Shown piece after piece: positions 1 to 64,000 of a DNA stretch of 64,000 nucleotides. How positions within the stretch are numbered: position 1 is the stretch's first letter; each line of letters opens with the position of its first letter. Both the position numbers and the translations under genes were made by a program. Source of the stretch: a virus; IMG/VR virus record IMGVR_UViG_3300033978_000477, positions 21,452-85,451 of that record. The stretch is one strand, 5' to 3'. A model generated the notes under the pieces. The model made no database searches and was not told where the DNA came from. It saw only the letters and a program-made list of their open reading frames with translations.

Positions 1-1
1 C

Positions 2-1168
2 AGCCTCCCGGCGAACACCACCAGATGGGGCAAGTGGGGCATCCGACTGACCGTCAACAACGGCCTTGTCGACGGCGTTGCGGACGCGTCGATGGTTGAT
101 GAGTCGCTCGCCTTCGAGATGCTCTCGCCGTCAGGTCTACACGACCTGATGAAGTACGAGTCCAACCAGTTCGGCGCGGACTGGACGGAGCAGTTTCGGG
201 AGAACCTTCGAGAGCTGGCGAACGGTGGGAACCCAGGCGGTTCCAATACCCAGATCCAATACAACAACGCTGGCGTGTTTGCTGGTGTCGGCAATGTCGT
301 CCACAACGCAGGGAACCTATCCCTATCAGAGTCCGCCCCGACCACTGGAACGACTGGTCAGGTCACCGTTGCTTGCGTGCAGCGCGCAGGCAAACGCCAC
401 CTAGTGGTGGGAGACGGGTACGTCTCTTCGTGGGTGCGCGCGACCGGCGGATCTGTCGTTGTGGGCCCGCACCCTGGCCACGTAAAGCAGTCCTTTTACA
501 ACCCGTGGGGCAACGCCGAAACCAGTGTTACGGCAACGTTCACCATGTCGCTGACGGGCACGCTCGGCGCTCCATCCGTCGCGAGCACGTCGCTTCTCGC
601 AAGCACGTGTAGGATACAGTCTACAAGCGCAACTGCCATCGGCAGCTTTGCGTCCCTCTATGAGTCTTCCGCGCGCCTTTGGCGCGGCAACGCAGCGGAC
701 CGAGGCGGGTTTTACCTCGTGATGCGGTTCGCACCTGAGGACGCCGCTGCGGTTTCCGGCGCTCGCATGTTCGTCGGGCTTCATACGTCGGTGGCAGGGG
801 CGACCAACGTCGAACCCAACACGCTCACGAGCATCCTTGGCGTATGCCAGTTGAGCACGTCGAACAACCTGCACCTCATCAACAACGACGGCACCGGCAC
901 CGCGACGACGGTTGACCTTGGCGCGTCCTTCCCTGCAAACGGGAACACGGCTGCCTATGAGTTGACGATGTGGTGCCCGCCGAACGAATCATTCGTTGGG
1001 TACCGCATTGAACGGCTGGACACGGGAGACGTCAGCGAGGGGACTTGGACAACTGACCTGCCTCCGAACACGACGTTCCTGGCGCGCCGCGCATGGCGCA
1101 CGAACAACGCCCAGGCGCTAGCCGTCAAGATGACCATCATCAGTATCTATGCGGAGACGTTGGTGTGA
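2..1168 (+). CDS. Tail fibre/virion structural protein, 5'-truncated by window edge
   Basis: Frame is open from base 2 (SLPANTTRWGKW...) into the 92..1168 ORF; PGGSNTQIQYNNAGVFAG motif typical of phage fibre proteins; T/S/A/G-rich. Confidence 0.6.
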   Translation, partial: SLPANTTRWGKWGIRLTVNNGLVDGVADASMVDESLAFEMLSPSGLHDLMKYESNQFGADWTEQFRENLRELANGGNPGGSNTQIQYNNAGVFAGVGNVVHNAGNLSLSESAPTTGTTGQVTVACVQRAGKRHLVVGDGYVSSWVRATGGSVVVGPHPGHVKQSFYNPWGNAETSVTATFTMSLTGTLGAPSVASTSLLASTCRIQSTSATAIGSFASLYESSARLWRGNAADRGGFYLVMRFAPEDAAAVSGARMFVGLHTSVAGATNVEPNTLTSILGVCQLSTSNNLHLINNDGTGTATTVDLGASFPANGNTAAYELTMWCPPNESFVGYRIERLDTGDVSEGTWTTDLPPNTTFLARRAWRTNNAQALAVKMTIISIYAETLV

Positions 1169-1179
1169 TTGCGGAGTCA

Positions 1180-3309
1180 ATGAGGCCGGCATCGCTGGCC
1201 ATCATCGCGACACTGGCACTCCAGTGTTTCCCCGTCGCGGTGAGACCAAAGCTTGTCGCGGTGTCTCCAGACCTTGGAGATGTTGATGGCGAGGTTTTGG
1301 TTACGCTCTCCGGCGCGAACCTCATTGGCGCAAGCGGGGCAACGATCGGTGGGTCTGAGTGTTCGCAGCTCAAGGTCGTCGACAACGCTACGGCGACATG
1401 CCTGACGCCGTCTAAGCCGCTCGGCACGTACAACGTTGTCATCACCACACCAGCGGGAAGGTCCACACTCGTCAATGGATTCGAGTCCTGGTACCCGACG
1501 GCAATCACCGGCGCGCGTATCTATGACTCTGCGAAGGAAGTCGCTGCGGCCGGGTCATCGTTCGTCGTCAACTTCTCGATGGTCTCGGAAGAGATCGATC
1601 CGTCCTGGAAGCTGCGTGATGGACATGTGGCGTTCTACACACCGGGCACCGATGACGTTGCGCTCGTAGGCGGCTGGAACCCATTCTACTCGGACGGCCT
1701 CGGCAACGGCGGCGACGGCACGCGCCCTGGCTGGACCTCCCCGCGGCAGACCACCAACGAAGTCTGGAAGAGCACCAACGGCGGACAGAACTGGACGGCG
1801 CTGCTTGCGGACAACAACGCCGAGTTCGAGCGCCGGCACACGCCTGGCATCGCGCAGGTCGGCAGTAAGTGGGTCATGATTGGCGGCGATCTTTGGGTCA
1901 ACGATCCGCCCGACTCCTACCAGCGAGACATCGTATCCAGCACTGACGGCGGGCTGAACTGGACGACGGAGATGGCGACAACGCCATGGTCGTCGCGCAT
2001 GCTTCACCTCGTCACCCAGAAGCCATTCGCCGGCAAGCTCTGGATGTTCGGCGGGCAAGACGGCGTCCTTGGCTTTGGCGGAACGGCAGACTTCCACAAC
2101 GACGTTTGGAACTGCCCAGAGGACGACCTCGACAACTGGACGCAAGTCATTGCCGACGGCGCAGCGATCGCAACGCGCCCTGGTGGGCGCGGAGGCGTCA
2201 ACAACCTCATCGTGTGGGCACCGCTGACGGGCACCTACGCTGGCATCGAGCGCATGTGGCTGGCTGGCGGCTGTCAGTACGGATCTCCACACGTCTACTA
2301 CAACGAGGTTTGGAGCACGACCAACGGGACTAGTTGGGTGCAGCACGCAGACGCCGGCTGGACCCCGCGGTTCTACCACTCCCTCTTCGTGCTCCGCGGT
2401 CGGCTTTGGATGATCGCCGGCGGCGACAACGTCGCCGGGAACAAGAGCGACCTCTGGTACACCGAGGACGGCGAGAACTGGACCGAAGTCGACGCGCGCT
2501 TTGCGCCGCTCGAAGCAGGCTCGCATGCCGATGCCATCACTGTCGTGGATGATCGCTACGCGATCTTCGCGATGGGCAACGGTTCCCTCGGGGCCGGGCC
2601 TCCGTACCTCAAGCGAGTCTGGCGCATCGACGTTCACTCTGGGACGCGAGTGTCGGCATGGGGCGACCACGGATCTGGCAGTGTCGACCTGACCGCATCA
2701 GGGGTGAATCGGCCGCTGCTGCTGGCCTCCGGCCAAGTTGGCAGCTTCGCCGCCCGACCCGCCATCGTCTTCGACGGTGCCGACAACTACATGGCCGCCG
2801 CATCCGTGGACATCCAATCTGGCGGCTACACCAGGTTCTTCTTCGGTCGGATCCCTCACCGAAAGGATGATGCGTCGCCAAGCGACACGACCGTTCAACA
2901 TTGCGCCTTCGGCAATGACGCCGCGAACCAATACGAGACGACCGGACTGTCGAACGGAGCGCTCGCCATCACCGACGGCTCCGTCGCATGGGACCTGACA
3001 ACGCAAGGCCTCACCAATCACGATGATGGTTTCGGAACGGCAAAGGCCTACACCGTGACGCGCGCGACCGACAACAGCGTCAAGTTCTACGTCGATGGCG
3101 TCCAAGTAGGGACCACGCAGACGGTGAACTACAACACCACGTACAGCGGTTGGAAGTTCATCGGCGCTGGGCTGGGTACGGACTCCCCGACATCATCGAA
3201 CAACAAGTTGCAGGGCGCCTTTGGTGCCTTCGTCACTTGTGACGGTGTGATCAGTGAGGCCAACATCGCCAAGCTCTCGAAGTGGGGCCACGGCAAGTTC
3301 AAGGAGTGA
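1180..3309 (+). CDS. Virion/receptor-binding protein: IPT/TIG domain, Kelch-like/BNR beta-propeller, C-terminal LamG-like domain
   Basis: N-terminal VSPDLG..VTLSGANL..ATCLTP..YNVVITTPAG (IPT/TIG); repeated NEVWKSTNGGQNW, NDVW, SDLWYTEDGENW; C-terminal VKFYVDGVQVG. Confidence 0.6.
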   Translation: MRPASLAIIATLALQCFPVAVRPKLVAVSPDLGDVDGEVLVTLSGANLIGASGATIGGSECSQLKVVDNATATCLTPSKPLGTYNVVITTPAGRSTLVNGFESWYPTAITGARIYDSAKEVAAAGSSFVVNFSMVSEEIDPSWKLRDGHVAFYTPGTDDVALVGGWNPFYSDGLGNGGDGTRPGWTSPRQTTNEVWKSTNGGQNWTALLADNNAEFERRHTPGIAQVGSKWVMIGGDLWVNDPPDSYQRDIVSSTDGGLNWTTEMATTPWSSRMLHLVTQKPFAGKLWMFGGQDGVLGFGGTADFHNDVWNCPEDDLDNWTQVIADGAAIATRPGGRGGVNNLIVWAPLTGTYAGIERMWLAGGCQYGSPHVYYNEVWSTTNGTSWVQHADAGWTPRFYHSLFVLRGRLWMIAGGDNVAGNKSDLWYTEDGENWTEVDARFAPLEAGSHADAITVVDDRYAIFAMGNGSLGAGPPYLKRVWRIDVHSGTRVSAWGDHGSGSVDLTASGVNRPLLLASGQVGSFAARPAIVFDGADNYMAAASVDIQSGGYTRFFFGRIPHRKDDASPSDTTVQHCAFGNDAANQYETTGLSNGALAITDGSVAWDLTTQGLTNHDDGFGTAKAYTVTRATDNSVKFYVDGVQVGTTQTVNYNTTYSGWKFIGAGLGTDSPTSSNNKLQGAFGAFVTCDGVISEANIAKLSKWGHGKFKE

Positions 3310-3327
3310 TCTCCGCAGGAGGGCGCC

Positions 3328-3843
3328 ATGAGCGAAGAGGTATCGAAACTGACCCCCGAGGAACGCCTCGAAGGTCTCATGTTGGCGCTGTCCGGACGCA
3401 TCGAAGAAGCGCATCAGGAAGCGAAGGGCTGGTACCGCACCGTTCGCAACTCCATCGCTGAGACCAACCAAGAGCTGTCGATGCTCAAGGCTCGGCTTGA
3501 CTCCGCCGAGAACAAGCTGCGCCGGCACGACTCCGGTTTTGCTCGCGCCTCCGATGCGGACCTGAAGCAGAACGAAGACATCAAGTCCATCGTCGCGGCA
3601 ACCGGGAACTGCGTACAAGCCATCGACGCACTTGAGAAGAAGCTCGAAGCGTACGAGGCCAACGCCAGTACCAAGGCCGAGAGCATGCAGACGGTTGCAA
3701 CGGAAGCCGTCTCGCAGACCCAGACCTTGGAGTCTCAAAAGCAGAAGCTTGAGAAGGAGGGCAGCAAGTCCACCCTCGGGCTCGTCCTCACCATCGGCGT
3801 TCTCGTTCTCCAGATCGTCGAACACTACATCAGCCGGAAGTGA
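3328..3843 (+). CDS. Coiled-coil protein with C-terminal transmembrane helix (lysis-module membrane protein)
   Basis: RBS AGGAGG; heptad-rich body; TLGLVLTIGVLVLQIV at the C-terminus. Confidence 0.6.
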   Translation: MSEEVSKLTPEERLEGLMLALSGRIEEAHQEAKGWYRTVRNSIAETNQELSMLKARLDSAENKLRRHDSGFARASDADLKQNEDIKSIVAATGNCVQAIDALEKKLEAYEANASTKAESMQTVATEAVSQTQTLESQKQKLEKEGSKSTLGLVLTIGVLVLQIVEHYISRK

Positions 3844-3846
3844 CTG

Positions 3847-3951
3847 ATGACACCTGCAACTCTCGAACGGATTGAGACAGTGAAGACCTTCATCATGCTG
3901 TCGGTGCTGGTGCACGGCGCGGCAATGCTGGCCGTCTACTACCTGCGATGA
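3847..3951 (+). CDS. 34-aa single-TM microprotein (MTPATLERIETVKTFIMLSVLVHGAAMLAVYYLR)
   Basis: Hand-translated; ATGA overlap with next ORF; hydrophobic stretch. Confidence 0.5.
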   Translation: MTPATLERIETVKTFIMLSVLVHGAAMLAVYYLR

Positions 3952-4040
3952 GCTTGGAGGAGGCACTCGACGTAGCGGCCTACGCCGTCGTGACTGTCTC
4001 CGTCATCATCTGGCTTCAGCTTCTCCAAGTCTGGCGCTGA
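3948..4040 (+). CDS. 30-aa single-TM microprotein (MSLEEALDVAAYAVVTVSVIIWLQLLQVWR)
   Basis: Hand-translated; coupled to the previous ORF by ATGA. Confidence 0.5.
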   Translation: MSLEEALDVAAYAVVTVSVIIWLQLLQVWR

Positions 4041-4046
4041 CCACCA

Positions 4047-4166
4047 ATGCGTAACGACCTCGTAGACGCTGCCAAAGGCTGGCTCTGCATGGTCGCGCTC
4101 GCTCTCGCGTTCAGCGCAGTCATTGAAGTTTGCACGGGCCGATGGCCCACCGGAGTATCCCCATGA
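4047..4166 (+). CDS. 39-aa single-TM microprotein (MRNDLVDAAKGWLCMVALALAFSAVIEVCTGRWPTGVSP)
   Basis: Hand-translated; ATGA overlap with the 4163 ORF. Confidence 0.5.
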   Translation: MRNDLVDAAKGWLCMVALALAFSAVIEVCTGRWPTGVSP

Positions 4167-4639
4167 ATCGTGACAACCTCATCGGCCTTGGCTTCATCGT
4201 TGCCATTGTTGGCGCAGCCGTCCTGACCTACTTCGGCAAGGCGGACCCGGTCTACAGCTTCGGTTCCATCATGGGAGCTTTCCTCCTTTGGGTGCAGGAC
4301 CGACCGGCCTTTGTGAAGAAGTTCTTCGGCGGCAAGGACGACCCGCCGCCGCCCGCTGCCGGCGCCGTAGCAGCGGTGTTGCTCGTGCTCTGCATGGGTG
4401 CGTCTAGCTCCCAGGCATCCTGCTCTCCAGCGTTCCGCAATGCCGTAGCCAAGAGCATCGTCGAGTTGGCCCCGTGCCTTCTGCTGAAGGTAGAGCAGGA
4501 CGTTGAAGCCAAAGATGCCATCCTCCAGTGCAACGTCCCTCAGGAGTTGGTTGAAGATGCGCTGATGCTGGTCGCGGCGCAGAAGGCCGCTCACTCGCAT
4601 GTGCTCGCGTCGAAACGAGACGCCGGGGCTTGCCAGTGA
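4163..4639 (+). CDS. Multi-TM membrane protein, holin-like
   Basis: Two N-terminal TM helices (LIGLGFIVAIVGAAVLTYF; SFGSIMGAFLLW) plus a third hydrophobic segment; position next to a peptidase. Confidence 0.5.
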   Translation: MNRDNLIGLGFIVAIVGAAVLTYFGKADPVYSFGSIMGAFLLWVQDRPAFVKKFFGGKDDPPPPAAGAVAAVLLVLCMGASSSQASCSPAFRNAVAKSIVELAPCLLLKVEQDVEAKDAILQCNVPQELVEDALMLVAAQKAAHSHVLASKRDAGACQ

Positions 4640-5448
4640 CAGACCTGATTCAGACGGCTGCCGACGCGGCGGAGTTCGTCAAACGGAAGTGGGGGCGGAA
4701 GCTCTTCCACGATGCCACGCAGATTGAGGAGTCCGACTGGATGTACTCCTCCGCGTTCCTCCTTGAGACCCATTTGCCGGGCGTCTCGATGCGGCCGCTT
4801 GTCGGGGCCATCCGTGACCAGGGGGCCACGAGTGCTTGCACCAACTTCGCCCTGTCGCGCAGCGTCGCGACTCGCGCGTACACCGTCGGCGCTCCACTGA
4901 CGAACTACCCGAGCGAGGTGGCCAACTACAAGCTTGGCCAGATGCTGGCGAACCCAGATGCCCCGCTCGTAGACATGGGCGCCAAGCTCGGCAAGGTGCT
5001 CCAGTCCGCGCGAGACGTTGGGATGGTGAGCGAAGCGCGCGCACCGTTCGACCCTGACACCATCACCGAACCGCTTCCGTGGGACGTGTACCGCGCCGGG
5101 TCTTCGGCGATGTCGGTACTGAACAAGGGCCTGTCCTACTACCGCGTCTTCGGCTCGGTGCAGGCCAAGCAAGCGCTTTCGAGGAACATCCCACTCGTGA
5201 TCGGCATGTCTGTTGACGAGTCGTTCATGAAGTACGACGGAGGCACCTACGTTCGCGGTGGTGCAGTTGTCGGCGGTCACGCAATGACGGGCATCGGCTA
5301 CCGCGCTGGCTGCCTCGAACTGGTGAACTCGTGGGGCGAGTTCTGGGGTGAGTCTGGTTTTGCCTGGCTCCCTCTCGAATACCTGGACTCCCCGAGCATC
5401 GTCTTCGAAGTCTACGCAATCGACATTGCCCCGAGGGCCGTCGTATGA
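4636..5448 (+). CDS. Papain-like (C1 family) cysteine peptidase
   Basis: DQGATSACT (Gln/Cys), GGHAM (His), NSWG (Asn) and WGESGF motifs. Confidence 0.85.
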   Translation: MTDLIQTAADAAEFVKRKWGRKLFHDATQIEESDWMYSSAFLLETHLPGVSMRPLVGAIRDQGATSACTNFALSRSVATRAYTVGAPLTNYPSEVANYKLGQMLANPDAPLVDMGAKLGKVLQSARDVGMVSEARAPFDPDTITEPLPWDVYRAGSSAMSVLNKGLSYYRVFGSVQAKQALSRNIPLVIGMSVDESFMKYDGGTYVRGGAVVGGHAMTGIGYRAGCLELVNSWGEFWGESGFAWLPLEYLDSPSIVFEVYAIDIAPRAVV

Positions 5449-5768
5449 AGCGCCTCGCATTCCTCGCGCTGCTCTTTGCGGCGTGTTCATCGGCCAAGGT
5501 TCTCCCCGTGGAACCCCCTGCTGTTGTCGTCTTTCCGCGCGACGGCGGGGCCGGTTGCTGCGAGCCAGCTTGTGCACGGATGCGCGAGAGTGGTTGCCCC
5601 GAGGGCGACCCATCCGAAACCGGCGAGTCCTGCGAAGACCTCTGCCGCCGCATCACTGCCATGCGCATCGACATGGGGGCTTGCTGCGTTGCTGCCTCCC
5701 GCACCAAAGACGAACTGCTCTCCTGCGGGACAACGAAGTCCGCTCGCGCAGTCCGTTGCCAACACTGA
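5445..5768 (+). CDS. Cys-rich lipoprotein
   Basis: MKRLAFLALLFAAC signal peptide/lipobox; many Cys. Confidence 0.65.
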   Translation: MKRLAFLALLFAACSSAKVLPVEPPAVVVFPRDGGAGCCEPACARMRESGCPEGDPSETGESCEDLCRRITAMRIDMGACCVAASRTKDELLSCGTTKSARAVRCQH

Positions 5769-5776
5769 CGGGGTGT

Positions 5777-6058
5777 ATGCAGATGGACAGTCGCGACCGA
5801 ACGTACCCCACCGGGCGAATGCTTGCCGTGGTGGTCAAGACGATCAGTGATTCAGTGCCCCCGCCGGCCCCACCACCGTTCTTTGGTGCGTGCGAGCGAT
5901 GCGAGGGCGTTGGCTTCAAGGAACGCGTTGTGGAGCCCTATAGCGGCCCAATGCTGGCGAGAGAGAAGAAGTGCCGCGTCTGCGATGGCACTGGACTCGC
6001 GACACCGGAGCAGAACGAAGCATGGCGCGCCGAATTGTCAGCCAAGCAGAGCGCTTGA
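5777..6058 (+). CDS. DnaJ-type CxxCxGxG zinc-finger protein
   Basis: CERCEGVG and CRVCDGTG. Confidence 0.55.
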   Translation: MQMDSRDRTYPTGRMLAVVVKTISDSVPPPAPPPFFGACERCEGVGFKERVVEPYSGPMLAREKKCRVCDGTGLATPEQNEAWRAELSAKQSA

Positions 6059-6225
6059 CGCATTGCTGCCCGGCTTGCTGCGGACTCGGCAAGACAGAGC
6101 ACGTCGAAGAAGGCGGACTCGACATCACGTACCACATCCAACTTTGCGACACCTGCTGGGGCGCTGGGCGCGTCACTGAGAAGCGGATGCGCAAGTACTG
6201 GAACGACACCCCCGCAACAGCCTGA
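6055..6225 (+). CDS. Small DnaJ-type zinc-finger protein
   Basis: CPACCGLG and CDTCWGAG; TTG start overlapping the previous stop. Confidence 0.45.
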   Translation: MTHCCPACCGLGKTEHVEEGGLDITYHIQLCDTCWGAGRVTEKRMRKYWNDTPATA

Positions 6226-6299
6226 GCGCTGCTGACGACAATTCAAACCCATCGATTGCTGGGCCCCGTCACCGGTGCGCCTGAACGGAGAACTACGCC

Positions 6300-6740
6300 A
6301 TGTCTATGTCGAACACTTCGGAGAACAACCTTCTCCTCCTCCTCTTCAACAACACCAACTGGGCAAACCTTGGTGATGCGACGGGGCTCCGAAGTTCCAC
6401 CACCGCCGGGTCGTTCCACATCTCGCTGCATACCGCAGACCCCGGCGAGGCTGGCTCCCAGACCACCAGCGAGATCAGCTACACCGGGTATAGCCGCGTT
6501 GCTGTCGCTCGCAGCGGTTCCGGCTTCACCGTCACCGGCGCATCAGTGAGCAACGCTGCTGCCGTCACGTTCGGAGCCTGCACCGCGGGCAGCGGAACTG
6601 CGACTCACTTCAGCATCGGCCGAGACGCTTCGGGCACTGGTGAAATCATCATCAGCGGCGCGCTCTCGGCGAGCCTCGCGATCTCTGCGGGTATTACTCC
6701 ACAATTCGCTATCGGGCAGATGACCGCCACGGCCGACTGA
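6300..6740 (+). CDS. Phage tail-fibre-associated structural protein
   Basis: ENNLLLLLFN..ISLHTADPGEAG..EISYTGYSRVAV..NAAAVTF, a conserved phage structural family pattern. Confidence 0.7.
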   Translation: MSMSNTSENNLLLLLFNNTNWANLGDATGLRSSTTAGSFHISLHTADPGEAGSQTTSEISYTGYSRVAVARSGSGFTVTGASVSNAAAVTFGACTAGSGTATHFSIGRDASGTGEIIISGALSASLAISAGITPQFAIGQMTATAD

Positions 6741-6800
6741 CCGTGAAGGTGTTCGAGGTGGCTTCAGAGCAGGAACGTATTCGGACGGAGTCCTAATCAG

Positions 6801-7250
6801 ATGGCAGACAATGTTGGATACAGCCCTGGCTCTGGGGCCACCATCGCATCGGATGACATTGGTGGCATTCAGCACCAGCGCGTCAAGATCACACTGGGCG
6901 CTGATGGTGTGTCGAACGGCGACGTCAGCGAAGCGAACCCGATGCCCGTCATGGGTGAGGGCGAGCTTGTCGAGTCGCTCTTCGCGATTCGCTCGGCGCT
7001 CGAAGTCCTCGCGCGCAACACCGGGCAGGCATACCCAGACACCGCGGGCCGCTTGCGTGTCGCGATTGACTCAATCAGCTCCGCGCTCACCCTAGCGACC
7101 ATCACCACCGTCGGCACTGTCACCACGGTTACGACCGTGACGACGATGACAAACCAGGTGAACGTGGGCGGCTACTCGGCGGCGCCGCAAATCCAGGCTC
7201 TCACGCAAATCGGGGCGGAGTCGCTCCGTCGAAATATCTCGGTGACCTAA
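6801..7250 (+). CDS. Virion structural protein
   Basis: ASDDIGGIQHQRVKI..NPMPV; TVTTVTTV repeats; RBS GGAG. Confidence 0.55.
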   Translation: MADNVGYSPGSGATIASDDIGGIQHQRVKITLGADGVSNGDVSEANPMPVMGEGELVESLFAIRSALEVLARNTGQAYPDTAGRLRVAIDSISSALTLATITTVGTVTTVTTVTTMTNQVNVGGYSAAPQIQALTQIGAESLRRNISVT

Positions 7251-8686
7251 TGGCGACCACGAACGGCAACCGCAAGATCCTCGACCTCAAGCGCTGGGAG
7301 ATGTGCGCGCCCGCACCCGTCGCAACGGCCGCGGCGCACTTCATCGCAAGCTCGCGCTGCTACCGACAGCAGCAACTGCTCGTGACGTCCAACACCGTTG
7401 CGTACCTGTACGCGCCGCTCGAAGACGGCTTCGTGCAGGTGCCCAGCCCGGCGCTCGCTGGCACCTTTGGCGCTGGTGCAACCGGCTGCGGCGTTTCGTG
7501 GACGACCGGCTCAACCATCGGCGCCGCCTCGCTCACTGCGACCGCTGGCACGACAACCAGCATCACAACGAACCAGACGCTGGCGCGCCACCTCCGCGGT
7601 TACAGTGTGCACATCCTTGCCGGCCCGAACGCTGGCGAGACGAAGACGATCGCGTCCAACACCATCGGCGCCAACGCCGTCATTACGTTCACCGCTGCAA
7701 GCGGTGTCGCGTTCTCGGCGTCGACGGTGTACCGCATCATCGCTCCCAAGTTCTTCGTGCTCGGCGCGGGCACGCTCGCGGCGGGCTCGTTCAAATCCTA
7801 CGACTTCGCCACCAACACTTGGACGACCTGCACCATCACCGGTCTGCCGGCCACCATCGGTACCGACGCGAAGCTCATCTCGACGCCGGGATGGCTGGAC
7901 GATACATACAATGCTTTCGCGACTGGAACCGCGACGGCTGGCGGCGCTAGCACGCTGACCAACAGCGCGAAAACCTGGGCCACGAACCAGTGGGCCAACT
8001 ATCAGATCCGCATCACTGCGGGCACCGGGGCTGGCCAGATCCGCACGATCGCCAGCAACACCGGCACGGTCATTACCACCAGCGCGGCCTGGACGACGAA
8101 CCCCGACGCGACGAGCCAGTACTCAATCGAGGGGAACGACAACTTCCTCTACTTGATTGGCAACAACGCCGTCACGATGTACCGCTACGACATCGCCGCG
8201 AACACCTGGTCGACGCTGGCCCCTGGTGTTGCCCGTGGCGCCGCTCCCGGCGCTGGCATGTCGGGACACTGGGTGCACTCTGCACCAGAGGCCGAGTGGA
8301 ACAACGAAAGCACCATCCAGAACGGGCGCTACATCTACTCGTTCCGTGGCGCCGCTGGTGCGCTGCTGGACCGCTACGACATCGCTGCCAACACCTGGTC
8401 GGCGGTGACATACAGCCCCGCCACGGAGACGTTCACAACCGGAACGAAGTACACCATCTTCGATGGTGCACTCTACATCCAGAAGGACGCGACAGGCCGG
8501 TGGTTTCGGTACAACTTTGCGACCAATGAAATGGATGGGTGGGGCACCATGCTCTACCCCAACGGCGCTGCCATTGTCGGCGACACCGCGTTTTATGCGT
8601 ACTTCGACGACGGCGCGACCAAGATCACGTTCGTGTACATGATCCTCAACACCTCGGCGGTGATGCTGCGGCAGATGATCATCTGA
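7250..8686 (+). CDS. Virion structural protein (Kelch-like repeats with inserted beta domains)
   Basis: Repeated YDIAANTW/YDFATNTW; GTGAGQIRTIASNT repeats. Confidence 0.6.
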   Translation: MATTNGNRKILDLKRWEMCAPAPVATAAAHFIASSRCYRQQQLLVTSNTVAYLYAPLEDGFVQVPSPALAGTFGAGATGCGVSWTTGSTIGAASLTATAGTTTSITTNQTLARHLRGYSVHILAGPNAGETKTIASNTIGANAVITFTAASGVAFSASTVYRIIAPKFFVLGAGTLAAGSFKSYDFATNTWTTCTITGLPATIGTDAKLISTPGWLDDTYNAFATGTATAGGASTLTNSAKTWATNQWANYQIRITAGTGAGQIRTIASNTGTVITTSAAWTTNPDATSQYSIEGNDNFLYLIGNNAVTMYRYDIAANTWSTLAPGVARGAAPGAGMSGHWVHSAPEAEWNNESTIQNGRYIYSFRGAAGALLDRYDIAANTWSAVTYSPATETFTTGTKYTIFDGALYIQKDATGRWFRYNFATNEMDGWGTMLYPNGAAIVGDTAFYAYFDDGATKITFVYMILNTSAVMLRQMII

Positions 8687-8744
8687 GAGCCTGATGGCTT
8701 TCATGGACAACTGAAGACCAAGATCCAAAGCCCACACACATCCG

Positions 8745-10607
8745 ATGTTCCTTACCCTCCTTGGCGGCGCGGCCTACCCGCTTACACTCGCCTGGACGGG
8801 TTTTTGGAGAGCCAACTACACCGGCAGTCCCTGGACCGGACTGCCGTCCGCTGGCGCATCGGGTGGTCGGCTGCTCTCGGAGGGAACCAACCCGGCGACG
8901 GTGGGCGTCGTCCCGCAGAATGGGTATGACCCTGCAAGCTTCGACGGCACCAATGACATCCTCGCGACCGGCGTTGACTTCACGTCCGGTGAGTACCTTG
9001 AGGACTTCGTATCCGGCATCACGTCCCCCTGGACGGTGCATGTCGTTGTGCGTTGCAACTCACTCGTTGCGACAGGTGCATGGTACCTGGACCCGGGCAT
9101 CGTCAGCCACTCAGGCTCCAGCGTCATCGGCATTACTGCGTCTGCTGATGGTGTGCAGGCGCACATCTACACCAGCGGCGGCGCGGTAACCACCGGCCTC
9201 ATCCCAATCACGACGTCGGACTACCACGTCGTTCAGGCGCGGTGGGACGGGACGGACCTTTCGCTCCGAGTTGACGGTGGCACATGGGACACCGTTGCCG
9301 CCGCGGACATGTTCTATGCGTCCGATCGCGCACTGCAACTTGGGTGTAACTACGACAGGACCGCGTTCCTTGACGCAGACTTTCTAGAGTTCGGAATTGC
9401 GTCGTCTGCGTTCTCGAACACGGAACTCGACGATCTCTACGACTATGCCGTAGCCGAGTATGCGCTTGGTGGCGTCAGTGCCATCTCTGGAACCGCGAGC
9501 CTCACACTCGCCACCGGCACATCGGTCCTCACTGGCACCGGCGCCCTGGTCGGCAGCGGGACCGCGACCCTTGCCACTGGTACGAGCACCCTAACCGGTG
9601 TTGGTGGCCTTGTTGGCTATGCGCCCATCGTCCTCGCGACGGGCACGTCGACTCTCCGTGGCACTGGGGCACTGGTCGGCTCCGCAAGCGCCACGCTTGC
9701 CACCGGCACCTCTACCCTGACGGGCAGCGGGGCGCTGACTGGTTCAGCCTCCGTAACGCTCGCCACCGGCACCTCCGCACTCACCGGGGTTGCGGCTTGC
9801 GTCGGCTCTGCCTCGCTCGCGCTCACCACCGGGACCAGTACCCTTCTGGGCACTGGCGCCATGGTGGGGTCTGCCCCGCTCTCGCTGACGACGACGGGCG
9901 ACCTGACCGATGCGTCGTCCGGCTTCTCGTACATCAGCGGGTCGGCAACCATCACCCTGTCGGCAAGCGCAACGCTTGCTGCCCAGGGCGCTCTGGTTGG
10001 CTCCGCAAGCCTCGCGCTTGCCACCGGGACGAGCACCCTAAGGGGAACGGCAAACGCCCAGGGAAGCGCGACAGCGAGCCTTGCCGCGTCTGCTACGGCC
10101 ACCGGGACAGGGGCGCTATCTGGGACTGCCCCCGTCGTCCTGACGTGCTCCGCGACACCGCGAGGCACGGGCGCACTGGTTGGGTCAAGCTCCCTGGCTG
10201 TAGCGGCAACCGCTACGGGTCGGATGCTTGCGGCCATCGCCGGCTCGGTGTCATTCAGCCTTGGCGCCAACGGCACCATCGTCGCCACCGGAGGCCTGCA
10301 AGGCCTTGCCCTGGTTGCGCTGTCGACGTCCGGGACTCTGACCGGGGTTGCGTCTGCGGCAGGCACCGGAACGCTGACGCTTGGGGCCAGCGCATTGCTT
10401 GGCGCAACCGTCACCGCAAGTGGCAGCGCTGCACTGGCACTGTCACTCACCGGAACGCTTGGTGTCGTCACTGAGGACGTTATCCCAGGCGGGCCATACA
10501 CCACGCGACTCGCCGGCAACTTCATCGGCGTGACTCGTCCGGTGTCGGACGAGAGGGCATCGACCCGAATCGTCGCATCACAAGTCGCAAGGACGAGGCG
10601 CCCATGA
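8745..10607 (+). CDS. LamG-like domain plus low-complexity A/G/S/T repeat stalk (fibre/decoration protein)
   Basis: N-terminal concanavalin-like fold (FDGTND..YHVVQARWDG..LRVDG); ~21-aa repeats LATGTSTLTGxGALVGSA. Confidence 0.6.
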   Translation: MFLTLLGGAAYPLTLAWTGFWRANYTGSPWTGLPSAGASGGRLLSEGTNPATVGVVPQNGYDPASFDGTNDILATGVDFTSGEYLEDFVSGITSPWTVHVVVRCNSLVATGAWYLDPGIVSHSGSSVIGITASADGVQAHIYTSGGAVTTGLIPITTSDYHVVQARWDGTDLSLRVDGGTWDTVAAADMFYASDRALQLGCNYDRTAFLDADFLEFGIASSAFSNTELDDLYDYAVAEYALGGVSAISGTASLTLATGTSVLTGTGALVGSGTATLATGTSTLTGVGGLVGYAPIVLATGTSTLRGTGALVGSASATLATGTSTLTGSGALTGSASVTLATGTSALTGVAACVGSASLALTTGTSTLLGTGAMVGSAPLSLTTTGDLTDASSGFSYISGSATITLSASATLAAQGALVGSASLALATGTSTLRGTANAQGSATASLAASATATGTGALSGTAPVVLTCSATPRGTGALVGSSSLAVAATATGRMLAAIAGSVSFSLGANGTIVATGGLQGLALVALSTSGTLTGVASAAGTGTLTLGASALLGATVTASGSAALALSLTGTLGVVTEDVIPGGPYTTRLAGNFIGVTRPVSDERASTRIVASQVARTRRP

Positions 10608-10927
10608 GCCGATTCGACATCAAGCGCAATGACAGGTTGCCGGCCATCTCGGTCTTTCTGGAGGCCGGCAACGCTGCCATCGATCTCACCTCTTGCACCG
10701 TCCGGTTCCTCATGACCAGCGAGGCGACTGGGGTACTGAAGGTGGATGGCGCAGCGACCGTGCTGAGCGCCTCGACTGGCAAGGTCTCCTACGAATGGGG
10801 CGCGACGGACACTGACACCTCGGGAGTCTACCGCGCGGAATGGGAGGTCACGTTCCCAGGTGGCAAGACACGCACTGTCCCATCGAAGGGCTACGACACC
10901 GTCGAAGTCCACGATGACTTGGATTGA
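10604..10927 (+). CDS. BppU-like baseplate upper/Ig-like protein
   Basis: FDIKRNDRLP..IDLT..VRFLM..GKVSYEW..DTDTSGVYRAEWEVTF..TVPS. Confidence 0.7.
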   Translation: MSRFDIKRNDRLPAISVFLEAGNAAIDLTSCTVRFLMTSEATGVLKVDGAATVLSASTGKVSYEWGATDTDTSGVYRAEWEVTFPGGKTRTVPSKGYDTVEVHDDLD

Positions 10928-10932
10928 CACCG

Positions 10933-11229
10933 ATGGCTGACGAAGACGGGAAGGCTCGCCGCCTATCGTTCCGCAACCGGCGCATCAACCCGAGCGTAGG
11001 CGCCGAGTCACCAGATGTTCCGGCCGTTCTTGAGCCGGGCACACTCGCCGCGTTTATCCGCCCGCTTCGGTGGGTTCAGATCTACGCACTCGACGATTGG
11101 TGCACGAAGGTTTGGTGGCGAGAGGCCATCGTCGATGCGGACATCCGAGGTCTTCTCCAGTGGAACCGTGAAGCGATGACGTGGGGTCTGACCGATGCGG
11201 GTCGCAAGGCCATTCGTGACGTGAACTGA
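10933..11229 (+). CDS. Hypothetical protein
   Basis: ORF between structural gene and endolysin. Confidence 0.45.
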   Translation: MADEDGKARRLSFRNRRINPSVGAESPDVPAVLEPGTLAAFIRPLRWVQIYALDDWCTKVWWREAIVDADIRGLLQWNREAMTWGLTDAGRKAIRDVN

Positions 11230-11241
11230 AGGAGCGGGTCA

Positions 11242-12267
11242 ATGCGCGCAGTGGTACGAGCAACGTTCCCTGGTTGGTCGGCGGAGTTGGAAGGTGCGGT
11301 TCCGTACTTCTACCTCGACATCATCGGCAAGGTGACGATTGCCATCGGCAACCTCGTAGACCCTGTCGAGTTGGCGCTTGATCTCCCGCTCATCAACAAG
11401 CACACCGGCAAGCTCGCATCGCGTTCGGAGATCCGCGCCGAGTGGCAGTTGGTCAAGAGCCACCCAAAGCTCGCGCAGTGGGGGCATAGGCCAGCGGCAG
11501 ACATCACCAATCTTCGCCTTCCCGATGATGGGGTGGTTGAGTTCCTCCAGCGGATCGCATCGCGCTTCTGGGGCGAGCTTCGGGGGCGCTTCCCGCACAT
11601 CGACGATTGGAGCGCAGACGCCCAACTGGCGACACTGAGCATGGCATGGGCTTGCGGGACGGGATTCAACTTCCCCGTCCTCGTCCGGATGCTCAACAAG
11701 CCAGACTTCTCCGCGGCCTCGTACAACTGCCACATCAACACGGATGGCGCAGACCGAAGGCCCGGCACCTCCGACGACAACCATGGCGTTGTCCCGAGGA
11801 ACCACCGGAACAAGATCCTCTACCGCAACGCCGCCGTTGTCGCGAAACTCGACCTCGACCCGGAGCGGCTCTACTACCCCGAAATACTCTGGCCGGACCT
11901 CTCGCCATTCGTCATCTACGCCACGGAAGCGGAGTCGCTACGCGCCGCACGGGCCGAGATGAAGGCAGAGCACTTCCGGGCAGCGCAAGCGCGTCTGAAG
12001 GCCGCTGGGTTCGACCCTGGCCCCATCGATGGCGTCTTTGGGAAACGCTCGCAAGCCGCACTCAGTGCTGCCGGCGGGGACAACATCGACACCTGGGCCG
12101 CGCTCTGGCAGACGACCCGAGGGCCTGAATACGAAGGGTCCGACGTACCCATCACCATCGAACTCGATGGCCCGCTTGGTACGAGCAAGGGCATCGTCGA
12201 CTGGACGCTTGATGCGCGACGAAGAGAGCAATCGGGCAACGACGACCCGCCACCGGAGGCTGCATGA
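11242..12267 (+). CDS. Endolysin: T4-lysozyme-like (GH24-type) domain plus peptidoglycan-binding domain
   Basis: E-x8-D-x5-T triad in EGAVPYFYLDIIGKVTIAIG; AQARLKAAGFDPGPIDGVFGKRSQAAL (PG_binding_1). Confidence 0.8.
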   Translation: MRAVVRATFPGWSAELEGAVPYFYLDIIGKVTIAIGNLVDPVELALDLPLINKHTGKLASRSEIRAEWQLVKSHPKLAQWGHRPAADITNLRLPDDGVVEFLQRIASRFWGELRGRFPHIDDWSADAQLATLSMAWACGTGFNFPVLVRMLNKPDFSAASYNCHINTDGADRRPGTSDDNHGVVPRNHRNKILYRNAAVVAKLDLDPERLYYPEILWPDLSPFVIYATEAESLRAARAEMKAEHFRAAQARLKAAGFDPGPIDGVFGKRSQAALSAAGGDNIDTWAALWQTTRGPEYEGSDVPITIELDGPLGTSKGIVDWTLDARRREQSGNDDPPPEAA

Positions 12268-12608
12268 TTCGGGAAACCATCGCGGTGCTCGGTGTTGTCT
12301 ACAACATCATCAAGGCTGACCTCGCATCCAACGATGAAGGCGAGATGGATGCCGACTCTTGCGAGATCCGCGTAGCCAGCAGCGCAACGCCGCCGCGCTA
12401 CTGGTCCATCGTCAGGCACGAGATCGGTCATGCCGCTTGGCACGAGTCGGGCGCCGGTCTCGTGATGCGCCAAGACTTCGGCATGTCGGACGAGACCGCC
12501 CGCAAGGCGGAAGAGATCGTGATGTCTGTCTTTCTCCCAACCTTCTGCGATGCACTTGAGCGGAAGGGACTCCTGTCTCCCATGGTGCTTCAGGAGTACG
12601 AGCAATGA
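12264..12608 (+). CDS. Small HExxH zincin-like protein
   Basis: RHEIGHAAW plus downstream EE. Confidence 0.55.
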   Translation: MIRETIAVLGVVYNIIKADLASNDEGEMDADSCEIRVASSATPPRYWSIVRHEIGHAAWHESGAGLVMRQDFGMSDETARKAEEIVMSVFLPTFCDALERKGLLSPMVLQEYEQ

Positions 12609-13981
12609 GCGGCGTTGTCAGTCGGTGGACAGAGCAGAACATCGACATCCTCATCGCATGCGTTCGTGGCGCAAAGACCATGGGCGAGGCGCTCATTCAT
12701 GCGTCAGCAGCCCTTGGCTTTGAGGTGACGTTCCCCGGTGCGGCCGGTGCGCTTCGCAGGTCTCGCAAGCTTCGCATTGGATCGCTGCTCGGAAAACTGC
12801 CGACGCAGACCGATGAAGACGGCCCGCCTACGCTGCCGTCCGTCCGAGCCCCTGAGCAACTGGACCCGGAGTCCACGGTTGAGCTTGCAGCCTTCCGAGC
12901 CAGGCAAGCGGCGCGGCAGAGCGTTGCGCCGATGGCTTTCGTCCCGACGCCTCCGCCGAAGGAAGAGAAGCCCAAGCGAGAGCCCACCGTCGAAGACGAC
13001 TTGGCGCTTCATCGGGCCAAGATTCGCATCTCGGATCTTGAGGATGCCAAGAAGCGTCTGCTGAAGGAACTCGACGACCACAAGGACCAGATCGCGGTGA
13101 TGCGCGACCTGCGCAGCGCTCGCCCGATGGGGCCGGTGACGGCAGCCAAGAAGGTGGGCGGCAAACAGCGAACCGGAACCCCGGTGATGCTCTGCTCCGA
13201 CTGGCACATCGAGGAGCCCGTCGACCCGGCCAAGGTCAACGGCATCAACGAGTACAACCTCGACATCGCCGCGCGCTGCATCAACGACCTCGCGGACGGC
13301 TTCGAGTGGATGATGCGCGACACCCGCTACGACTGCCGATCTGCGGTAGTGTGGCTCGGGGGTGACCTCTTCAGTGGATACATTCACGAAGAACTGACCG
13401 AGGGTAACTTCCTCTCACCGACGCAAGCGGTGCTCTGGCTGCAAGACCGCATCGAGGCGATGCTGAGGAAGATCGCGGCGACCTGCCCGAACCTCGAACG
13501 CATCATCGTTCCTTGCAACGATGGCAACCATGGGCGGATGACGCACAAGATCCGAGTCAGCACTCGGACAGCGAACAGCCTCGAATGGTTGATGTACCAG
13601 AACCTCGCGGTTCGGATGCGAGACGATCCTCGCTTCGAGTTCCAGATTGCCGAAGGGGAGTGGACGTTCCTCGACCTGTACGGCGACAAGCTCGCCTTCA
13701 CCCATGGCGACTCGTTCAGCTACGGCGGCGGCGTCGGAGGCATCTCTATCCCCATCCGCCGCGGCGTTGCTCGGCAGTTCGCTGGGCAGAAGATCGCCAA
13801 GGTTTGCATGGGGCACTTCCACCAGCGCCAAGACTTCGGCGACATCGCGGTGAATGGCAGCTTGATAGGCCCAGGGCCCTACTCGATGCGCATCCACGCA
13901 GCTCCAGAGCCGCGACAGCAACACTGGTTCCTCTGGGACAGTGAACGCGGGCAGGCATTGAGCGCTCCCATGTGGCTTTGA
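12605..13981 (+). CDS. Calcineurin-like metallophosphoesterase with N-terminal extension
   Basis: SDWH, GGDL, GNHGR, HGD and GHFH motifs. Confidence 0.85.
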   Translation: MSGVVSRWTEQNIDILIACVRGAKTMGEALIHASAALGFEVTFPGAAGALRRSRKLRIGSLLGKLPTQTDEDGPPTLPSVRAPEQLDPESTVELAAFRARQAARQSVAPMAFVPTPPPKEEKPKREPTVEDDLALHRAKIRISDLEDAKKRLLKELDDHKDQIAVMRDLRSARPMGPVTAAKKVGGKQRTGTPVMLCSDWHIEEPVDPAKVNGINEYNLDIAARCINDLADGFEWMMRDTRYDCRSAVVWLGGDLFSGYIHEELTEGNFLSPTQAVLWLQDRIEAMLRKIAATCPNLERIIVPCNDGNHGRMTHKIRVSTRTANSLEWLMYQNLAVRMRDDPRFEFQIAEGEWTFLDLYGDKLAFTHGDSFSYGGGVGGISIPIRRGVARQFAGQKIAKVCMGHFHQRQDFGDIAVNGSLIGPGPYSMRIHAAPEPRQQHWFLWDSERGQALSAPMWL

Positions 13982-13997
13982 TTCTCACGAGACAAGA

Positions 13998-14300
13998 ATG
14001 ACCCTCACCACCCTCCGCCCCGCATTCCTTCGCACCTCCCCAGATGGATCTTGGGGCATCATCGACTCCTTCACCGACGCCCAAGGCATATCGTTCGACT
14101 GTCCCTGCTGCGGCAAGAAGCATCGAATCGTCTGCTGGTTTGACGACCGAGGAACCCCGAGCGCAATCGCGGCAGACCGTGGGAGGTGGGTTGCGTCCGG
14201 TAGCGGACTCGCAGACCTGACGTTGTCCCCATCGATCCACTTGCTCGGCGGTTGCGCTTGGCAGGGGAGTGTTACCAACGGCGAGGTCACTTCCGCGTAA
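13998..14300 (+). CDS. DUF6527-like small protein
   Basis: FDCPCCG..W..LTLSPSI..CAWQGSVTNGEV. Confidence 0.6.
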   Translation: MTLTTLRPAFLRTSPDGSWGIIDSFTDAQGISFDCPCCGKKHRIVCWFDDRGTPSAIAADRGRWVASGSGLADLTLSPSIHLLGGCAWQGSVTNGEVTSA

Positions 14301-14335
14301 GACTTTCAGCGCGCATCGTCCAGCGCACAAAACAA

Positions 14336-14371
14336 GAAGGCCGCAGGCTCCGAGAGGGGTCTGCGGCCTTC
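14336..14371. terminator. Probable bidirectional intrinsic terminator between convergent units
   Basis: GAAGGCCGCAGGCTCC-GAGA-GGGGTCTGCGGCCTTC hairpin, A-rich before and T-rich after. Confidence 0.7.
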
Positions 14372-14422
14372 AGCTATTTTGTCTTTGGCTTGAACTGGCC
14401 CGCGGGCCAATCATCGCAATCG

Positions 14423-15004
14423 TCACTCATCGAACCCAGCGACCCCGCGAGCCCCAAGCCAGCGCTTGGCCTCCTTGGACGGGATGCTGTTGTTCGGCAG
14501 TGCTGCGATCTCCCCAGCGCGAATCAACTCCCGGACCCTCTCTGGGTGGACGCCCGCTAGGGCAGCAAGCTCTTTCACTCGGACAGCTTGGCCGAGCATC
14601 ACCGTCTGCCGCGCATTGGCTGCCAGCATGACGACGCCAATCTCGTCCGTTGCGTCCACCTCGTCAGGCAGGTCGAAGGCGCCACCTCCAAACGTCCCGC
14701 GGTCCCCAGCGCAGGAATAGAGCGCGGACATGACTTCGATGAGCGCGTCTTGGCAGCAGCCGTCATCTGGCCAGTCAGTTGCGGATCGCCCGCGCTGGGC
14801 GTAGCCCGTCAGCAGTTGGACAGTGAAGCGAAGCGTTGATGGTGCGGGCATGCCATCGCCAGGGCCCTGGCCGTCTCCGATGACGGTCGCCCCGATGTCC
14901 ATTGCGCGAGTCGCGATGAATTCAAAAACCTTGTCGTGGACCTCCTTTGCAAGCTTCTTCCCGTCGATGTCCGCGAGCCTTGGTTGCGTGGGCTTGGGTG
15001 CCAT
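14423..15004 (-). CDS. Protein with C-terminal MerR/excisionase-like HTH
   Basis: VRVKELAALAGVHPERVRELIRAGEI. Confidence 0.6.
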   Translation of the reverse strand: MAPKPTQPRLADIDGKKLAKEVHDKVFEFIATRAMDIGATVIGDGQGPGDGMPAPSTLRFTVQLLTGYAQRGRSATDWPDDGCCQDALIEVMSALYSCAGDRGTFGGGAFDLPDEVDATDEIGVVMLAANARQTVMLGQAVRVKELAALAGVHPERVRELIRAGEIAALPNNSIPSKEAKRWLGARGVAGFDE

Positions 15005-15124
15005 GTCTCTCGTCTCCGTGTATGGTTGTGATGCCCAACGCGCGCAGCGTGCATCTGCTCCGCTTCGCGCATTGAGCCATGGCCCCGGGGAAGTAGTGCT
15101 CCCGCGGGGCCGCTTTTGTTCTGA

Positions 15125-15400
15125 CTACGCCGCCGCAGTCGACTCGATGGTCTGTCGGAGGGTAGCGCTGTAGCCGTCGAACAGAACGTCTCCGCTCGCG
15201 ACCATGGTAGCCAAGTAGTCCACGCCATCCGCGACACTGTCGGCGCGGTATGCATCGACAATGCGGGCTGCAATCAGCCGCGCGTCACCCGTCGCAACGA
15301 GCACGTCGTCGTGGTTGACGTGACACGAAACGGCATCGGGGTGTTCTGCGCGGAGAGCTTCGGCAGCGGTGCCGTAGGCCAGTTCTGTTTTGCGGCTCAT
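15125..15400 (-). CDS. Hypothetical protein (small-gene array)
   Basis: Coupled start within the repeated junction GAGGTGTCCCAATGA. Confidence 0.6.
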   Translation of the reverse strand: MSRKTELAYGTAAEALRAEHPDAVSCHVNHDDVLVATGDARLIAARIVDAYRADSVADGVDYLATMVASGDVLFDGYSATLRQTIESTAAA

Positions 15401-15624
15401 TGGGACACCTCGGTGAGCAGGCCGACAATCTTCCCGGCTTGGATCTCCACCGCGACAACGGTGCCGTCGATTGCGTCCAGCGAATCACGCACAAGCTCCG
15501 CGAGGTCTGCCTCCTGATCGCGTCGAGTGGCCGCGTCCACGGTGCCAGCCCAGGCCACTGGCCGGGAGAGGGTTCGGATCGTGTCGAGGGTGTACGTGCC
15601 CGTAACGCTGGTTCGGAGGCTCAT
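15397..15624 (-). CDS. Hypothetical protein (small-gene array)
   Basis: Repeated junction at both ends; ends EVSQ. Confidence 0.6.
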   Translation of the reverse strand: MSLRTSVTGTYTLDTIRTLSRPVAWAGTVDAATRRDQEADLAELVRDSLDAIDGTVVAVEIQAGKIVGLLTEVSQ

Positions 15625-15812
15625 TGGGACACCTCGCTGATCACCACAACGCCGGGGAACTTGGCGGCTAGGCTATCCAGTTCCTTCGACCATCCGCCGC
15701 GCGCCTCAAGCTCCCTCACCCAGACGTCAATATCTGCCTGTTGAACGCCGCTCGTGTCTGATGCGAGCTGTTCGATTTTGGCGAGAATGTCCACGCTATT
15801 CAGGCGGCTCAT
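15621..15812 (-). CDS. Hypothetical protein (small-gene array)
   Basis: Repeated junction at both ends; ends EVSQ. Confidence 0.6.
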   Translation of the reverse strand: MSRLNSVDILAKIEQLASDTSGVQQADIDVWVRELEARGGWSKELDSLAAKFPGVVVISEVSQ

Positions 15813-16081
15813 CGGGACACCTCATTCGAGATAGTGACAGCCCAGGCTCCCTTGCCCATGGCGTCGCCACCGACCGCGATCACCTCGTCGCCGTTGCGCA
15901 ACACCGTCACCTCGTCCGTGTTGCGACGAGCAAACACCAGGCCGTACCCGTCAGCACGGAGCGAGGCTACCGCCTCGTCCACGTCCTCTTCGGTCGGGTC
16001 CCATCCGCGGCCGGCGTTGTTGCCCTGATCGTACAGGCGGGAGGCTTCAGTCATCGTGAGGTTCTTGATGTCGATAGTCAT
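15809..16081 (-). CDS. Hypothetical protein
   Basis: RBS AAGGAG before MTIDIKN; ends EVSR. Confidence 0.6.
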   Translation of the reverse strand: MTIDIKNLTMTEASRLYDQGNNAGRGWDPTEEDVDEAVASLRADGYGLVFARRNTDEVTVLRNGDEVIAVGGDAMGKGAWAVTISNEVSR

Positions 16082-16173
16082 CGTTCTGCTCCTTGTTTTT
16101 GCCGCGCCGGGTAGTGCACCGTCGCGACACCTGGAATGTGCACTGGGATACGGCATTGGTCAATACAGTATCA

Positions 16174-16204
16174 TGTCGATAGTTTGTAAGTCCGCGTATC
16201 GACA
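16174..16204. promoter_or_regulatory. Operator-like inverted repeat in AT-rich divergent promoter region
   Basis: TGTCGATA-N15-TATCGACA. Confidence 0.5.
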
Positions 16205-16254
16205 AGGGAACTATTTTCACTTGGGCCCGGCGGAAGGGCTGGTATCTCTCGGGG

Positions 16255-16656
16255 ATGCGCACTTCTCCCTTCGAATCTGCCGTCCAGTCCCTCGCTGCCG
16301 AGTTCGCCCGCGCCGTTGTCCGCGCCCTTGGGTCTATGACCCTGGACGAGATTGCCGCCGTCAGGGCGAGCGCTGGCGGGTCTCCCGTCGCGCTTGCTGC
16401 GCCCGCTGCCAAGGCGCCCAGCAAGCCCGCCAAACGCGCGCCAGGGCGTCGCAGCGCTGAGGACCTGGACGCTGCGGTCAAGGCGATTGTGGGGGCGCTA
16501 CGGGGCGCCAAGGGCGGGCTCAGCAGTGAGCAGATTCAGAAGGCGCTTGGGATGACGGCGAAAGAGACGCCGCGGCCCATCGCCAAGGCCCTCGCGGCCA
16601 AGGCGATCCGCAAGCGCGGGAGCAAACGGGCTACTCGGTACTACGCTGTCGGGTGA
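16255..16656 (+). CDS. Basic DNA-binding protein (helical N-terminus, AKP linker, winged-HTH C-terminus), myxobacterial nucleoid-associated-like
   Basis: RRSAEDLD..GLSSEQIQKALG..KRGSKRATRYY resembles a family I recall from Polyangiales. Confidence 0.6.
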   Translation: MRTSPFESAVQSLAAEFARAVVRALGSMTLDEIAAVRASAGGSPVALAAPAAKAPSKPAKRAPGRRSAEDLDAAVKAIVGALRGAKGGLSSEQIQKALGMTAKETPRPIAKALAAKAIRKRGSKRATRYYAVG

Positions 16657-16995
16657 CTATCTTGCCCGCCGCACCCACTGGGAGATCAGTTGCCCCACGC
16701 CGATGCCCATGTTCGCCGCAATGGCCTTGAGGCTCTCCGCGTCTTCGGGTGGCAGTCGAACATAGACAGCGACCGTCGTCCGGTTTGCGTCAGCGCCAGA
16801 TGGGCCGCTAGGTGAGGGCCGCTTGATGCCGTTTGCCTTGAGCCATTCCCAGAGAGAACTCGACGCCGGTGCTGTCGCGCGGAGCTGTTGCAAGCTGCAC
16901 GTTGCCCATGCGTCGTCTGAGCCTTTGCGTCTGCGAGAAACGCCGACCGCGTCCACCTGGTACTCGTACACGCCGAACTCGAAACGCTCACCCAT
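16657..16995 (-). CDS. Hypothetical protein with C-terminal ribbon-helix-helix-like domain
   Basis: VAVYVRLPPEDAESLKAIAANMGIGVGQLISQWV; RBS GAGAGG. Confidence 0.55.
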   Translation of the reverse strand: MGERFEFGVYEYQVDAVGVSRRRKGSDDAWATCSLQQLRATAPASSSLWEWLKANGIKRPSPSGPSGADANRTTVAVYVRLPPEDAESLKAIAANMGIGVGQLISQWVRRAR

Positions 16996-17049
16996 GATTG
17001 ACCTCTCGGTTGTAAGTCGGCAGCATAGCCGATGGTGGGTCCTATCCAC

Positions 17050-17445
17050 TCACCCACGGGCTCGGCCATTGCAGTGGCGCGAGCCCACTACTACCTGCGC
17101 GTCGATGTCCCAGAGACCAAGCCTGCCGAGTACCGGCACCTCGGCCACGCGCTTCACCAACTTGACGTGCCACGCGTAGAGTCCAGGAGACCAGACAATG
17201 CCAGCGGCTTGCGCGTGCGACGGCAGGAACTCCGTGCAGTCGGTCACATCGACGATGCACATAGTCACACCGTCACTGCGCAAGCCCACAACGTCGATGG
17301 TCGGGACGTTGCGAGTGTCGGGCCTTGCCGATGAGCAGATCATCAACGGCCCGCGGTAGTGGATGCGGCGACTACGAACCTCGATGGTCTTCTTGCCGTC
17401 TCGGATGAGCGATGCCCACGGGTTCTTGACGGAGAGCGCCTTCAT
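17050..17445 (-). CDS. ASCH domain protein
   Basis: MKALSVKNPWASLIRDGKKTIEVRS..YRGPLMICSS..GRLGLW. Confidence 0.85.
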   Translation of the reverse strand: MKALSVKNPWASLIRDGKKTIEVRSRRIHYRGPLMICSSARPDTRNVPTIDVVGLRSDGVTMCIVDVTDCTEFLPSHAQAAGIVWSPGLYAWHVKLVKRVAEVPVLGRLGLWDIDAQVVVGSRHCNGRARG

Positions 17446-17771
17446 CGCAGCACCAGCTCTGCCCAGTTGTAGGTGCGCCCGGTGGCGAAGCGGTCGTAGC
17501 CACCGCAAGGTCCGCCGATGATGCCAGTGTACCGATGCATCTCCTGAGTACGGCGAACCGGAGTCATGCGAGCAATCCAGGACCAACGCTCGACGACGTT
17601 GCCGGGCTCGCGATGCGCCACGAAGTCGGTGCCGCGCCACACCTCGCTCGCGACCTTGGCGCCATCATGAAGTCGAAGCGCTCCGCGACTGCGACGCACC
17701 CAGCGATGAGCGACCAGTACGTCCCTTGCGCCGGTGCGCGCGAGTTCGTAGCGCCTGTAGTTGCCGGTCAT
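17442..17771 (-). CDS. Hypothetical protein
   Basis: ATGA-coupled at both ends. Confidence 0.5.
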   Translation of the reverse strand: MTGNYRRYELARTGARDVLVAHRWVRRSRGALRLHDGAKVASEVWRGTDFVAHREPGNVVERWSWIARMTPVRRTQEMHRYTGIIGGPCGGYDRFATGRTYNWAELVLR

Positions 17772-18091
17772 GACGCCACCGCCTTCATGCGCTTGCGGTC
17801 GCCGGACTTGCGGGACGCTTCCGACAGCGCAGCCGCCATCCGCGAGGCGATGAGCCAGGCCCCGTCCCATGAGTCGAACAACTTCACCCGCACGATGTGG
17901 GTCCCGTGGCAGAACAGTTCGATGATGCGTCCCTCGTTGTTGCCGTTCTTGACGCGGACGTCGATGACGCCGTCAGCGAAGCCGGACTTGCGGATGGCCG
18001 TCACGATGTCGGGACGTTGGACGCTGACCCACTCGACGCTCAGGTTGTTGATTTGCGCCCAGCGTTCGAGGATGCGGTTGTTGATGCACAT
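17768..18091 (-). CDS. Hypothetical protein
   Basis: RBS GGATAGGAG; coupled to next gene. Confidence 0.6.
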   Translation of the reverse strand: MCINNRILERWAQINNLSVEWVSVQRPDIVTAIRKSGFADGVIDVRVKNGNNEGRIIELFCHGTHIVRVKLFDSWDGAWLIASRMAAALSEASRKSGDRKRMKAVAS

Positions 18092-18097
18092 GAGAGA

Positions 18098-18178
18098 CTC
18101 CTATCCAGAAAGGTTGAGGGGGAAAGGAAGGGCGCTGCGTTGCAGCGCAGCGCCCTACCGGGTGACAGAACTCAGCGC
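18098..18178 (-). promoter_or_regulatory. Repeated intergenic hairpin/RBS element, copy downstream of DUF932 gene
   Basis: GCGCTGA-N7-CACCC..AGGGCGCTGCG-CTGCAA-CGCAGCGCCCT..CTGGATAGGAG. Confidence 0.6.
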
Positions 18179-19605
18179 GCTTCGACGTAGCGGAGCGGCT
18201 TGACGTTGTTGACCATCCAGGCCCCGACTGCGCGCTCTGCGTCGCGACGTTGCTCGGTGCCCTGGGTCTGGATGTACTTGGTCCAGCCCTGGGCGAAGTC
18301 GGCGCGGGACAAGTAGGACTCCTCGCGGCGCTCGTTGAAGAACGCGGTGGTCAGTCCCTCGATGTGGTGGTCGGTGCGGCCGGGGAGCACCGCCGAGAGT
18401 TCGCTGCTGCGGTCAGTCAGCAGCGCGCGCCAGAAGCCGGGGATGGCATCTTCGAGGGGGACACCCGAGGGCACCTCGATTGCCTGCGCGCGCTTGGTGC
18501 CCCAAGCTTTGCAGAGTACCTCGATGGCCGCAGTGGCCGCGTCGACCATGACTGCGACGTCGTCCAGAATCGCGCCGCGGTGGATGCGCGAGGCGCCGAC
18601 GCCGTCAGCGACGTAGGTGGAGGCGTTGAGGCAGCGCAGGAGTTCGATGCCGCCGCCGCCGTCAAGGCGTCCGGTGCCGTTGTCCCGCGAGCGGAAGGAC
18701 GCGAAGCCCTTGAACGCCTCGCCGACCGCTTGCTCTGCCACCGGGGTAGGGGTCCAGACCGAGGCGCGAAGCTCCCAGCCCGTCGTCGTGGGGTCGTACG
18801 CAGTGGCGCCGCGGGCATCGGCCGGCAGGGCGTCTACAAGCCGCGCCAGCGCTTCCGGGGCATCGGCGACACCGTAGGAAGGGGAGACCGCGGCGAAGAT
18901 GTCCTGGAGCCCCTGAGCGGTGCGGGTGCGCAACTTGAAGCGCAGGTCAGGGCGGCGCTTCAGTTCGCGCACCATCACCTCGGCAATCGTCTCCTTGTCG
19001 TGGCGGACAGCCGCCATGTCGCGCTCGTCCTCCGGCTTGGCAAGCTCCTCGCTGACGCGCTCACGTAGACCAAGCAGGAACCCAAGGCAGGGGGACTGAA
19101 GGCGTCCGCAGATGCCGCGGAGCGCGGTCTCGGTCATGCGGAGGCCATTCATTGAAACGATGCCGTTGACGTGAACGCCGCGCGCCATGTCCGCCGCGCT
19201 CGTCTCAACGTCGACCCGCTTCTCAGCGCGAACCATCTCGATGATTTGGTGGGCCGCATCGCGGACCAGGGTCATCGCGTCGTGCTCTGCCTTGCGGGCG
19301 TTCTGAGTCTCGTAACCCTCGACCGCCATCCGGGTGCCAGTGGCGTAGAACTGCTCCGCAGCGTTGACAGCGACGCCGCCAGCGATGAGCGCCGCCTGCT
19401 GTTGCTCGATGCGCTCCTTGGCGGCAACGTCGACCGTCTGCTCCGTCCAGGTGGAGTAGACCGGAGCGTCAACCACCGGAACGATCTGCGGGATACCGCC
19501 GCCTGCCTCGCGAACCATCGCGTCGGCGACGCTCATCGGGTCATCGGCGAGGGCAACGACCTTGGTGATGTCGTTCAGGGTGATGCTGTAGTGGGTCGCG
19601 TTCAT
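18172..19605 (-). CDS. DUF932-family protein
   Basis: AAVSPSY..D..; GFASFRSRDNGTGRLDGGGGIELLRCLNAS..RIHRG fits the DUF932 core. Confidence 0.65.
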   Translation of the reverse strand: MNATHYSITLNDITKVVALADDPMSVADAMVREAGGGIPQIVPVVDAPVYSTWTEQTVDVAAKERIEQQQAALIAGGVAVNAAEQFYATGTRMAVEGYETQNARKAEHDAMTLVRDAAHQIIEMVRAEKRVDVETSAADMARGVHVNGIVSMNGLRMTETALRGICGRLQSPCLGFLLGLRERVSEELAKPEDERDMAAVRHDKETIAEVMVRELKRRPDLRFKLRTRTAQGLQDIFAAVSPSYGVADAPEALARLVDALPADARGATAYDPTTTGWELRASVWTPTPVAEQAVGEAFKGFASFRSRDNGTGRLDGGGGIELLRCLNASTYVADGVGASRIHRGAILDDVAVMVDAATAAIEVLCKAWGTKRAQAIEVPSGVPLEDAIPGFWRALLTDRSSELSAVLPGRTDHHIEGLTTAFFNERREESYLSRADFAQGWTKYIQTQGTEQRRDAERAVGAWMVNNVKPLRYVEAR

Positions 19606-19613
19606 GGGGGAAT

Positions 19614-19679
19614 CTCCTATCCAGTTGTTTGGGTTGTGCGTCGCGTTGCAGCGCGCCGCGGGGTGTCGTTGTTCAGCGC
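19614..19679 (-). promoter_or_regulatory. Repeated intergenic hairpin/RBS element, copy upstream of DUF932 gene
   Basis: GCGCTGA-N7-CACCC-CGCGGCGCG-CTGCAA-CGCGACGC..CTGGATAGGAG. Confidence 0.6.
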
Positions 19680-19828
19680 CAGTACCCGGTGGCCTTCAGC
19701 GCGTCCTCGGCCGCGAAGTATTCGCGCCATGCCTTGTTCTGCGAAGACTTCGAGAGGTTCGCAGACTCGACGCGGCGGACGTTTGCTTGCGCTTTCTCGA
19801 ACCGGCTCTTGATGTCGTCGTTGCTCAT
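19673..19828 (-). CDS. 51-aa hypothetical protein, probably leaderless
   Basis: MSNDDIKSRF...; ATG 6 nt after a -10 box. Confidence 0.55.
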   Translation of the reverse strand: MSNDDIKSRFEKAQANVRRVESANLSKSSQNKAWREYFAAEDALKATGYWR

Positions 19829-19834
19829 GAGATT

Positions 19835-19863
19835 AACATACGCGCGCGGCAATCCGCGCGCAA
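19835..19863 (-). promoter_or_regulatory. Sigma70-type promoter
   Basis: TTGCGC-N17-TATGTT with upstream T-tract (UP-like). Confidence 0.6.
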
Positions 19864-19920
19864 GTGGATAACGCAAAAAAAAGACCAGTGACGGTCTTTT
19901 CTGCGGGAAACGCGATGCTT

Positions 19921-20280
19921 TTAGTTGAGCATGTCGACGGCGTCGACAACCTCGACGCCAGCCGCACGCGCCCTCGCGACCATGTCCGCAGTCCCGCGTC
20001 CACCAGGGAACGCGACTACGAGGTCGGGCTTCTCCCGCTCCAGCATCAGCGCGTTGCGGATGGGTCCTGCTGCCCGACCGTGCGTCTTCCAGTCGGCATG
20101 GTAGGCGACGCATTGGTGTCCGTTCTCCCGCGCCCAGCGGGCCGCCAGCGCGTCAGCGCCAGTGGCTCCGCCGTGGACGATGCGGAGGTCACCGTGGAAC
20201 GCGTGTAGCGTGTTCAGCGTGTCTCTGACGCGGTGCCAGTCTGAGTAGTCGCGTCCGCCGCAAACGAGGATGGTGGTCAC
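19921..20280 (-). CDS. SLOG family protein (YspA-related/DUF2493)
   Basis: ILVCGGRDY, IVHGGATGAD, AAGPIRN, VVAFPGGRGTADMV. Confidence 0.85.
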   Translation of the reverse strand: MTTILVCGGRDYSDWHRVRDTLNTLHAFHGDLRIVHGGATGADALAARWARENGHQCVAYHADWKTHGRAAGPIRNALMLEREKPDLVVAFPGGRGTADMVARARAAGVEVVDAVDMLN

Positions 20281-21026
20281 CGGTTCACGTCCCGTTCCCG
20301 CGCTGCAAGCGCGTCAGTCAACTCGTCCGAATAATACGCGCGCTCCCACGCGCGTCGCCCATGCCCGGTCCCTCGGTCCCCTCCCAGCGACCCAACGCGG
20401 ATGTAGTTCCGGTCGTACATGCCGCCTTGGGTGCATGCGTACGCGGGATGCAACGGCAGCCCATGGGCATGAATGAACGGGAACACGTGAAGCGCCACCT
20501 TCCAGTGCCCGATTGGGGCGCAGGTGTTCTCCGTGGTGAGTCCGTAGTGCGCCGTTCGAAGGCGCCTGACCGCAGACTCTTGGGCGCGCACACCCGAGAT
20601 GTGGCGCTTCCCGAACATGCGCTCGGCTTGCGCGAAACCCTCGGATGACGTGAGCCCCTTCTTCGCGGTACGAGCCTCGACCTCGTGATAGTTGGCGGTC
20701 GGATGCATCGCGAGAAATGCGTCCCGAACCAAGACGCAATCTGGGTTCTCACGATCATCGACGCGCACCCAGACGAGAGGAACATGGATCCCGTGGGTCA
20801 ACGCGATGTGCGCCGTCACCACGGAGTCCTTGCCCCAACTCACCCCGAGGTAACCGCGCCTGCCATCAGGGCCGGCATCAAGGAACGTTCGCATCTCGTG
20901 AGCTGCCTTGCGAGCAAGCACATCAAGAGTCGGCCGCATCCTCTTTGCCTCAAGCGCATCGGTGCGCTCATAGATGGCCCACTGCTCCAAATCGCGTGGC
21001 GTATGGCGCGGACTGGCTATCAGCAC
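20277..21026 (-). CDS. cysH: CysH-like PAPS-reductase-family protein of type IV-B CRISPR loci
   Basis: PP-loop SWGKDS, SGVRAQES..RR, PIGHW..LPLHPAY; directly downstream of csf3. Confidence 0.85.
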   Translation of the reverse strand: MLIASPRHTPRDLEQWAIYERTDALEAKRMRPTLDVLARKAAHEMRTFLDAGPDGRRGYLGVSWGKDSVVTAHIALTHGIHVPLVWVRVDDRENPDCVLVRDAFLAMHPTANYHEVEARTAKKGLTSSEGFAQAERMFGKRHISGVRAQESAVRRLRTAHYGLTTENTCAPIGHWKVALHVFPFIHAHGLPLHPAYACTQGGMYDRNYIRVGSLGGDRGTGHGRRAWERAYYSDELTDALAARERDVNR

Positions 21027-21655
21027 GCAGTGGCCTCCTCACGATGTTTCTGCCAGTACGGAGGCGCCAGAACGCGCCGTTCGATGCGATGCTCTCCCAG
21101 TCCCTCCCAGTCGAGCGGAAGCGGTCTGAGTGGCCGCCCAGCGCGAAGAACGGGGAAGCCCGGCCACGCTTCGATCGGCTCAACCACCCACCGATCCACA
21201 CGGCCGAGACCGACGCCGCGCTTCTTCCCGAGGTGAGTGACGAGCGAGAGGATGTCCGTCACCGCGTCGATGTCCCCGATGGCATAGAACGTCATCAGAT
21301 CGCCATGCAGGTGCAGAGTCTCGGCGGGGATGCGGAAGCCCTTGGACAGGCCGCCCTTTGGGTTGACGCTCATCTTGGTCTTCCCGAGCATCTGCGCCTC
21401 CAGCATCGGGAAGCGCTTGTTGATGAACCGCTTCTCGTGCAGCTCGACACTGAACTGCCCCGTCGACGCGAGGTAGATGCCGCGCTCTCGCGAGATGGGG
21501 ATCTGAATGTCAACGAGAGGACCGAACCCCGGAGGGGGGAGCGCGTCGCGCACGGCAATGGCTGCCATGAGCAACGCGTCCAGTGCAATGCTCGCATGAG
21601 GAAGCATCACGGAACCGCGCAGGTGTGCGCGAGCGACGAAGGGACCCATGGTCAC
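21020..21655 (-). CDS. csf3: Type IV Cas5-like subunit Csf3
   Basis: IALDALL, TFYAIGD, HLGKKRGVGLGRVDRW (G-rich loop), RPLP, PPYW. Confidence 0.8.
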   Translation of the reverse strand: MTMGPFVARAHLRGSVMLPHASIALDALLMAAIAVRDALPPPGFGPLVDIQIPISRERGIYLASTGQFSVELHEKRFINKRFPMLEAQMLGKTKMSVNPKGGLSKGFRIPAETLHLHGDLMTFYAIGDIDAVTDILSLVTHLGKKRGVGLGRVDRWVVEPIEAWPGFPVLRAGRPLRPLPLDWEGLGEHRIERRVLAPPYWQKHREEATAC

Positions 21656-22659
21656 GCGTCCACCTCGGACAGAAACTTGGCGACCTTCTCTTTCCGCTCG
21701 CTCACATGCGAGAAGAAGAGGGAGCCGATCTTCGGCGCCAACGCTCCAACGTCCAGGTTCTCCGGCGCCTCACGAGGGCGACGAACCGCGATCTGCTTTG
21801 CGATGATCGGACGGATGCGCCCGTGCCCGGTCGCGCGTTTCCCCCCGACGCGAGCATCGCGAAGGAAGGCGCCAACCATCGTGTTGAACGTGTCCCGCTC
21901 AAGCTCCGTGTGGACCGTCGCAGTGACCGACCAGTAGAACAGTGCGCCGGAGACAACGGTCTCATGGTTGCGAGGAAGCATCGTGCTCTTGGACGAGTCC
22001 GCAATGACGACGTCGCCGACTTCCTTCCCGTGTTCGGACGCAAGCAGTCGCCGCTCGATGCTCAGCCCTCCGTCCGTCAGAAGCTTGCGCTTCCCAGGGT
22101 CCAGGCTCGGGTCCATGCGAACGCGCATCACCTCTTCGACGTGACCGCGTGCAGATGAGAGTTTGACCCCGTGCTCCTTCAGCCATTCGTTGACCCACTC
22201 CGGCATCCGGTGGGCAGTCTCGTCGCAGATCAAGTCCGCCGCATCCACTTGGACCTTCCCAGGGATCGCGCGGTTCTGGGCGCAGCCTCCGAGGAGTCCT
22301 AGGGGAGGGCAGAGATCGATCATGACAGAGTAGTCCGACAACTTCACGGACCCTTCCTGCGAGCCAGATATCATCCCGCCAGCGAAGAGAAGTCGCAGAG
22401 CGGCCTCGCCAAGCGCGGGGTTTTCCAGCATCCCGGCCGCATCAAGAAGCGCGTAAGCGCCGGCCTCGCGCAGACCGTGGCGCATCGTGTCTCCGGTGAT
22501 GATCGGTACATGTGCAAAGGAGCCATCGGGCAGACGGCGCTTCTCGCGCATCACGAGAGACGTGTTGCCGATGCTCTCCGATGCATGGGCAATTGGCGTA
22601 AGGGCCTCAAGGATGAAATCGTAACGAACCACTTCGTGAACCTTCTTCGTCTCGCTCAT
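21652..22659 (-). CDS. csf2: Type IV Cas7-like backbone subunit Csf2
   Basis: LEALTPIAH, VPIITGDTMRHGLRE, LLFAGG, PPLGLLGG, GKVQV, VGGKRATGHGRI (RAMP G-loop). Confidence 0.85.
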   Translation of the reverse strand: MSETKKVHEVVRYDFILEALTPIAHASESIGNTSLVMREKRRLPDGSFAHVPIITGDTMRHGLREAGAYALLDAAGMLENPALGEAALRLLFAGGMISGSQEGSVKLSDYSVMIDLCPPLGLLGGCAQNRAIPGKVQVDAADLICDETAHRMPEWVNEWLKEHGVKLSSARGHVEEVMRVRMDPSLDPGKRKLLTDGGLSIERRLLASEHGKEVGDVVIADSSKSTMLPRNHETVVSGALFYWSVTATVHTELERDTFNTMVGAFLRDARVGGKRATGHGRIRPIIAKQIAVRRPREAPENLDVGALAPKIGSLFFSHVSERKEKVAKFLSEVDA

Positions 22660-23042
22660 TGTGCCGCTTCCTCTCGTGCTGCCTGGGCAGCTTCCTTGCG
22701 TTGTTCGGCGATGCCACGGGCCATCGCAATCAGGTAGCCAAACTCCCTTTCGATCAAGTCGAGCCATGCGCGGGAGCAGTTGTTCTCTCGGACGAAGTCC
22801 GCGAGATCACGAGAAGAGCGAGAGCTGTCCACTCGCAGCGCCCCCAACTGAAGCGTTCGAACCATCTTGGTCGTCCACTCCTCTACCGATTCGCTCTGCC
22901 GAGATGCCGCCAGCATCCGGCTCTGCAACTGATCCCAGTGCTTCAGGACGTTGCACCCAGGCGTCCCCAGGTACGCGCTCCGAAGCTCCAGCAGAAGCTC
23001 CACTGTCAGCGTCCGCAGACGCTCTTTCTTTTCCTCGTTCAC
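22656..23042 (-). CDS. cas11: Cas11-like small alpha-helical subunit
   Basis: 128-aa helical protein between csf1 and csf2 (the IV-B position); GTG start at 23042; ATGA-coupled to csf2. Confidence 0.65.
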   Translation of the reverse strand: MNEEKKERLRTLTVELLLELRSAYLGTPGCNVLKHWDQLQSRMLAASRQSESVEEWTTKMVRTLQLGALRVDSSRSSRDLADFVRENNCSRAWLDLIEREFGYLIAMARGIAEQRKEAAQAAREEAAQ

Positions 23043-23817
23043 GTTTCGGTCCCTTCTTCTTGGTCGGCCCATCAGCCTTCGATTTCGTCGTCTTCGCCGC
23101 GGCCTTCTTTGCCGCCTTCTCTTGTTTCTCCGCTTCCATCCTTTCGGCCACTGCGGCCTCGTCACGTTGCGCCAGCCAGATGGCCAACTCAAACCACTGC
23201 CCACCACGCCTAAAGCCGTGCTTGGTCTCGAACGCGTGAAGCTTCGCCCCGCACAACTGCCACGCGCGCGAGCCGAGAGCCCCAGACAGAATCTCCTCCT
23301 TCGTTGCGCCCATCGTCAGCAGATCGGCGATGTCGTCCAGCATTGACCAGCCTTCAGCATCGCGAGGCAACTCGACGATGGCCTCCTCGAACAGGACCGC
23401 ACCACCGGCCTGTCCAGGCGCGTTGATGGGGGTCCACGGGATCAGGTGCTTCTTGCCGCTGTCCGCGATGGCGGCGAACCATGGGGCCTCGTGGGTGCGG
23501 CGAATGAAGTCTCGGATGGCTGGCTTCTGCCCCTTGTTCACGCGGACGTGAGAGGAGCCTTCCACCAGGTGCGTCCACATGCGCTCAGTGTCGGGAGGTT
23601 TGCCGGCCATGACGTGGACACATGACTCGCAGACGTAGCCGCTCTCTGCGCAGCGGACGCGGTTCTGGCCTGTAAAGTTTGCGCCGGCCCACTTGTGACG
23701 CTCCACCCCTCGCGTCGCGTCACCGCCGCAAACCCAACAATGGAACGCTTCCATGTCTCGGCACATGGCGTTTGGCTTGAGCCCGAGAATCTTGTGGATG
23801 ATCTGGCTAGGGCTCAC
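22807..23817 (-). CDS. csf1: Type IV Cas8-like large subunit Csf1 with C-terminal tail ending QLSLFS
   Basis: CWVCG..NFT..VCESC zinc motif; PWFAAIADSGKKHLIPWTPIN. Confidence 0.75.
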   Translation of the reverse strand: MSPSQIIHKILGLKPNAMCRDMEAFHCWVCGGDATRGVERHKWAGANFTGQNRVRCAESGYVCESCVHVMAGKPPDTERMWTHLVEGSSHVRVNKGQKPAIRDFIRRTHEAPWFAAIADSGKKHLIPWTPINAPGQAGGAVLFEEAIVELPRDAEGWSMLDDIADLLTMGATKEEILSGALGSRAWQLCGAKLHAFETKHGFRRGGQWFELAIWLAQRDEAAVAERMEAEKQEKAAKKAAAKTTKSKADGPTKKKGPKRERGKERASADADSGASAGASERVPGDAWVQRPEALGSVAEPDAGGISAERIGRGVDDQDGSNASVGGAASGQLSLFS

Positions 23818-24752
23818 GGAACCTCCGAGACACGAATGCGCCCAAAGCCAAACGCGGTGCGCCCTCCAAAGCCGGTACGTGCTGCGACTTCAAGAAGCCA
23901 CCGGGCTGGAGCGTTTGCCTCGACCACGCAATGCCCCTCCCAGCCTGAAACGGTGCCGTACTTGCCGCCGACCTCTACCCTGGCGACCCTCGTATCGACC
24001 TCAGACGCTTCGACGCGGATCAGGTCGTCCGTCTTCAGGTGTTCGAGAGAGAAACGCTGAAGCCAAGCTCCGGCGAGTGTGTTGAGCAGCGCGACTGATG
24101 TTGGCTTCTCGTGGCTCTTGGTGCGCCCATCCGTTGTCATGACGACAGGGGTGATGGTGTCGATACGGACGCGCTTCCTGCCCCTAGCAATGCCGCGCGG
24201 CGCCTTGATTCGGAAGGCCTGTCCAAACTTGAACTTCGATGGATGCCCGTACAGTGGACAGTCGACAGTCTTGCCGGCCAATGAGGCGCCAGCATCGTGC
24301 CACCAGTGGACCGCCCAACCGCTCTGATACGGGAACAGCGTCCACAACGGAAAGCGAGGCATGTGCCCCATGTCGAGGATGTTGGTCAGTGCGCCATGAA
24401 GGCCCCGGGTGTTTCGCAACTCAATGGGCCACTTTGGCGACGGGTAGACACTGAAGGCCATTGATGCGCCCGGCAGGTACGTGTCGAACGGAGGGGCGCC
24501 AGCAAGCCATGGTTTGCGGGTGGAGCAGGCTCGGTTTGCCTCTGCCCACTTGCGGTTCCGCTCCCTGTCCTTCTCGACGTAGGAAGGCGATGCTCTCCGT
24601 GCACGGTCCCGCTCCCGCTCCCGTTCCTTCCTGCACTCTTCAGAGCAGAACTGCGTCATCCAAGGGTTGGCCGTTTGGTACACCGACCGGCAACGTTTGC
24701 ACTCTGCTTCGTACCGCTCACGCTCTGCTGCGTTCATCAACTCACACCTCAC
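23814..24752 (-). CDS. cas6: Cas6-like RAMP endoribonuclease with N-terminal zinc-finger/basic helix
   Basis: LHGAL, IDTITPVV, GWEG..LLEVAARTGFGGRTAFGFGRI (GxGxxxxxGxG); N-terminal CKRC..FCSEEC. Confidence 0.8.
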   Translation of the reverse strand: MRCELMNAAERERYEAECKRCRSVYQTANPWMTQFCSEECRKERERERDRARRASPSYVEKDRERNRKWAEANRACSTRKPWLAGAPPFDTYLPGASMAFSVYPSPKWPIELRNTRGLHGALTNILDMGHMPRFPLWTLFPYQSGWAVHWWHDAGASLAGKTVDCPLYGHPSKFKFGQAFRIKAPRGIARGRKRVRIDTITPVVMTTDGRTKSHEKPTSVALLNTLAGAWLQRFSLEHLKTDDLIRVEASEVDTRVARVEVGGKYGTVSGWEGHCVVEANAPARWLLEVAARTGFGGRTAFGFGRIRVSEVP

Positions 24753-25108
24753 CCATTCCGATGCGACCGCGTCTCGTTGTAGGCGCTCTTGATCAGCACC
24801 GCGCGACCGATGTCGACGCCGTTCTCCTCTGCGGTGTCGAGCGCACGGATGATGATGTCAGCCAGCTCCTCTTCCATGCAGGTGAGGGGCTCAGCCGTCT
24901 TCTTGTCGCACGGCTTGTCCAGCATCCCGCGCCGGTAGGCCTCCCAGAGTTCGGAGACCTCGCCGTGCAGGTTTGCGACCGAGACAGCCATGGGCACCGG
25001 TTCGTCGTGGAAGCCTTTCGACCTGGCGATGCCGTAGACGTGGTTGGCAAGTGAGCGCAGCGAGTCCGCGATGCGCCGGCCTTCGCCGCTGTCTATGTAT
25101 AGAGTCAT
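24749..25108 (-). CDS. MazG-like nucleotide pyrophosphohydrolase
   Basis: ANLHGEVSELWEAYR..EEELADIIIRALD..K.AYN..R. Confidence 0.8.
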   Translation of the reverse strand: MTLYIDSGEGRRIADSLRSLANHVYGIARSKGFHDEPVPMAVSVANLHGEVSELWEAYRRGMLDKPCDKKTAEPLTCMEEELADIIIRALDTAEENGVDIGRAVLIKSAYNETRSHRNG

Positions 25109-25488
25109 CACATCCCCTCCGTCTTCTTCACCGGCCCCGTCTCCACCATCGCCATCAGGTCCGCAGGTAACGTTCGGTACTCCACCGCCGTCCCGCGACT
25201 GTTCGCCGTATCGACCCCGAGCGCCATCCCGCTGCTGATGCCGAAGTCCGTGTAGACCGCCACCAGATCGCACTTGTTGCCCCAGGCAAAGCCCGCGCTG
25301 ATGCCGAGCGTTCGGTGTTCCTTGTTCGTGTCGTCCAGCAGTTGTGTGTAGAGCAAGTGCGAAGCCATCGGGGCTTCATTGCGTCGCTCAATGCTGTCGA
25401 GGCAGCATAGCCGCGCGTAGTTGATGTTCTGCTCGAACGTCCTGCCGTTGGCTGGACTCAGCGGACTCTCAATGACCACTAGCTTCAT
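25108..25488 (-). CDS. Nucleoside-deoxyribosyltransferase-fold-like phage protein
   Basis: VVIESP..NINYAR..APMASHLLYTQLLDD..DLVAVYTDFGISSGM. Confidence 0.55.
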   Translation of the reverse strand: MKLVVIESPLSPANGRTFEQNINYARLCCLDSIERRNEAPMASHLLYTQLLDDTNKEHRTLGISAGFAWGNKCDLVAVYTDFGISSGMALGVDTANSRGTAVEYRTLPADLMAMVETGPVKKTEGM

Positions 25489-25640
25489 GACTTCTTGAAC
25501 TCCTTCTCCTGATGCCGCTTCCTTGCCCCAGCAATGCGGCACTTCTTCGACTTTGCATGACGGTGCAGCGGCCGATGTGTCCCGACCGCATGCACCACCA
25601 ACGCGCCACAATTGGCGCAGCGAGCGACGTAGCCGCTCAC
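25485..25640 (-). CDS. 51-aa zinc-finger protein (MSGYVARCANCGALVV..HAKSKKCRI..)
   Basis: Hand-translated; fills the gap after dnaN and is ATGA-coupled downstream. Confidence 0.5.
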   Translation of the reverse strand: MSGYVARCANCGALVVHAVGTHRPLHRHAKSKKCRIAGARKRHQEKEFKKS

Positions 25641-25644
25641 CAGT

Positions 25645-26772
25645 TCAGATCCTCATCGGCATGACGACGCACAAGAAGTCATCGCCAGACTCCGCCTCGG
25701 GCGCCACCATCAGCGGGTCGAGTTCCCCGTTCAGTTTGAGGACCACCTCCTCGCAGGACAGAACGTTGCAGGCGTCGACGATGTATTTGGCGTTGAATCC
25801 AACGCTGATGTTCGGTCCGGTGTAGCCGATGATCAGTTCGTCCGCCCCATCACCATGCTCCGGGCTCTCCGCCTCGATGCGGAGCGTCCCCTTGGAGAAG
25901 CGGAACTTGACGCCTCCAGTGCGCTCGTTCGATGCAACGGAGATCGCCTTGCAAGCCTCAATGAGCGCGAGCCGGTCGACTTCCGCGATGCTGTCGTTCC
26001 CCTTCGGGATGACCTGCGAGTATGGCGGGAACTTCGCGTCCACCAACTTGATGCTGTAGACCATCCCGGCGAAGTCGAAGAACGCGTTGTTGTCTGCGAT
26101 GGTGACGCGGATGACCGATCCAGCATCCGCTGCGCTGGCCTCGTCACACATGCGACGGATGTCAGTTGCTCCCTTCAGCGGAAGAAGGAACTCAAAAGCG
26201 GTTCCTTCGGAGACGGGGAGGTTCGACAACGTCAGACGATGCCCGTCGGTGGAGACCGTTCGCAGGTTGGTGCCATCAGCCTCGAACTTGATCGCGTTCA
26301 GGTGGGCCCGCGACTCGTCCACGCCAACGCTGGAGATGACTCGACCGATGGCGCGCGACAACGTCACGGCATGGAACTCGCGCGACGCCGTTGTGTTTGC
26401 GCCGGCAGCCTTTGCGACGGGCGGGAAGTCTTCGGCATGGTGGCATGGGAGCCGAAACTTTCGCGCCCCCTTCTCCGCCTTCATCTGGACGGCCTTGTCA
26501 TCACCGATGATGGTGAGGTTGCCCGAAGGCATCGCCTTGACGCGAGCTTCCAGATCCTTCGCGCCGATGGCGATGGCCCCGGACTTCGAGACCTTGGCGT
26601 CCACGGACCCGGTGACGGATCGGTAGAGGTCGGTCGCGGTGAAGTGGACCTGTCCATCTTCGCAACGTAGGAGGATGTTCGCGAGCATCGGCATGGTGCT
26701 CTTGTGGTCTGCGACAGGCGTTGCCCGTCGAAGGATCTTGTCGAGGTCGTTGCGTTGAATCGTCACTTCCAT
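25645..26772 (-). CDS. dnaN: DNA polymerase III beta sliding clamp
   Basis: TMPMLANILL, TATDL, EDFP, VSTDGHRL, FPPYSQVIP, GFNAKYI, VVMPMRI. Confidence 0.95.
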   Translation of the reverse strand: MEVTIQRNDLDKILRRATPVADHKSTMPMLANILLRCEDGQVHFTATDLYRSVTGSVDAKVSKSGAIAIGAKDLEARVKAMPSGNLTIIGDDKAVQMKAEKGARKFRLPCHHAEDFPPVAKAAGANTTASREFHAVTLSRAIGRVISSVGVDESRAHLNAIKFEADGTNLRTVSTDGHRLTLSNLPVSEGTAFEFLLPLKGATDIRRMCDEASAADAGSVIRVTIADNNAFFDFAGMVYSIKLVDAKFPPYSQVIPKGNDSIAEVDRLALIEACKAISVASNERTGGVKFRFSKGTLRIEAESPEHGDGADELIIGYTGPNISVGFNAKYIVDACNVLSCEEVVLKLNGELDPLMVAPEAESGDDFLCVVMPMRI

Positions 26773-26987
26773 TGTCTGTTCTCTCCGTTCGTTCGGGACC
26801 CGCCCGACTCGGTTGATGCAATTCGTTTCTCGATGGCCCGCTGAACAGCCACCACCTTCCACTGAGGGCAGCCGTTGGTGTCCGCGTACTGCCTTGCCCT
26901 GGCAACCAGATCGTCGAAGCTCGCGCTCCCGAGCCAGGCCAGGAACTTGATGTCCGCATCGATCCGGTGATGCTCCCCGCGCCTCAT
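26763..26987 (-). CDS. Hypothetical protein
   Basis: Coupled ORF. Confidence 0.45.
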   Translation of the reverse strand: MRRGEHHRIDADIKFLAWLGSASFDDLVARARQYADTNGCPQWKVVAVQRAIEKRIASTESGGSRTNGENRQWK

Positions 26988-27193
26988 TGCCCGGACACCT
27001 CCCGCCAACCGGCATCGGTCAGCCGGTAGTAGGTCTTTGGCCCATCGGCGAACTGCACCGTCGCAGTCGCGCACAACCCCCTCAGGACGAGCGCGTCAAC
27101 CGCATCGGCCTGGGATGGGGTCTCGGGCATGAAGAGCATGTGGCGGGCCATCTGGCGCAAGCAAGCGGCCTCTGCGTCGATAGCCATCAGCAC
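26984..27193 (-). CDS. Hypothetical protein (winged-helix-like)
   Basis: ALVLRGL..KTYYRLTDAG; RBS GAGGAGG overlapping integrase stop. Confidence 0.5.
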   Translation of the reverse strand: MLMAIDAEAACLRQMARHMLFMPETPSQADAVDALVLRGLCATATVQFADGPKTYYRLTDAGWREVSGQ

Positions 27194-28563
27194 GCCTCCT
27201 CTGCCGCGACATTGGCGCGATGCTCCGTCACCAATGCGTCGACCGCAGCGGCCAGGTCCAAGCCCTTGCGGGTCGCAAACGGGTCCCGCTCAGCAACAGC
27301 CGACAGGTAGGACCCGGATAGGGCCCAGAGCTTGTCCATCGGCGCGAGATCATTCATGACTGCCCCCGTTTGCAAAACCGTCATACGTGGGTTCGAATCC
27401 CATCCACGCCTCTCAATCAATTCAATGGCTTGGCCCGCATCCTCGCTCACTGGCTCGGGCCCTATTCGGACCCTATGTTGCGGGATGGCATTGCTCGGAA
27501 GGTCGACACTGGGCCCCATCGAGAGACCGATGGATCGCGCGTAGCGCTCCGTGACCTTGACCGAAGAGTGACCCAGGAGGTCCTTCACGGCCTCGTAGCT
27601 CCAAGGCTTGCCGTCCCAAGCTCCGGTCAACAGGAGCGTTGCGCATGTGTGGCGGAGATCATGCCAGCGGACGCGGCGAGTGATCCCGGCCTTGGCCTTC
27701 CAGGCTGCCCAGTCAGCGGCGGCGACGATGCGTCCCTTCGGGCGATGCAGTCCGGTGACGCTCGGCAGGACGATGCCTTTGCGCTCGGCCTCTGGCACCG
27801 CCAGGACGGCCTGTAGCGCGATGCCGAACAGGCGAACCTTCCGCACTCGCCCGCTCTTCGTCGAGACGCCTGGGGTGCCATAGCGGAGCACTACGTGGGG
27901 GACCTTGGCGTTGACGTGAACGTCGGACCAAAGAAGCGAACGCTCCTCGCCTTGGCGCATCCCGGTTCCGATGGCCAAGCAGACGGCCAGGTCGTTCCCG
28001 CTCGCAGCGATCAGCGCAAGCGTCTCCGCCATATCGAGGGCGGTGCTCTTCTCGTCCGTGCTGCCATGGTCTTTGACCTTGATGCCAAGCGCGACGTTGG
28101 TTGCGAGCTTGCCGGCCTCGACTCCGTAGGAGAGAACAGCGCGCAAGGTGTTGAGCGCGTTGCGCCGGGTCATCGTCGACAGCCCGCGCGCGGAGATGTC
28201 CGCCAGCCATTCCCGGATCTGTCCAGTCGTCAGATCGCGAGCCGGCATCCGCGATGCCTCCCACGGAAGGACGTAGGCGTTCCAGCAAGACTTGAAGCTC
28301 TTGATCGCCTTGTACCCATCGCGCTCGCGAAGGTCGATGCAGGACTCGCCAAGGCGCTTCAGGCTGATACCGCCTCGCGTGCACTCGCTCTCTGCTAGCA
28401 CCGCTAGGATGCCATCGAGAGCCATCTCCGCCTCTTCGTAGGTCGCAAACGGGGAGCCTTCGATCTCTTCCCTTCGTCCAATGGTGAACGGGAAGCGCGC
28501 GCGGTACCGTCCGTCTGCGATCTTGGTGATGGTGCCAGAGCCCTTAGGCCTTCGCTTCGTCAT
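27187..28563 (-). CDS. int: Tyrosine recombinase/integrase with attP inside its 3' region
   Basis: GTGMRQGE, HDLRHT, LLGHSSVKVTERY; C-terminal RRGWDSNPRMTVLQT is antisense tRNA. Confidence 0.92.
   Translation of the reverse strand: MTKRRPKGSGTITKIADGRYRARFPFTIGRREEIEGSPFATYEEAEMALDGILAVLAESECTRGGISLKRLGESCIDLRERDGYKAIKSFKSCWNAYVLPWEASRMPARDLTTGQIREWLADISARGLSTMTRRNALNTLRAVLSYGVEAGKLATNVALGIKVKDHGSTDEKSTALDMAETLALIAASGNDLAVCLAIGTGMRQGEERSLLWSDVHVNAKVPHVVLRYGTPGVSTKSGRVRKVRLFGIALQAVLAVPEAERKGIVLPSVTGLHRPKGRIVAAADWAAWKAKAGITRRVRWHDLRHTCATLLLTGAWDGKPWSYEAVKDLLGHSSVKVTERYARSIGLSMGPSVDLPSNAIPQHRVRIGPEPVSEDAGQAIELIERRGWDSNPRMTVLQTGAVMNDLAPMDKLWALSGSYLSAVAERDPFATRKGLDLAAAVDALVTEHRANVAAEEAC
27368..27411 (+). 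mobile_element. attP core: 3' portion of tRNA-Cys(GCA)
   Basis: GT-TTGCAAA-ACCGT..GTGGG-TTCGAAT-CCCAT-CCACGCC-T (U73 discriminator); the 5' half does not pair; IHF-like ATTCAATGGCTTG just downstream. Confidence 0.8.
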
Positions 28564-28787
28564 ACGCCGCCTCGCTTCTTTATCATCCGCCTTGCCCGTG
28601 ACGTGTACAGGTCATCGGTGACTGGAGACAAGGGCTGCGGGAACGGCCTCGCACGAAGTGCCCGAGGGCGACTCTTTGGAGCAAGCGGAGCCGGGTCATT
28701 GGCGGGCTCGGTTGCCTCCAGTTCTTCGGCGATGTCGGTGAGTACATCAGCCAGTGCGCGGTAGAGGTTGGCTAGCTTGGCGCTCAT
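28560..28787 (-). CDS. Small protein immediately upstream of int (possible recombination directionality factor)
   Basis: Position and ATGA coupling; basic C-terminus. Confidence 0.4.
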   Translation of the reverse strand: MSAKLANLYRALADVLTDIAEELEATEPANDPAPLAPKSRPRALRARPFPQPLSPVTDDLYTSRARRMIKKRGGV

Positions 28788-29017
28788 TGCGAAACCTTGG
28801 TGAGGGTCTTCGGGATGCGCCGCGCCGTCAGCTTTACCCCGATGCCGCGCAGTGCGTCCAGGAACCGCGATGCGACTTCGACGGAAACGCGCTGGCTACC
28901 ATGGCAGAGGTTGCAGTGACGGGCATTGTGCTTGGCAGCCTTGCGCCTCGCGACTTCGGTGCCGTGCATCGGGTTGCAGGATGGGCATCGGGTAGGGACC
29001 TGATCATCGTCGCTCAT
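28784..29017 (-). CDS. Zinc-finger protein
   Basis: CPSC..CNLCHGS; RBS GAGGAG. Confidence 0.55.
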   Translation of the reverse strand: MSDDDQVPTRCPSCNPMHGTEVARRKAAKHNARHCNLCHGSQRVSVEVASRFLDALRGIGVKLTARRIPKTLTKVSQ

Positions 29018-29040
29018 CTCGTGTACTCCTCATCAAAAGC

Positions 29041-29180
29041 GCCCGTCTCTCCGGGCTGTCACGCTGCAATGCTGCGTTGGCACTGGTCTCGCGACCATGT
29101 GGACGCTGGCGGAATCGAACCACCAACACGCGCGCATGCCACATGGGCGCCCCGTTGATGCCGGTCTCTCCCGGCTGTCA
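29041..29180 (-). ncRNA. Structured RNA element: two covarying 21-nt hairpin repeats flanking a T-loop/tRNA-like module
   Basis: TGACAGCCGGGAGAGACCGGC and TGACAGCCCGGAGAGACGGGC; internal GGTGG-TTCGATT-CCGCC and TGGTC-GCGA-GACCA. Confidence 0.6.
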
Positions 29181-29190
29181 GTTCAACGAT

Positions 29191-29412
29191 TCACCCTTCC
29201 CAGTGAGCGGACTGTGCTGCGCGCTCCACCGCCACACTCTCTGCTTGGCGCAGCGCTATCGACAACACGTCGGCGACCCTGTCGGCATCCCGCTGCGTCA
29301 TGTCTCGCGATGCAAGTCGCCACTCCTTTCCGGTCCAGACTTCCACTAGGCGTCGATGCTTGAAGCTGTTGATGCCGTTCACTACGCGCACCATTGGGTG
29401 ACGATCGCTCAT
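29191..29412 (-). CDS. Hypothetical protein
   Basis: Coupled ORF. Confidence 0.5.
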   Translation of the reverse strand: MSDRHPMVRVVNGINSFKHRRLVEVWTGKEWRLASRDMTQRDADRVADVLSIALRQAESVAVERAAQSAHWEG

Positions 29413-29828
29413 AGTGGCCCACCCGAGAGCTTTCGAAGTTGGGCCATCACACGGTCCTCCCCATCCTTCAGCCCGCGCCGATACGCCGCCGCATTCTCAC
29501 TGGCGAACATGGTGGAGATTGTCGCGGCCCTCATTGACCCAACAGCAGCGATCAGTTCATTCTCACAAGTGCGCTCGAAGATGCCTACCGCGCGGCCCAT
29601 GTCTTCGACAATCTGACCCATCACCGCCCTTGCCAAACACACGAAGTGCACGTCATTGGCGGTCATGCTCTCGGCAATCAGCGGCGCTCCGTAGAACTCC
29701 TCGGAGCCGTTCGTATTGGCCAATGGGGCGACGATGTGATTGATGCTGCTGCCATCGCCGGATGCGATCCATGGGCCCTTGGTCGCTCGCTGCACAACCT
29801 GATCAAGCTCGTAGTGCCGAAACCTCAT
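29409..29828 (-). CDS. Hypothetical phage protein (Ead/Ea22-like N-terminus)
   Basis: RATKGPW..NDVHFVCLAR pattern. Confidence 0.5.
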   Translation of the reverse strand: MRFRHYELDQVVQRATKGPWIASGDGSSINHIVAPLANTNGSEEFYGAPLIAESMTANDVHFVCLARAVMGQIVEDMGRAVGIFERTCENELIAAVGSMRAATISTMFASENAAAYRRGLKDGEDRVMAQLRKLSGGPL

Positions 29829-31324
29829 AGCGGTGCATCATCGTCTTCCTCGACAGCCTCAATCGCCTCGAACACAACCTCTCCCGCATCAACCCGGGTC
29901 CCGATGAGTTGGTAGTCGTCCCGCGTTGCGTCGGCGACGAACCGCCGCATCTGCTCTTCATCCAGACGCTCCAACCCGTCGACCACCAGGATCTTGCTCT
30001 TGGCGTTCAGCCTCCGCGCGATCTCAACAGCGAAGCCAAGTTGCTCCTGGCCGCAGCGTTCGACGATGTCCACCCCGTCCAGAAGGACCTTGTCCCCGTC
30101 CACCGACAACCCACTGATGCCGTCAGCGTTGGCAAGCAGCTCGTTCGGGATGTCTTTGCGCAACCGGTCGAGGATGGCGGTCAGTGCCTCAGAATCGGCC
30201 TGTAGCCGCGTCGCGAGCTTGGACGCCTCTTCATGCCTTGCCCGTTGCTCGCGGGCCTTGTCGGCTGCCCTGGCGCGTTCTACGAGGGCCTTGGCCTCAT
30301 CCCTAGCAGCCTTGGCCTTGGCCAACTTTGCTGGGTCCATCGGGGTGCCGTGCGCAGAAGCAAGACCTGACTCCAGGGTGTTCGCCATCGCGGTCAGTTC
30401 CTTGGCCTTGGCAAGCTTCGCCATGTCCGCCTGAACTTCGGCAAGCCTCGCCCTAGCGGCAACCACCTTGCGCTCCAGTTGTTCGAGTTCGTTGACCGCA
30501 GCGTTCTCATGAGAGCCGTTTGCGAGTGCTTCCAGGTCATCCCAGACATGCAGTGCGGCATGAAGCGCCCCGGACTCTGTCCGCATCCCATCGATGCGCT
30601 TTCGCATCTCCTCCGCCTTGGCCCCGGACTCCTCGAAGCGCTTGGCCTCCGACTCCAGTTGACCGAGAGCCTTCTCCGCCTCGCTCAGCTTGGCATCTGC
30701 CTCGCCAACTGCGGGAGCCTCAAGCGCTGCATATGGTACGTACAACTCCGTCGCCCTGGCTTCGGCAGCCTTGGCCTGCGCGTTGATGTCCTTCCGCGCG
30801 TTGTAGACCAGTGTCGCCAGTTGCTCGGCAACCTCCAGCCCATGGGCATCGTAGTTGATGGCCTCAGCGGCGGGGCGAATGGCCGGCGGGATGATCTCAA
30901 GTGCTGCGGCTCGGCTCAGCTTCGCTGGCATTGCCCGAAGGATGATCGCCTTGCGACGCTTGGCGTCTGCCTCGTAAAGCTCGATGGGGTCCAGCGGGCT
31001 CGTCCCGAGCAACTCCATCAGCAGCGACTGCGGGGCGCTCAGCTTGTGGCCGTCTTGCTCTACCGTCAGCGTCGAAGTCTTCGCGGTGATGAGCCGACGA
31101 ACAGACTTGTCCCCAAGGTCCACCAGGATCTCCGCCTTCGATGCGCCCAGGCGGATGGCGTCTGCGCCGATGTCCCTGCCTGCTAATGCGGCGCGGATGG
31201 CCTTCAGGACGCTGGTCTTGCCGGCGCCGTTGCTGCCCTTTACGACAGCACCAGCCTCGCCAATGGTCTGGTCGAGAGCTTCAATGCCGCGGTAGTTCGT
31301 TACGCGTAGTCGTGTGATCTTCAT
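29825..31324 (-). CDS. SMC/SbcC-like AAA ATPase
   Basis: MKITRLRVTNYRGI, GSNGAGKTS Walker A, coiled coil, LVVDGLERLD. Confidence 0.85.
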   Translation of the reverse strand: MKITRLRVTNYRGIEALDQTIGEAGAVVKGSNGAGKTSVLKAIRAALAGRDIGADAIRLGASKAEILVDLGDKSVRRLITAKTSTLTVEQDGHKLSAPQSLLMELLGTSPLDPIELYEADAKRRKAIILRAMPAKLSRAAALEIIPPAIRPAAEAINYDAHGLEVAEQLATLVYNARKDINAQAKAAEARATELYVPYAALEAPAVGEADAKLSEAEKALGQLESEAKRFEESGAKAEEMRKRIDGMRTESGALHAALHVWDDLEALANGSHENAAVNELEQLERKVVAARARLAEVQADMAKLAKAKELTAMANTLESGLASAHGTPMDPAKLAKAKAARDEAKALVERARAADKAREQRARHEEASKLATRLQADSEALTAILDRLRKDIPNELLANADGISGLSVDGDKVLLDGVDIVERCGQEQLGFAVEIARRLNAKSKILVVDGLERLDEEQMRRFVADATRDDYQLIGTRVDAGEVVFEAIEAVEEDDDAPL

Positions 31325-31986
31325 GGCATCTCCTGCACCGGGAAGGCGAGCATTGCCGCTTCCTCAACGACCATCTTCTTCCACCATTGACTGCGGTCTG
31401 GGTCCCACCGGAACCCGGCCGCCTTGAGTTCGTCATTGCGGCTGCGCGGGACGTTCGCGACGAAGCGAGCCTTTGGCCGCATCGCCTTGGTGAGCATCGC
31501 GTCAACGTCATGGCCCTTCTCGGCCACCCGTTGGAACATCCGCGCAAGGGTCAGGACGTCATCGAAGGCGCGGTGCGCGAAGGCCACCGGAACGTCATGC
31601 GCGAGCGCCAAGGCCACCAGGGACTTGCTGCTCTTGCCGGCGTTCGGCCACTCGATGTCGTTGCAGGAGCAGACCCAGGGGACGTCCGCAAAGAGGCTGC
31701 TGCTGAACCAAGGCCGGTCGAAGTCGACATGGTGGCAGACAACCGCGTCGACGAAGTTGGCCTTCATGTCGCGCTCGATGAAGTGCAACGCTCGGCCGTG
31801 CTGGAGAAGCTCCGCGGGGATGCCGTTGACTTTCTCCGCCTCATTGCCCATCGCGTCCACAAGCTCCGAGTGAACGCTGATGATCGCGTTGTAGGTGGTG
31901 TCGAACAGCGCATAGGCCACCTCCACCACATGGTCCTTTTCGTGGTCGAGACCGGTCGTCTCAGTGTCACCAATGAGCAGCCTCAT
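31321..31986 (-). CDS. DEDDh 3'-5' exonuclease (DnaQ-like)
   Basis: DTETTGL, HHVDFD, HRAFDD. Confidence 0.9.
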   Translation of the reverse strand: MRLLIGDTETTGLDHEKDHVVEVAYALFDTTYNAIISVHSELVDAMGNEAEKVNGIPAELLQHGRALHFIERDMKANFVDAVVCHHVDFDRPWFSSSLFADVPWVCSCNDIEWPNAGKSSKSLVALALAHDVPVAFAHRAFDDVLTLARMFQRVAEKGHDVDAMLTKAMRPKARFVANVPRSRNDELKAAGFRWDPDRSQWWKKMVVEEAAMLAFPVQEMP

Positions 31987-32576
31987 GGCCGCCTCCAGGT
32001 GATGCGCGCAGCGTCGACGATGAACGGGATGTCGTCATCGCCAGATACGAAGTCGGCAGACGCGAACGGGTCCCCGCCGTCATCATCGCCGAACGATCCG
32101 CCGTTCTGCGCAAAGGCATCAGGCTCCTTGGACTCTGCACCCATAGGCGCCAGCGCCTTTGGCTTCCAGCCTTCACGAATGCGCTTGGCCCATCCACGGG
32201 CGAGGCGAGCTGTCTTCCGACCAAACCGAGACATGGGGTACGGCGCCTTGCCGCCCTTGGGCTGGTACATCTTCCCGGACTCGTCGTCCTTCGACGCCAT
32301 CCAGTCTTGCAGACTGGCAAACTCCTCAAGGAAGTCGGCCGGGCACTGCGAGAGCTTGTACCCCTTGTAATCGTGGCCGCCGTTCTCCAGCCACTTCTTC
32401 GGGCTCTTGCGAACTTGCTCGTCCCCGTATTGGGAGTCCAGCTCGCGGTCGGTAGCAACCTCGCCACCTGCTCCGCCGACACCAGCGCTTCCGCCAACGA
32501 ACACCGCCTTGAGTGCTGCAATGGTGGTCTCCAGTGCCTGCACCCTGGACTCCAAAGCCTTGATGGGATCAGTCAT
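31983..32576 (-). CDS. Hypothetical protein with acidic SSB-like tail
   Basis: C-terminal DDDGGDPF..DDDIPF. Confidence 0.5.
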   Translation of the reverse strand: MTDPIKALESRVQALETTIAALKAVFVGGSAGVGGAGGEVATDRELDSQYGDEQVRKSPKKWLENGGHDYKGYKLSQCPADFLEEFASLQDWMASKDDESGKMYQPKGGKAPYPMSRFGRKTARLARGWAKRIREGWKPKALAPMGAESKEPDAFAQNGGSFGDDDGGDPFASADFVSGDDDIPFIVDAARITWRRP

Positions 32577-33730
32577 GCCGCGCTCCGCTTCTTCTCTCGT
32601 GTCTTCTTCGGTGCCCCGGTCTTACTCCCCACCGGCCGAATCTGGTGGCCCTCGCTCTCGATGTAGCAAGACGCGATCTGATCGTTGTTCGCCCCAAGGT
32701 CGAGGATGAGCCCGATGGCCCGGTCCTGGTTGAAGCTCTTCCTGGACATCGGAATCTTCTTCAGTGTGCGACCGTCGGGGAGGGGGATGTCTTGCCGTTC
32801 AGCCATCGCCTTGATGCCCTTGGCAACGGCATCCGCAAGGCGTTCGATCTGCTTCAGCTTCAGGTATGCGGCGCCCAGTTCATCGGGTGTCATCGCAGTG
32901 AATCGAGACGCCACCACCGCTTCCAAGTCTTCCTTCTTGGCCTCTGTCATCGCGACGGCTTCCGGCCCTGCGAACGCCTCCACCATCGGGAGCATGTGCC
33001 GCGCGATGCCGACGTATGCCGGGCATGCGTTCATTGCTGGGCAGTATTTGCAGTGGTCGCCAGCCCTCACCGGGACAGGCTCTCCCGCCGCCATCTTCAG
33101 CCGCGTCCGCTTGACGTTGCTGACAAGGCCCACCAGTTCATCGCCGAAGCTGTCGAGGTCGAAGGTGTCGAGGAACGCAACGTCCAGCGTTACCGACCCG
33201 TCCTCTGCGACATAGGCGATCCGGGCCTCGACCATCTCCGCGCCATGTCGAAGTTGGGCGATGCGAGCGAAGTAACGGATCTGCGCGTTCTCTGCCGCAG
33301 GCGTCACGTCTTGCCCGCTCTTGACGTCAATGACTACCGGATGGCCCAGCGTAGACATGCCCTCAATGTCGACCGTTCCGCCGATCTGCGTCGGGCTCAG
33401 CTTCGGGTAGTTGCGCCCGATGTTGATGCCAAGTTCCGTCACTTCGTCCGTCGCCGTGTCGAGTGCGTAGGCCACCTCGCCGCGGACATCGGTCAGCCCG
33501 CCCGTCAGCTTCGCCCAGTCCAACGCCTGGCATGTGGCCCGCCACTGGATGGGGATGCGGACGGATGCATCATGAGGGGACATGCCGGCCACCACGTCTC
33601 GGATGAACTTGGCGATGGCCGTTCCTCGCTCTGCGGGCTCGCCAGGGGCATCGTACGTCGCCGGGAGCACATGACTAGCCGTGCACGCCAGAACGCGTTC
33701 CAGGGCCGACGCAGTGGGGTTGTCGCTCAC
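32573..33730 (-). CDS. PD-(D/E)XK exonuclease (DUF2800/Cas4-like recombination nuclease)
   Basis: GTVD..IDVKSG..QIRYF; GDHCKYCP..C. Confidence 0.75.
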   Translation of the reverse strand: MSDNPTASALERVLACTASHVLPATYDAPGEPAERGTAIAKFIRDVVAGMSPHDASVRIPIQWRATCQALDWAKLTGGLTDVRGEVAYALDTATDEVTELGINIGRNYPKLSPTQIGGTVDIEGMSTLGHPVVIDVKSGQDVTPAAENAQIRYFARIAQLRHGAEMVEARIAYVAEDGSVTLDVAFLDTFDLDSFGDELVGLVSNVKRTRLKMAAGEPVPVRAGDHCKYCPAMNACPAYVGIARHMLPMVEAFAGPEAVAMTEAKKEDLEAVVASRFTAMTPDELGAAYLKLKQIERLADAVAKGIKAMAERQDIPLPDGRTLKKIPMSRKSFNQDRAIGLILDLGANNDQIASCYIESEGHQIRPVGSKTGAPKKTREKKRSAA

Positions 33731-34602
33731 TGCGCGGCCTCCTCGCTAGCCGCCGCCGGTTCAGACGCAGGAGCAGGCTTTGCCGCCGCTGCGAACTTCG
33801 AATTGTACGCGGCCTTCGCGTCCGTCGCCCATGGCTCCCCGGCTTCAGACACGAACTTCTGGACCATCGCCCGGACTTGCTTCCCCGCATCGGCCTTTGC
33901 GATCTTGATCTTCAGATCCTCAAGCTCGCTCGCGTAGTCGCGAATCGCGCCAGCGACCGGAGAGGGCTGCTTCGGTTCCTCGACAACCTCAGCATCCGGG
34001 ATCTTGTCCGACGGCGGAGCTTGAGGGATTGGACCTTGCTGCGGCCCTTGGACCTTCAAGGGCTTTGAGTTCTCCTCCTGCATGTCTTCGTACGACGGCA
34101 TCCCGTTGATCAGATCGGGAAACTCCGACTGCGCCGCGTAGCTTCGCGCTCGCGCTTGCAGCATCCGCTTCGGATACATCTCCCAGTTGCCGCCGGCCTT
34201 GATGAGGTTCGCCCTGCGAGCTTCGGCGATCGTGAACTCGTACTCACGACCCGGACGACCGATGCGCTTTGCGTAGTACACACACTTCTCTTCGGTGATC
34301 TCGCGCATCTCGAACGCGTCAACAACGCGTTGCCCCTCGGGAGCAGTCATGTTGCCGAGGATGCGGCTCTCCATGAACTGCGCCGCCAGCGTCGCCCGGC
34401 CCTTGATGAAGTAGATGTTTTGCATCGACTCAAAGGCGCTCATTCCCATCGAGCGGCCAGCTTGGATCTTGGCGAAGGCGACCTGCGCAGTGATCTCGTA
34501 GGCAACAGCCAAGTTCGTTGCGAACTTGATGGCCTCCTGAATGTCTGCCGGCTCCAAGAGGGCAAGACTGCTTGATTGAACTAGTGACGTAGTCGGTGAC
34601 AT
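33727..34602 (-). CDS. RecT-like single-strand annealing protein
   Basis: SMQNIYFIKGR..FTIAEARRANL..NWEMYPKRMLQARA..FPDLINGM; RBS AAGGAG. Confidence 0.7.
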   Translation of the reverse strand: MSPTTSLVQSSSLALLEPADIQEAIKFATNLAVAYEITAQVAFAKIQAGRSMGMSAFESMQNIYFIKGRATLAAQFMESRILGNMTAPEGQRVVDAFEMREITEEKCVYYAKRIGRPGREYEFTIAEARRANLIKAGGNWEMYPKRMLQARARSYAAQSEFPDLINGMPSYEDMQEENSKPLKVQGPQQGPIPQAPPSDKIPDAEVVEEPKQPSPVAGAIRDYASELEDLKIKIAKADAGKQVRAMVQKFVSEAGEPWATDAKAAYNSKFAAAAKPAPASEPAAASEEAAQ

Positions 34603-34631
34603 TGTTGTTCTCCTTGTTCCCACTCAACACT

Positions 34632-34685
34632 TGGACCAGCGCCTCGGAGTTGAACCAAGGACAGGGCCGTAAACCTTCGCCAGTC
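34632..34685 (-). ncRNA. Minimal tRNA-like element (acceptor stem plus T-arm) in leader of recT-like gene
   Basis: GACTGGCG..CCTTGG-TTCAACT-CCGAGG-CGCTGGTC-CA; preceded by a GGCAGAC/GTCTGCC hairpin (34686-34713). Confidence 0.55.
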
Positions 34686-34788
34686 GGCAGACTCAACGGG
34701 CTCTCCGTCTGCCAGGGAATCAGTCAGGTGCGCTCGCATTGCGCAAGCGCCCATGTTCCTCGCGGTCTCACCCGCGCCCGTCGAAGTC

Positions 34789-34989
34789 CTACGCGACCTT
34801 GTCGCTCTTCCCGTCGCAGAGCCAGCACACCAGCCCGTCCGGCGTCTCGTACGTCGGCACCGGCTGCCCGCACTTGGCGCAACCCTTGTGCGCCGACGCG
34901 TACTGCCGCAGCGTCATCTCGCGCTGCGCCCTGTCGAGTCCCATGACATCGCGAACGTTCTGCCCATTGCTCGCTGCCCAAATCATCAC
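34789..34989 (-). CDS. Zinc-finger protein
   Basis: CAKCG..CWLC. Confidence 0.55.
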   Translation of the reverse strand: MMIWAASNGQNVRDVMGLDRAQREMTLRQYASAHKGCAKCGQPVPTYETPDGLVCWLCDGKSDKVA

Positions 34990-35339
34990 TTGCCTCCCAA
35001 CCGCTCAACCCGAGCGGCAATTGATTCTTCGACGGCTGCCCGTCGCTTGCGGCCAAGCTGGTAGAGCCCGACCAAAACATCCCGCGCTTGTCGCGGAGTC
35101 ACCCCGGCAACTTGCGCCAGCAACACCAAGTCCTCCGACGCCCGGAGTTCCGTCTCCAGTCGCACCTGGGCAGAAGACTTCTCCGCCGCTGCCAGCATCT
35201 CGTGAGCCTTGCGGTAGTCCTCAATCAGGGGCACCAGCGTTGCCGCCGATGCCTCCCGATGCCTCTGCGCGTCCCGCATCGCCCGCTCATGTGCGAGCGA
35301 GATTACGGCGCACGTGTCGTCTGCCTTGGGCCGGCGCAT
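34986..35339 (-). CDS. Hypothetical helical protein
   Basis: Coupled ORF. Confidence 0.5.
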   Translation of the reverse strand: MRRPKADDTCAVISLAHERAMRDAQRHREASAATLVPLIEDYRKAHEMLAAAEKSSAQVRLETELRASEDLVLLAQVAGVTPRQARDVLVGLYQLGRKRRAAVEESIAARVERLGGK

Positions 35340-35818
35340 CAGGCCGCCCGACGACCGTCAATTCGCATGTGGCTCTCGCTCACCAGCCGCCAGGTCACCG
35401 TGTGACCGGTGCCGACGAACACCCGGCGGTAGTGCTCCGCTGCCTTGGCTTCCGCCTCCTCGACAGAGCGCGCAATGAACTCGTCGATGTTCCCATTCAG
35501 GTACTGCGCAGTCGTCCGGACCTCGAAAACGAAGGCCCGCGGGCGCATCATGTCGCGCAGGAGGAACTTGCGCGTATCCGATACGGAGAGGGTTACCGAG
35601 CCGTCTTCGTGAATCTCAGCAAAGCCATGCTTGCCCTTGCCGTCAAAATCGAATGGGCTCAGCAGAACGCACCCGTTGCTCGCGCGCTCATCGCCAGCGA
35701 CGAACACCGGCACCCATTCACCGTAGACCGTCTGGCACTCCCACTGCCCCTCTCGGATGCACCGAGCAAGGTTCTCGCGTGGGAGTAGATTGCGCCGCGC
35801 CTTCTTGACCGTGTTCAT
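35339..35818 (-). CDS. Hypothetical protein
   Basis: RBS AAGGAGG before MNTVKK. Confidence 0.55.
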   Translation of the reverse strand: MNTVKKARRNLLPRENLARCIREGQWECQTVYGEWVPVFVAGDERASNGCVLLSPFDFDGKGKHGFAEIHEDGSVTLSVSDTRKFLLRDMMRPRAFVFEVRTTAQYLNGNIDEFIARSVEEAEAKAAEHYRRVFVGTGHTVTWRLVSESHMRIDGRRAA

Positions 35819-35997
35819 GCTGCCTCCTTCGCCCGTTCCGCTGCCAGTTGCCGCATCTCCGCGGCCATCTCCGTCCGCCCTTCTGACTCGTAGACGCTGG
35901 CCAGTCGCAGGGTCGACTCGGCCAAGCTCGCAAAGAACCGCTTCCGAGCCGCAGCTTGCAGCGCCTCGCGGTGACGTCGTTTCGCGCCGCGCCCCAT
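35815..35997 (-). CDS. Small basic hypothetical protein
   Basis: MGRGAKRRHRE...; coupled at both ends. Confidence 0.45.
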   Translation of the reverse strand: MGRGAKRRHREALQAAARKRFFASLAESTLRLASVYESEGRTEMAAEMRQLAAERAKEAA

Positions 35998-36308
35998 CAC
36001 GCCACCGCCTTCGGCGCCATGACGCCAACGCACTCGCTGACGCTGCTGGGCATCTCGTCCCAGTTGAAGGCGAGGATGCTGTAGTGCCGCGTCGCCGCCG
36101 GCTCATCGGGCTCTTCGCCGATCTCGGAGACCGAGTGACTGACGTTGATGCCCGTGAGCGCCCGGCCGATGCTCTCGACAATGGCCATCACATCGGCCCT
36201 GCTGGCCGCGTAGATGACGAACCCGACGTTGCCGGCGTCGATGCTGCACGGCAGGCCGGCGGCCTTGTAGAGCGCTTCCAACCGAGACTCAGCAGCGGAC
36301 TTCTTCAT
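35997..36308 (-). CDS. Hypothetical protein, first gene of leftward early operon
   Basis: RBS GGGGAG; downstream of promoter/operator. Confidence 0.55.
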   Translation of the reverse strand: MKKSAAESRLEALYKAAGLPCSIDAGNVGFVIYAASRADVMAIVESIGRALTGINVSHSVSEIGEEPDEPAATRHYSILAFNWDEMPSSVSECVGVMAPKAVA

Positions 36309-36363
36309 CGCAAACTCCCCAGCTTCTGCGGCCCGGCCCCATCGCCGCGCCCCATGAGTGTAT

Positions 36364-36391
36364 TCTTACGTCCGAATTCTGACGTGCGCAA
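36364..36391 (-). promoter_or_regulatory. Leftward early promoter (pL-like) with two operator-like boxes
   Basis: TTGCGC-N17-TAAGAA(T); TCTTACGTCCGA (36364-75) and TCTGACGTGCGC (36378-89) resemble the palindrome TCTGACGTCAGA. Confidence 0.55.
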
Positions 36392-36503
36392 GGGGACGGA
36401 AGAAAAAAAGTAAGAAAAGTGACATTCGCCGCTTTTCGACGCGAAACCTTGGCTGGGGTTCGGTCGACAGGGGCATTGACCGGCCAGGCCGGGAAGGGGT
36501 CCA

Positions 36504-37115
36504 ATGCGGGGAATGAATGTGGAGGGGTTTGCGGCCTACTTGCGCCGCAAAGCGGGCATCAGGGCAACCGAACTGGTGATGGCGCCGACCATCGTGGCCC
36601 GGCTCATGGGCGATGGCGCGCTGGGTCTTGCCCCAGGTCTTGCGTCCGCCGCCTGCCTGACTGCCATGGGGGGCCGGCACGTCATCCTTTTGCGGGAGTT
36701 CTCACATGATTCGAACTTCGACATCATGCACGAGTGCGCCCATTGGGCGCTGCGCGTTGTATGGGGGCGACCATCTGACGACACTGAGCGGAACGCTAAC
36801 GCGCTCGCCGCCGCTATCCTGGCTCCACCTCAGCTGCTGCTGTCAGCTCATCGAAAGCATCGTTCGCTCCAAGCCATGTCCAACGAACTGATGTTGTCGC
36901 AGACGGCTACATTCCTTCGCCTTGGTGAGGTCCTGCGGGACGAGCGCGCGGTCGTCACCCGTTCCGGGAATGTGCTCGTCCGGACGCAGGGCGCCTTCCC
37001 ATGGGCCTCGGTGCCCGTGGTTGATGTGGCCCGTGGCAGGCGCTGGCCGGGGCTTTCTAGAGCCCACCTGCGCGGCGGCATCGACGACGGGCGCGTTGCG
37101 CTGAGGGTTGGCTAG
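36504..37115 (+). CDS. ImmA/IrrE-family metallopeptidase (anti-repressor type)
   Basis: FDIMHECAH..ERNANALAAAILAP. Confidence 0.8.
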   Translation: MRGMNVEGFAAYLRRKAGIRATELVMAPTIVARLMGDGALGLAPGLASAACLTAMGGRHVILLREFSHDSNFDIMHECAHWALRVVWGRPSDDTERNANALAAAILAPPQLLLSAHRKHRSLQAMSNELMLSQTATFLRLGEVLRDERAVVTRSGNVLVRTQGAFPWASVPVVDVARGRRWPGLSRAHLRGGIDDGRVALRVG

Positions 37116-37116
37116 T

Positions 37117-37707
37117 TCACTCGTTTGCTGGACTCGCGGACACGAACGAGTCTACGGGCAGGATGGCCCCGATGCGCATGAACTCGAACGCGCCTCTGAC
37201 GTTGGCGGTGATGGCGTTGCATCCGTTCGGGCGGCCGGCGTAGATGCCGTTGTCGAACCGCGGGCCAACCTCGTGCAGCGTCTTGCCGTCAAGGACGTAC
37301 TTCGGCGCAGCGATGCCCTTGATTTGGTAGTACAGCGGCTCGCCGGTGCAGTCCGATTTTGCCCAGTAACTCTCGGTGAAAACCGCGAACTCTGGGACGC
37401 AATGGTAGTCCCCGAGGGCTTGCGTGAACACACACGCTTCGGTGCGCTGTAGGTCGACGAACCCAAGGAACTGACGCGACCCATCGGCACCGATGAGGTA
37501 TCGAACTCTCAGTCGAGAACCGGACCTGTACCACTCGTCCGCCATCGCGTTGTTGACCACCGGCTTTCCAGCTTCAGCCGTTGCGTTCGGCGCTCCACCA
37601 TCCTGCGAAGAACCCATGTCGCGGTCGGTTGCCGCTTCGCATGCGGCCATGGCGTAGTAGACCGCAGCGCCCGCAACCAGCGTCTTGCCTGCGCGACCGA
37701 ACGTCAT
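37117..37707 (-). CDS. Lipoprotein of myxobacterial type
   Basis: Signal plus MAAC lipobox; SGSRLRVRY..GADGSR..D..R.EAC motif. Confidence 0.6.
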   Translation of the reverse strand: MTFGRAGKTLVAGAAVYYAMAACEAATDRDMGSSQDGGAPNATAEAGKPVVNNAMADEWYRSGSRLRVRYLIGADGSRQFLGFVDLQRTEACVFTQALGDYHCVPEFAVFTESYWAKSDCTGEPLYYQIKGIAAPKYVLDGKTLHEVGPRFDNGIYAGRPNGCNAITANVRGAFEFMRIGAILPVDSFVSASPANE

Positions 37708-37883
37708 CGGCCACCCGCATCAGCAACTGCCCGCTCAAGAGCTTCGCGGGCCTCCTTCGAATCACGGATCGCTTTCTCCGCTGAGGCGTGCGCCGCAGCC
37801 GACTTTGCCCGCTGTTCCTCCCTGTCGCAGCCGACGACGGCCACCAGACAACAGACGGCAATGGTTGTCTTGAGCGCGTTCAT
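37704..37883 (-). CDS. Small lipoprotein
   Basis: MNALKTTIAVCCLVAVVGC lipobox. Confidence 0.6.
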   Translation of the reverse strand: MNALKTTIAVCCLVAVVGCDREEQRAKSAAAHASAEKAIRDSKEAREALERAVADAGGR

Positions 37884-38458
37884 TTCTTCGACCCTTCCTG
37901 ATCGTTCCTGGACTTCTTGATTCGTCTTTCCGCATTGTCTGGCTGGACAATGGTCACCTTCAGCCGCTCGCCGATGTCGCCGCGCCGAAGTTGCTTGATG
38001 TGGTCGTAGACCTTTGCGGCGTTCGACTCTGCTTCCCTGGCCGGACTCGCGCGCAGACGAAGCATGTCTTGCACCGTGACGTCTCGATACGTTGCAGCCG
38101 CAGCCGAGATCGCCGGGTTGCCGTGGAACCATGCGAGGAATGACTGCATCGGCACCGGCTCACTCCCCCCATCGACAGTGGGGCTTGGGCCAGACGTGAA
38201 ATCGTCCAGCGTGATCTGCCCACGCAAGTAGGCGTTCGCCCGCTCCGCGGATGCCCCCACGGTCGCGCCGATGCCGAGCAGCCACTTCGACGTTTTGCAT
38301 GCGTTATGGCCGTTGAGGGCGGTGTTCATCTCGGTCCGGCGCACGCCGACCCGTTCCGCAAAGTCCTCCTGCCGCCCCCCAATGTGGTCGAGGAGTGCCC
38401 TAAGTCTCCCGCCAACCTCTGGAAACTTTGGGTCTGATGCCGTCTTCCGTGCAGCCAT
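37880..38458 (-). CDS. XRE-family HTH repressor (CI-like)
   Basis: GGRLRALL..RQEDFAERVGVRRTEMNTALNG; divergent from Cro-like gene; start could be 38476. Confidence 0.75.
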   Translation of the reverse strand: MAARKTASDPKFPEVGGRLRALLDHIGGRQEDFAERVGVRRTEMNTALNGHNACKTSKWLLGIGATVGASAERANAYLRGQITLDDFTSGPSPTVDGGSEPVPMQSFLAWFHGNPAISAAAATYRDVTVQDMLRLRASPAREAESNAAKVYDHIKQLRRGDIGERLKVTIVQPDNAERRIKKSRNDQEGSKK

Positions 38459-38504
38459 ATCCGGATGGTCAACCATCAGCGAAGACAAGGGCAACCGACC
38501 TTTT

Positions 38505-38544
38505 TCTGACGCCAGACTTGACGCGTACGGAATCTTACGTCAGT
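38505..38544 (+). promoter_or_regulatory. Rightward promoter/operator region (pR-like)
   Basis: TCTGACGCCAGA (38505-16) and TCTTACGTCAGT (38533-44) flank TTGACG (38518-23). Confidence 0.55.
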
Positions 38545-38545
38545 A

Positions 38546-38902
38546 ATGAGACCCATGCGCGGTGAGATTCGTCGGAAGGTTCGTGGTCCCAGGTCAGATG
38601 GCGCTCGTGAGACGGACCGATACCTGCGCGAGCGCGGGATTTCGGTGCCTGTTTTTTGCGCTGAGAACGCCATCAACTGGCCAACTCTTCGCGCATTGAT
38701 GGCCGGTGAGTCCCATCGGGCCTCGGTGGACATCTGCCTTGCGGTGCAGGCCGCGACGGCTGGCCGTGTAACCGCCGAGATGTGGCGCGAGTCCACGGTG
38801 AGGGATGACATCCCTGGCGAGACAGATGTGGCGCCTGCGGCCGTTGCAAGCGGCACCAGCGTTGCTGCCGCCGTCTCTCTGCCGCCCACCGGCACCAAGT
38901 AA
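38546..38902 (+). CDS. Cro-like HTH protein
   Basis: YLRERGISVPVFCAENAINWPTLRALMAGE..AVQAATAGRVTAEMW. Confidence 0.65.
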   Translation: MRPMRGEIRRKVRGPRSDGARETDRYLRERGISVPVFCAENAINWPTLRALMAGESHRASVDICLAVQAATAGRVTAEMWRESTVRDDIPGETDVAPAAVASGTSVAAAVSLPPTGTK

Positions 38903-38909
38903 CTCACCC

Positions 38910-38941
38910 GCCCGCATGCTCCGCGCTGCGGGCTTTTCTTT
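38910..38941 (+). terminator. Intrinsic terminator after cro-like gene
   Basis: GCCCGCA-loop-TGCGGGC-TTTTCTTT. Confidence 0.7.
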
Positions 38942-38965
38942 GATCGATCGCGGGAGAGGTTTGTC

Positions 38966-39217
38966 ATGTCGGTACCCAAGGACCGTGACTCGGAACGGGA
39001 GCGCGCGAAATCTGCACACCTGCCACGCCTCACGCGTGAACAGGTGCGCACTCGTCTCCTTCTGGCTCGCTCTGCCCCCGACCTTTACGTCGGATTGGCG
39101 CGCACCAAGACGCGCGAAGTCCACCTTTCCTGCGGGCATTCGGTGCTTGTTTCCTCGCGCGAAACAGCTCACCCGACTTGCCCGATGTGCTCCGCGAAAT
39201 CGTCAGAGGTCGGCTAA
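38966..39217 (+). CDS. Zinc-ribbon protein
   Basis: RBS GGAGAGG; LSCGH..CPMC. Confidence 0.55.
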   Translation: MSVPKDRDSERERAKSAHLPRLTREQVRTRLLLARSAPDLYVGLARTKTREVHLSCGHSVLVSSRETAHPTCPMCSAKSSEVG

Positions 39218-39726
39218 TGGACCTCTCCGTTTCGTCGCTTTTGTCCGCCCTTTGCTCACCTGCCAACAAGCGCAGCAGTTCGGGTGTCCATGTGACTCCA
39301 CGCCCCATTGGCCATCAGAACGGCGGGGCATTCGACACCCCAGTCGGTTGCAAGTGCCATGTCTTTCGGCCTGCCGGTGAGGCGCTGAGTGGCGCTCGGC
39401 TCGTGTGCCCGATGCATGGGGGTGCGTCGTGAGCAAAGCCCTCGCTGCGCTTGATGGCGCATCCGACACATTCACCCTGGCCCTATGCGGCATTTTCATT
39501 CTGTTCCTGATCTCTCAGGAGATCGAAAGGCGGTTTCGTTCATGAACTCTTGGCTCGTGTATCTCTCTGATGCTTGGCTCGAAGCGCTCCGCGCTGCCGC
39601 CGCCTGGTGCCATCTTTGGTCGCTCGAACTGGCGTGCATCACGGAGCAGTGGCAGCGTCGCGAGCACTCGTTTGAGGACGACACCGACGTCCCTGGCTGG
39701 CCCGTTCCGCCGGTTGAAGGTGTCCA

Positions 39727-39909
39727 ATGAAGCCGGACCTGTCTGCCGCTCTGCGGAGAGAAGAGGGGTTTTGGCAGGCGTTCCGCATTGCCAGTGGATC
39801 GAAGTCGTTCGGGCCAGAAGAGACAGACGCTGTCTGTCGGGAATGGCTTGAGGCGCGTAGCGAGCGGATTGAGCTTGAGGCTCGGCTGAAGCGGATGGGG
39901 GCGTCATGA
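39727..39909 (+). CDS. Hypothetical protein
   Basis: ATGA-coupled to helicase. Confidence 0.5.
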   Translation: MKPDLSAALRREEGFWQAFRIASGSKSFGPEETDAVCREWLEARSERIELEARLKRMGAS

Positions 39910-41333
39910 GCTACGAGGACTTCGTTGCTGGCAAGTTGACTCGCGCGTTGCCAACCGGACTCGGTGATATTCCTGAGCTTCACGATTCTCTGTTTGGGTT
40001 TCAGCGCGACATCGTTAGATGGGCTCTGAAGCGTGGCCGTGCCGCGGTCTTCGCGGACACTGGTCTTGGCAAGACCGCAATGCAGCTTGAGTGGGCTCGC
40101 CATATCCCGGGCGACGTACTCATCCTCACCCCGCTAGCGGTCGCCACGCAGACCGCGCGAGAGGGTCAACGCATCGGCGTAGACGTCACCGTGTGCAAGT
40201 CCGGAGACGATGTTCGTCCAGGCGTCAACGTCATCAACTACGAGCGCATTCACCTCATCGACCCGTCTCGCTTCACCGGCGTTGTGCTGGACGAAAGCAG
40301 CATCATCAAACACTACGCGTCCAAAACGCTTGGGCAGTTGATGGCGGCGTTCTCGCAAACGCCATTCAAGCTATGCGCAACCGCGACCCCGAGCCCAAAC
40401 GACTACACGGAGCTTGGTACACACGCTGAGTTCCTTGGCATCTGCACGCGTCAGGAGATGCTCGCAGAGTTCTTCTGTCATGACGGCGGGGAGACGCAGG
40501 GATGGCGACTGAAGGGGCACGCTAAGGCCACCTTCTGGCGTTGGGTTGCGTCGTGGGCTGCGCTGATTCGAAAGCCGAGCGACCTTGGCTACGACGACGG
40601 CGGCTACGCGCTTCCACCGCTCGTAGTGACCAATCACACGATCCCAGCAGACGCTGCGACTGTCGCCGCTTCCGGGCTTCTGTTTGCGGAAGAGGCGTCC
40701 ACTCTGACGGAGCGCCGAGATGCCCGCCGCGGAAGTCTCAATGCTCGGGTTCTGGCCGCAGTGTCAGCGATGACGATGTGCACATGCGAGGAGAAGAGTG
40801 CGCCATGTACTTGCGACGCAAGTGAGAGGTGGATTGTTTGGTGCGACCTCAATGTCGAACAGGACATGCTTGAGTCTCTCCTCGGAGAGGAGTGCATATC
40901 GATCTACGGGTCGCTGGATTCCGATGAGAAGGAACGCAGGATGGAATCTTTCCTGGCCGGTGGAGCCAGGATTCTCATTGGGAAGCCATCAATATTTGGG
41001 TTCGGGCTGAACCTTCAGATGCTGGCCCGCATGGCCTTCGTAGGCGTCACCGACTCTTGGGAAGCCTACTACCAGGCCGTGCGCAGGGAGTGGCGGTTCG
41101 GCCAACTGCGGGACGTTCACGTCCACATCTTCTCCTCCGAGCTTGAAGGGGCGGTCATCGCAAACCTTCGAAGGAAAGAGGCCGATGCATTGAGCATGGC
41201 CGAGGAGTTGTCGGCAGAGACGAGGGATGCGGTGCGCGCCGAGGTTGGCGGGCAGACGCGAACAACGAACACGTACGACCCGCAGCTTCGCATGGTCGTG
41301 CCTGCATGGATTTGTCAGGAGGTTACGTCGTGA
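39906..41333 (+). CDS. SNF2-like/SF2 helicase
   Basis: DTGLGKT, LDESS, TATPSPND, GFGLNLQ, QAVRREWRFGQ. Confidence 0.9.
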   Translation: MSYEDFVAGKLTRALPTGLGDIPELHDSLFGFQRDIVRWALKRGRAAVFADTGLGKTAMQLEWARHIPGDVLILTPLAVATQTAREGQRIGVDVTVCKSGDDVRPGVNVINYERIHLIDPSRFTGVVLDESSIIKHYASKTLGQLMAAFSQTPFKLCATATPSPNDYTELGTHAEFLGICTRQEMLAEFFCHDGGETQGWRLKGHAKATFWRWVASWAALIRKPSDLGYDDGGYALPPLVVTNHTIPADAATVAASGLLFAEEASTLTERRDARRGSLNARVLAAVSAMTMCTCEEKSAPCTCDASERWIVWCDLNVEQDMLESLLGEECISIYGSLDSDEKERRMESFLAGGARILIGKPSIFGFGLNLQMLARMAFVGVTDSWEAYYQAVRREWRFGQLRDVHVHIFSSELEGAVIANLRRKEADALSMAEELSAETRDAVRAEVGGQTRTTNTYDPQLRMVVPAWICQEVTS

Positions 41334-42235
41334 ACGAACAGGTAAAGGTTTTGTCGCAGTCGGTTTCGGAGCGCTTTGCGCTGTACCACGCGGACTGCGT
41401 TGATGTGCTTCGTGGGCTGCCGAGCGATTCTGTCCACTACTCGATCTTCTCCCCGCCGTTCGCGTCGCTCTACACGTACTCGAACTCCCCTCGCGACATG
41501 GGGAACGTCAAAGGTGATGGCGAGTTCTTCGCTCACTTCGCATTCGCCATCGATGAGCTGTTCAGGGTCATCAAGCCCGGTCGGTTGCTGTCGATGCACT
41601 GCATGCTCATTCCGTCCATCAAGGAGCGCGACGGCTACATCGGTCTGCGCGACTTCCGTGGCGATCTGATTCGAGCCTTCCAGAAGGCTGGATTCATTTT
41701 TCACTCGGAGGTCGTGATCTGGAAGGACCCCGTCACTGCCATGCAGCGGACGAAGGCGCTTGGATTGCTGCACAAGACCATCCGCAAGGACTCTTCGATG
41801 TCTCGCCAGGGCATCCCCGACTACCTCGTGACGATGCGTAAGCCCGGCGTCAACGATGAGCCCATCGCACACACCCACGAAGACTTCCCCGTGAGCCTTT
41901 GGCAGCGGTACGCGTCTCCGGTGTGGATGGACATCAACCCGTCCGACACGTTGCAGTATCGCAGTGCTCGCGAGAACGATGACGAGCGGCACATCTGCCC
42001 GCTGCAACTCGAAGTCATCCGCCGCGCGATGAAGCTCTGGACCAACCCCGGCGACCTGGTTCTGTCCCCGTTCGCCGGCATCGGGTCCGAGGGCTACGTG
42101 GCCCTTGAGGAAGGCCGCCGCTTCGTCGGCGCAGAACTCAAGACATCTTACTACGAGCAGGCTGCGCGCAACCTTGCGTCCGTAGCCAACGGGCGTCCTC
42201 AAACGTCAATGTTTGCTGAGGTGGTGAGCCAGTGA
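41330..42235 (+). CDS. N4-C/N6-A DNA methyltransferase
   Basis: SPPF catalytic motif, HICPL, SPFAGIGS SAM motif; ends QTSMF. Confidence 0.9.
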   Translation: MNEQVKVLSQSVSERFALYHADCVDVLRGLPSDSVHYSIFSPPFASLYTYSNSPRDMGNVKGDGEFFAHFAFAIDELFRVIKPGRLLSMHCMLIPSIKERDGYIGLRDFRGDLIRAFQKAGFIFHSEVVIWKDPVTAMQRTKALGLLHKTIRKDSSMSRQGIPDYLVTMRKPGVNDEPIAHTHEDFPVSLWQRYASPVWMDINPSDTLQYRSARENDDERHICPLQLEVIRRAMKLWTNPGDLVLSPFAGIGSEGYVALEEGRRFVGAELKTSYYEQAARNLASVANGRPQTSMFAEVVSQ

Positions 42236-42660
42236 AGCACATCCCCCTAATCCTCCTCTCCCTTCGCCTTCTTGGCGCGAAGACCGATGACGCACTGGCG
42301 TTCCGCATCGAGCTGGCCCAGGCCATCGTAGACGCCGACACCACCGCTCACGAGGCTCGCATCCTGATGAGCATTGCCCGCTGGGAGAGTGGGTATCGGC
42401 GCGACGTTGCCAACTGCACGGTCAACGGGGACGCCAACAAGGCCTATGGCCCCTTCCAGGTTCAAACCCGCTCCGCCAAGGAACGCGAGTGCATCTGCGG
42501 CTCCCTCGTTTGCGCCGCCCAGGTGGCCGTCAAACGCATCCGTGAGTCGTACGCCTTGTGCTCGTACCTGCCGGAGCAAGAGAAGCTCGCAGGGTACACC
42601 TCTGGCGGTTGCAGTGGCCGCAAGGCGAAGGCCATGGCCCGCACTCGATGGGTGCCTTGA
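42232..42660 (+). CDS. Lytic-transglycosylase (SLT)-like protein
   Basis: SIARWESGY..AYGPFQV..LAGYTSG; hydrophobic N-terminus. Confidence 0.5.
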   Translation: MKHIPLILLSLRLLGAKTDDALAFRIELAQAIVDADTTAHEARILMSIARWESGYRRDVANCTVNGDANKAYGPFQVQTRSAKERECICGSLVCAAQVAVKRIRESYALCSYLPEQEKLAGYTSGGCSGRKAKAMARTRWVP

Positions 42661-42920
42661 TGCTGGAAGCATTCGCATGGTTCGCCGGTGGCGCCATCGC
42701 CTGCTGGTCATTCATCCCAAGCCGCCGCGACGTTGAGTTCTCCCTGCGCGCCGCCATCAAGCAGCGCCTCTGGAACGAGGCCGTTGCTGCGTTCGATGAC
42801 GAGGATTCCGGCCAGCGCGCATGGGCGCTTGTCGACGCCATCTGCGTCGTCGACGGCGAGCCGATGCGAAGCGAGACGTTCGAAGAAGAAGACACCGAAG
42901 AGGAGAACGAAGACCAATGA
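42660..42920 (+). CDS. Hypothetical membrane-anchored protein
   Basis: N-terminal hydrophobic segment; coupled. Confidence 0.45.
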   Translation: MLEAFAWFAGGAIACWSFIPSRRDVEFSLRAAIKQRLWNEAVAAFDDEDSGQRAWALVDAICVVDGEPMRSETFEEEDTEEENEDQ

Positions 42921-43576
42921 CCCAAGAGACCAATCCAGTGACCTTTGCCGACGTGGCCGAGGCCAGCGCACGCAACGAAGCCGCTGCCGAACTCGAGACC
43001 AAGAAGGCAGCCCGTCCGCCGCGCTTCTTCACCCAGCCGATGCCGGTGAAGCTCACCCCCGAAGAGGGCGCCGACATCGCCAAGGAACTGGCGGAGAACC
43101 ATGCCGAGATCGAGAAGATCAAGGCGGAGAAGAAGGCCGCCAACGACGACTTCAAGTCCCGCATCAACGTCTGCGAAGTCCGGACGGGCGAACTCTGCGA
43201 GGCCATCACCACCGGCTCGGTGAAGCGACCGACCCAATGCCGCGAGGACTATATCTTCGAGACCGGCACCGTCCGCATCACTCGCCTCGACACCGGCGAG
43301 GTGGTCACTGAGCGCGCGATGCTGGCCTCAGAACGGCAGCCGAGCCTCCCGGGCATCCCGGCCGCCGAAGAGTCCGATGAGGACGTCACGGAGGCGTCTG
43401 GCGAGGATGACGACGAAGACGGGGATGGGTTCGACCACTCCGACAAGGACGAGGACGAGGACGAAGACGATGACGATGACGACGAGACGGACGTGGACAG
43501 CGGCGCGGCCATCACCGACCCGGAAGCGGTGCTTGGCGAGAGCCCGGCGGCCAAGAAGACCCGGAAGAAGGGCTGA
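42917..43576 (+). CDS. Hypothetical protein with long acidic tract
   Basis: Coiled coil; RLDTGEVVTERAM..ERQPSL; poly-D/E. Confidence 0.6.
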   Translation: MTQETNPVTFADVAEASARNEAAAELETKKAARPPRFFTQPMPVKLTPEEGADIAKELAENHAEIEKIKAEKKAANDDFKSRINVCEVRTGELCEAITTGSVKRPTQCREDYIFETGTVRITRLDTGEVVTERAMLASERQPSLPGIPAAEESDEDVTEASGEDDDEDGDGFDHSDKDEDEDEDDDDDDETDVDSGAAITDPEAVLGESPAAKKTRKKG

Positions 43577-43585
43577 GTAGCGCAC

Positions 43586-44566
43586 ATGATCTTCGCCCGC
43601 GTCGACGTAGAACTTCGTGACCACGAGAAGGCTCACCAGGCCGGCAAGGCCATGGCTACGTGGACGTGGGCACTGCTCCACACCAGGGCCAAAGAGCTAG
43701 ATGGGTGGGTACCAGACCTCGCCTTGAGGGGGACTTGGGTCGGACCAAAGCAAGGGATGGCCGACATGTTGAAGCTCGTAGAGGTCGGTTTGGCCTCTCG
43801 CGGAGATGGTGGCTTTTGGATACTTGGCTACTCGACTCGCAACGAGACGAAAGAGCAAATTGCTTCGCGAAAACAAGCAGAAGCGGAGCGCAAGGCCAGG
43901 TGGCGAGGCAAGGACGGGAACGCGTCTGTCCCGCCGGGACAAGAAGTTTTTGGACGCGGGACAGACGCTGGTGTCCCTTTGCCAGAGTCAGAGTCAGAGT
44001 CAGAGTCAGAGTCAGAGTCAGAGTCAGAGAAGAAGAAAGAAGAAGATCCCCCTTTTATTCCCCCGGAGGGGTCTGACCCGAAGTTCCGGCTTGAGTCCTC
44101 GACTCAGGCGAAGCGTGGTCGGGCAGCGAAGGGTCCGAAGCCGAAGACTGCACTCCCCGCCGACTTCGGGGTATCCGCGGCGATGGAGTCCATGTGCCGC
44201 GCCGAAGGGCTGCCGAACCCGCATGTCGTCATCCGTGACTTCCGGGACAAGGCCAAGGCGAACGAGTACCGCTACGCCGATTGGGAGGCGGCATTCCGGA
44301 CGTGGATGAGATCCGAAATCACCGCCAGGGCATACCAGGACCGGAGTTGGTTGGCCCCGCAGTCCGCCCAGGATGCCCCACAATCGACTTTCAGGGACCC
44401 CGACGTAGGTCCGGATGGGTTGCCCTTCATCCCCGCGCCACAAGCCGCCCTGGACGCTTTGGCGAAACTGACAGAGCGCAAGCCAGACCCCGAGTTGGAG
44501 GAATGGCTCAAGGGCCCATTCGACCCCCCTGGGGCGGTCAATGACGAAGACGGCGAGGCGGCGTGA
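43586..44566 (+). CDS. Phage replication initiator protein
   Basis: Upstream of DnaB; AERKARWR, (ES)n linker, YADWEAAFRTW DnaT-like C-domain. Confidence 0.7.
   Translation: MIFARVDVELRDHEKAHQAGKAMATWTWALLHTRAKELDGWVPDLALRGTWVGPKQGMADMLKLVEVGLASRGDGGFWILGYSTRNETKEQIASRKQAEAERKARWRGKDGNASVPPGQEVFGRGTDAGVPLPESESESESESESESEKKKEEDPPFIPPEGSDPKFRLESSTQAKRGRAAKGPKPKTALPADFGVSAAMESMCRAEGLPNPHVVIRDFRDKAKANEYRYADWEAAFRTWMRSEITARAYQDRSWLAPQSAQDAPQSTFRDPDVGPDGLPFIPAPQAALDALAKLTERKPDPELEEWLKGPFDPPGAVNDEDGEAA
43983..44030 (+). repeat. (CAGAGT)7 CAGAGA hexanucleotide tandem repeat encoding (ES)n
   Basis: Seen directly. Confidence 0.95.
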
Positions 44567-46002
44567 GCAGCATTGCCCCCTGCGACATCGAGGCCGAGGC
44601 GGCGGTCATCAGCGCGGTCGTTTTGGAGCCGGCGGTGCTGACCAGGATTTCGGTCCTGCGTCCGGAGCACTTTTACTCCGAGGCGCATCGGCGGATATTC
44701 GAGGCGGTCCTGTCGCTGACTGCGGAGAAGCGGAACGTCGATGCGGTGACCATCGTCAGCAAGCTCCGAGAGACGAACCGTCTCGAACAGGTGGGCGGCG
44801 TTGCCTACTTGACAACGGTTCTTGATGCGAGCCCGACGATCCACCATGTCGAGGCTCACGCCGAGACGGTTCACAACCGGTACCGGTCGAGGGTCCTGGC
44901 CCAGATTGGCGAGGGCCTAGCTGCTAGGGCCCGCACCGACATTCACGATCCGCAGTCCGTTGCAGATGGCGCCGAGCGGGCGGTGGCCAAGCTTGCTCGG
45001 GAGTCGTTCAGCTCGAAGGAGATGAGCAACTTGGACCTGCTGAAGCAGATGGTCCAGGAGATCCTCGCCAAGAGCCAGGCCGAGCAGGAGAGCGCCGGTG
45101 GGCGCAAGTACGGCATCCCCTACGGCATCCCGGCGCTGGACAAGGAAACCTTCGGCCTTCACGCGACCCACAAGACCACCATCCTCGGGCTGTCCGGTCA
45201 GGGCAAAACGGCGCTGGCCGTCCAGGTGGCGGTCAACGTCGCAGATCAAGGACTGACGGTCTTGTTCTTCGAGGTCGAGATGACCCGCGGAGAGTTGCTT
45301 CTTCGGATGCTCGCACTGGTTGCGATGGTGGACAGCCAGCGGCTCAAGAACGGCAAGCTGACCCATCCGGAGTGGAGCCGGGTGATGTCGAGTGTCGACC
45401 ATGTTGGCCGGCTTCCGGTGAAGATTGTGGACCGGGAAGACATCCACATCGGCCACGTTGAGAACGTGACAAGGTCACTGGCGAGCAAGCCACTTCGTGA
45501 TGGGGACTCGCCTCTTGGGCTGGTGATTGTCGATTACGTCCAAGCGCTCAACGCTCCTCCGGGGTTTGAGATGCGCCCGAAGTACGACCAGATCACCGAG
45601 TCGACGGCGAGGCTGAAGCGGCTGGCGAAGGCGACGCGAGTGCCGCTCATTGAGCTGGCGCAAACCAAGCAGGACGAGAAGGGCAGCAAGACGCACCCGC
45701 CGAAGCCGGAGCTGTTCGACGTCTCCGACTGCAAGAACATCATCAAGTGGTCAGACGACGCGTTGTACCTCTGGAACCGAGGCAAGATCGACAGCGGCGG
45801 CAAGACGGTTGCTGACCCGAGCGCGCCGACCATCATCGGTCGCAAGCAGCGCGGTGGCCCGAAGTTCGAAGTGGAGTTGGTGCTGGACTTGCCGACGGGC
45901 CGCTTCACCGACCCAAACGACCCAATGCGCGCGGCATCGCGTGACTACGTATCCAACCAAACCGACGACGAAGACAACGAACTGACAAGGGGATTGATAT
46001 GA
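44563..46002 (+). CDS. dnaB: Replicative DnaB-like helicase
   Basis: EAEAAVI..PEHFYSEAHRRIF, GLSGQGKT, FEVEM, IVDYVQ, LAQ, KQRGG. Confidence 0.9.
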   Translation: MSSIAPCDIEAEAAVISAVVLEPAVLTRISVLRPEHFYSEAHRRIFEAVLSLTAEKRNVDAVTIVSKLRETNRLEQVGGVAYLTTVLDASPTIHHVEAHAETVHNRYRSRVLAQIGEGLAARARTDIHDPQSVADGAERAVAKLARESFSSKEMSNLDLLKQMVQEILAKSQAEQESAGGRKYGIPYGIPALDKETFGLHATHKTTILGLSGQGKTALAVQVAVNVADQGLTVLFFEVEMTRGELLLRMLALVAMVDSQRLKNGKLTHPEWSRVMSSVDHVGRLPVKIVDREDIHIGHVENVTRSLASKPLRDGDSPLGLVIVDYVQALNAPPGFEMRPKYDQITESTARLKRLAKATRVPLIELAQTKQDEKGSKTHPPKPELFDVSDCKNIIKWSDDALYLWNRGKIDSGGKTVADPSAPTIIGRKQRGGPKFEVELVLDLPTGRFTDPNDPMRAASRDYVSNQTDDEDNELTRGLI

Positions 46003-46871
46003 GCAAGCAAGCAAGGAAAGAGTGGACGGGCCGGGCGATGTTCTGGAGCGAGGACTTGGCCGATGAGACGGCGTTCCGCAACGGGCTGATGGGCGCGCTG
46101 GTGAACGAGGAGGGGCTCCTTCGTGACACGGACTCAGAGCGTTGCATTGACGACATCGTCAAGCGCGGCGGCATCTTCGTGGAGGTGGCGTGATGGCGGC
46201 GAAGAAGAAGGCAGTGACGAAGAAGGCGAAGGCCAAGCGTGCAGTGGTGACCAAGAGTCTCGATGTGGAGACGTGGGCGGTCGTCGGGAGCACCGACGAA
46301 TGCGTCATCCTTGCCATGTCTGTTACGGAGGCCAAGTTGCACGCCGCGATGGTTCTTGAAATGGGGGCATCCAGTGCGCGTATCTGCCGCGTCCGCATCA
46401 CCGAGGTGACCAAGTGAGCGCGGCGGAGAGCATCGATCCGGCGATGGAGTTCCGCGTCTACGACGCACCGGGCGAGATGACGAGCCTGGAGACGAAGGTG
46501 TGGGCAGCGCGCTACGCCGCGAGCTTTGAGCCGCGAGTCATGTGGGACGACGCTGACCCGTTGCCCTGGGCGGGGATTGCGGAGGACGCCGTCAACGATG
46601 CGAATGCGGCGGTCAATGCGCTGAGGCTGGTGCGCAAGTGAAGGCGCGGTACAGGGGGGCGCCGTACGCAATCGTCAACCAGGACGGAGAATTCTGGACT
46701 GGGTACGCATGGGACGACGAACTCGTCTGCGCACTTCGCTTCGTGAGACTCGCCGAGGCAAGTCGATACGCCATCATCACCGCGTCCAGGTCCGGCGTGT
46801 GGAACGGGGTATCCGGTGAGATCACTATCGGCAAGTTCAGGATGGTCCGGAAGCAGAAGGCTGGCGCATGA
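45999..46871 (+). CDS. Run of four small coupled hypothetical genes (45999-46193, 46190-46417, 46414-46641, 46638-46871)
   Basis: Successive overlapping stop/start codons. Confidence 0.5.
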
Positions 46872-47530
46872 CCCTCACCAAGCAAACCCTACGCGACGCC
46901 CGCACCCTCATCCTGCGGTTGCTGCCGCCAGGCAACCCCATAACGCTCCCGGAGATCGTCCAGGCGCAGGAGGTCATCACCGCGCTGTCGACCGAACTGG
47001 AGTCAATGGTGAGCGCGGAGCGCGGGCGCAAGGTCTTGGAGTGGCGCGTCCGCACCAACCTTGCCCCGACACTCAACCAATACGCGTTCATGAAGACCTG
47101 GCAGCGGATGGCCATCAGAAAGGCGCTGGACGCTGACCTTGCCGGCATCATTGCCAACGTCAAAGACTCGCATGCAGGGAAGCGAGTCCGTTGCCTTCGG
47201 GTAACGCGGTTCACCACGCAACCAAAGACCATCGACGACGTCGCCGCTGACGCCATCGGCGGCAAGATGCCCATCGATTCTCTCGTCAGGCTTGGTGTCT
47301 TCTACGACGACAAGCCCGCGTTCATGGTGCGAGAGGCGCATGTGCTCAAGACCACGAAGGGCAACACCCACTTGCTCTTTGAGGTGTTCGAGACTTCGGC
47401 GGAGGGCGTCCCGTGCGAACCACCGCAAGACGTTCTCCTTCCTGTCGAGATGAAGAAGGAGAAGCGCAAGAAGCTCCCGGCACTGCTCACGGTAAACGGC
47501 AGCCCGGTTCCGACGGCGGTGGTCAAGTGA
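46868..47530 (+). CDS. RusA-like Holliday-junction resolvase-related protein
   Basis: PTLN..DD..GKMPIDSLVRLGVFYDD. Confidence 0.5.
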   Translation: MTLTKQTLRDARTLILRLLPPGNPITLPEIVQAQEVITALSTELESMVSAERGRKVLEWRVRTNLAPTLNQYAFMKTWQRMAIRKALDADLAGIIANVKDSHAGKRVRCLRVTRFTTQPKTIDDVAADAIGGKMPIDSLVRLGVFYDDKPAFMVREAHVLKTTKGNTHLLFEVFETSAEGVPCEPPQDVLLPVEMKKEKRKKLPALLTVNGSPVPTAVVK

Positions 47531-47913
47531 CCGTGGAAGCCATCTGGTCGCCGAAGGGCGAGGACTTGGTTGGCTACCTCGAAGCCTTCCGCTTTCGCGC
47601 GATCCATGAGTTCGAGTTGCAAGCACTCATAGAGAAAGCCTTGAAGCAGACGACCGTTCGATTCGAGCGCGAGGCGCGGCTGTCATCGGCGGACCGAATC
47701 GACTTCCTTGTTCACGGAGCAACGCGCATCGGCATCGAGGTGAAGGTTGACGGGTCGGTGCAGGCGGTCACTCGTCAACTTCACCGGTACGCGCAACTCG
47801 ACACCATCCAAGAATTGGTCCTCTTCACTACGCGGTCGAAACATCGAGGCATCCCGCGTTCCTTCGCCGGCAAACCCATCCACGTCATCCACGCAATGAA
47901 CAGCTTCCTATGA
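47527..47913 (+). CDS. Small PD-(D/E)XK nuclease
   Basis: FEREARL..RIDFLV..IGIEVKVDG..QLHRY. Confidence 0.7.
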   Translation: MTVEAIWSPKGEDLVGYLEAFRFRAIHEFELQALIEKALKQTTVRFEREARLSSADRIDFLVHGATRIGIEVKVDGSVQAVTRQLHRYAQLDTIQELVLFTTRSKHRGIPRSFAGKPIHVIHAMNSFL

Positions 47914-49760
47914 ACCACGGAACCATCACTCACACGGAGAAGGGCTGGAAGATCCAGGCGCCTCCCCACGTCATCATCCGGCTGAAGCGCGTTCTTGCGA
48001 GCACCGCGAAGAAGCACGGCGACAGCATCACCGTCAGCGACACCGACGCCAACGCGCGGGAGTTGATGTGGCTGCTTGAACGCTTCCCGATGAATGTGGT
48101 GGGGAAGGAGTTGCTTGTATCGAAGGCGACTCGCCACAAGGAGCGCGAAGAGTTCTCCGCGAAGCTCTTCAGTGGTCAGATCCAGATGCGGGACTACGAC
48201 CTGGCGCTTCCGCTGCGGGAGTATCAAAAGACCGCCGTCACCCTGGTGCTTGGCAACGGCGGGTTGCTGCTTGCCGATGACCTTGGTCTTGGCAAGACCA
48301 GCGTCGGGATTGCGATGCTGACGGACCAACGGGCAAGGCCTGGGCTGGTGGTCACGCAGACGCACCTGACGCGGCAGTGGACGAGGGAGTTCGGCCGCTT
48401 CGCTCCTGGCCTTCGGGTCCATGTGCTGCGCACCGGGAAGCCGTACGACGTCACCAAGGGGCCAAGCGGTAAGCCTTGCAGGCATCGGTGGGTTGCGGAT
48501 GACAGCGCAGCGGGGCAAGCGCGCTGCCGAACTTGCGACGCATCCAGGGATGACGCGTACCACGGGCGCACCAGCTTGATGCCCGACGTCATCATCACCA
48601 GCTACTCGAAGCTGAGCGGTTGGGCGGAGACGCTAGCTGGAACGGTCAATGGTGTTGTCTATGACGAGGCGCAGGAGCTTCGGTCTGGGAACAACAAGGA
48701 CACCCCTGCGAAGTATCTCGCGGCGCAGAGCATCTCGAATCGTGCGTCGTTCCGCCTCGGACTCACCGGTACGCCCATCTACAACTACGGCGGCGAAATC
48801 TACAGCGTCCTCGACTGCATCAACCCGAAGGCCCTGGGCGAGTGGCCCGAGTTCAGGGACGAGTGGTGTGGTGGTGCTTATGGGGAAGATGCATCCAAGG
48901 TTGGACTGAAGGACCCGCGAGCCTTCGGTACCTACGCGCGCTCCTCAGGGATGATGCTGCGTCGTACGCGGGCAGACGTTGGCCGAGAGTTGCCAGCCGT
49001 ATCGAAGGTCTCTCACATCGTCGATGCGGATGAAGACAAGCTGAACGAGGTCAGTGACAAGTGCGCGGAGCTGGCCAAAGCGATCCTGCGACAGGGAGAG
49101 AAGACCCGCGGCGCGAAGATGCTGGCAAGCGAGGAACTGTCCAACGCCCTGCGACAAGCGACAGGCATTGCGAAGGCGCCAGAGGTGGCGGCGTTCGTGA
49201 AGATGCTGCTTGAAGGCGGAGAGAAGAAGGTCGTCGTCTGGGCCTGGCATCGCGCGGTCTACGACATCCTTCTTGAAGCACTGAAGGACTACAACCCGCA
49301 GATGTATACTGGCAGCGAGACACCGCTACAGAAGGACCGGGCGCGAGCGAACTTCGTCAACGGCGGATCGCGGGTCCTGATCATGTCGCTGCGAAGCGGT
49401 GCAGGTCTTGATGGGTTGCAGGAGGTTTGCCGGACCGGAGTGTTCGCCGAACTTGACTGGAGTCCCGGTGCGATGGAGCAGTGTGGCGGGCGCATTCACC
49501 GCGACGGTCAGGGGGACCCGGTGGTCCTGTACCACCTGATCGCGGAGAGCGGATCAGACCCCATCGTCGCTGACGTTCTCGGGCTCAAGACCAACCAGGT
49601 TGAAGCGCTGAAGAACCCGGAAGGGGATGGCGACTTGGAGCGCCTGCAAGTGGACGAAGGGAGGATCAAGAAGTTGGCTGAGTACTACCTGGCCAGCAAG
49701 GGGGTGAATGTGGAGCAGGTGAAGGCGGAAGTTGTTGAGTTGGAAGAGGAGGTGGCGTGA
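47910..49760 (+). CDS. SNF2-family helicase
   Basis: LLADDLGLGKT, YDEAQ, LTGTPIYN, GAGLDGLQ, ELDWSPG..QCGGRIHRDGQ. Confidence 0.92.
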   Translation: MNHGTITHTEKGWKIQAPPHVIIRLKRVLASTAKKHGDSITVSDTDANARELMWLLERFPMNVVGKELLVSKATRHKEREEFSAKLFSGQIQMRDYDLALPLREYQKTAVTLVLGNGGLLLADDLGLGKTSVGIAMLTDQRARPGLVVTQTHLTRQWTREFGRFAPGLRVHVLRTGKPYDVTKGPSGKPCRHRWVADDSAAGQARCRTCDASRDDAYHGRTSLMPDVIITSYSKLSGWAETLAGTVNGVVYDEAQELRSGNNKDTPAKYLAAQSISNRASFRLGLTGTPIYNYGGEIYSVLDCINPKALGEWPEFRDEWCGGAYGEDASKVGLKDPRAFGTYARSSGMMLRRTRADVGRELPAVSKVSHIVDADEDKLNEVSDKCAELAKAILRQGEKTRGAKMLASEELSNALRQATGIAKAPEVAAFVKMLLEGGEKKVVVWAWHRAVYDILLEALKDYNPQMYTGSETPLQKDRARANFVNGGSRVLIMSLRSGAGLDGLQEVCRTGVFAELDWSPGAMEQCGGRIHRDGQGDPVVLYHLIAESGSDPIVADVLGLKTNQVEALKNPEGDGDLERLQVDEGRIKKLAEYYLASKGVNVEQVKAEVVELEEEVA

Positions 49761-50162
49761 TGAGTGGAGTGGTACCGACACTGGACGAGCTTGATGCGGC
49801 GTACGCGGCGCAGCGCGTCCACAAGCACTCAATGCTTTGGGCGCAGTTTGCAGCCTCGTACTTGCCAACGAGTGGCATCCCGGAGAAAGCAGCCCTACGG
49901 GCCGCAGAAGCAGCGGACGCGATGCTCGAAGAGTGGATCAAGCGCTGGGACACCCCGGCGGGAGTTGATCAATGACCTCCCGCCGCAACTACCTGTTCAT
50001 GGGCGAGGTCGAGGAGACGCTTGAGCGCGCCCGCATCTACGAGAGCAGCGGCGTCGCGTCGGAGAGCGCGGAGCCGTACCGGCCGACCGCTTGCTCCTGC
50101 GCGCCGGGGTTCAGGGGGTACTGCTTTTTTCGGAGTGACGTTTGCGAACTGGAGGTGGGTTG

Positions 50163-50894
50163 ATGAGCACTGATGAGACCGATGAGACGAAGGGCCTGAG
50201 GCTGGAGCAAGCGGTCGCGCTTGCGAATCTGTACAGGGACGAAATGGCTACAACGATGGAACATCGCAACGCCTGGCATGTGGCCGCGGTGGACGCGATG
50301 AACAGCGTCGGACGCATCGCCAAGGAACGCGACGCACTGAAGTCCGAGGTGGAAGACCTTCGGGAGCAGATGAAGCGCGTCCGTGAAGATGCGATGCATG
50401 AGGCTGCGCAGAGGATGGCGCCTACGAGCGTTGAGCTGCTGAACCGCAATGTCCTGCCAGCCTTGCAGGCAACCGTGGACGAGTGCAGGGAGATCCTTGG
50501 TCTTGGTGACTTTGACAGTCTCACGGATGCCGTCCGCAAGTTGGAGTGCCAGCGCGACGACGTCATCGATGCTTGCTGGAATGCGGTCGGCACCACCGGA
50601 AAGGGGAGAACCCTCCCCGCGGCAGTCTTCGAGATGGCCGAAGAGAACAAGCGGCTGAAGGCTGCCAACCACGAGTTGCTCTGCGCGCTCGCAGGGCGCG
50701 ATGTGAAGGACGGTGAAGGCGTTGCCTACGAGGTCCCGGAGATGGTTCCGCGGGCGAAGTACGACGATGCGGTGAAGCAGTTGGGGGAGGCTAATGCGGC
50801 ACTGATAGCGGAGATGCAGAAGACGGCTGCACGTGCGCAGGCGGACGCGCGCGAAGCGAGAGCGTGGGATGAGGCAGAAGGGGTCGCTCCATGA
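50163..50894 (+). CDS. Coiled-coil hypothetical protein
   Basis: RBS GGAGG; heptad pattern. Confidence 0.55.
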   Translation: MSTDETDETKGLRLEQAVALANLYRDEMATTMEHRNAWHVAAVDAMNSVGRIAKERDALKSEVEDLREQMKRVREDAMHEAAQRMAPTSVELLNRNVLPALQATVDECREILGLGDFDSLTDAVRKLECQRDDVIDACWNAVGTTGKGRTLPAAVFEMAEENKRLKAANHELLCALAGRDVKDGEGVAYEVPEMVPRAKYDDAVKQLGEANAALIAEMQKTAARAQADAREARAWDEAEGVAP

Positions 50895-51042
50895 ACGCCA
50901 CGAACTTCTTGAGCGGACTGGTCATCACCAGAACGATACCAGGGGCCCGCTTCGACTGGTGCGCGGTCATCTGGGTGGGCCACTGGGAGCCAAACCAGAT
51001 CACCGCGATGGTTGTCCGGGTCGAGAACACGGCGGACGACCA

Positions 51043-51867
51043 ATGAACGACGAGCCCGGGCTCACGTCCCACCGAAACATCACCGCACTGGTGGCGACGT
51101 ACGAACTGACCAAGCAGCGCATCATTGACGCCGTTGCTTTGCTGGCCGCTGCGGAGAAGGACTGGGACGGCGCGTTCGCGCTCGGCAACGGCATAGGGCA
51201 CCTACGCATCCGTCTCAACGGGCGGCACTCCCATCACTATGTGGACACGAGCCCAGAGTCGATACATGAGGCGCTAACGCTGCTGAAGCGCGACACATGG
51301 TCCGCACTGGTGGACCGGCTAGAGCTTCGCCGGCTGATGAGCATTGAACGGTGGAAGCAACTCCAGAAGGAACTGGAGTCCGGCGACCTGCCGGAGATCA
51401 CCGTCGAGACGGTCTTGGCTTGGGGCAAGCAACAGATTGCGGCACTGCCTACGATGTTGCAGGAAGCGGTGAACGAGGTGTTCGAGTGGCTGCGCCCGCG
51501 GAACACGCGGTATGCGCGCAACTCAGAATTTGAAGTACCTCGCCGCATCGCACTGACTGGCATTGCGCGACTCTGGTTTAGTGATCGCTTTTCGGTAGAT
51601 GAGCATTACAGGCAACACCTGATTGCGCTAGAATCGGTCTTCAACGCACTTGATGGTCGCGGGCAGATTGCCAAGCATCACAAGTCGCTTCTCCAGGTGG
51701 CGATTGAGGAGCGGACGTTGAAGGACAAGCGCGGGGAGACGGACTTGTTCGAGTTCACCGTTCACAAGAACAGCAGCCTTCACCTGACATTCAAGAGGGT
51801 GGACTTGCTGGAGAGGTTCAACCGGATGGCTGGTGGGAAGCGGTTGCGCGGAACGGAGGCGGCGTGA
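51043..51867 (+). CDS. DUF4942-like protein
   Basis: EITVETV..AVNEVFEWL..Y..N..ETDLFEFTVHKNSSLHLTFKRVDLLERFN. Confidence 0.7.
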   Translation: MNDEPGLTSHRNITALVATYELTKQRIIDAVALLAAAEKDWDGAFALGNGIGHLRIRLNGRHSHHYVDTSPESIHEALTLLKRDTWSALVDRLELRRLMSIERWKQLQKELESGDLPEITVETVLAWGKQQIAALPTMLQEAVNEVFEWLRPRNTRYARNSEFEVPRRIALTGIARLWFSDRFSVDEHYRQHLIALESVFNALDGRGQIAKHHKSLLQVAIEERTLKDKRGETDLFEFTVHKNSSLHLTFKRVDLLERFNRMAGGKRLRGTEAA

Positions 51868-51901
51868 GCCGCGTTCCTCAAACAATGGGTGGGAGGTTCA
51901 C

Positions 51902-52453
51902 ATGGGTGACGAGAGCGAATTGACATACGTGAAGTACGCGCGCATCAACGGCGTCAACGGAGAGGAGTGCAAGCCTGGCCAATACAAGGTCATTGACGCA
52001 AAGGACGTCGAGGCGTGGACCACCCAAGGGTGGGCGCTGGTGCACCCATACCAAGACCATGAGGTAATGACCGCACACGAGAGCCAGGCGGTCATGGGAG
52101 TTGGCGGATACCCGACGACCTTGGCAACAACGAAGAGCCATCTGGGGCTCGTGACTCGCTATCTCATTCGCAAGGCGCCAGACGCGGTGCAGGAGGAACT
52201 TCGGGACCGAATCCGGAAGTTGCAGAACGAAGCCGGTTTAGTCGTAGAGCTGCGAAGGCAACTCGCCAACGTGGAAGCCGTGCACAACGAGACCCAGAAG
52301 CGGCTGGAGTCTTCCCAACAGGAAGTCGAGTCTATTCGCAAGGACCGCGAAGCGTTCCGCGCGTCGGCACGCAAGCTTGAGACTGACCTCGGCAAGCTCC
52401 GCGAGGCGATTGGGGCGATGAAGTTCAACGAGATCGTTGGGGTGAAGTCGTGA
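51902..52453 (+). CDS. Coiled-coil hypothetical protein
   Basis: RBS GGGAGG. Confidence 0.55.
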   Translation: MGDESELTYVKYARINGVNGEECKPGQYKVIDAKDVEAWTTQGWALVHPYQDHEVMTAHESQAVMGVGGYPTTLATTKSHLGLVTRYLIRKAPDAVQEELRDRIRKLQNEAGLVVELRRQLANVEAVHNETQKRLESSQQEVESIRKDREAFRASARKLETDLGKLREAIGAMKFNEIVGVKS

Positions 52454-53211
52454 GCATCACCGAAGAGCAACTGACCGCATGGGCCGGCCTGGCGGAGAAG
52501 GCGACGGAAGGGCCGTGGATTGAGGACGACTGCAACGTGTTCTCGGAACCCAGTCTCCGCGCGTCCCAGCAAGCGCGCCTGAACGGCGACGAACCAGTTC
52601 ACGACGGGCTCATCCTGCACATCGACCAGATGCAGGAGCTTTCCGACGAAGACGCATCGTTCATCGCTGCCGCTCGGACTGCGGTGCCTGCGCTGATTGC
52701 GGAGGTGCGGGAACTACAAGGGTCAGTCAAGGCCTTCGAGGAGTGCGAGGCCGCAGACGAGGCGGTTGACGCTGCCGCTGACGCGCTGGTGCGTAGCGAG
52801 AACGACGCCATCATCCGAGAGTTGCTTGGCCCATGCTGGAACCACCTATGGGGATGGGAGTTGGAGCGCATCGGTTCGGTCGTAGACATCATCCGAAAGC
52901 GACTGGAGAAGGCGGAGCAAGAGAAGGACGACCAATTGCACCGCGCCGAAGGCTACCTGGAGCAACTCCAGAATTCTGTCTTGTGGCCGTACGACGACTG
53001 CCCATTCGATGCTGCCGCAGTGCGGGAGTTGCTGGCGGAGAACAATCGTCTACGTGGGCGCGTCGAAGAGTTGGAGGCGGAAGGCCTCGTCCAAGTCTGC
53101 CCAGGCTGCCACGCCGTGGCGCCGGAGCGCTGTCTGCCTGGGTGCATCGACGCGGAGATCGCGGCCGAACGTCGGGAAGACGAAGACCTTGGGCCGGTGA
53201 GTGAGCGATGA
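52450..53211 (+). CDS. Ead/Ea22-like protein
   Basis: AEKATEGPW..DASFIAAARTAVPALIAEVREL. Confidence 0.6.
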   Translation: MSITEEQLTAWAGLAEKATEGPWIEDDCNVFSEPSLRASQQARLNGDEPVHDGLILHIDQMQELSDEDASFIAAARTAVPALIAEVRELQGSVKAFEECEAADEAVDAAADALVRSENDAIIRELLGPCWNHLWGWELERIGSVVDIIRKRLEKAEQEKDDQLHRAEGYLEQLQNSVLWPYDDCPFDAAAVRELLAENNRLRGRVEELEAEGLVQVCPGCHAVAPERCLPGCIDAEIAAERREDEDLGPVSER

Positions 53212-53431
53212 ACAGGCGACGAATCCTCCCGGAAGCGGCCTACGACTTCTGGGCTGAAGATGGGTACGACGGCGAGAAAGGCCCAGTTCGTGACTCGCTC
53301 GCCCATGCGAGGAGCGATGCGAAGGTCTGGCGCGCGGACTCCGTCAAATGGAAACGCTGCCGCATCAAAGTCTGGTGGCGTGTCAACGAGCGGAAGGTGC
53401 TGGCGCTTTTGAACCACACGGACCGAGCCTG

Positions 53432-53866
53432 ATGCCCATCCGCAAATCCCAACGCCACCTGTACCCGAAGGACTGGCCGGCAATCCGCGAGCGCATCCTT
53501 CTCCGCGCTGGCAATGCCTGCGAGCAATGCCGCGTTCCCAACCACGCCATCATCTGTCGAGGCGAGGGAAGCGACGCAGGCACGTACATGATGGAAGACG
53601 GTGAGGTTCGCGACGAAGAGACCGGCGAATACCAGTACTACGCGCGAGGGTCAGAGTACGAGGGGAGGGTCATCGCCGTCGTTCTGACGTGTGCCCACTT
53701 CGACCATGACCCCACCAACAACCATGATGGCAACCTGCGGGCTTGGTGCCAGTTGCACCACCTGAGGCACGACAAGGAACAACACGCACGCAACGCCGCT
53801 GCAACGCGAGCGCGAAAACGAGACGAAGAGACGGGGCAACAGACGATGTTTGGAGACGACCAATGA
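53432..53866 (+). CDS. HNH endonuclease-like protein
   Basis: YPKDWPAIR..CEQC..LTCAHFDHDPTNN..NLRAWCQLHHLRHD; ends QQTMF. Confidence 0.8.
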   Translation: MPIRKSQRHLYPKDWPAIRERILLRAGNACEQCRVPNHAIICRGEGSDAGTYMMEDGEVRDEETGEYQYYARGSEYEGRVIAVVLTCAHFDHDPTNNHDGNLRAWCQLHHLRHDKEQHARNAAATRARKRDEETGQQTMFGDDQ

Positions 53867-54492
53867 CAGACAAGAATGATGACCAGGACATGCCTCCGCA
53901 GGTGGACAACATTCTAGATGCCCAACCCATCCCCGGGGTCCACATCACAACGATCATGGCCGGCCAGGCCATGAACGGGTCGACCTTCACCACTGGAGGA
54001 TCAGCCAAGGCGACACCCGACATGGTGAACCACCCGCCGCACTACGCGACGCATCCAAGCGGGGTTGAGGCAATCGAGATCCGCGAGGGGATGCGATGCC
54101 CTCTCGCGGATGCCTTCAAGTACCTCTTTCGGCGCGATGGCAAGGGGGCGCCGGTGGATGACTTGAGGAAGGCGGTTTGGTACATGCGAAGAAACCTCGG
54201 TGCGAGGCGGGGAATTCCGAAGCCGTTCGACGATGTGACGAGCGATGCTTTTTGGGGCAACTGCGAGCCAAGGCCAGGCCCGAATAGGGCTCGGTTGAGC
54301 GAGACCATTCGCCTTACCAGGCTGGTACTGGACTTCGAGCGCAAGGGGGACATTGCGAGCGCGATGGGTCTTGTTGTCCGCGCGCACGTGTTCGACTCGC
54401 TAGGGAGACGGTACGAGTCGGACGATGACTTGGAGTGCGCCATCATCCTGGTTGAGCGAGAGATTGCAGAGCGGACCAAGGGGGCCGCATGA
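53863..54492 (+). CDS. DUF3310 (nucleotide-kinase-like) protein
   Basis: DMVNHPPHY..GVEAIE..KYLFR..K..DDLRKAVWY. Confidence 0.8.
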   Translation: MTDKNDDQDMPPQVDNILDAQPIPGVHITTIMAGQAMNGSTFTTGGSAKATPDMVNHPPHYATHPSGVEAIEIREGMRCPLADAFKYLFRRDGKGAPVDDLRKAVWYMRRNLGARRGIPKPFDDVTSDAFWGNCEPRPGPNRARLSETIRLTRLVLDFERKGDIASAMGLVVRAHVFDSLGRRYESDDDLECAIILVEREIAERTKGAA

Positions 54493-56000
54493 TTGTCAGT
54501 TTGAACCGAGAGAGTTGGATGCGGTCGATTCAACAACTTTACGGGTCGTCACCGAACCATGAGCGCAAAGGCGGTTGCACCATGACAGAGCGAGAAGAGA
54601 TCATGAAGGAGTTCGGGATGCACGAACTCAACGATGACCAACTGATCCGGTGTCTTGCCAACCAACTACGCAAGGCAATCGGCGAGTTGAAGGACCTCGA
54701 CCGCGCACTGTCAGAAGTGGAGAAGGTGGAGCAGGAACTTGATAACGCCAAGTTCCGCCGAAACAGCAGCATCTACCATGCTCGGAAGCTCGCAAAGGAG
54801 TACGCGTAGTGGGCAAGCTCCACATGATGAAGGTGCCAGAGGATGTCTACAGGGCTTGCCGCAAGTACCGGGCGACAACGACAGAGGAGCGCTGCGCCGC
54901 CTCACTGGGCATTGGAATGACCGCGCTCGGAACCATCTACTCAGGGGCAGGCTTCATCCGAAACGACGTTGTAGGCCGAGCCAGGGCCCGCCTGACCGAA
55001 CTGGGCTACCTGCCCGCCAATGACTCGACGCCACCGGAGGCCGCATGACGAACGAATACATGAGAGAGGAGATCCGCTTCGACCCACTGGTGAGGTCGCT
55101 GGCGGTGTACCGAATCAATAGCTACTTCCCGGACCCCCTCGGCAACGGTGAGCAGTGGCAGCGAATGGCGATGGTGAAGGGGCGCTGCGGCCACTGCGGG
55201 AAGGACCTTGATGGCCAGCGAAGGTTCATCCACTACGCCGACATTGAGCCTCAGAAGACCTTCGTTGAAGGCACCGGGCAAGAGACGCTGCCGACGGTAC
55301 GAACCCCGCCAAGGTGCAGCGAATGCATCAAGGGCCAACGCACCGAGAGCCCAATACTCGAAGTGGCTCCGCCCGTTCTGGTGCTGGAGATGGATGAGGG
55401 AGACGCCCCACCAAGTCCTGCCCTGCGCAGCGAGACGGTTGAGCGGGCAAGGGCCAAGGGGAGCATCGTCCGATTCGTTCGAGGGTACTTGCAGGACACC
55501 TGGGAGGTTGACTCGGTGACGTTGGAAAGGACGGGGAGATGAGCGCAACCAAAGAGCAGATCGAGGCCGTCTACGCCATGATTTCCAACGGAGACATTCG
55601 GGTAGAGAGTGAAGAGTTTTTGGTCCCGGAATGTGAATCCATTCACAACCGATCCCGCCGAGTCGAACTGACCTACGACGAAGCAGCGGACACCCTATCC
55701 GCCAGCCTTGATGGGCGTCGACATACGACCTACCAACACGCGAGCGTTGACGGCGTCGAGTTCAGGCCGGGAGGCAACTCGCCCTGGTGTCGGGTGAGCT
55801 TCGCCGGAAGTCGAACGCCGGACTCCTGGCGCATGTCGGACGCGAAGAACTTCCTTGACCTAGCGGTGTTCTGCGCCGTTGGGGAGTGGATACGTGGGCA
55901 TCGGGACGATGTGGAGTGGATGGATGCCACTCTCACCCAAGAAGAGCAGGAGGCCGTAGATGCGGTGAGCTTCGAAGGCCAGGCGAAGGCGAACCCGTAG
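54489..56000 (+). CDS. Run of coupled hypothetical genes (54489-54809, 54809-55048, 55045-55542, 55539-56000)
   Basis: Overlapping stop/start codons; 55045 has CxxC pairs. Confidence 0.5.
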
Positions 56001-56132
56001 TATCGAATAGGCACCCATGTATCCCACATATTGTGGGTGCCAGTGTTCGCTACCCACTGTCAAAGAATCACTCTTGTGTCATATGCAATCTCGTGCTTCG
56101 CGCGGGCAGCGAGGCGCGGAGGTTGGGGCAAG

Positions 56133-57023
56133 ATGGGTGCAGCGGAGAAGCTTGCTGAGGGTCGCAAGTTTGGGGACGGTGTCGAGTTCGAATTGAGAGA
56201 GTACTGGGGCTCTCACGAGAGCTGGTATGGCGGACTCAAGTCAAACTTCGGCGCGCTACTTCAAGCGCTGAATGGTGGCGGCAGAAGCACATCAGGAGAC
56301 AGCGACCACTTCGTTGATGTGATGGACAAGGGCACCGCCGGGACCCGGCGGACCTGGCGCAAGCTCAAGACGATGGCAGACAGGGGGCAGTCGGTGGAGT
56401 TGACCATCCTGTACCGCCTGTACGGCGATGTTCTTCGTCACCCCGTACACAACGCCATCGACAAGGCGAACGGCATCCTTGCCGACATGACGGAAACGGC
56501 CGAGCGCATCCGAGAGGATCTGGCGGCATCCAGGGGCGAAGTCGCGGAGGAAGAGATTCGCCGGCACACCATGCGCGTGGTGAGGAAGTCCGAGAGTGTG
56601 TTCTGGGAGCGAGCCCCGGAACTCCAGGCAGCCGAAGAGAAGCTGGCTGCCATGCGTTCGAGGCTCATCAACATCGGAGTGCAGATGAACGAGGAGCAGG
56701 AGGCTGACAAGCGTGCAGAGCTTCGTGCCCGGCGAGACCGTCTCCGAAAACGCATCGAGCGAGCGAATGACAAGCTTGAGCCTTTGCGGGAGGAGGTCTG
56801 GCAAGCCATGGACCTTGTCGACTCGGACGACAAGCGACCGGTGTACATGGCCATGTCCTATGCGGACAAGACAACGTCGACCACCGAGGCCCTCGACCTC
56901 CGCATCATGCACCCAGGCAAGGACGGCAAGGAAGAGCGCGATGCGCTCGTAGAGTTGCTGCGCATCGAGTGCAAGGTGCTGGAGACCCGTGCCCGTAACG
57001 CTTTCCTGGCGGCAGGCAAATGA
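56133..57023 (+). CDS. Hypothetical protein, possible late transcription regulator
   Basis: RBS GGAGG after a hairpin-rich gap; position before late genes; function inferred only. Confidence 0.45.
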   Translation: MGAAEKLAEGRKFGDGVEFELREYWGSHESWYGGLKSNFGALLQALNGGGRSTSGDSDHFVDVMDKGTAGTRRTWRKLKTMADRGQSVELTILYRLYGDVLRHPVHNAIDKANGILADMTETAERIREDLAASRGEVAEEEIRRHTMRVVRKSESVFWERAPELQAAEEKLAAMRSRLINIGVQMNEEQEADKRAELRARRDRLRKRIERANDKLEPLREEVWQAMDLVDSDDKRPVYMAMSYADKTTSTTEALDLRIMHPGKDGKEERDALVELLRIECKVLETRARNAFLAAGK

Positions 57024-58912
57024 AAGGCGTCTACCACCTGCGGGAGATTGCAAAGGTCTGGGGGGTGACCAATCGGTGCGCCAAGCGCCGACTCAAGTCC
57101 CTCGATGCGCGAGTCCGCCTTGAGTCCAAGGGCAAGGAGTTCCTGCTCATCCAGTTCTGCCCAGGCGGCGACCACTTCATCGACATGGCGATGACGAAGA
57201 AGTACCTGCCTGGCCTTGTGTGCGACGACGCAGAGGACCCCATGGTCGCTGTCGCCAAGGCCCAACAGGACATCAAGGAGATGCTCGCAGAGGTGTTGAT
57301 GAGGGTGAGCGCTTGATCTTCGTCGCGCTCGCTTGGATGGTCGGGGTAGGGGAGGCAGAGCGCTCCTGCATCCTCATCGACACCGCGCTACACGAGGCCA
57401 AGAAGCTGAACCGCTCCGATGGGCAGGTGCGGCTCATCTGGTCCTGGGACAACGGGACGCGGCTGGTCCGCGCGATGGCCAAGGAAGGCAGAAGCTTCTT
57501 CTGTCGGAAGTGCCCTTGCGGTCAGTACCTTGGCTGCATTCACTGCGGCGGCGTTGGGTATGCGGAGGTGGAGAGATGATCGAGTTTCTTAGGGAGTTCC
57601 GATGGTACCGTGCTCTCATCGGCGGATGCTGGGAGCGCTGGTTCACTCCGTCGCTCAGCAAGATATGGGTGCCAGTGGAGGAACTGACGGACGTAGGCGG
57701 GCCACGGCCGCACCACTGGTGCCGTGGAACCCCAACTCAGGAGTGGTACCCGTGAGTGTTTCCTACGTACCGATGGGCCTTGCATACACCACCATGTTCG
57801 ACGGAAGCGTCGTCGCGTTCAGCGGCGACAAGATGTGGATCTCGCTGGACGGCGGGCGAACATTCGAGGAGACGAGCGCAGGACTGCTCAATGCGCATCT
57901 TCGCTGGCCAAGTCCGCTAGACGATGAAGGATGTGACCGGCACGGCGATTGGGAGTATGGCGAGGTCTGCCGTTCGGATGTTGTGGCGCTCGCGCGAAGG
58001 CTGTCGGCGCACATCGACGCGACCAATAGGAACCACGACGAACTGCTCAGGAGGCTCGCTGCCGATGAGTTCTAGTGTCCGCGCCGAAGACATCGAACGA
58101 TCCGCAGCCATTCTTGGCGCCTACATGGGAAAGACGAAGGAGTACGTGATCGATCTTTTGGCTGAAGTGCGAGAGAGCGAAGCCGCCCGGCTAGCGATGA
58201 CAGATCGCCGTCAGGCCAAGCCAGCCTTCGGGCTCCTTCGGGTCATCCCGAGCCACGGAAGCGCAGACGATATCGCCGCGCTCATCGCTGCAACATGGAA
58301 CGATCCGGAGTGTGTTGGGGTGACACTTGGCGCCAACGGTGAAGTCTTAGCACTCAAAATGGAACCCGCCTTGGACGGCGCCTACACGGTGATGCGCAGC
58401 GAGATTGCTACTAGCGGGAGGTGGCACGTAAGCCCCACATACGAACAACCGACGGGCATGCCTCGCAACAGGCACGAGAGGCGCGCGATGGCCGCGCAGA
58501 TGAGGAAGCGATGAACAAGGATCAGTTTTCGAGGTTCACGGCCATTCGCGGCCGCAAGTGTGAGATTCGCGCCAACTTTAGCCACTTCACCATAGGCGGG
58601 TGCCCATCTCCTCCGGATGGATATACCGTTGCGCTGGACGCTGACGGCGGCAAGTACCTAGCAACACGATCGACGCCAGAGGAGGCGTTCGATGTCGCCT
58701 GCTCAGCCGCCGAGGTCGGGCTTGGTCTGACCGGCAGAGAAATCAACGCCGGGACTCGCGTCACTGTCAACGGCCGGCGCGGGCGAGTTGAGAGACTGTT
58801 CGTTATGGCCGGCGTCGCATGGGCGACGGTGTCATGGCACGGGGACACGGGCAGGCCTCAGCTTGTGGACCCATCGCTCCTTGTTCATGACGGCGACGAC
58901 GGTAAGCTATGA
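57020..58912 (+). CDS. Run of small coupled hypothetical genes (57020-57316, 57313-57579, 57576-57755, 57752-58075, 58065-58514, 58511-58912)
   Basis: Overlapping stop/start codons. Confidence 0.5.
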
Positions 58913-59202
58913 AGCCCTACGGCACCAACGGCGCCCGCTCGCATTGCTCGGCATGCGGCAAACGGGAGAACGCAGCGGCCAAGGGGAAGGCCCGCGCAGA
59001 GAACCGGCAGGCCCCGGCGCAGAACGCCGCCGAGCACGCGACGGACGATGAGATGGAACGGGTCGCAGAGCTTCCCTTCTGCCAAACCTGCGGAGACTAT
59101 CTCCCGTGTGCGGTGCCCGACGTCGACATTGGGCCAGAAAGGCACGAGGTCTTGAGGCAAGGCGACCCATGGCCCGAGGCGCGACGATGGGCAACAGTGC
59201 CT

Positions 59203-59245
59203 GAAACCCCGTATCGGCTCACCCCGGTTCGGGGTTTCCTCTTTT
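59203..59245 (+). terminator. Probable intrinsic terminator
   Basis: GAAACCCCG..CGGGGTTTC followed by CTCTTTT. Confidence 0.55.
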
Positions 59246-59764
59246 GTCATTCCGCCAGCAACGAACCGTCCAGGATTCCCGGAGAGTTGCCATCGCGACG
59301 TCAAGGGGGCGATCTCCTCAGCAGGCATAAAGCGACGCAAGTCCACGGCAGGAATGCGGATAGTGCCGATCTCGGACTAGCGATCAGGCCGACCCGCCAC
59401 CCCAGTCCAGCGCCGCCCTCTCCCCGCATCGCCGGCAGTCCACAAAACGCCACCAGACGCGCACGCGAACACTCCGACGACACCAAGTACACCGGACGAG
59501 CGCAAAGACGTTCCTGGGGCCAGCCAAGAGCAGCATTGCCCATCCCATCGTCCACCCAGCGACCAGAGTTGCCTGGTCAGGAGCGACCAAAAGGTGGCCA
59601 ATGAGGGTCGGTGTCGCCCCTGGCTATACCAACATCGCACCGCTTTGCCCCGAACATCCCATGGGTGTAGGAAGGGCCGACGGGACGCGAAACGCGCGCC
59701 GGAGGTCATCCTAGCGAGCGGGCAACGTTGCAGATCGTCTCGGTCTCCAACGCCCCGCCCATCA

Positions 59765-59840
59765 CGCGGATGTACGCCACCCGAGCTCAGCTCTCGGTCT
59801 GGCCGGACAGAGGCTCGGTTCGATTCCGGGCGCCGCGACC
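59765..59840 (+). ncRNA. tRNA-like RNA lacking a D-arm (CAG anticodon-like loop, long variable arm)
   Basis: CCGAG-CTCAGCT-CTCGG; TCTG/CAGA variable stem; CTCGG-TTCGATT-CCGGG; CGCGG../..CCGCG-A-CC acceptor. Confidence 0.5.
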
Positions 59841-59997
59841 GGTTCTGGTGAGAGACGGGGACTGTCCCACTCGCGTCCAAACGCCGCGCACCGAACCCAA
59901 CCCTTACAGCCGCGTCCCTCCTTGCGCGGCACCGCCGGACCCCGCGCGGCAGTAGCCTCCCCACCGGCACTGCGGGGGCCCTAACGGGCTCGTCCCC

Positions 59998-60189
59998 ATG
60001 TACACCTGCCAGCGCTGCCACCAAGACTCCAAGGACCCAGCAGCCCTATCCCTGGTCCGCAACGTCGAGACCGGACGGAAACACTGGCTCTGCCTCCCGT
60101 GCAGGCAAGCCGTCAGGCAACAAGACAGACTCACCGAAGGGCCAGAGTTGCCCAACTGGCAACCAGCTTGGAGGCGCGCCGCAGGATGA
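59998..60189 (+). CDS. Zinc-finger protein
   Basis: CQRC..CLPC; ATGA-coupled to next. Confidence 0.55.
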   Translation: MYTCQRCHQDSKDPAALSLVRNVETGRKHWLCLPCRQAVRQQDRLTEGPELPNWQPAWRRAAG

Positions 60190-60482
60190 CCAAGCAGAAC
60201 CGAGAGTTCCAAGCCCGCCGCATCCGAGCCCTGCTGACCAAACCAGGTCAACTCCTGACCGTCACCCTCCAACACGGCAACGCCTACAACCTCGAAATCG
60301 ACAACCCGCTCCCGCCCGGAGCAGGTGACGCGTCCCTCGTCTCAGGTTGGATCATCGGAACCGGCCAGCGACTCACCGTCCGACTCGACAGCATCATCGG
60401 CGCAGTCGTCTACAACCAGCCGTACCGCAGACACGCAGAAGAGTCCGGCCGTATGCGCAGACTGGTCACCAAGCCAGCCTGA
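60186..60482 (+). CDS. Hypothetical protein
   Basis: MTKQNREF...; coupled. Confidence 0.5.
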   Translation: MTKQNREFQARRIRALLTKPGQLLTVTLQHGNAYNLEIDNPLPPGAGDASLVSGWIIGTGQRLTVRLDSIIGAVVYNQPYRRHAEESGRMRRLVTKPA

Positions 60483-60810
60483 AGAAGAGAACGTGAATCA
60501 CCGGGAGTCGGCGGTACAGGACAAGGGGCTAAACCCCAAGGCTTCTGTCAGCGCACACCCACGCGCGAACAAGCACTATTAGACAAGATTTGTGCCAACT
60601 TGTCAAGTCTCCAGTGTGTCGCGCTCCAAGCGCTGGATATCACTGAGTGGCACTTAGGCAGTACCGCACGATTCTTGTGCACATGGTGCCACCGATACCG
60701 ACAGATTGGCCCCATCGGTGCAAGCTGACATCGGTGCCCATATGGCCCCCAAGCAAGGCCCAATTGGTCATACGTGACCATACGTTTTTGCGAACACACA
60801 AAGACCGATT

Positions 60811-61350
60811 ATGAGCGCCGCAAGCAAAGCCCGGCGGAGAGCCCAGAAGCTGACCACCGCACAACGCGATAAGCGGGTGCTGGAGATGGCGCTCAGTGGT
60901 GCCACTTGGCAGGCCATCAGCGATGAGTTGAAGTTTGGCGGCCCGAGCAACGCTTTGCGGGCCTGGAAGCGAATCATCATCACCGAAGGGCCAACGGAGT
61001 CCTCTAAGGACGAGGCTCGTACCGTCGCGCAGATGCGGATGAACGCTCTGCTGCTTGCGGTCTGGCCCGAGGCGATCAAGGGGTCTCTCCCGCATTGGGA
61101 GAAGGCTCAGCGGGCGTTGGAGAAGTACATCACCTTCTGGGGCCTGGATGCTCCGAAGCAGCAGCAGAACACTGATGTCCATCTGGACGTCGACCCGACG
61201 ACGTTGACCGATGAGCAGATCGAGCAACTCTCGCGGGGCATCATCCCTGCTGCGCTTGCAGGCAGCCGCCGAGATGGAGAGGCGTCGAAGGCTGAGGGAC
61301 AGGAGTCGAATCCGGGCGGAGAAGAGCCGCCTGGAGACATGGGCGACTGA
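60811..61350 (+). CDS. terS: Terminase small subunit
   Basis: N-terminal HTH (RVLEMALSGATWQAISDEL), WGLDAP, LTDEQIEQL; precedes terL. Confidence 0.75.
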   Translation: MSAASKARRRAQKLTTAQRDKRVLEMALSGATWQAISDELKFGGPSNALRAWKRIIITEGPTESSKDEARTVAQMRMNALLLAVWPEAIKGSLPHWEKAQRALEKYITFWGLDAPKQQQNTDVHLDVDPTTLTDEQIEQLSRGIIPAALAGSRRDGEASKAEGQESNPGGEEPPGDMGD

Positions 61351-62932
61351 CTACGATGCGTTCTGCCGAGCCGTTGACGTCACCACGAAGTCTGGTGCCC
61401 GGGTTCGCTTCGAGCCCAACGCCATCCAGCGCAAGTACATGGCGGAGCGGACGCAGCGCGACATTGCGCTGAAGGCCCGCCAGATTGGATTCACCACCGA
61501 AGAGGTCATCCGGGACGTCTGGTTCTTCCTGACCAAGCCCGGCGCGAACGTCGCTGTCTTCGTCCAGGTCGACCCTGACCGGCAGTCACTCAAGAAGGTC
61601 TGCGCGCAGATCTCCCTCATCTTCGACGCGCTCAAGACCGAAGGCGTTCACCTCGACTTCGGCAGCGAGACCACCACCGAGTGGACGTTGCCAAGCCGCA
61701 ACGCATCCCTTCGTGTGGTCGAGGCAGCCGGCACCGAAGAGGCCGCAAAGAAGCAGGGCCGCGGCGCGACGTACCAGCGCGTCCACATCACCGAGCTGGC
61801 GTTCTACGCCTTCGCGACGGACTTCCTCAACGGCATCCTAGAGACGGTAGCTGCCCCGGAGTACGGGACGGAGATCGTCATCGAGAGCACGCCGAACGGC
61901 GTCGGCGGAGCGGGCGCGGCCTACTACCGGCTGTTCATGAACGCGGCCCGCGCAGGGTACCGCGCGCACTTCTACCCCTGGTTTGAGCAACAGGAATACC
62001 GGACGGCACTCGCAGAGGGTGAGACGGTAACGCCTGAGACGGACCGCGAGCACCACCTCGTCCGCCGCTTCAACATCAGCCAAGAGCAGCTCAAGTGGTA
62101 CCGCGCGAAGGTCGCCGAGAAGGGTCAAGACCTCGTAGACCAAGAGTACCCGTCTGACCCGCAGACGTGCTTCCTCAGCAGCGGGCGCCGGTACTTCGAC
62201 AAGGCCAGGACGACGGAGCTGTTGCTCGGCGCGTCCGACCCCATCCACTCCGAGGAAGTCGGGCGCGAGGGCAGCCAAGGCGTCCTTCGCATCTGGAAGG
62301 ACCCAACACCGGGCGAACAGTACCTGGTGGCCATCGACCCTTCCGAGGGCGTAGGCGGAGACCCTGGCGTTGCCGGCGTCTTCAGTCGGAGAACCGGGGA
62401 GCATGTCGCGACCCTGAGCGGTCAGTTCTCGACATGGGAGATCGCGCGCCTCTGCCGCGGCCCAGACAAGCTCGACAAGGACATGAAGCCGGAGAAGGAC
62501 TACGGTCCTCCAGGCCTCGCAGCGGTCTACAACAACGCGCTGGTCGCGGTAGAGCGCAACAACCACGGCCACGCCGTCCTGCAAGCCTTCGAGCGCGCAT
62601 TTACCCAGACACGGGTGTACGAGGCGCGAGATGAGAAGCCGGGCTGGCTGAACAGTCCAACGTCCCGATCGTCCGCGCTCCAAGCCTTGCACGAGGCCCA
62701 CCGGACGAAAGCATGGTCGACACCGGACGCGGAGAGCCTCCAGGAGATCCGCGACTTCGTGGTGACGGAGAAGGGCAAGGCGCAGGCCGAGTCCGGCTCA
62801 CATGACGACCACGTCCTGATGCACGCCATCGCACTCGACGTCCTGACACACGTCCGATGGAAGCCCCCGAGCGGCGACCGAAAACCACCGCCGCCTGACA
62901 GCTCCCGCTGGGGAGACCAGCGAGGATTCTAG
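61211..62932 (+). CDS. terL: Terminase large subunit
   Basis: LKARQIGFTT, HITELAF, IESTPNG, QEYP, AIDPSEG, VERNNHG, HDDHV. Confidence 0.92.
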   Translation: MSRSSNSRGASSLLRLQAAAEMERRRRLRDRSRIRAEKSRLETWATDYDAFCRAVDVTTKSGARVRFEPNAIQRKYMAERTQRDIALKARQIGFTTEEVIRDVWFFLTKPGANVAVFVQVDPDRQSLKKVCAQISLIFDALKTEGVHLDFGSETTTEWTLPSRNASLRVVEAAGTEEAAKKQGRGATYQRVHITELAFYAFATDFLNGILETVAAPEYGTEIVIESTPNGVGGAGAAYYRLFMNAARAGYRAHFYPWFEQQEYRTALAEGETVTPETDREHHLVRRFNISQEQLKWYRAKVAEKGQDLVDQEYPSDPQTCFLSSGRRYFDKARTTELLLGASDPIHSEEVGREGSQGVLRIWKDPTPGEQYLVAIDPSEGVGGDPGVAGVFSRRTGEHVATLSGQFSTWEIARLCRGPDKLDKDMKPEKDYGPPGLAAVYNNALVAVERNNHGHAVLQAFERAFTQTRVYEARDEKPGWLNSPTSRSSALQALHEAHRTKAWSTPDAESLQEIRDFVVTEKGKAQAESGSHDDHVLMHAIALDVLTHVRWKPPSGDRKPPPPDSSRWGDQRGF

Positions 62933-62937
62933 ACCGA

Positions 62938-64000
62938 ATGTCCGCACTCACCCGCATCGCATGGCAGGCCGCGAAGGCCATCGGCTTTGCGCCAGCAGTC
63001 TATCAGCGGGCAAGGCTGTCCCAATCCGCAATGGTTGGCAGAGCAATCCCCGACCTTGCGCTATGGCATCAGTTCCAGCGCATCGGCGGAGCCATCACTC
63101 CCACGCAAGTCTCCACCATCCTCCGAGAGGCGGACGCTGGCGACATGACGCGGCTGATGGACCTCGGCAACGATGCGAGGCAAAAGGACGGTCACCTACA
63201 GGCAATCCTCTCTCAGGCAGAGGAGGGCATTGCTGGGCTCGATTGGCAGTTGCGTCTACCTGAAGGTGCCAAGGCGCGAGACAAGCGCGCGGCGAAGGTG
63301 GCCGAGTCGTACCTGCGGTCGGCGAAGAACTTCCAGCGGATGATCTCGCATCAAGCGGGAGCCATCTACTACGGAAGGGCCATCACCGAGACTGCGTGGC
63401 AGAAGCGAGACGGCTTCCTTGTCCCCGGCGACTTCGTCAACCATGCGGCTCGGCGGTTCGTCTTCCGGCGAAGCGACGGCAAGCTTGTCTGGAAAGACCC
63501 CGGGATGGTCGAGGTGGACTTCCTCGAAGAGTTCCCCGGCAAGTTCATCGTCTCTCAGCCACGGGTCAACGGCGACGTTCCGTGTCGGGAGGGACTCATT
63601 CGCGTGATCGTTTGGGCTGCGATGTTCCGCAACTGGGACCTCACCGACTGGCTCCGCACCGGCGAGGCGTCTTGGAAGCCTTGGCGCATCGGCTACCACG
63701 ACCCAAAGGCCAACGATGAGGACAAGGAGTCGCTGGAGGCCGCACTGTCGCAACTGACGACAAGCGGCTACGCGATGTTGCCGAAGTCCACCGAGATGAA
63801 GATTGAGTGGCCCGGCGGGACATCTCAAAGCTCCAAGTCGACGCACTCGGAGCTGTTCAATGTCATTGCTCAGGAGATGAGCAAGGCCGTGCTCGGGCAG
63901 ACCGAGACGGTACAGTCCTCAAACAGCAGCGGCTACGCGCAAGCGAAGGTGCATGAGCGCGTTGGCGGAACTCTCCTCAAGTCCCGCGCCAAGTCTGTAG
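62938..64000 (+). CDS. Portal protein, DUF935/Mu gp29-like (3'-truncated)
   Basis: Hand-translated: ILREADAGD..KDGHLQAIL..AIYYGRAITETAW..QEMSKAVLGQTET..YAQAKVHE. Confidence 0.85.
   Translation, partial: MSALTRIAWQAAKAIGFAPAVYQRARLSQSAMVGRAIPDLALWHQFQRIGGAITPTQVSTILREADAGDMTRLMDLGNDARQKDGHLQAILSQAEEGIAGLDWQLRLPEGAKARDKRAAKVAESYLRSAKNFQRMISHQAGAIYYGRAITETAWQKRDGFLVPGDFVNHAARRFVFRRSDGKLVWKDPGMVEVDFLEEFPGKFIVSQPRVNGDVPCREGLIRVIVWAAMFRNWDLTDWLRTGEASWKPWRIGYHDPKANDEDKESLEAALSQLTTSGYAMLPKSTEMKIEWPGGTSQSSKSTHSELFNVIAQEMSKAVLGQTETVQSSNSSGYAQAKVHERVGGTLLKSRAKSV

What the first reader, a model, noticed from the sequence alone, without database searches (positions are those of the whole stretch)
19921..26772. 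Phage-encoded, array-less type IV-B-like Cas effector with an extra Cas6, in one operon with a phage beta-clamp
Seen: a tightly coupled minus-strand run dnaN - Zn finger - NDT-like - MazG - ZnF-cas6 - csf1 - cas11 - csf2 - csf3 - cysH-like - SLOG, with no cas1/cas2, no DinG and no CRISPR array in the window. Established: type IV-B loci (csf1, cas11, csf2, csf3, cysH) sit on mobile elements, typically lack arrays and Cas6, and have no agreed function. Inference: this is a variant that processes its own RNA (or captures host crRNA) and is wired into phage DNA replication or counter-defence rather than immunity.
Basis: partly seen in the sequence, partly recalled or inferred. Interest (0 to 1): 0.9.

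Follow-up and report, generated by a model that had tools for sequence, protein, structure and literature searches.

The report
Phage CRISPR-like complex with clamp tail
A lake-water phage carries a CRISPR-like (type IV-B) protein complex with no CRISPR array; it has its own RNA-cutting Cas6, and its largest subunit ends in the peptide that docks proteins onto the DNA sliding clamp, which gives two testable clues to a CRISPR subtype whose job is unknown.

Summary
Window 19921-26772 (minus strand) is one translationally coupled run: dnaN, small Cys/His ORF, DUF7768/NDT-like, MazG-like, Zn-ribbon-Cas6, csf1, cas11, csf2, csf3, cysH-like, SLOG. It ends in a terminator. The complete 85-kb phage record has no CRISPR array, cas1, cas2, DinG or Rfam RNA.

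The module belongs to a distinct, mostly viral IV-B clade in which the Cas6 is a regular member: 36 of 41 Cas6-bearing loci also show Csf or CysH-like genes, and the Cas6 family has at least 230 clusters at 50% identity.

The MazG, NDT and SLOG neighbours were found in no other locus. dnaN recurs only in the closest relatives. Gene order alone therefore does not support a link to replication.

I did find that the Csf1 ORF continues over cas11 in another frame and ends GQLSLFS, the beta-clamp-binding consensus. Eight of 26 Csf1 tails carry the strict motif, against 0.007 expected. This independently supports a link to replicating DNA.

Contigs show both free and tRNA-Cys-integrated forms. Integration cuts the operon off from upstream transcription. 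The RNA partner remains unknown.

This scan has already noted Cas6-bearing IV-B modules and Csf1 clamp tails on other phage DNA. I found neither feature in the papers searched. Verdict: a new variant of a known kind.

The parts
19875..19900 (-). Intrinsic terminator-like hairpin plus U-run that ends the operon
   Evidence: Read directly. Fold -15.2 kcal/mol, z -2.57, 2 of 200 shuffles as good. The consensus scan did not list it.
19921..20280 (-). SLOG (YspA/YAcAr) nucleotide-binding domain protein, last gene of the operon
   Evidence: PF10686 E 2.1e-24; phrog_289 E 1e-26. Not found beside the module in 0 of 26 related loci with at least 1 kb downstream.
20277..21026 (-). CysH-like PP-loop / PAPS-reductase-family protein (type IV-B accessory)
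   Evidence: PF01507 E 2.9e-5, above cut-off; phrog_2302 E 5.6e-18. The translation shows a PP-loop-like SWGKDS. Homologues lie next to csf3 or cas6 in most related loci.
21020..21655 (-). csf3 (Cas5-like)
   Evidence: PADLOC Csf3_0_IV E 4.8e-35; TIGR03116 E 5.5e-12, below cut-off.
21652..22659 (-). csf2 (Cas7-like backbone); the ORF is open to 22767, and the likely start is the ATG at 22659, which overlaps the cas11 stop
   Evidence: PADLOC Csf2_0_IV E 2.2e-42. The profile's best solved relative is Csf2 of the IV-B complex 7JHY, E 9.2e-14.
22656..23069 (-). cas11 (small subunit); start uncertain, ATG at 23069 proposed
   Evidence: PADLOC Cas11_0_IV E 1.1e-5. GC3 coding signal switches to this frame at about 23040. 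tblastn hits in relatives start at the equivalent place.
22807..23817 (-). csf1 (Cas8-like large subunit): conserved domain to about 23136, then a low-complexity tail overprinted on cas11 that ends GQLSLFS (clamp-binding-motif-like, codons at about 22813-22827)
   Evidence: PADLOC Csf1_0_IV E 6.7e-24. Tail and motif. QL(S/D)LF consensus: passage of PMC9690074.
23814..24752 (-). Zn-ribbon-Cas6: residues 1-80 are a C4 motif plus a basic helix; residues about 83-312 are a two-domain Cas6 body with a G-rich loop
   Evidence: Pfam, NCBIfam and PADLOC Cas6 hits on residues 185-310. The ESM Atlas model aligns residues 83-312 to whole canonical Cas6 clusters, TM 0.56-0.68. H119 and H130 are invariant in 35 sequences.
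24749..25108 (-). MazG-like nucleotide pyrophosphohydrolase
   Evidence: phrog_3301 E 1.9e-22; Pfam MazG E 0.0057, below cut-off.
25108..25488 (-). DUF7768 / nucleoside 2-deoxyribosyltransferase-like protein
   Evidence: PF24963 E 2.6e-27; phrog_355 E 5.6e-22.
25485..25640 (-).
   Evidence: ORF with 4-nt overlap or 4-nt spacing to its neighbours; no significant family.
25645..26772 (-). Phage dnaN (beta sliding clamp), three domains
   Evidence: TIGR00663 E 1.3e-66, above cut-off; PF00712, PF02767 and PF02768; phrog_947 E 5.7e-63.
26763..27193 (-). Two small overlapping ORFs (69 aa and 74 aa) that couple int to dnaN
   Evidence: Overlapping stop/start codons read; no significant family.
27368..27400 (+). 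attP core (part of a tRNA-Cys 3' half) inside the 3' end of the int ORF; integration separates the operon from int and everything upstream
   Evidence: tRNA-like letters read. Contigs of three runs break or branch exactly at 27368-27397/27400, and one continues 1,251 nt into other DNA. tRNA matches in genomes.
27187..28563 (-). Tyrosine integrase, same strand, stop overlapping the next ORF's start
   Evidence: phrog_1 E 2.6e-39, match on residues 16-344 of 458.

Best explanation
This is a self-contained, array-less type IV-B-like Csf cassette (cas6, csf1, cas11, csf2, csf3, cysH-like) of a distinct, mostly viral clade. The clade differs from canonical IV-B in two conserved ways. It has a dedicated Zn-ribbon-Cas6. 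Its Csf1 has a disordered tail, overprinted on cas11, that ends in the beta-clamp-binding consensus. In this temperate phage, which is probably a phage of Myxococcota, the cassette sits in a long leftward transcription unit behind int and a phage dnaN. Proposed mechanism, step by step. (1) Cas6 binds or cuts a defined RNA (inferred). (2) Csf3, several Csf2, Cas11 and Csf1 assemble on that RNA as in the solved IV-B complex (inferred by homology). (3) The QLSLF tail of Csf1 docks the particle onto sliding clamps, phage or host, on replicating DNA (inferred from the motif). (4) The CysH-like PP-loop enzyme acts there on the nucleic acid that is held or met (inferred). In other members this enzyme is replaced or joined by a radical SAM enzyme, a phosphatase or a SpoU-type methylase. 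(5) attP lies between the operon and its upstream transcription, so the cassette should be made from the free or excised genome, during lytic growth, and not in the lysogen (inferred). The purpose is therefore counter-defence, marking of replicating DNA, or competition at replicating DNA, rather than adaptive immunity. Shown: gene identities; absence of an array and of an adaptation module; recurrence of Cas6 with the module; conservation of the tail motif; both integrated and free forms.
For: Identities. No array, cas1, cas2, DinG or Rfam RNA in the complete genome.

Cas6 belongs to the module. All 5 viral loci found with the Cas6 profile show Cas6 next to Csf2, Csf3 and CysH-like hits, and Csf1 and Cas11 hits in 4 of 5. 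Of the 7 MAG loci of at least 6.8 kb found with the Csf2 profile, 6 have a Cas6 hit, one of them weak. In all, 36 of 41 non-redundant Cas6-bearing loci have Csf or CysH hits. Cas6 and Csf2 distances correlate (Mantel r 0.50; 42 of 2000 permutations as high; 18 loci).

Family size: 230 representative clusters at E<=1e-30. A C4 zinc motif is present in 133 of 155 members with a long N-terminus, and the hHG motif in 207 of 219.

Clamp tail. The window's Csf1 ends GQLSLFS. The strict motif QL[SDGA]LF lies in the last 35 residues of 8 of 26 complete Csf1 ORFs, against 0.007 expected. Those 8 are 8 of the only 12 strict hits in 1.58 million six-frame residues. Looser variants (QLSLL, QLGLW, QCSLF, QQSLF, Q[GS]RLPGF) occur in most of the others. 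In 14 of the 22 tails with a motif, the stop follows within 3 residues. Within the motif, variation is concentrated at the third codon positions of the csf1 frame (1.3 bits against 0.4-0.6), and both flanks are unconserved.

A dnaN gene is co-encoded in the window, in L051/L004 (directly upstream of cas6), in L027 and in L005.

Integration: contigs end or branch at 27368-27400 in 3 runs, while one 36.7-kb contig spans the site. No sigma-70-like promoter was found on the operon strand in 19000-29500.

Papers (passages read): IV-B has no known function; a role for CysH-like in modifying bound nucleic acid has been proposed (PMC8175902); the QL(S/D)LF consensus and Tn7 TnsE using the clamp (PMC9690074).
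Against: No RNA substrate was found: no array, no solitary repeat, no dispersed repeat, no Rfam hit.

The only solved IV-B complex binds heterogeneous RNA and shows no density for Csf1 or Csf3 (PMC7937560 passages).

Cas6 catalysis is untested. The Cas6 family scores sit at or below curated cut-offs, and the match of its profile to a solved Cas6 is not significant (E 0.29).

Cas6 is dispensable in some lineages. L027, nested among the closest relatives, has neither a Cas6 nor a CysH hit, and the L006 Cas6 is split by a frameshift.

The tail lies where GC3 favours the cas11 frame, so its translation is inferred, not shown. The entropy test used sequences picked by the motif itself, which is an ascertainment bias. 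Four of 26 tails fit not even the loosest pattern used, though two of these four end QQAGLF or QQASLF (read by eye). The canonical IV-B Csf1 of Skermania phage SPI1 has no such tail.

Gene order with dnaN is not conserved: only 2 of 20 loci with at least 3 kb of upstream sequence, plus L051; 1 of 3 complete related phage records.

The promoter scan covers only one promoter type.
Confidence: 0.45

Rival explanations
1. Host-crRNA capture. The phage Cas6 binds repeats of the host's CRISPR transcripts. The Csf proteins then assemble on them, either soaking them up (an anti-CRISPR sponge) or reusing them as guides.
For: There is a Cas6 but no array anywhere in the complete genome. Sponge and scavenging ideas are discussed for IV-B in PMC8175902 and PMC7038947 (passages). 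Array-poor CASTs can take host crRNAs through Cas6 (PMC11656645 passage). The predicted expression from the free genome fits counter-defence.
Against: The JS623 IV-B complex did not enrich co-expressed crRNAs (PMC7937560 passages). Pinilla-Redondo et al. call the sponge idea unlikely, and Zhou et al. cite a negative co-occurrence of IV-B with other CRISPR systems. Of the 5 MAGs holding related loci, only G006 has Cas1, and G006 is the one whose locus lacks Cas6; the MAGs are incomplete and binning of phage contigs is unreliable. This reading does not explain the clamp-type tail or the CysH-like enzyme.
Confidence: 0.2
2. Generic IV-B cassette with no link to replication. The neighbours dnaN, NDT, MazG and SLOG are merely co-transcribed early genes. 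The csf1 tail is an untranslated or unselected open frame over cas11, and its QLSLF is a by-product.
For: MazG and NDT hits were found in 0 of 49 related loci, SLOG hits in 0 of the 26 loci with at least 1 kb of downstream sequence, and dnaN in few. GC3 in the overlap follows the cas11 frame. Alternative frames often stay open in GC-rich DNA.
Against: Eight strict motifs against 0.007 expected, placed at or near the ORF end. Synonymous-type variation in the csf1 frame, while the cas11-frame residues there vary (SSRSS, SSACG, SSRYS, NNCHS). Both flanks are unconserved.
Confidence: 0.18
3. A system that serves the lysogen or competes with other mobile elements. The cassette sits at the prophage end next to attR, like a moron. 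It silences incoming phages or plasmids, using guides from another array in the cell.
For: It lies next to the attachment site here, and next to int in L046 and L052. Type IV-A systems act in plasmid competition (PMC7038947 and PMC11656645 passages).
Against: No promoter was found between the attP core and dnaN, and all genes from int onward are translationally coupled. It is co-transcribed with replication and nucleotide genes typical of lytic early functions. The phage has no array.
Confidence: 0.1
4. Clamp poisoning. The Csf1 tail, perhaps many copies on a filament, occupies the host clamp cleft and shuts down host replication or repair, while the phage uses its own dnaN.
For: A clamp-binding-type tail plus a separate phage clamp in the same operon. 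A toxin that blocks replication through the usual clamp motif exists (SocB; PMC9690074 passage).
Against: Most relatives with the tail have no phage dnaN nearby. A six-gene RNP is an elaborate way to deliver a pentapeptide.
Confidence: 0.07

Closest known systems
Subtype IV-B CRISPR-Cas of Mycobacterium sp. JS623 (Csf complex, PDB 7JHY; PMC7937560)
   Same: Csf1, Cas11, Csf2, Csf3 and a CysH-like neighbour. No array, no adaptation genes, no helicase, carried on a mobile element. It is the best solved relative of the Csf2 profile (E 9.2e-14).
   Different: Very distant: no tblastn hit of the window's Csf2 in 72,556 plasmid records. The window's clade adds a Cas6, which Zhou et al. say IV-B has lost. 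It also has a Csf1 tail with a clamp-binding-type motif, and it is viral rather than plasmid-borne.
IV-B genes of Skermania phage SPI1 (KR011061, Orf40-44, all annotated 'hypothetical')
   Same: The only record of 50,697 deposited phage records with a Csf2 match (24.5% identity). It has Csf1-Cas11-Csf2-Csf3 in the same order.
   Different: No Cas6 in the neighbourhood. Its Csf1 has no QLxLF tail. It sits on a very long branch from the window's clade.
The 12 IV-B loci with a Cas6 mentioned as 'rare exceptions' by Pinilla-Redondo et al. (PMC7038947)
   Same: IV-B with a Cas6 and without an array (passage).
   Different: They are listed only in Supplementary Data S1, which I could not open, so I cannot tell whether they are this Zn-ribbon-Cas6 family. 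Here the combination is the rule for a clade with at least 230 Cas6 clusters.
Type IV-A (Csf5/Cas6, CRISPR array, DinG)
   Same: Csf1, Csf2, Csf3 plus a Cas6-type RNase on a mobile element.
   Different: The window has no array, no DinG and no Csf5-type match, only generic Cas6 models. It has Cas11 and a CysH-like gene, which IV-A lacks (PMC7038947 passage).
Fuxivirus (Bathyarchaeia virus) IV-B with mini-array (PMC10848311)
   Same: A virus-encoded IV-B with a CysH-like gene (passages).
   Different: An archaeal virus with a two-repeat mini-array. The word Cas6 does not occur in that paper's main text.
Beta-clamp clients with terminal QL(S/D)LF, and Tn7 TnsE (PMC9690074)
   Same: The window's Csf1 ends with the exact pentapeptide consensus on a flexible tail. 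TnsE is a precedent for a mobile element using the clamp to find replicating DNA (passages).
   Different: No Cas protein is described there as a clamp client. Binding is not shown here.

Membership tests
Subtype IV-B CRISPR-Cas | Csf2 (type IV Cas7) | tested here: met
   PADLOC Csf2_0_IV E 2.2e-42; 7JHY Csf2 E 9.2e-14. TIGR03115 gives only 33 bits against a cut-off of 130.
Subtype IV-B CRISPR-Cas | Csf1 large subunit and Csf3 (Cas5) | tested here: met
   Csf1_0_IV E 6.7e-24; Csf3_0_IV E 4.8e-35.
Subtype IV-B CRISPR-Cas | Cas11 small subunit | tested here: met
   Cas11_0_IV E 1.1e-5 and a second Cas11 model E 1.7e-5. Weak, but in the right place and conserved in relatives.
Subtype IV-B CRISPR-Cas | Adjacent cysH-like gene | tested here: met
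   PF01507 above cut-off; phrog_2302; directly after csf3.
Subtype IV-B CRISPR-Cas | No CRISPR array and no adaptation module | tested here: met
   Whole 85-kb record.
Subtype IV-B CRISPR-Cas | No helicase (DinG or RecD) in the locus | tested here: met
   No gene of the coupled run (small ORFs after int to SLOG, 19921-27193) matches a helicase. No DinG-type Helicase_C_2 anywhere in the record. RecD was not searched by its own model; the phage's other helicases lie more than 13 kb away.
Subtype IV-B CRISPR-Cas | No Cas6 / crRNA-processing enzyme (as the subtype is described in PMC8175902 and PMC7937560) | tested here: not met
   A Cas6 is encoded directly upstream of csf1. I therefore file it as a variant of IV-B, not a typical member.
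Subtype IV-A CRISPR-Cas | DinG helicase, Csf5/Cas6 and a CRISPR array; no Cas11 | tested here: not met
   No DinG domain; no array; Cas11 present.
Cas6 endoribonuclease | Two RRM-like domains with a C-terminal G-rich loop | tested here: met
   C-terminal domain and loop: PF01881, PF10040, TIGR01877 and PADLOC Cas6 models. Whole body: the ESM Atlas model aligns residues 83-312 to canonical Cas6 clusters, TM 0.56-0.68 by query; that is a lead, not an alignment with statistics.
Cas6 endoribonuclease | Catalytic residues and RNA cleavage | tested here: inconclusive
   H119 and H130 are invariant in 35 sequences, and hHG is present in 207 of 219. Equivalence to the catalytic His of studied Cas6 enzymes rests on my recall and on a non-significant alignment to 6FJW. 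The structure tools were off.
Beta-clamp client (clamp-binding motif) | QL(S/D)LF-type pentapeptide on a flexible terminus | tested here: met
   Csf1 ends GQLSLFS after a low-complexity tail of about 100 residues. Enriched in relatives.
Beta-clamp client (clamp-binding motif) | Physical binding to the clamp cleft | not testable with these tools
This needs a pull-down or a peptide-binding assay.

The most novel reading that the evidence does not exclude
Type IV-B complexes of this clade ride on the replication fork. An RNA-scaffolded Csf filament, whose RNA is defined by its own Cas6, docks on the sliding clamp through the Csf1 tail. It delivers an interchangeable enzyme (CysH-like PP-loop, radical SAM, SpoU methylase/phosphatase) to nascent DNA or primer RNA. 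Replicating phage DNA is thereby marked or protected against host defences, or a rival's replication is blocked. This would give the enigmatic subtype IV-B its first mechanism.
Probability: 0.2. Interest if true: 0.9.

Novelty: new variant of a known kind. Interest (0 to 1): 0.68.

Why it matters
Subtype IV-B is the CRISPR-Cas subtype with no known function. The reviews I read say that the source of its RNA and the role of CysH are the open questions (PMC8175902, PMC11656645). This clade offers two handles that canonical IV-B lacks.

The first is a dedicated Cas6. A Cas6 implies a defined RNA, which could be identified by sequencing what co-purifies.

The second is a clamp-binding-type tail on Csf1. 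It predicts a specific partner (DnaN) and a place of action (replicating DNA). Both predictions can be tested with ordinary pull-downs and point mutants.

The window is a particularly good test case. It is a complete temperate phage genome that also encodes its own clamp in the same operon. Both its integrated and free forms are present in many lake metagenomes.

Tried and rejected
Search for a substrate RNA:
- CRISPR-like repeats in the window and in the whole record gave nothing (TRF, repeat finder, k-mer and mismatch-tolerant scans).
- Dispersed repeats gave nothing.
- Rfam at gathering and at E<=1 gave nothing.
- Conserved non-coding DNA around 40+ related modules gave only unmasked gene ends and divergent Csf genes.
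- Hairpin-repeat pairs in related records gave only DNA palindromes and coding repeats.

Candidate hairpins. Three are observed against 0.07 expected. They are absent from the other Cas6-IV-B phages, and their 3' flanks differ. I rate them more likely boxB-like or terminator elements (a comparison from recall) and keep them only as candidates.

The array in L027. It has 14 repeats of 36 nt and at first looked like the missing array. It lies directly after a 567-aa ORF with a Cas12f1-like TNB domain. Its repeat occurs nowhere else in that MAG, nor in the window's genome or other loci above shuffled noise ([wrong slice, redone] and 61). Its spacers match nothing held. I rejected it as evidence for IV-B guides.

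Cellular relatives. There was no hit of the Cas6 patterns in 185,579 species genomes. The Csf2 profile hit 0 of 201 genomes in the order of the best tRNA match. There was no plasmid hit.

Long Cas6-family proteins (600-780 aa). Pfam and PADLOC name only the Cas6 part. I did not pursue them.

Expression. No RNA holder is listed among the 24 runs, so nothing can be said about transcripts.

Tree. The careful search did not finish, so the result is a quick IQ-TREE with SH-aLRT support only. L075 and SPI1 sit on very long branches.

ORF 53348-53866. It also ends in a clamp-motif-like peptide, but has no solved relative.

Supplementary Data S1 of PMC7038947, which lists the 12 IV-B loci with Cas6, may bear on novelty.

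Full report
WHAT IS THERE. The window is bases 21452-85451 of an 85,451-bp IMG/VR virus record that CheckV rates 100% complete. Its two ends repeat 131 bp at 99.2% identity, so the genome is complete or circularly permuted. It is a temperate tailed phage. It has a tyrosine integrase, RecT, an exonuclease, a DnaB-type helicase, further helicases and a large terminase.

On the minus strand, 19921-26772 holds eleven genes. They overlap by 1-11 nt or are 4 nt apart: dnaN, a 51-aa Cys/His ORF, a DUF7768/NDT-like gene, a MazG-like gene, cas6 with an N-terminal zinc motif, csf1, cas11, csf2, csf3, a cysH-like gene and a SLOG gene. The family assignments are significant. The Csf and Cas6 proteins nevertheless score far below NCBIfam's curated cut-offs, so this is a divergent set. 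The 51-aa 'Zn finger' has no family support.

The run ends in a hairpin followed by eight U at 19900-19875 (-15.2 kcal/mol, z -2.57). Upstream it continues without a gap through two small ORFs into the integrase gene.

NO ARRAY ANYWHERE. I laid the whole record. I found no CRISPR-like repeats by exact or mismatch-tolerant scans and no dispersed repeats. There is no Cas1, Cas2, DinG-type helicase domain or TnpB/Cas12 domain and no Rfam family, CRISPR repeat families included. The unseen 21 kb holds one tRNA-Trp.

THE CAS6 IS A CLADE FEATURE, NOT AN EXTRA. A protein search with the Cas6 gave 104 clusters at 90% identity, nearly all metagenomic. A profile search of 1.84 billion representatives gave 737 hits at E<=1e-3, 298 at E<=1e-10 and 230 at E<=1e-30.

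The family keeps the G-rich loop, two invariant histidines (H119, H130) and an N-terminal CxxC...CxxxC motif. The C4 motif is present in 133 of 155 members with a long enough N-terminus, and an hHG motif in 207 of 219. The ESM Atlas's own model aligns residues 83-312 to whole canonical Cas6 clusters (TM 0.56-0.68), and the nearest clusters are mostly viral.

Context:
- All 5 IMG/VR loci found with the profile carry Cas6 next to Csf2, Csf3 and CysH-like hits, and Csf1 and Cas11 hits in 4 of 5.
- Thirteen MAG loci were found with a Csf2 profile. Of the 7 that are at least 6.8 kb long, 6 have a Cas6 hit, one of them weak.
- Thirty-eight metagenome loci were found with the Cas6 profile.
- After dropping 6 duplicates, 49 rows remain; L004 and L051 are overlapping pieces of one phage. 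Of these, 41 have a Cas6 hit, and 36 of the 41 also have Csf or CysH hits. The other five are two contigs under 2 kb and three members of a divergent subgroup.

Cas6 sits upstream of csf1, or between csf3 and cysH, or after cysH. Cas6 and Csf2 distances correlate (Mantel r 0.50, 42 of 2000 permutations as high, 18 loci).

In a quick Csf2 tree the window pairs with L046 (support 99), then L027 (82), then L004 (99). The Cas6-less L027 is thus nested among Cas6 bearers. The only cultured-phage relative, Skermania phage SPI1, sits on a very long branch. SPI1 has Csf1-Cas11-Csf2-Csf3 annotated as hypothetical proteins and no Cas6.

The best solved relative of the Csf2 profile is Csf2 of the JS623 IV-B complex (7JHY, E 9.2e-14). 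No plasmid record has a tblastn hit.

THE NEIGHBOURS. MazG-like and NDT-like hits were found in 0 of 49 related rows. SLOG hits were found in 0 of the 26 rows with at least 1 kb of downstream sequence. dnaN hits occur in 3 rows: L005, L027 and L051. That is 2 of the 20 rows with at least 3 kb upstream, plus L051, where dnaN lies directly before cas6. Only 1 of 3 complete related phage records has a dnaN at all.

Within the window's nearest four lineages, three have dnaN at most 5.4 kb upstream. This fits shared phage backbone rather than function.

The accessory enzymes next to the module vary:
- a DSP-type phosphatase in L002;
- a phosphatase plus SpoU-methylase protein in L006, with tblastn relatives in L062 and L074;
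- a radical SAM enzyme, Pfam-confirmed in L027 in place of CysH, with tblastn relatives of it in L038/L056 and L065;
- ASCH proteins, Pfam-confirmed in the window, read from the sequence in L003, with tblastn relatives of the L003 ORF in L062 and L067.

Gene order alone therefore does not show that the module is wired into replication.

THE CSF1 TAIL. The csf1 ORF does not stop where its conserved domain ends (about residue 227-240). It runs a further 100 or so codons of low-complexity sequence across the start of cas11 in another frame, and it ends GQLSLFS. QL(S/D)LF at a C-terminus is the bacterial beta-clamp-binding consensus (PMC9690074, passage).

I extracted the Csf1 ORF ends of all related loci. 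Of 26 complete ORFs, 8 have the strict QL[SDGA]LF in the last 35 residues: the window, L027, L030, L031, L032, L035, L037 and L060. In all 1.58 million six-frame residues that I held, the strict pattern occurs 12 times, and 8 of these are the Csf1 tails. The expectation for 26 tails is 0.007.

Most other tails end in near variants (QLSLL, QLGLW, QLGFVF, QCSLF, QQSLF). Five end in Q[GS]RLPGF-type peptides, which resemble the Qxx[L/I]xxF PIP pattern. In 14 of the 22 tails with a motif by a loose pattern, the stop codon follows within 3 residues. Four tails have none by that pattern.

The motif is an island. Flanking positions have 1.2-1.9 bits of nucleotide entropy. Within the motif, the first and second codon positions of the csf1 frame have 0.4-0.6 bits and the third positions 1.3 bits. 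The cas11-frame residues there differ between loci. The 17 sequences used for this test were chosen by the motif, so it is biased towards this result.

Against the tail: GC3 in the overlap follows the cas11 frame, and the Csf1 of SPI1 has no such tail.

I could not fold the tail with the clamp. I found no paper that links Csf1 or type IV systems to the sliding clamp. The searches were made; the two type IV papers that hold the word 'clamp' use it otherwise.

INTEGRATION AND TIMING. A fragment of a tRNA 3' half lies inside the 3' end of the int ORF, after the end of the integrase-family match at residue 344 of 458.

Twenty-four lake-water metagenome runs hold the stretch. In the four that I laid:
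- one 36.7-kb contig spans 19800-29300 without a difference; it may be the source assembly;
- in X2, a 29-kb contig ends at 27397, and a second contig covers 27368-29300 and goes on for 1,251 nt of other DNA;
- X10 breaks at the same 30 bases;
- loose ends sit at 27368 and 27400 in X2, X10 and X17.

By my reading of the printed loose letters, they complete the 5' half of a tRNA-Cys. Both free and integrated forms therefore exist, and the crossover core is 27368-27397/27400.

The fragment matches tRNA genes in the phylum of a Myxococcales-labelled MAG: 20 of 151 genomes at E<=1e-3, 11 at E<=1e-8, best 98% over 46 nt. It matches 0 of 151 genomes in each of two proteobacterial classes at E<=1e-8. 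The closest module relatives also carry Myxococcales and Sorangium labels. A Myxococcota host is likely, not proven.

Integration puts the operon at the far prophage end, cut off from int and everything upstream. No sigma-70-like promoter was found on its strand. I infer expression from the free genome only. A note of this scan made the same inference (e1-6121273).

WHAT IT MOST LIKELY DOES. Shown: the parts list, the absence of array and adaptation genes, the regular presence of Cas6, the conserved clamp-type tail, and the two genome states. Inferred: the mechanism given under Best explanation, in which a Cas6-defined RNA scaffold carries a Csf filament, the Csf1 tail docks it on sliding clamps, and a variable nucleic-acid-modifying enzyme acts there, during lytic growth.

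This extends the published proposal that the IV-B particle recruits CysH-like to modify bound nucleic acid (PMC8175902, passages). The clamp gives a place, and Cas6 gives a handle on the RNA. It remains weak on the RNA, for which I found no candidate that survives comparison. It is also weak on the chemistry.

The main rivals are capture of host crRNA and a tail that is an accident of overlapping frames. Both are testable.

WHAT IS KNOWN. IV-B systems on plasmids and some prophages, without arrays and Cas6, are textbook (PMC7038947, PMC8175902, PMC11656645, PMC12669027; passages). IV-B in viruses is in print (PMC10848311). Cas6 in IV-B is mentioned only as 12 rare exceptions in a supplement that I could not open. 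Zhou et al. describe IV-B as having lost Cas6-based processing.

This scan has earlier, unpublished notes of Cas6-bearing IV-B modules in other phages and of Csf1 tails ending in clamp motifs in at least 9 other genomes. I found the tail here before looking those up, and my counts are my own.

I file the locus as a new variant of a known kind. It fails one descriptive feature of IV-B (no Cas6) and adds a feature (the clamp-type tail) not found in the papers searched.

SCORES. Interest 0.68. A specialist would not be surprised by an array-less IV-B on a phage. A large viral IV-B clade with its own Cas6 and a clamp-binding-type Csf1 tail, here co-transcribed with a phage clamp, makes the long-open question of IV-B function directly testable.

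Noticed in passing
L027:1421-2410 and L044:14301-16004 (contig C168 of a Myxococcales-labelled MAG): The relative L027 (Csf2 71% identical to the window's; only L046, at 82%, is closer) has a 14-repeat CRISPR array (36-nt repeats, 35-39-nt spacers) abutting its dnaN, directly after a 567-aa ORF with a Cas12f1-like TNB domain. This looks like a compact type V system beside a IV-B module that has lost Cas6 and CysH and gained a radical SAM gene. The repeat is unique to that contig in the MAG.
   Followed up: partly
window 29041-29056, 29160-29175 and 34761-34776 (minus strand): Three hairpins with a 5-bp stem and a G[A/T]GAGA loop (0.07 expected). The first two differ by a compensating G-C/C-G swap and flank a tRNA-like mini-helix. 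They are absent from the other Cas6-IV-B phages. They may be boxB-like or terminator elements, or a Cas6 substrate. Already noted by this scan (e1-6121276, e1-6121275).
   Followed up: partly
window 27368-27400; read-laying runs X1, X2, X10, X17: The phage is present in 24 lake-water metagenome runs, in both free and integrated form. attP lies inside the int ORF, so integration should change the Int C-terminus after about residue 388.
   Followed up: partly
window 53348-53866 (+): A second ORF of the phage (172 aa) ends in a clamp-motif-like peptide (QQTMF followed by five residues). It has no solved relative and its family was not determined.
   Followed up: partly
L002:12597-13064; L006:10564-11322; L027:12322-13797: Accessory enzymes that replace or join CysH-like beside related modules: a DSP-type phosphatase (L002), a phosphatase plus SpoU-type RNA methylase protein (L006; tblastn relatives in L062 and L074), and a radical SAM enzyme (L027; tblastn relatives in L038/L056 and L065). 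ASCH-domain genes lie nearby: Pfam-confirmed in the window (17050-17640), read from the sequence in L003, with tblastn relatives of the L003 ORF in L062 and L067.
   Followed up: partly
proteins P0184, P0212, P0231, P0211, P0144, P0208, P0153, P0162, P0196, P0217: Members of the Cas6 family embedded in proteins of 600-780 aa. Their other parts match no Pfam or PADLOC model. They may be fusions or merged gene calls.
   Followed up: partly
L006:8851-9809: The Cas6 of this complete related phage (G005) is split into two overlapping ORFs. This is a frameshift or a sequencing error.
   Followed up: no
window 19829-19870 (minus strand): Directly after the operon's terminator lies a promoter-like TTGCGC, 17 nt, TATGTT with an embedded GC-rich palindrome. 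An ATG follows a few bases after the -10 element, so the mRNA may be leaderless. It would encode a 50-aa ORF and the 477-aa protein of unknown family at 18172-19605.
   Followed up: no
L013 (G004) minus strand near 14996: Another protein in the related phage G004 ends exactly in QLSLF; that phage also encodes a dnaN. The protein was not identified.
   Followed up: no
L084 (Skermania phage SPI1, Orf40-44): A cultured actinophage carries a complete canonical Csf1-Cas11-Csf2-Csf3 set annotated only as hypothetical proteins.
   Followed up: yes

Follow-up and report, generated by a model that had tools for sequence, protein, structure and literature searches.

Gene content of the phage csf locus

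The window, by which we mean the whole 64,000-nucleotide stretch of phage DNA that was analysed, contained a run of minus-strand genes comprising a csf1-cas11-csf2-csf3 set, a cysH-like gene, a Cas6-like gene and dnaN. In the direction of transcription, these were as follows.

25645 to 26772, minus strand: dnaN, the beta sliding clamp gene (ATG at 26772, 375 aa), matching TIGR00663 and three Pfam clamp domains
23814 to 24752, minus strand: Cas6-like gene that precedes csf1 and has a Cys-rich N-terminal extension, matching PF10040, PF01881 and TIGR01877
22807 to 23817, minus strand: csf1, coding for the large subunit (336 aa with the tail), from the ORF list
23068 to 23817, minus strand: folded core of Csf1, approximately aa 1-250, with a Cys-rich, Zn-ribbon-like N-terminus (AlphaFold2)
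22656 to 23042, minus strand: candidate cas11 (small subunit, 128 aa) with a GTG start, between csf1 and csf2
21652 to 22659, minus strand: csf2 (Cas7), TIGR03115 E 2.8e-8, below the cut-off
21020 to 21655, minus strand: csf3 (Cas5), TIGR03116 E 5.5e-12, below the cut-off
20277 to 21026, minus strand: cysH-like accessory gene of the PAPS reductase family, PF01507 24.6 bits (cut-off 22.5)

The family model TIGR03114 (cas8u_csf1) matched the N-terminal 132 aa of Csf1 with an E-value of 6.4e-11 and a score of 42 bits, which does not reach its cut-off of 140 bits. In the AlphaFold2 model, pLDDT exceeded 90 across most of residues 1-250 and the last helix ended at residue 248. Foldseek matched this core to two type IV-A Csf1 chains, 7xg1_A (E 3.4e-6, probability 1.00, target-normalised TM 0.58) and 8rc3_G (E 2.0e-5, probability 1.00, target-normalised TM 0.54). 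The core folds are alike at 14-15 % identity, but the solved type IV-A chains, at 240-241 residues, consist of the core only and lack a tail. Type IV-A systems function together with DinG and have a CRISPR array (PMC8175902). Within alignment A1, which comprised 34 Csf1 sequences of 34-62 % identity, C27, C63 and C66 were invariant and C30 nearly so. A single-protein Csf1 query of viral contigs returned no relative, and an alignment query then found relatives; tblastn of this Csf1 against 72,556 plasmid and 50,697 phage records gave no match. The nearest MAG was labelled Myxococcales, and the stretch or parts of it were contained in 24 lake or freshwater metagenome DNA runs, with no RNA run among those listed.

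Cas11 was modelled by AlphaFold2 as an all-helical bundle (pLDDT 97). The top PDB match of its profile A2 was 7jhy_h, 'Csf4 (Cas11)', a weak match at E 0.061; a Foldseek search of the model against the PDB gave no match at E<=0.001, and phmmer of Cas11 against the PDB gave nothing meaningful. The ATG at 22659, which overlaps the cas11 stop codon (ATGA), is probably the csf2 start, judging from this arrangement; the longest csf2 ORF begins at 22767. The Cas6-like gene scored 23.7 bits with PF10040 (cut-off 25), 23.6 with PF01881 (cut-off 23) and 32 with TIGR01877 (cut-off 58.65), and a gene of this kind lies directly upstream of csf1 in 31 of the 46 loci of clade A of the Csf1 relatives. The cysH-like gene was found in most related loci. 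DnaN scored 225 bits with TIGR00663 (cut-off 137.65) and displayed full-length matches to solved clamps (E 2e-50). The preliminary calls of Csf1, Csf2, Csf3, the CysH-like protein and DnaN are borne out, as probably is that of Cas11.

The csf1-cas11-csf2-csf3 order and the cysH-like gene are common to this locus and to type IV-B of the Mycobacterium sp. JS623 megaplasmid (7JHY; PMC7937560, PMC8175902), and no CRISPR-array-like direct repeats were present within the 64-kb window either. In contrast to the megaplasmid system, the carrier here is a phage, and the locus holds an added Cas6-like gene, with scores near or below the cut-offs, whereas type IV-B is defined as lacking both a CRISPR array and Cas6 (PMC8175902). 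Because the Cas6-like gene adjoins csf1 upstream, we filed the locus as a IV-B-like variant. A tRNA scan of the window found none, a promoter and terminator scan of positions 19000-29000 gave counts at the shuffle level that were uninformative on operon limits, and a Pfam search of the ORF at 53294-53866 returned no family.

The Csf1 tail and its overlap with cas11

Beyond its core, Csf1 continues into a tail that overlaps the start of cas11, with the following features.

22810 to 23067, minus strand: Csf1 tail, approximately aa 251-336, comprising the end of the last core helix and then a K/A-rich and G/A/D/E/S-rich linker
23050 to 23059, minus strand: Shine-Dalgarno-like purine-rich stretch for cas11, within csf1, GAAGAAGGGA, preceding the GTG at 23042
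22807 to 23042, minus strand: dual-coding stretch of 236 nt, read as csf1 in frame 0 and as cas11 in frame +1
22813 to 22827, minus strand: QLSLF, a pentapeptide resembling beta-clamp-binding motifs, one residue before the csf1 stop

The preliminary description, which had been drawn from the sequence, had csf1 running 236 nt into cas11 in another frame and ending in GQLSLFS-stop. Both statements hold: the overlap extends from 23042 to 22807, and the ORF list and sequence give a C-terminus of ...VGGAASGQLSLFS, with closing residues GQLSLFS and then a TGA stop, the Q codon of the motif occupying 22827-22825 and the F codon 22815-22813. In the AlphaFold2 model, pLDDT was 59 in block 251-260 and below 50 for residues 262-336, and the tail is predicted to be disordered.

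Contigs from other lake-water runs covering 22600-23166 and 22616-23010 showed 0 differences and 0 gaps, in a read check that was used for sequence accuracy only and in which some bins were uncovered in some runs. P0001, a 98 %-identical Csf1 from other contigs, has the same tail. Given these independent contigs and P0001, the csf1 frame is not an assembly slip and the overprinted tail is real. At the 62.6 % GC of the window, alternative-frame open runs of at least 78 codons made up 11 % of such runs in long ORFs; an open alternative frame is therefore unremarkable, and the weight rests on conservation.

Both frames of the overlap are open and conserved among divergent relatives, as judged by the Cas11 alignment and by the motif in the csf1 frame. 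Relative to csf1, cas11 lay in the +1 frame in 45 of the 46 loci of clade A. In 39 of these 45 the overlap was estimated at 173-371 nt and in the other six at 44-86 nt; the 173-nt value comes from L070, a 1.7-kb contig with a partial cas11 match only. Most related loci also displayed a GGAG/AAGGAG-like run and an ATG or GTG at the homologous Cas11 start or one codon before it. Tail length differed among Csf1 homologues, and conserved islands within the tail mirrored conserved Cas11 residues: EALG and GGV sit over the conserved Cas11 KHWDQ and EEW. Tail conservation is, in these islands, partly a matter of hitch-hiking on cas11.

In some type I systems, cas11 is encoded in the 3' part of cas8, in frame and with its own ribosome-binding site. 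The csf1/cas11 arrangement is similar in that the gene for the small subunit begins within that for the large one. Type I Cas11 is, however, the C-terminus of Cas8, whereas here the Csf1 tail and Cas11 differ, being unrelated in sequence because cas11 is in the +1 frame.

Conservation of the terminal motif and the frame under selection

Across the six frames of the window, QL[SD]LF occurred once among 457 stop-to-stop ORFs of at least 80 aa, and this occurrence is the Csf1 C-terminus. Among 120 listed homologues, 101 carried a QxxL[FL]-type penta- or hexapeptide in their last 70 residues, against a shuffled-tail expectation with a mean of 1.6 (maximum 7) in one run and 2.5 (maximum 11) in a second. 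A further 140 representatives of 50 %-identity clusters yielded the motif in 86 (shuffled mean 4.2). When only Csf1 tails of at least 60 aa were counted, the motif or a QxxLW/QxxLPG variant was present in 106/113 and 89/95 tails in two sets. The motif frequency is far above chance. The stop codon followed 0-1 residues after the motif in 48 of 91 pentapeptide cases. Q331 was invariant in alignment A1; more broadly, motif positions 1, 4 and 5 were conserved and positions 2 and 3 variable, matching known clamp-binding motifs. Off-consensus variants took the form QxxLW in three loci and QxxLPG[FLIC] in four.

Codon positions were analysed in 36 unique motif-anchored segments, in which position 4 was L in 34 and position 5 was F in 24. 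These rows were picked for having the motif, so that the Q/L/F conservation among them is partly by construction and the wobble pattern alone is free of bias. Within the motif, csf1 third positions, which are cas11 second positions, varied freely; the L4 codon, for example, was CTC in 22 segments, CTG in nine, CTA in three and CTT in two, giving S, C, Y or F in Cas11. The cas11 wobble positions, meanwhile, were nearly fixed across the motif. In tail-less loci, the Cas11 sequence at the place of the motif was different and not Ser-rich. Selection at the motif thus acts in the csf1 frame, with Cas11 relaxed there.

Homologues run through the overlap and most retain the motif, so that the refutation proposed beforehand, in which they would end short of cas11 or have no motif, was not borne out. 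Mapped onto a tree built from 70 Csf1 cores, the distribution of the motif needed 6 changes compared with 20.7 under shuffled labels, and none of 500 shuffles was as low. It was kept in 38 of the 41 clade-A rows of this tree, and each of the three exceptions appears damaged or incomplete: in L004, premature stops are followed by tail relics, in L022 there is an apparent indel and the third frame contains a relic that ends QGRLEGIG, and the short L070 contig has a garbled tail. A natural Csf1-Cas11 fusion in L022 was considered and ruled out, since the three frames read as an indel inside the overlap. The motif or the entire tail was absent from 7 of 44 unique clade-A tails and from most Csf1 of clade B, and is therefore dispensable for the core complex.

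Clade B comprises distant Csf1 (22-25 % identity) with csf1 as the last gene, and one of its lineages ends in QLSLF-stop or QLLLF-stop. The search detected neither a Cas6-like nor a Cas11 gene in clade B, and in L039, the one clade-B locus inspected, no downstream gene overlapped the terminal motif. Within the overlapping arrangement, the motif of L081 lay approximately 20 Cas11 residues further upstream. These two cases suggest that the motif is independent of gene overlap.

A candidate clamp-docking peptide on a CRISPR-Cas large subunit

QLSLF fits the published clamp-binding consensus, as had been proposed; PMC12309361 gives this consensus as QL[S/D]LF or QxxLF, with a hexapeptide form QLxLxL and with positions 1, 4 and 5 critical. 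The same source places an identical C-terminal QLSLF in B. subtilis PolC and gives QLSLPL as the motif of E. coli Hda, a cellular clamp client. Phage Csf1 is like these clients in that its motif is C-terminal, lies in a region predicted to be flexible and is conserved at positions 1, 4 and 5. The cellular clients are, however, replication and repair enzymes, whereas the carrier here is a CRISPR-Cas large subunit for which binding is predicted. In our view QLSLF is probably a working beta-clamp-binding motif, by which the Csf complex would be held on the clamps of DNA that is being replicated. The Csf1 core of approximately 250 aa would sit in the Csf ribonucleoprotein, whilst the disordered tail of approximately 85 aa, whose translation continues, in a different frame, across 236 nt at the start of cas11, would present QLSLF as a C-terminal short linear motif. 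This motif would dock in the hydrophobic cleft of the bacterial beta sliding clamp, generally that of the host. Acting as a flexible leash, the tail would concentrate the Csf complex and what it recruits, such as the CysH-like enzyme, on DNA-loaded clamps and hence on replicating or freshly replicated DNA.

The phage's own DnaN may also serve as a docking target for QLSLF here. Its gene lies approximately 2.8 kb upstream, as first described, and on the same strand, and the protein keeps the TDGHRL, KFPxY and VVMPMRI segments in common with solved clamps, segments which we take to line the DnaN peptide cleft. The expectation that the motif would be correlated with a phage-encoded dnaN did not survive a co-occurrence count that took 49 of 65 viral loci: TIGR00663 matched 5 of these 49 related virus records at E<=0.001, of which 1 exceeded the cut-off, and none of the 10 records with a completeness of at least 90 %. 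Having a dnaN of its own instead sets this phage apart, together with L068, its nearest relative. For the motif in general, the expected target would be the clamp of the host.

Mobile elements offer partial precedents. The ribonucleoprotein of the group II intron RmInt1 uses DnaN to find replicating DNA (PMC6698660), and Tn7 TnsE and IS/Tn3 transposases are mobile-element proteins described as binding the clamp to the same end (PMC4678854, PMC3971601, PMC11417375). The RmInt1 and transposase motifs given there are internal and degenerate (QMxxxxLxxLF, QLELARALFL), whereas that of phage Csf1 is a terminal consensus pentapeptide. Phage Mu MuC, of the Mor/MuC family, is a phage protein with near-consensus clamp-binding motifs that uses the host clamp; unlike Csf1, it is a transcription activator (PMC12867686), with neither an RNA-guided complex nor dual coding. 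Relative to type IV-B as published, the overprinted tail with its clamp-binding-like motif sets the phage Csf1 apart. The word 'clamp' had 0 occurrences in the main texts of PMC7937560 and PMC8175902 on type IV-B, and a literature search, with the supplementary alignments of PMC7937560 and PMC7038947 outside its scope, found no description of a clamp-binding tail on Csf1.

Type IV-B, the function of which is still called unknown, has no nuclease, assembles on heterogeneous RNA and always occurs with a CysH-like gene (PMC7937560, PMC8175902), the product of which is a predicted ATP alpha-hydrolase or adenylyl-transfer enzyme (PMC8175902). For such systems the motif gives a testable clue to function, in that a clamp-docking peptide on the large subunit would point to clamp-loaded, replicating DNA as the site of action. 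A broader and distinctly tentative proposal is that phage-borne type IV-B systems are replication-coupled machines, in which the Csf ribonucleoprotein rides clamps and its CysH-like partner reaches nascent DNA or fork RNA. If so, the Csf complex and the CysH-like enzyme could place marks or modifications on DNA under replication, or block it, whether it belongs to the phage, the host or competing elements. They would form a bacterial counterpart of clamp-tethered maintenance enzymes, and overprinting on cas11 would create a genetic link between the tail and the small subunit.

Were QLSLF to dock to a partner other than DnaN, for which the CysH-like and Cas6-like proteins, a further Csf subunit and a host hub protein are candidates, its likeness to clamp-binding motifs would be coincidental. 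We regard this as unlikely. Short hydrophobic C-terminal motifs are common to many systems, and the variants QxxLPGF and QxxLW are not classical clamp-binding motifs; yet the combination of conserved Q1, L4 and F5, variable positions 2-3 and a terminal location after a disordered linker is that of the clamp consensus, and the motif recurs in clade B, where two of the candidate partners, Cas6-like and Cas11, were not detected.

It is also rather improbable that the tail localises no Csf complex at all and that, once clamp-bound, it occupies or poisons host clamps at the expense of polymerases, Hda and repair, or favours a replisome with phage DnaN. This phage does encode a full-length DnaN in the same gene run. 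Overexpression of MuC, which has clamp-binding motifs, is lethal and upsets the control of host replication (PMC12867686), and PMC12309361 describes a QLSLF of consensus strength as binding tightly in B. subtilis. Against this, the motif is always attached to the Csf1 of a complete csf1-cas11-csf2-csf3-cysH set, where a free small inhibitor would be cheaper, and because most related phages lack a dnaN of their own, poisoning the sole available clamp would also harm phage replication.

A non-functional tail, which would owe its open frame to the GC-rich DNA and its apparent conservation to selection on cas11, is very improbable and already disfavoured: the frequency of open alternative frames and the match of the EALG and GGV islands to conserved Cas11 tryptophan motifs would suit it, but the wobble pattern shows selection in the csf1 frame with Cas11 relaxed, the motif changes register on Cas11 in L081 and occurs without any overlap in clade B, the 101 motifs observed among 120 homologues compare with approximately 2 expected, and the stop codon directly follows or lies one residue past the motif in about half of the pentapeptide cases. 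With the csf1-frame reading of the motif retained, the overlap offers a clean natural case of dual coding, in which an adjacent structural gene carries a short linear motif in its second frame, and along csf1/cas11 selection visibly passes from one frame to the other.

Gene content of the operon and the csf1-cas11 overlap

The source record of the window, an IMG/VR virus of 85,451 bases, is rated complete by CheckV. The minus strand of the window carries a tight run of genes in the order integrase, dnaN, DUF7768, a small ORF, Cas6-like, csf1, cas11, csf2, csf3, cysH-like and YspA/SLOG.

Genes of the run and the basis of their assignment
26772-25645, minus strand: dnaN (beta sliding clamp); TIGR00663 225 bits, full-length matches to solved clamps (E 2e-50), assignment firm
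24752-23814, minus strand: Cas6-like gene with a Cys-rich N-terminal extension, directly upstream of csf1
23817-22807, minus strand: csf1; TIGRFAM model match E 6e-11, below the curated cut-off
23042-22656, minus strand: cas11 candidate, 128 aa; from position, size and all-helical model
downstream of cas11, minus strand: csf2; TIGRFAM match E 3e-8, below the curated cut-off
downstream of csf2, minus strand: csf3; TIGRFAM match E 6e-12, below the curated cut-off
downstream of csf3, minus strand: cysH-like gene; Pfam PAPS-reductase threshold passed

The run amounts to a type IV-B-like operon carried by a phage, with a Cas6-like gene as an extra member. When the Csf1 core was modelled with AlphaFold2, the sole significant PDB matches of the model were type IV-A Csf1 structures, 7xg1_A (E 3.4e-6) and 8rc3_G (E 2.0e-5). 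The cas11 product was confidently predicted to be all-helical and its top profile match was 7jhy_h, 'Csf4 (Cas11)', a weak hit at E 0.061; a Foldseek search with the Cas11 model did not confirm this identity. No array-like repeats were found within the window, and the Cas6-like gene lies beside csf1 despite this lack of a CRISPR-like repeat array. The probable csf2 start overlaps the cas11 stop as ATGA (22656-22659, minus strand), whilst the longest csf2 ORF, from 22767, would add 36 residues overlapping cas11.

The csf1 gene ends ...GGAASGQLSLFS-TGA, with the pentapeptide QLSLF at 22813-22827. The GTG start of cas11 is at 23042, in the +1 frame relative to csf1, and the two genes therefore share 236 nt in different frames. 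Every coordinate in the preliminary description of this overlap proved correct when the ORFs and sequence were re-read. The sequence at the overlap can be trusted: 22600-23166 and 22616-23010 were matched with 0 differences and 0 gaps by contigs from other lake-water runs, and the tail was unchanged in a 98 %-identical Csf1 protein from other contigs. The region 21000-24800 was present whole, or in at least 37 % of sampled words, in 24 metagenome runs from lakes or fresh water dated 2020-2024, with no RNA runs among those listed as containing it. Structural modelling gave pLDDT values >90 across most of residues 1-250 and <50 across 262-336, so that Csf1 is predicted to be a folded core with a flexible leash bearing a terminal peptide.

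Recurrence of the terminal motif

Alternative-frame open runs of at least 78 codons made up 11 % of such runs in long ORFs of the window (62.6 % GC); a 78-codon alternative frame is thus not rare at this GC content and openness by itself is no proof. The strict pattern QL[SD]LF occurred once in 457 six-frame ORFs of at least 80 aa in the window, at the Csf1 C-terminus. Homologues of Csf1 were collected by a word-indexed search, and the motif was scored as Q..[LMIF][FL] or the hexapeptide form within the last 70 residues. It was present in 101 of the 120 homologues listed out of 367 at E<=0.001 (shuffled tails: mean 1.6-2.5, maximum 7-11) and in 86 of 140 further 50 %-identity cluster representatives, against 4.2 expected; another 15 of these representatives carried the variants QxxLPG[FLICV] or QxxLW. 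A Csf1 tail almost never comes without the motif: where it ran at least 60 residues past LWLAQ, the landmark at the end of the core, the motif or a variant was present in 106/113 listed homologues and 89/95 further representatives. Q331 was invariant in an alignment of 34 sequences with 34-62 % identity to the query.

Genes were mapped by jackhmmer on six-frame ORFs in 65 viral and 19 genome loci, which fell into two clades. In clade A (46 loci, 33-57 % identity) the genes run csf1-cas11-csf2-csf3-cysH; a Cas6-like gene was detected in 31 loci, and cas11 is in the +1 frame in 45. Estimated csf1-cas11 overlaps were 173-371 nt in 39 of these 45, the 173-nt value coming from L070, where the cas11 match is only partial, and 44-86 nt in the remaining six. 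Most clade A loci displayed a Shine-Dalgarno-like run and ATG or GTG at the homologous Cas11 start within csf1. The 44 unique clade A tails comprised 27 with the pentapeptide, three with the hexapeptide, four with QxxLPG[FLIC], three with QxxLW and seven with none. An ending Q-x-x-L-P-G-[FLI]-G/A takes the place of QLxLF in L006, L019, L073 and L076 and in ~20 database homologues; it resembles the Hda-type hexapeptide QLSLPL and is not a described clamp motif. Tails resembling that of the database homologue P0005 (L005, L069, L030, L033, L034 and L071; overlaps ~275 nt) extend 15-17 residues beyond the motif and end in a basic patch (e.g. ...RARARVRK, ...KPKRRR), a possible further conserved element that might bind DNA.

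Reading frame under selection and history of the motif

The main rival explanation, that conservation of the motif is merely a shadow of cas11, was examined on the DNA of related loci. Across 36 unique segments anchored on the motif, nucleotide variation fell on csf1 third positions, equivalent to cas11 second positions, and cas11 third positions were nearly fixed. The L4 codon was CTC in 22, CTG in nine, CTA in three and CTT in two, making the Cas11 residue S, C, Y or F; the Q codon was CAG or CAA, and with the following base Cas11 reads S, K, N or R. Such wobble variation is what purifying selection on the csf1 frame leaves behind when constraint on Cas11 is relaxed; as the segments were picked for having the motif, conservation of Q, L and F is partly by construction, but the wobble pattern is free of this. 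Beneath the motif, Cas11 is a Ser-rich stretch opening the fourth helix (model residues 72-77), and in tail-less loci such as L025 and L028 quite different Cas11 sequence occupies this place. Upstream of this place the tail shows the opposite: its EALG and GGV islands overlie conserved Cas11 KHWDQ and EEW, so that the linker is for the most part conserved by hitch-hiking on cas11.

Clade B (22-25 % identity; csf2-csf3-cysH-csf1) had no Cas11 detectable by jackhmmer on six-frame ORFs. One of its lineages carries a short Pro-rich linker followed by QLSLF-stop or QLLLF-stop (L038, L039, L043, L044, L047 and L051, among the 25 unique C-termini listed). In L039, the one clade B locus inspected, the next ORF begins 7 nt past the csf1 stop, so the motif there is not overprinted. 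The motif of L081 is displaced upstream by ~20 Cas11 residues. Through this shift and the clade B endings, motif and overlap come apart.

A quick maximum-likelihood tree built from 70 Csf1 cores required six changes in motif state, a count that misses losses in at least one lineage since 15 loci, including the tail-less group L025, L027, L028, L029 and L032, were left out. Labels shuffled on the same tree gave 20.7 changes on average, and 0/500 shuffles were as low as six. In the tail-less group the csf1 stop comes after 44 nt of cas11, and at the motif's place Cas11 is not Ser-rich. The motif was present in 38 of 41 clade A rows of the tree, and the three isolated exceptions look damaged or fragmentary. 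Premature stop codons cut the tail of L004, a provirus record, leaving tail relics behind, and the tail of L070, on a contig of 1.7 kb, is garbled. In L022 (5860-7077), csf1 and most of cas11 share one frame, the Cas11 N-terminus lies in another, and the third contains the remains of a tail that ends QGRLEGIG-stop; a natural Csf1-Cas11 fusion was rejected, as this three-frame reading looks like an indel in the overlap (error or pseudogene).

Clamp docking and alternative readings

Passages of PMC12309361 give the bacterial clamp-binding consensus as QL[S/D]LF, more broadly QxxLF, with positions 1, 4 and 5 critical, and describe QLSLF at the C-terminus of Bacillus subtilis PolC and QLSLPL of Hda as a tight binder. 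The Csf1 motif fits this published consensus exactly in motif, conservation pattern and placement, and on these grounds we read the tail as probably a clamp-docking leash. Such a leash would enrich the Csf complex, along with its CysH-like partner, on DNA-loaded clamps, at or behind replication forks. The docked complex might modify nucleic acid via CasCysH, a speculation made for IV-B generally (PMC8175902), or might instead block replication or scan DNA. The flanks of the operon (19921-27015, minus strand) hold nucleotide-metabolism-type genes with Pfam matches, DUF7768 (25611-25108) and YspA/SLOG (20280-19921), consistent with a nucleic-acid modification theme. Among mobile elements, clamp use of this kind is described for the RmInt1 group II intron RNP (PMC6698660), Tn7 TnsE and IS and Tn3 transposases (PMC4678854, PMC3971601, PMC11417375) and phage Mu MuC (PMC12867686).

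The preliminary description had noted the phage's own dnaN in the operon and proposed a check for its correlation with the motif. Related loci did not bear this out: in a survey of 49 of the 65 viral loci, TIGR00663 matched in five records, one above the cut-off, and in 0/10 of those at least 90 % complete, and within 6-kb flanks dnaN was found only in the nearest relative, L068. As a rule, the motif would be aimed at the clamp of the host. At this locus the phage DnaN is full length and has the segments TDGHRL, KFPxY and VVMPMRI common to solved clamps, which we take to line its peptide cleft. That the peptide, for all its fit to the clamp consensus, docks to a different partner appears unlikely. 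A tail that binds host clamps in order to poison or occupy them is, in our estimate, rather improbable, and a tail that is a non-functional by-product, set beside the wobble pattern at the motif, is very hard to credit.

Searches of full-text literature on type IV-B/Csf1/CysH, CRISPR with clamp, or phage DnaN yielded no account of a clamp motif on Csf1, and 'clamp' has 0 occurrences in the main texts of the IV-B structure paper (PMC7937560) and the type IV review (PMC8175902). The finding brings together a known CRISPR subtype and an established docking peptide, arranged by overprinting, and a docking peptide on a IV-B-like Csf1 carries a strong, testable functional implication. The sole other six-frame ORF of at least 80 aa with a relaxed QxxMF in its last ten residues (...GQQTMFGDDQ) lies at 53294-53866 (plus strand) and matched no Pfam family; the pattern may mark another clamp client encoded by the phage, or be due to chance.

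Follow-up and report, generated by a model that had tools for sequence, protein, structure and literature searches.

The cas6 gene of the phage analysed here is the first gene of a coupled type IV-B cassette, cas6-csf1-cas11-csf2-csf3-cysH-like-SLOG, on a complete genome without a CRISPR array. To judge from its sequence, the product of the open reading frame at 23814-24752 is a genuine, complete and divergent Cas6, and it carries an N-terminal zinc finger. We propose that this Cas6 is the dedicated RNA-recognition, and probably RNA-cutting, subunit of an array-less Csf complex, with non-CRISPR hairpin RNA as its substrate, a reading to which we assign a probability of about 0.45. Positions (Table 1) are those of the window, the whole 64,000-nucleotide stretch analysed (21,452 to 85,451 of IMG/VR record IMGVR_UViG_3300033978_000477).

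Table 1. Features of the cas6 region and of other parts of the window, in the order of the strand on which they lie.
Feature	Positions	Strand	Evidence or remark
Two related hairpins (5-bp stem, GAGAGA loop, one compensatory pair) flanking a tRNA-like T-arm	29041..29180	(-)	Candidate Cas6 substrate
dnaN (phage beta sliding clamp)	25645..27015	(-)	Pfam PF00712, PF02767, PF02768, E 2e-18 to 1.1e-24; three genes upstream of cas6
cas6 with N-terminal extension	23814..24752	(-)	ORF of 312 aa from GTG 24752; more likely 307 aa from ATG 24737
C4 zinc finger, CKRC..x14..CSEEC	24633..24701	(-)	Residues 18-40; cysteines C18, C21, C36, C40
Arg/Lys/Glu-rich helical segment	24519..24632	(-)	Residues 41-78
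Conserved linker PWLAGAPP....LPG (PWLxGxPP..LPG)	24468..24512	(-)	Residues 81-95
H119 and H130, first RRM-like domain	24363..24398	(-)	Candidate catalytic histidines
Glycine-rich loop GFGGRTAFGFG	23841..23873	(-)	Residues 294-304; fits GhGxxxxxGhG
csf1 (type IV Cas8-like large subunit), long low-complexity tail	22807..23817	(-)	PADLOC typeIV_Cas8 E 6.7e-24; TIGR03114 E 6.4e-11
QLSLF at Csf1 C-terminus, resembles sliding-clamp-binding motif	22813..22827	(-)	Tails compared
cas11 (small subunit), frame overlapping csf1 tail	22656..23072	(-)	PADLOC typeIV_Cas11 E 4.8e-6, 7.3e-6; start inferred
csf2 (type IV Cas7)	21652..22659	(-)	PADLOC typeIV_Cas7 E 2.2e-42
csf3 (type IV Cas5)	21020..21655	(-)	PADLOC typeIV_Cas5 E 4.8e-35; TIGR03116 E 5.5e-12
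cysH-like (PAPS reductase / PP-loop family)	20277..21026	(-)	Pfam PF01507 24.6 bits, cut-off 22.5
YspA/cpYpsA-type SLOG gene, end of coupled run	19921..20280	(-)	Pfam PF10686 E 2.1e-24

Cas6 domains and the N-terminal extension

The original prediction described a Cas6 with an intact glycine-rich loop, and profile searches bear this out. Cas6 matches span residues ~185-309 and include Pfam PF01881 (23.6 bits, cut-off 23) and 12 PADLOC models (best E 3.6e-8), which are generic Cas6, Cas6b and Cas6_IIIa models; none is a type IV-specific Cas6 model. Two of the three curated models score below their own cut-offs, PF10040 at 23.7 bits (cut-off 25) and NCBIfam TIGR01877 at 32.2 bits (E 1.4e-7, cut-off 58.65). 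In the ESM Atlas model (pTM 0.64), residues 83-312 are predicted to form two RRM/ferredoxin-like domains and align to whole Cas6 clusters with TM scores of 0.56-0.68 by query, both sides of the comparison being predicted; all structural neighbours in the Atlas are Cas6. The loop aligns to the equivalent loop of the solved Cas6 structures 6fjw, 3i4h and 3pkm. Its glycines G294, G296 and G304 are invariant, and G302 is invariant in one family alignment (A1) and nearly invariant in a second (A2).

The N-terminal RRM has diverged further. Searched against the PDB by sequence and by profile, it aligned significantly to no solved Cas6 (domain E 4.4e+02), and it matches no Cas6 N-domain family. This divergence, together with the lack of an array to process, is what would be expected of a non-cutting structural subunit, in which a Cas6 fold that has lost its endonuclease activity would bind RNA or Csf proteins and do nothing else, serving as a cap or assembly factor. 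However, all 108 rows of alignment A2, whose sequences were picked from 236 for N-terminal coverage and are biased towards long forms, have H119, and H130 is conserved there in at least 90%. Such conservation is unexpected in a structural remnant and, with the two residues regarded as candidate catalytic histidines, makes loss of cutting an unlikely account.

Both candidate start codons lie upstream of the zinc finger, and the next in-frame methionine, M32, is inside it; the original prediction had allowed for a start downstream of the finger. Translation probably begins at ATG 24737 (residue 6), which is preceded by GAGG 8 nt upstream and is also the first codon of the ESM Atlas record. Because residues 83-312 align to whole Cas6 clusters, the first ~80 residues are extra to a Cas6 that already has both of its domains. 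The finger residues read C18-K-R-C21 and F35-C36-S-E-E-C40; in A2, with its preference for long forms, C18 and C21 are invariant and C36 and C40 are conserved in at least 90% of sequences. The following segment is highly charged (24 of 40 amino acids in residues 41-80: 12 R, 4 K, 6 E and 2 D), its R63, R65 and W69 are nearly invariant, and it is retained in family members without the finger. The linker is equally well marked, with W82, L83, G85 and P87 nearly invariant and L93, P94 and G95 invariant or nearly so. The zinc finger at the N-terminus, which is not standard for Cas6, and the basic helix behind it are borne out as first proposed, and the finger pattern is more than chance.

Selection for N-terminal coverage does not enter into a second count, in which a strict CxxC..CxxxC pattern stands upstream of the linker motif in 83 of 122 linker-bearing family proteins and occurs twice in 11. 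Among 33 related loci with a readable 5' region, the finger is present in 21 and absent in 12, three of the latter lying at contig edges. On the tree it occurs in scattered positions: its distribution takes 22 changes, where 200 shuffles of the labels gave a mean of 27.3 and a minimum that was also 22. By these counts the finger is a common but facultative part of the Cas6 family, and, given its absence from 12 of the readable loci and its scattered distribution, it cannot be essential for the central task of the protein.

The finger pattern had been taken to be common on phage HNH and DNA-binding proteins, a view that the searches did not support. No Pfam family reached its cut-off with seven N-termini (E 0.019-0.18), and a search with residues 1-82 alone recovered a single homologue, 96% identical, from 19 candidates. 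The closest resemblances, neither of them significant, are to the FCS finger of Polyhomeotic-like protein 1 (2l8e, E 0.26) and to ribosomal protein L24e (E 0.30-0.33). With these FCS/TRASH-like C4 fingers the cysteine spacing CxxC..(F/Y)C(S/G)xxC(R/K) agrees and nothing else does. FCS fingers and L24e bind RNA. In our model, the C4 finger, treble-clef or FCS-like, and the basic helix would add contacts to nucleic acid or to other subunits, both elements being dispensable in part of the family.

The phage cassette and related loci

The original prediction raised anti-CRISPR action, by sequestration of host pre-crRNA, as one possibility for Cas6; the protein is not a free-standing one, and its gene opens a type IV-B cassette. 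The cas6 stop and the csf1 start overlap by 4 nt, and like overlaps join cas11 to csf2, csf2 to csf3, csf3 to the cysH-like gene and the latter to the SLOG gene. With its stops overlapping the next starts, the cassette is translationally coupled. The cas11 frame, conserved in related loci, overlaps the Csf1 tail of ~110 residues in a different frame, and csf2 probably starts at M37 of a 371-aa ORF, since homologues match from residue ~42 on. The SLOG gene was not found in the other related loci (41 compared). A stretch within it, 20114-20260, was considered as intergenic and rejected.

The phage is a tailed phage with a genome of 85.4 kb (CheckV completeness 100). The contig ends overlap by 131 nt, of which 130 are identical, and the portal ORF reads through the junction; the genome is complete. 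The absence of an array, noted before for the window, holds for this complete genome, where there is no two-repeat mini-array either, and profile searches of it gave no match to Cas1 or to a DinG-type helicase (Helicase_C_2). DNA of the phage is present in 24 sequencing runs, all of lake-water DNA (17 with half or more of the sampled words), and none of the 24 is an RNA sequencing run. Contigs from three runs extend beyond the window end by up to 28.6 kb, which fits a circular genome and is no proof of one. In 50,697 GenBank phage records and 72,556 plasmids, tblastn with Cas6 found no match; Csf2 has one distant match in the same phage records and none in the plasmids.

The Cas6 family comprises 288 cluster representatives at E <= 0.001 (239 at <= 1e-10), and its members are mostly viral. 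A csf or cysH-like gene stands beside the cas6 homologue in 35 of 41 distinct related loci (csf in 32), and the six loci without such a neighbour are short or cut contigs. The cysH-like gene adjoins the module in 20 of the 41. There are two gene orders, with cas6 either before csf1 or after csf3. Apparent gaps between csf3 and the cysH-like gene in two loci (L001 and L006) proved to be coding.

One of the 41 loci, L016, has an array of 8 repeats (each ~36 nt) that lies 7 kb downstream of cas6. This might be expected if Cas6 were a relic from an ancestor with an array, or if it served arrays located elsewhere, the type V-like array of this locus being one example. However, the L016 array directly follows a Cas12f-like gene, and the other 40 loci have none. 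Frequent frameshifts or loss of invariant residues were not seen across the family, and its size and the conservation of its core residues argue against decay, which leaves this origin extremely unlikely.

Cas6 diverges fastest among the core parts. In all 15 full loci it is less conserved than Csf2, and in 11 of them it ranks lowest of the four core genes in conservation, a pattern that, at the level of sequence, fits a specificity-determining part. The same pattern would be expected of a protein that tracks host repeats.

Candidate RNAs and the role of Cas6

The preferred reading, a dedicated RNA-recognition subunit, takes as its working model the Cas6 of IV-A systems, which matures the crRNA and is retained in the complex. 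Cas6 would first bind a short stem-loop of a non-CRISPR transcript and would then, probably, cut at the base of the stem-loop. It would stay on the hairpin and cap or nucleate a filament of Csf2 and Cas11. The outcome would be a defined RNA for the complex, as against the random RNA of IV-B complexes without Cas6. As to the source of this RNA, phage or other non-CRISPR hairpin RNA is our tentative choice, host CRISPR transcripts are an unlikely one, and other sources or none make up the remainder.

A host pre-crRNA substrate, put forward in the original prediction, has gained no support. In its developed form this account holds that Cas6 recognises host repeats, so that the Csf complex is loaded with host guides or the guides are soaked up by what would be an anti-CRISPR cassette. 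A phage that has kept a Cas6 without an array has to obtain RNA from another source, the rapid divergence of Cas6 agrees with this account, and scavenging and sponging of crRNAs are hypotheses in print for IV-B (PMC8175902, PMC7038947). There is a precedent in CAST elements, described as binding host crRNAs via Cas6 (PMC11656645). However, among four host metagenome-assembled genomes that carry the module, all incomplete, cas1 was not seen in two and no Cas6 above the family cut-off was found in any. Published accounts also state that the Mycobacterium IV-B complex took up no co-expressed I-E crRNAs and that IV-B occurs mostly without other CRISPR systems, with negative correlations with I-B, I-C, I-E and II-C (PMC8175902, PMC7038947). 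Capture of host crRNAs is rated as unlikely.

The original prediction also named four intergenic hairpin regions of the phage as possible substrates. Two of them hold structured elements: the hairpin pair at 29041-29180, and a terminator-like stem ahead of a ribosome-binding site at 18098-18178 (z -2.99). The other two, 34632-34713 (z -0.87) and 19614-19679 (z +0.34), fold no better than shuffles. The former contains a T-arm-like stem, and a third hairpin with a GNGAGA loop lies at 34761-34776 beside this second T-arm-like element (34632-34776). The genome has three GNGAGA-loop hairpins against 1.0 in shuffles, all on the same strand as the early genes; one of the three also resembles a terminator. 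ARAGORN found no tRNA in the window and a single one, a tRNA-Trp, within the genome's first 20 kb; among 22 related loci it found tRNAs in three.

None of the four regions could be tied to Cas6. A scan for GNGAGA-loop hairpins in the first ten related loci gave three weak 4-bp matches and no recurrence of the hairpin, and a scan for hairpin pairs in ten loci and the genome gave three chance-like pairs only. No conserved hairpin, single repeat or mini-array was found close to the module in 41 loci. A repeat search in the closest cassette (L011) found nothing hairpin-like by cas6, and Rfam gave no matches. These results count against the preferred reading, as do the small number of GNGAGA-loop hairpins, the N-terminal RRM that matches no solved Cas6, the scores of two curated Cas6 models below their cut-offs and the patchy occurrence of the finger. 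On another view, Cas6 is an independent phage enzyme for RNA maturation that has no more than an operon in common with the csf genes; its targets would be phage transcripts such as those of the early leftward operon, where hairpins flank tRNA-like elements. The placement of the hairpins beside T-arm elements on the early-gene strand agrees with such a role, but the hairpins did not recur in the ten scanned loci, one is terminator-like, and the association with csf genes or the cysH-like gene extends over 35 of 41 loci and two gene orders. Independent processing is rated as very unlikely.

A more elaborate version of the preferred reading, which we consider improbable, places the cassette at the replisome. 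The zinc-finger Cas6 would pick a hairpin-bearing non-CRISPR RNA, in the phage perhaps the tRNA-like RNAs with flanking hairpins on the early transcript, and the Csf2/Cas11 filament would form on it. The QLSLF end of Csf1 would dock on the phage beta clamp, and the CysH-like PP-loop enzyme and the SLOG protein would modify nucleic acid at forks. The consensus of clamp-binding motifs fits 6 of 18 Csf1 tails against 11 of 2459 frames overall. A literature search by titles and abstract openings found no link between Csf1 and the sliding clamp. If this version holds, IV-B would be an RNA-templated, fork-associated device for modification or control and not an immune effector.

The function of IV-B is still without explanation in reviews up to December 2024, and the source of its RNA is among the questions that they name (PMC8175902, PMC11656645). 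A large and mostly viral clade (the 288 cluster representatives) keeps a dedicated Cas6 within the IV-B cassette. Tight binding to a single, specific stem-loop is usual among Cas6 proteins, so a Cas6 pull-down should reveal the RNA of IV-B, which makes an open question testable. The facultative finger, the two operon positions of cas6 and the clamp-motif tail of Csf1 offer further handles that can be mutated.

Comparison with known systems

The atypical IV-B of 'Fuxiviridae' is likewise virus-borne and has a cysH-like gene (PMC10848311). Those viruses carry a mini-array of two repeats, and the main text of that report contains no mention of 'Cas6', whereas the phage described here has a Cas6 and no mini-array. 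In IV-A, Cas6 (Csf5) is described as essential for crRNA maturation and complex formation, and it stays in the complex (PMC7038947). A Cas6-family protein within a type IV operon is common to IV-A and the phage cassette; unlike IV-A, the phage cassette has neither an array nor DinG.

With the Cas6 of type I and III systems (TIGR01877; PF01881/PF10040; 6fjw, 3i4h, 3pkm) the phage protein shares the C-terminal RRM with its glycine-rich loop and, in the Atlas model, the two-domain fold. It differs from them in the extra ~80 residues of finger, helix and linker, in an N-terminal RRM that is unrecognisable by sequence, and in the lack of an array.

Subtype IV-B is usually described as lacking Cas6. 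The phage cassette has csf1, cas11, csf2, csf3 and a cysH-like gene in common with known IV-B systems such as the Csf complex of Mycobacterium sp. JS623 (PMC7937560, PMC8175902), a complex without Cas6 that is described as assembling on heterogeneous RNA. Also common to both are the lack of an array, of adaptation genes (searched here with a Cas1 profile) and of DinG, and the location on a mobile element. Unlike canonical IV-B, the phage cassette has a Cas6 as its first gene, a Csf1 tail of ~110 residues ending in QLSLF and a SLOG gene after the cysH-like gene, and its carrier is a tailed phage and not a plasmid. Twelve rare instances of Cas6 in IV-B are given in PMC7038947, whose Supplementary Data S1 lists these loci and may include this family. 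Among the papers listed in a literature search, none describes a zinc-finger Cas6 in IV-B. Because a Cas6 is present, the cassette is classified as a variant of IV-B and not as canonical IV-B.

The Cas6 core and its added N-terminus

The 312-residue product of ORF 23814..24752 (-) matches Cas6 models from Pfam, TIGR01877, and PADLOC over residues about 185-309. PF01881 scores above its Pfam cut-off (23.6 versus 23 bits), whereas PF10040 (23.7 bits, cut-off 25) and TIGR01877 (E 1.4e-7; 32.2 bits, cut-off 58.65) fall under theirs. Twelve PADLOC Cas6 models match, the best with E 3.6e-8. The ESM Atlas entry begins at residue 6 and its model has a pTM of 0.64; residues 83-312 of the model align with whole Cas6 clusters at TM 0.56-0.68 by query. 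A family profile also recovers the glycine-rich loop of the solved Cas6 6fjw (E 0.04), 3i4h, and 3pkm. Based on these model, fold, and loop matches, residues about 83-312 are predicted to be a complete two-domain Cas6, to which the first ~80 residues are an addition. A Cas6 with an added N-terminal zinc finger and basic helix, as originally predicted, is confirmed by the translation, the Cas6 matches, and the Atlas model. Two start codons are available, ATG 24737 and GTG 24752, and both precede the finger, which argues against a true start downstream of it. GAGG lies 8 nt upstream of ATG 24737, where the Atlas record also begins, and GTG 24752 overlaps the stop codon of a MazG-like gene upstream.

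Word-indexed searching returned 104 relatives among 2319 candidates, with query coverage mostly of 94-99%. An exhaustive search of cluster representatives gave 288 at E <= 0.001, 239 at <= 1e-10, and 95 at <= 1e-30. In the family protein alignment A2 (n=108), which is biased because its sequences were picked for N-terminal coverage, C18, C21, and H119 never vary, and C36, C40, and H130 are each conserved in at least 90%. Among 122 fetched linker-bearing proteins, unselected for the N-terminus, 83 carry the strict CxxC..CxxxC motif upstream of the linker motif (one copy in 72, two in 11), and among the remaining 39 there are members with variant Cys spacing. Where the 5' region is legible, 21 of 33 related loci have the finger, and of the 12 that lack it three sit at contig edges. 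Finger-less members still have the basic helix and linker. On a FastTree tree of 115 cores, finger presence takes 22 changes; 200 label shuffles average 27.3, and the lowest of them also takes 22. The finger is thus facultative in this family and often lost or gained. By sequence, it weakly resembles the FCS finger 2l8e (E 0.26) and L24e (E 0.30-0.33). Pfam finds no family at cut-off on seven N-termini, the best being small treble-clef types, and residues 1-82 as a query recover, from 19 candidates, P0001 as the sole relative, a 96% identical homologue.

The type IV-B cassette and its carrier phage

Cas6 is not a lone gene: type IV-B genes run on downstream on the same strand, with successive overlaps of 4-7 nt (see the table). 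By gene content, the cassette is the subtype IV-B gene set plus Cas6. The SLOG gene is coupled to the cassette end in the window phage only, and the other 41 loci contain no SLOG homologue.

Features of the cassette (window coordinates) and of the Cas6 N-terminus (residues)
Feature	Position	Strand	Match or composition
csf1	22807-23817	(-)	PADLOC typeIV_Cas8 E 6.7e-24
cas11	22656 to about 23072	(-)	typeIV_Cas11 E 4.8e-6
csf2	21652-22659	(-)	typeIV_Cas7 E 2.2e-42
csf3	21020-21655	(-)	typeIV_Cas5 E 4.8e-35
cysH-like	20277-21026	(-)	PF01507 24.6 bits, cut-off 22.5
YspA/cpYpsA-type SLOG	19921-20280	(-)	PF10686 E 2.1e-24
Cas6 finger	C18-x2-C21 and C36-x3-C40		with F35-C-S (window Cas6 translation)
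Cas6 charged segment	residues 41-80		24/40 charged: 12 R, 4 K, 6 E, 2 D
Cas6 linker	residues 81-95		PWLAGAPP....LPG

The carrier is a tailed temperate phage, with genes for large terminase, DnaB-like helicase, replication initiator, integrase, head protease, major head protein, tail sheath, and baseplate. Its DNA occurs in 24 lake-water metagenome runs, 17 of which contain at least half of the sampled words, and more than one of these runs may be its source. The genome is complete, because the last 131 nt of the 85,451-bp record match its opening 131 nt at all positions but one and the end junction is spanned by a portal-like ORF (window 62938-64000 plus genome bases 1-463, in L044, the genome's first bases). 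CheckV completeness is 100%, and IMG/VR classes the ends as linear. Searches of the complete genome found neither tandem nor spaced repeat arrays, and they gave no match to Cas1 or to a DinG-type helicase domain. A whole-genome search for chains of three 8-10-mers at 45-100 nt spacing found only one 8-mer, within coding sequence, and the one pair of 24-nt repeats at 50-100 nt spacing lies inside a 620-residue ORF. The observation of a finger-bearing Cas6 with no array to process therefore holds across all 85,451 bp. The interpretation first given to it is supported in part, the protein being a member of a type IV-B cassette.

Csf1 has a low-complexity tail of ~110 residues (window 22807-23072 (-)) in a frame overlapping cas11, ending GQLSLFS (motif 22813-22827). 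Homologue tails (loci L001-L032) end QLSLF, QLSLL, QCSLF, QQSLF, QRSLF, QLDLAL, QLGLW, or Q(G/S/Q)(R/W)(L/F)PG(F/I). The beta-clamp-binding consensus fits 6/18 Csf1 tails versus 11/2459 frames overall. Three genes upstream of the window cas6 is a phage dnaN, and a dnaN also adjoins or nears the module in loci L015 and L004.

Related loci and candidate substrates

Of the 42 loci fetched, L014 duplicates the L002 contig, which leaves 41 distinct ones. In 35 of these, the cas6 homologue has a csf or cysH-like neighbour (csf in 32, cysH-like in 20); the six others are contigs of 1.2-4.2 kb or have cas6 at the contig end. The cas6 gene takes two positions, before csf1, as in the window, or after csf3, usually directly before the cysH-like gene. 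Csf2 is better conserved than Cas6 in 15/15 loci holding all core genes, and in 11 of these cas6 ranks lowest in conservation among cas6, csf1, csf2, and csf3; compared with the window, L011 is 82% identical in Csf2 but only 45% in Cas6. In L005, an 84-kb viral contig, the cas6 homologue (10001-10800) matches as two pieces in different frames (query residues 46-174 and 171-309), which suggests a frameshift.

Among the 41 loci, an array occurs in L016 alone. It consists of 8 repeats, each about 36 nt long, with a period of 70-75 nt, and comes directly 3' of a gene for a 636-residue protein that has a Cas12f1-like TNB domain (PF07282, E 5.9e-13). Gene and array (15954-18420) lie 7 kb downstream of the zinc-finger cas6/IV-B cassette, and the array is most simply read as a type V array. 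The module also occurs in four bacterial MAGs. Cas1 was not found in two of the four, and none has a Cas6 above the family cut-off apart from phage-type copies; this is weak evidence because the MAGs are incomplete. The 105-kb viral contig L001 encodes a 155-residue tyrosine/dual-specificity phosphatase (13597-14064; HCx5R motif; PF03162 E 1.2e-6) between csf3 and the cysH-like gene. In Skermania phage SPI1 (L043, KR011061.1; 3837-6769), Orf40-43, annotated as hypothetical, match Csf1 (E 1.9e-28), Cas11 (5.9e-15), Csf2 (1.2e-66), and Csf3 (2.1e-36); this set is without cas6, and its Csf1 is short and tail-less.

Intergenic hairpins had been proposed as Cas6 substrates. The early leftward transcript contains two tRNA-like T-arm elements (29041-29180 and 34632-34776 (-)), each near a 5-bp GNGAGA-loop hairpin; ARAGORN and Rfam make no call at either. 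The first region (-) holds two 19-nt elements, each a 5-bp stem with a GAGAGA loop and one compensatory pair apart, and the 98 nt between them contain the GGTTCGATTCC T-arm-like stem. Its downstream hairpin also scores terminator-like. Another such hairpin (34761-34776 (-)), the third, has a GTGAGA loop and lies upstream of the second T-arm-like element. Three GNGAGA-loop hairpins are observed in the genome versus 1.0 in genome shuffles, and ten related loci scanned have none with a 5-bp stem. The gene junctions 18098-18178 and 19614-19679 have a GCGCTGCAACGC core in common and the ribosome-site string CTGGATAGGAG directly before the next start codon. Of the two, only 18098-18178 (-) forms a strong, terminator-like stem (z -2.99, fold strength versus shuffled sequence); the fold at 19614-19679 (-) is no better than shuffles. 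A link to Cas6 emerged at none of the candidate sites.

A dedicated Cas6 in type IV-B

In type IV-A, Cas6 matures the crRNA and is required for complex formation (PMC7038947), and the IV-B complex of Mycobacterium, which has no Cas6, forms on heterogeneous RNA (PMC7937560; PMC8175902). Given these precedents, and because Cas6 is kept, coupled, and conserved in array-less IV-B, the window-type Cas6 is best read as the RNA-choosing subunit of IV-B. It would bind a stem-loop of a non-CRISPR transcript, probably cut there, and stay on the stem-loop, capping a filament of Csf2 and Cas11. Further contacts, with RNA or with other subunits, would come from the finger and basic helix.

The virus-borne IV-B system of Fuxivirus differs in having a mini-array, and "Cas6" is absent from the main text of that paper (PMC10848311). 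Cas6 has been noted in IV-B in 12 rare instances (PMC7038947). Literature searches turned up no paper on a zinc-finger Cas6 in IV-B, nor is one treated in the passages compared from Altae-Tran et al. (2023). A 2024 review still calls IV-B function uncharacterised (PMC11656645). These phages make up a variant clade of IV-B that has a Cas6 of its own, in many cases with a zinc finger, and this Cas6 offers a practical route to the RNA used by IV-B, the one CRISPR subtype of unknown function.
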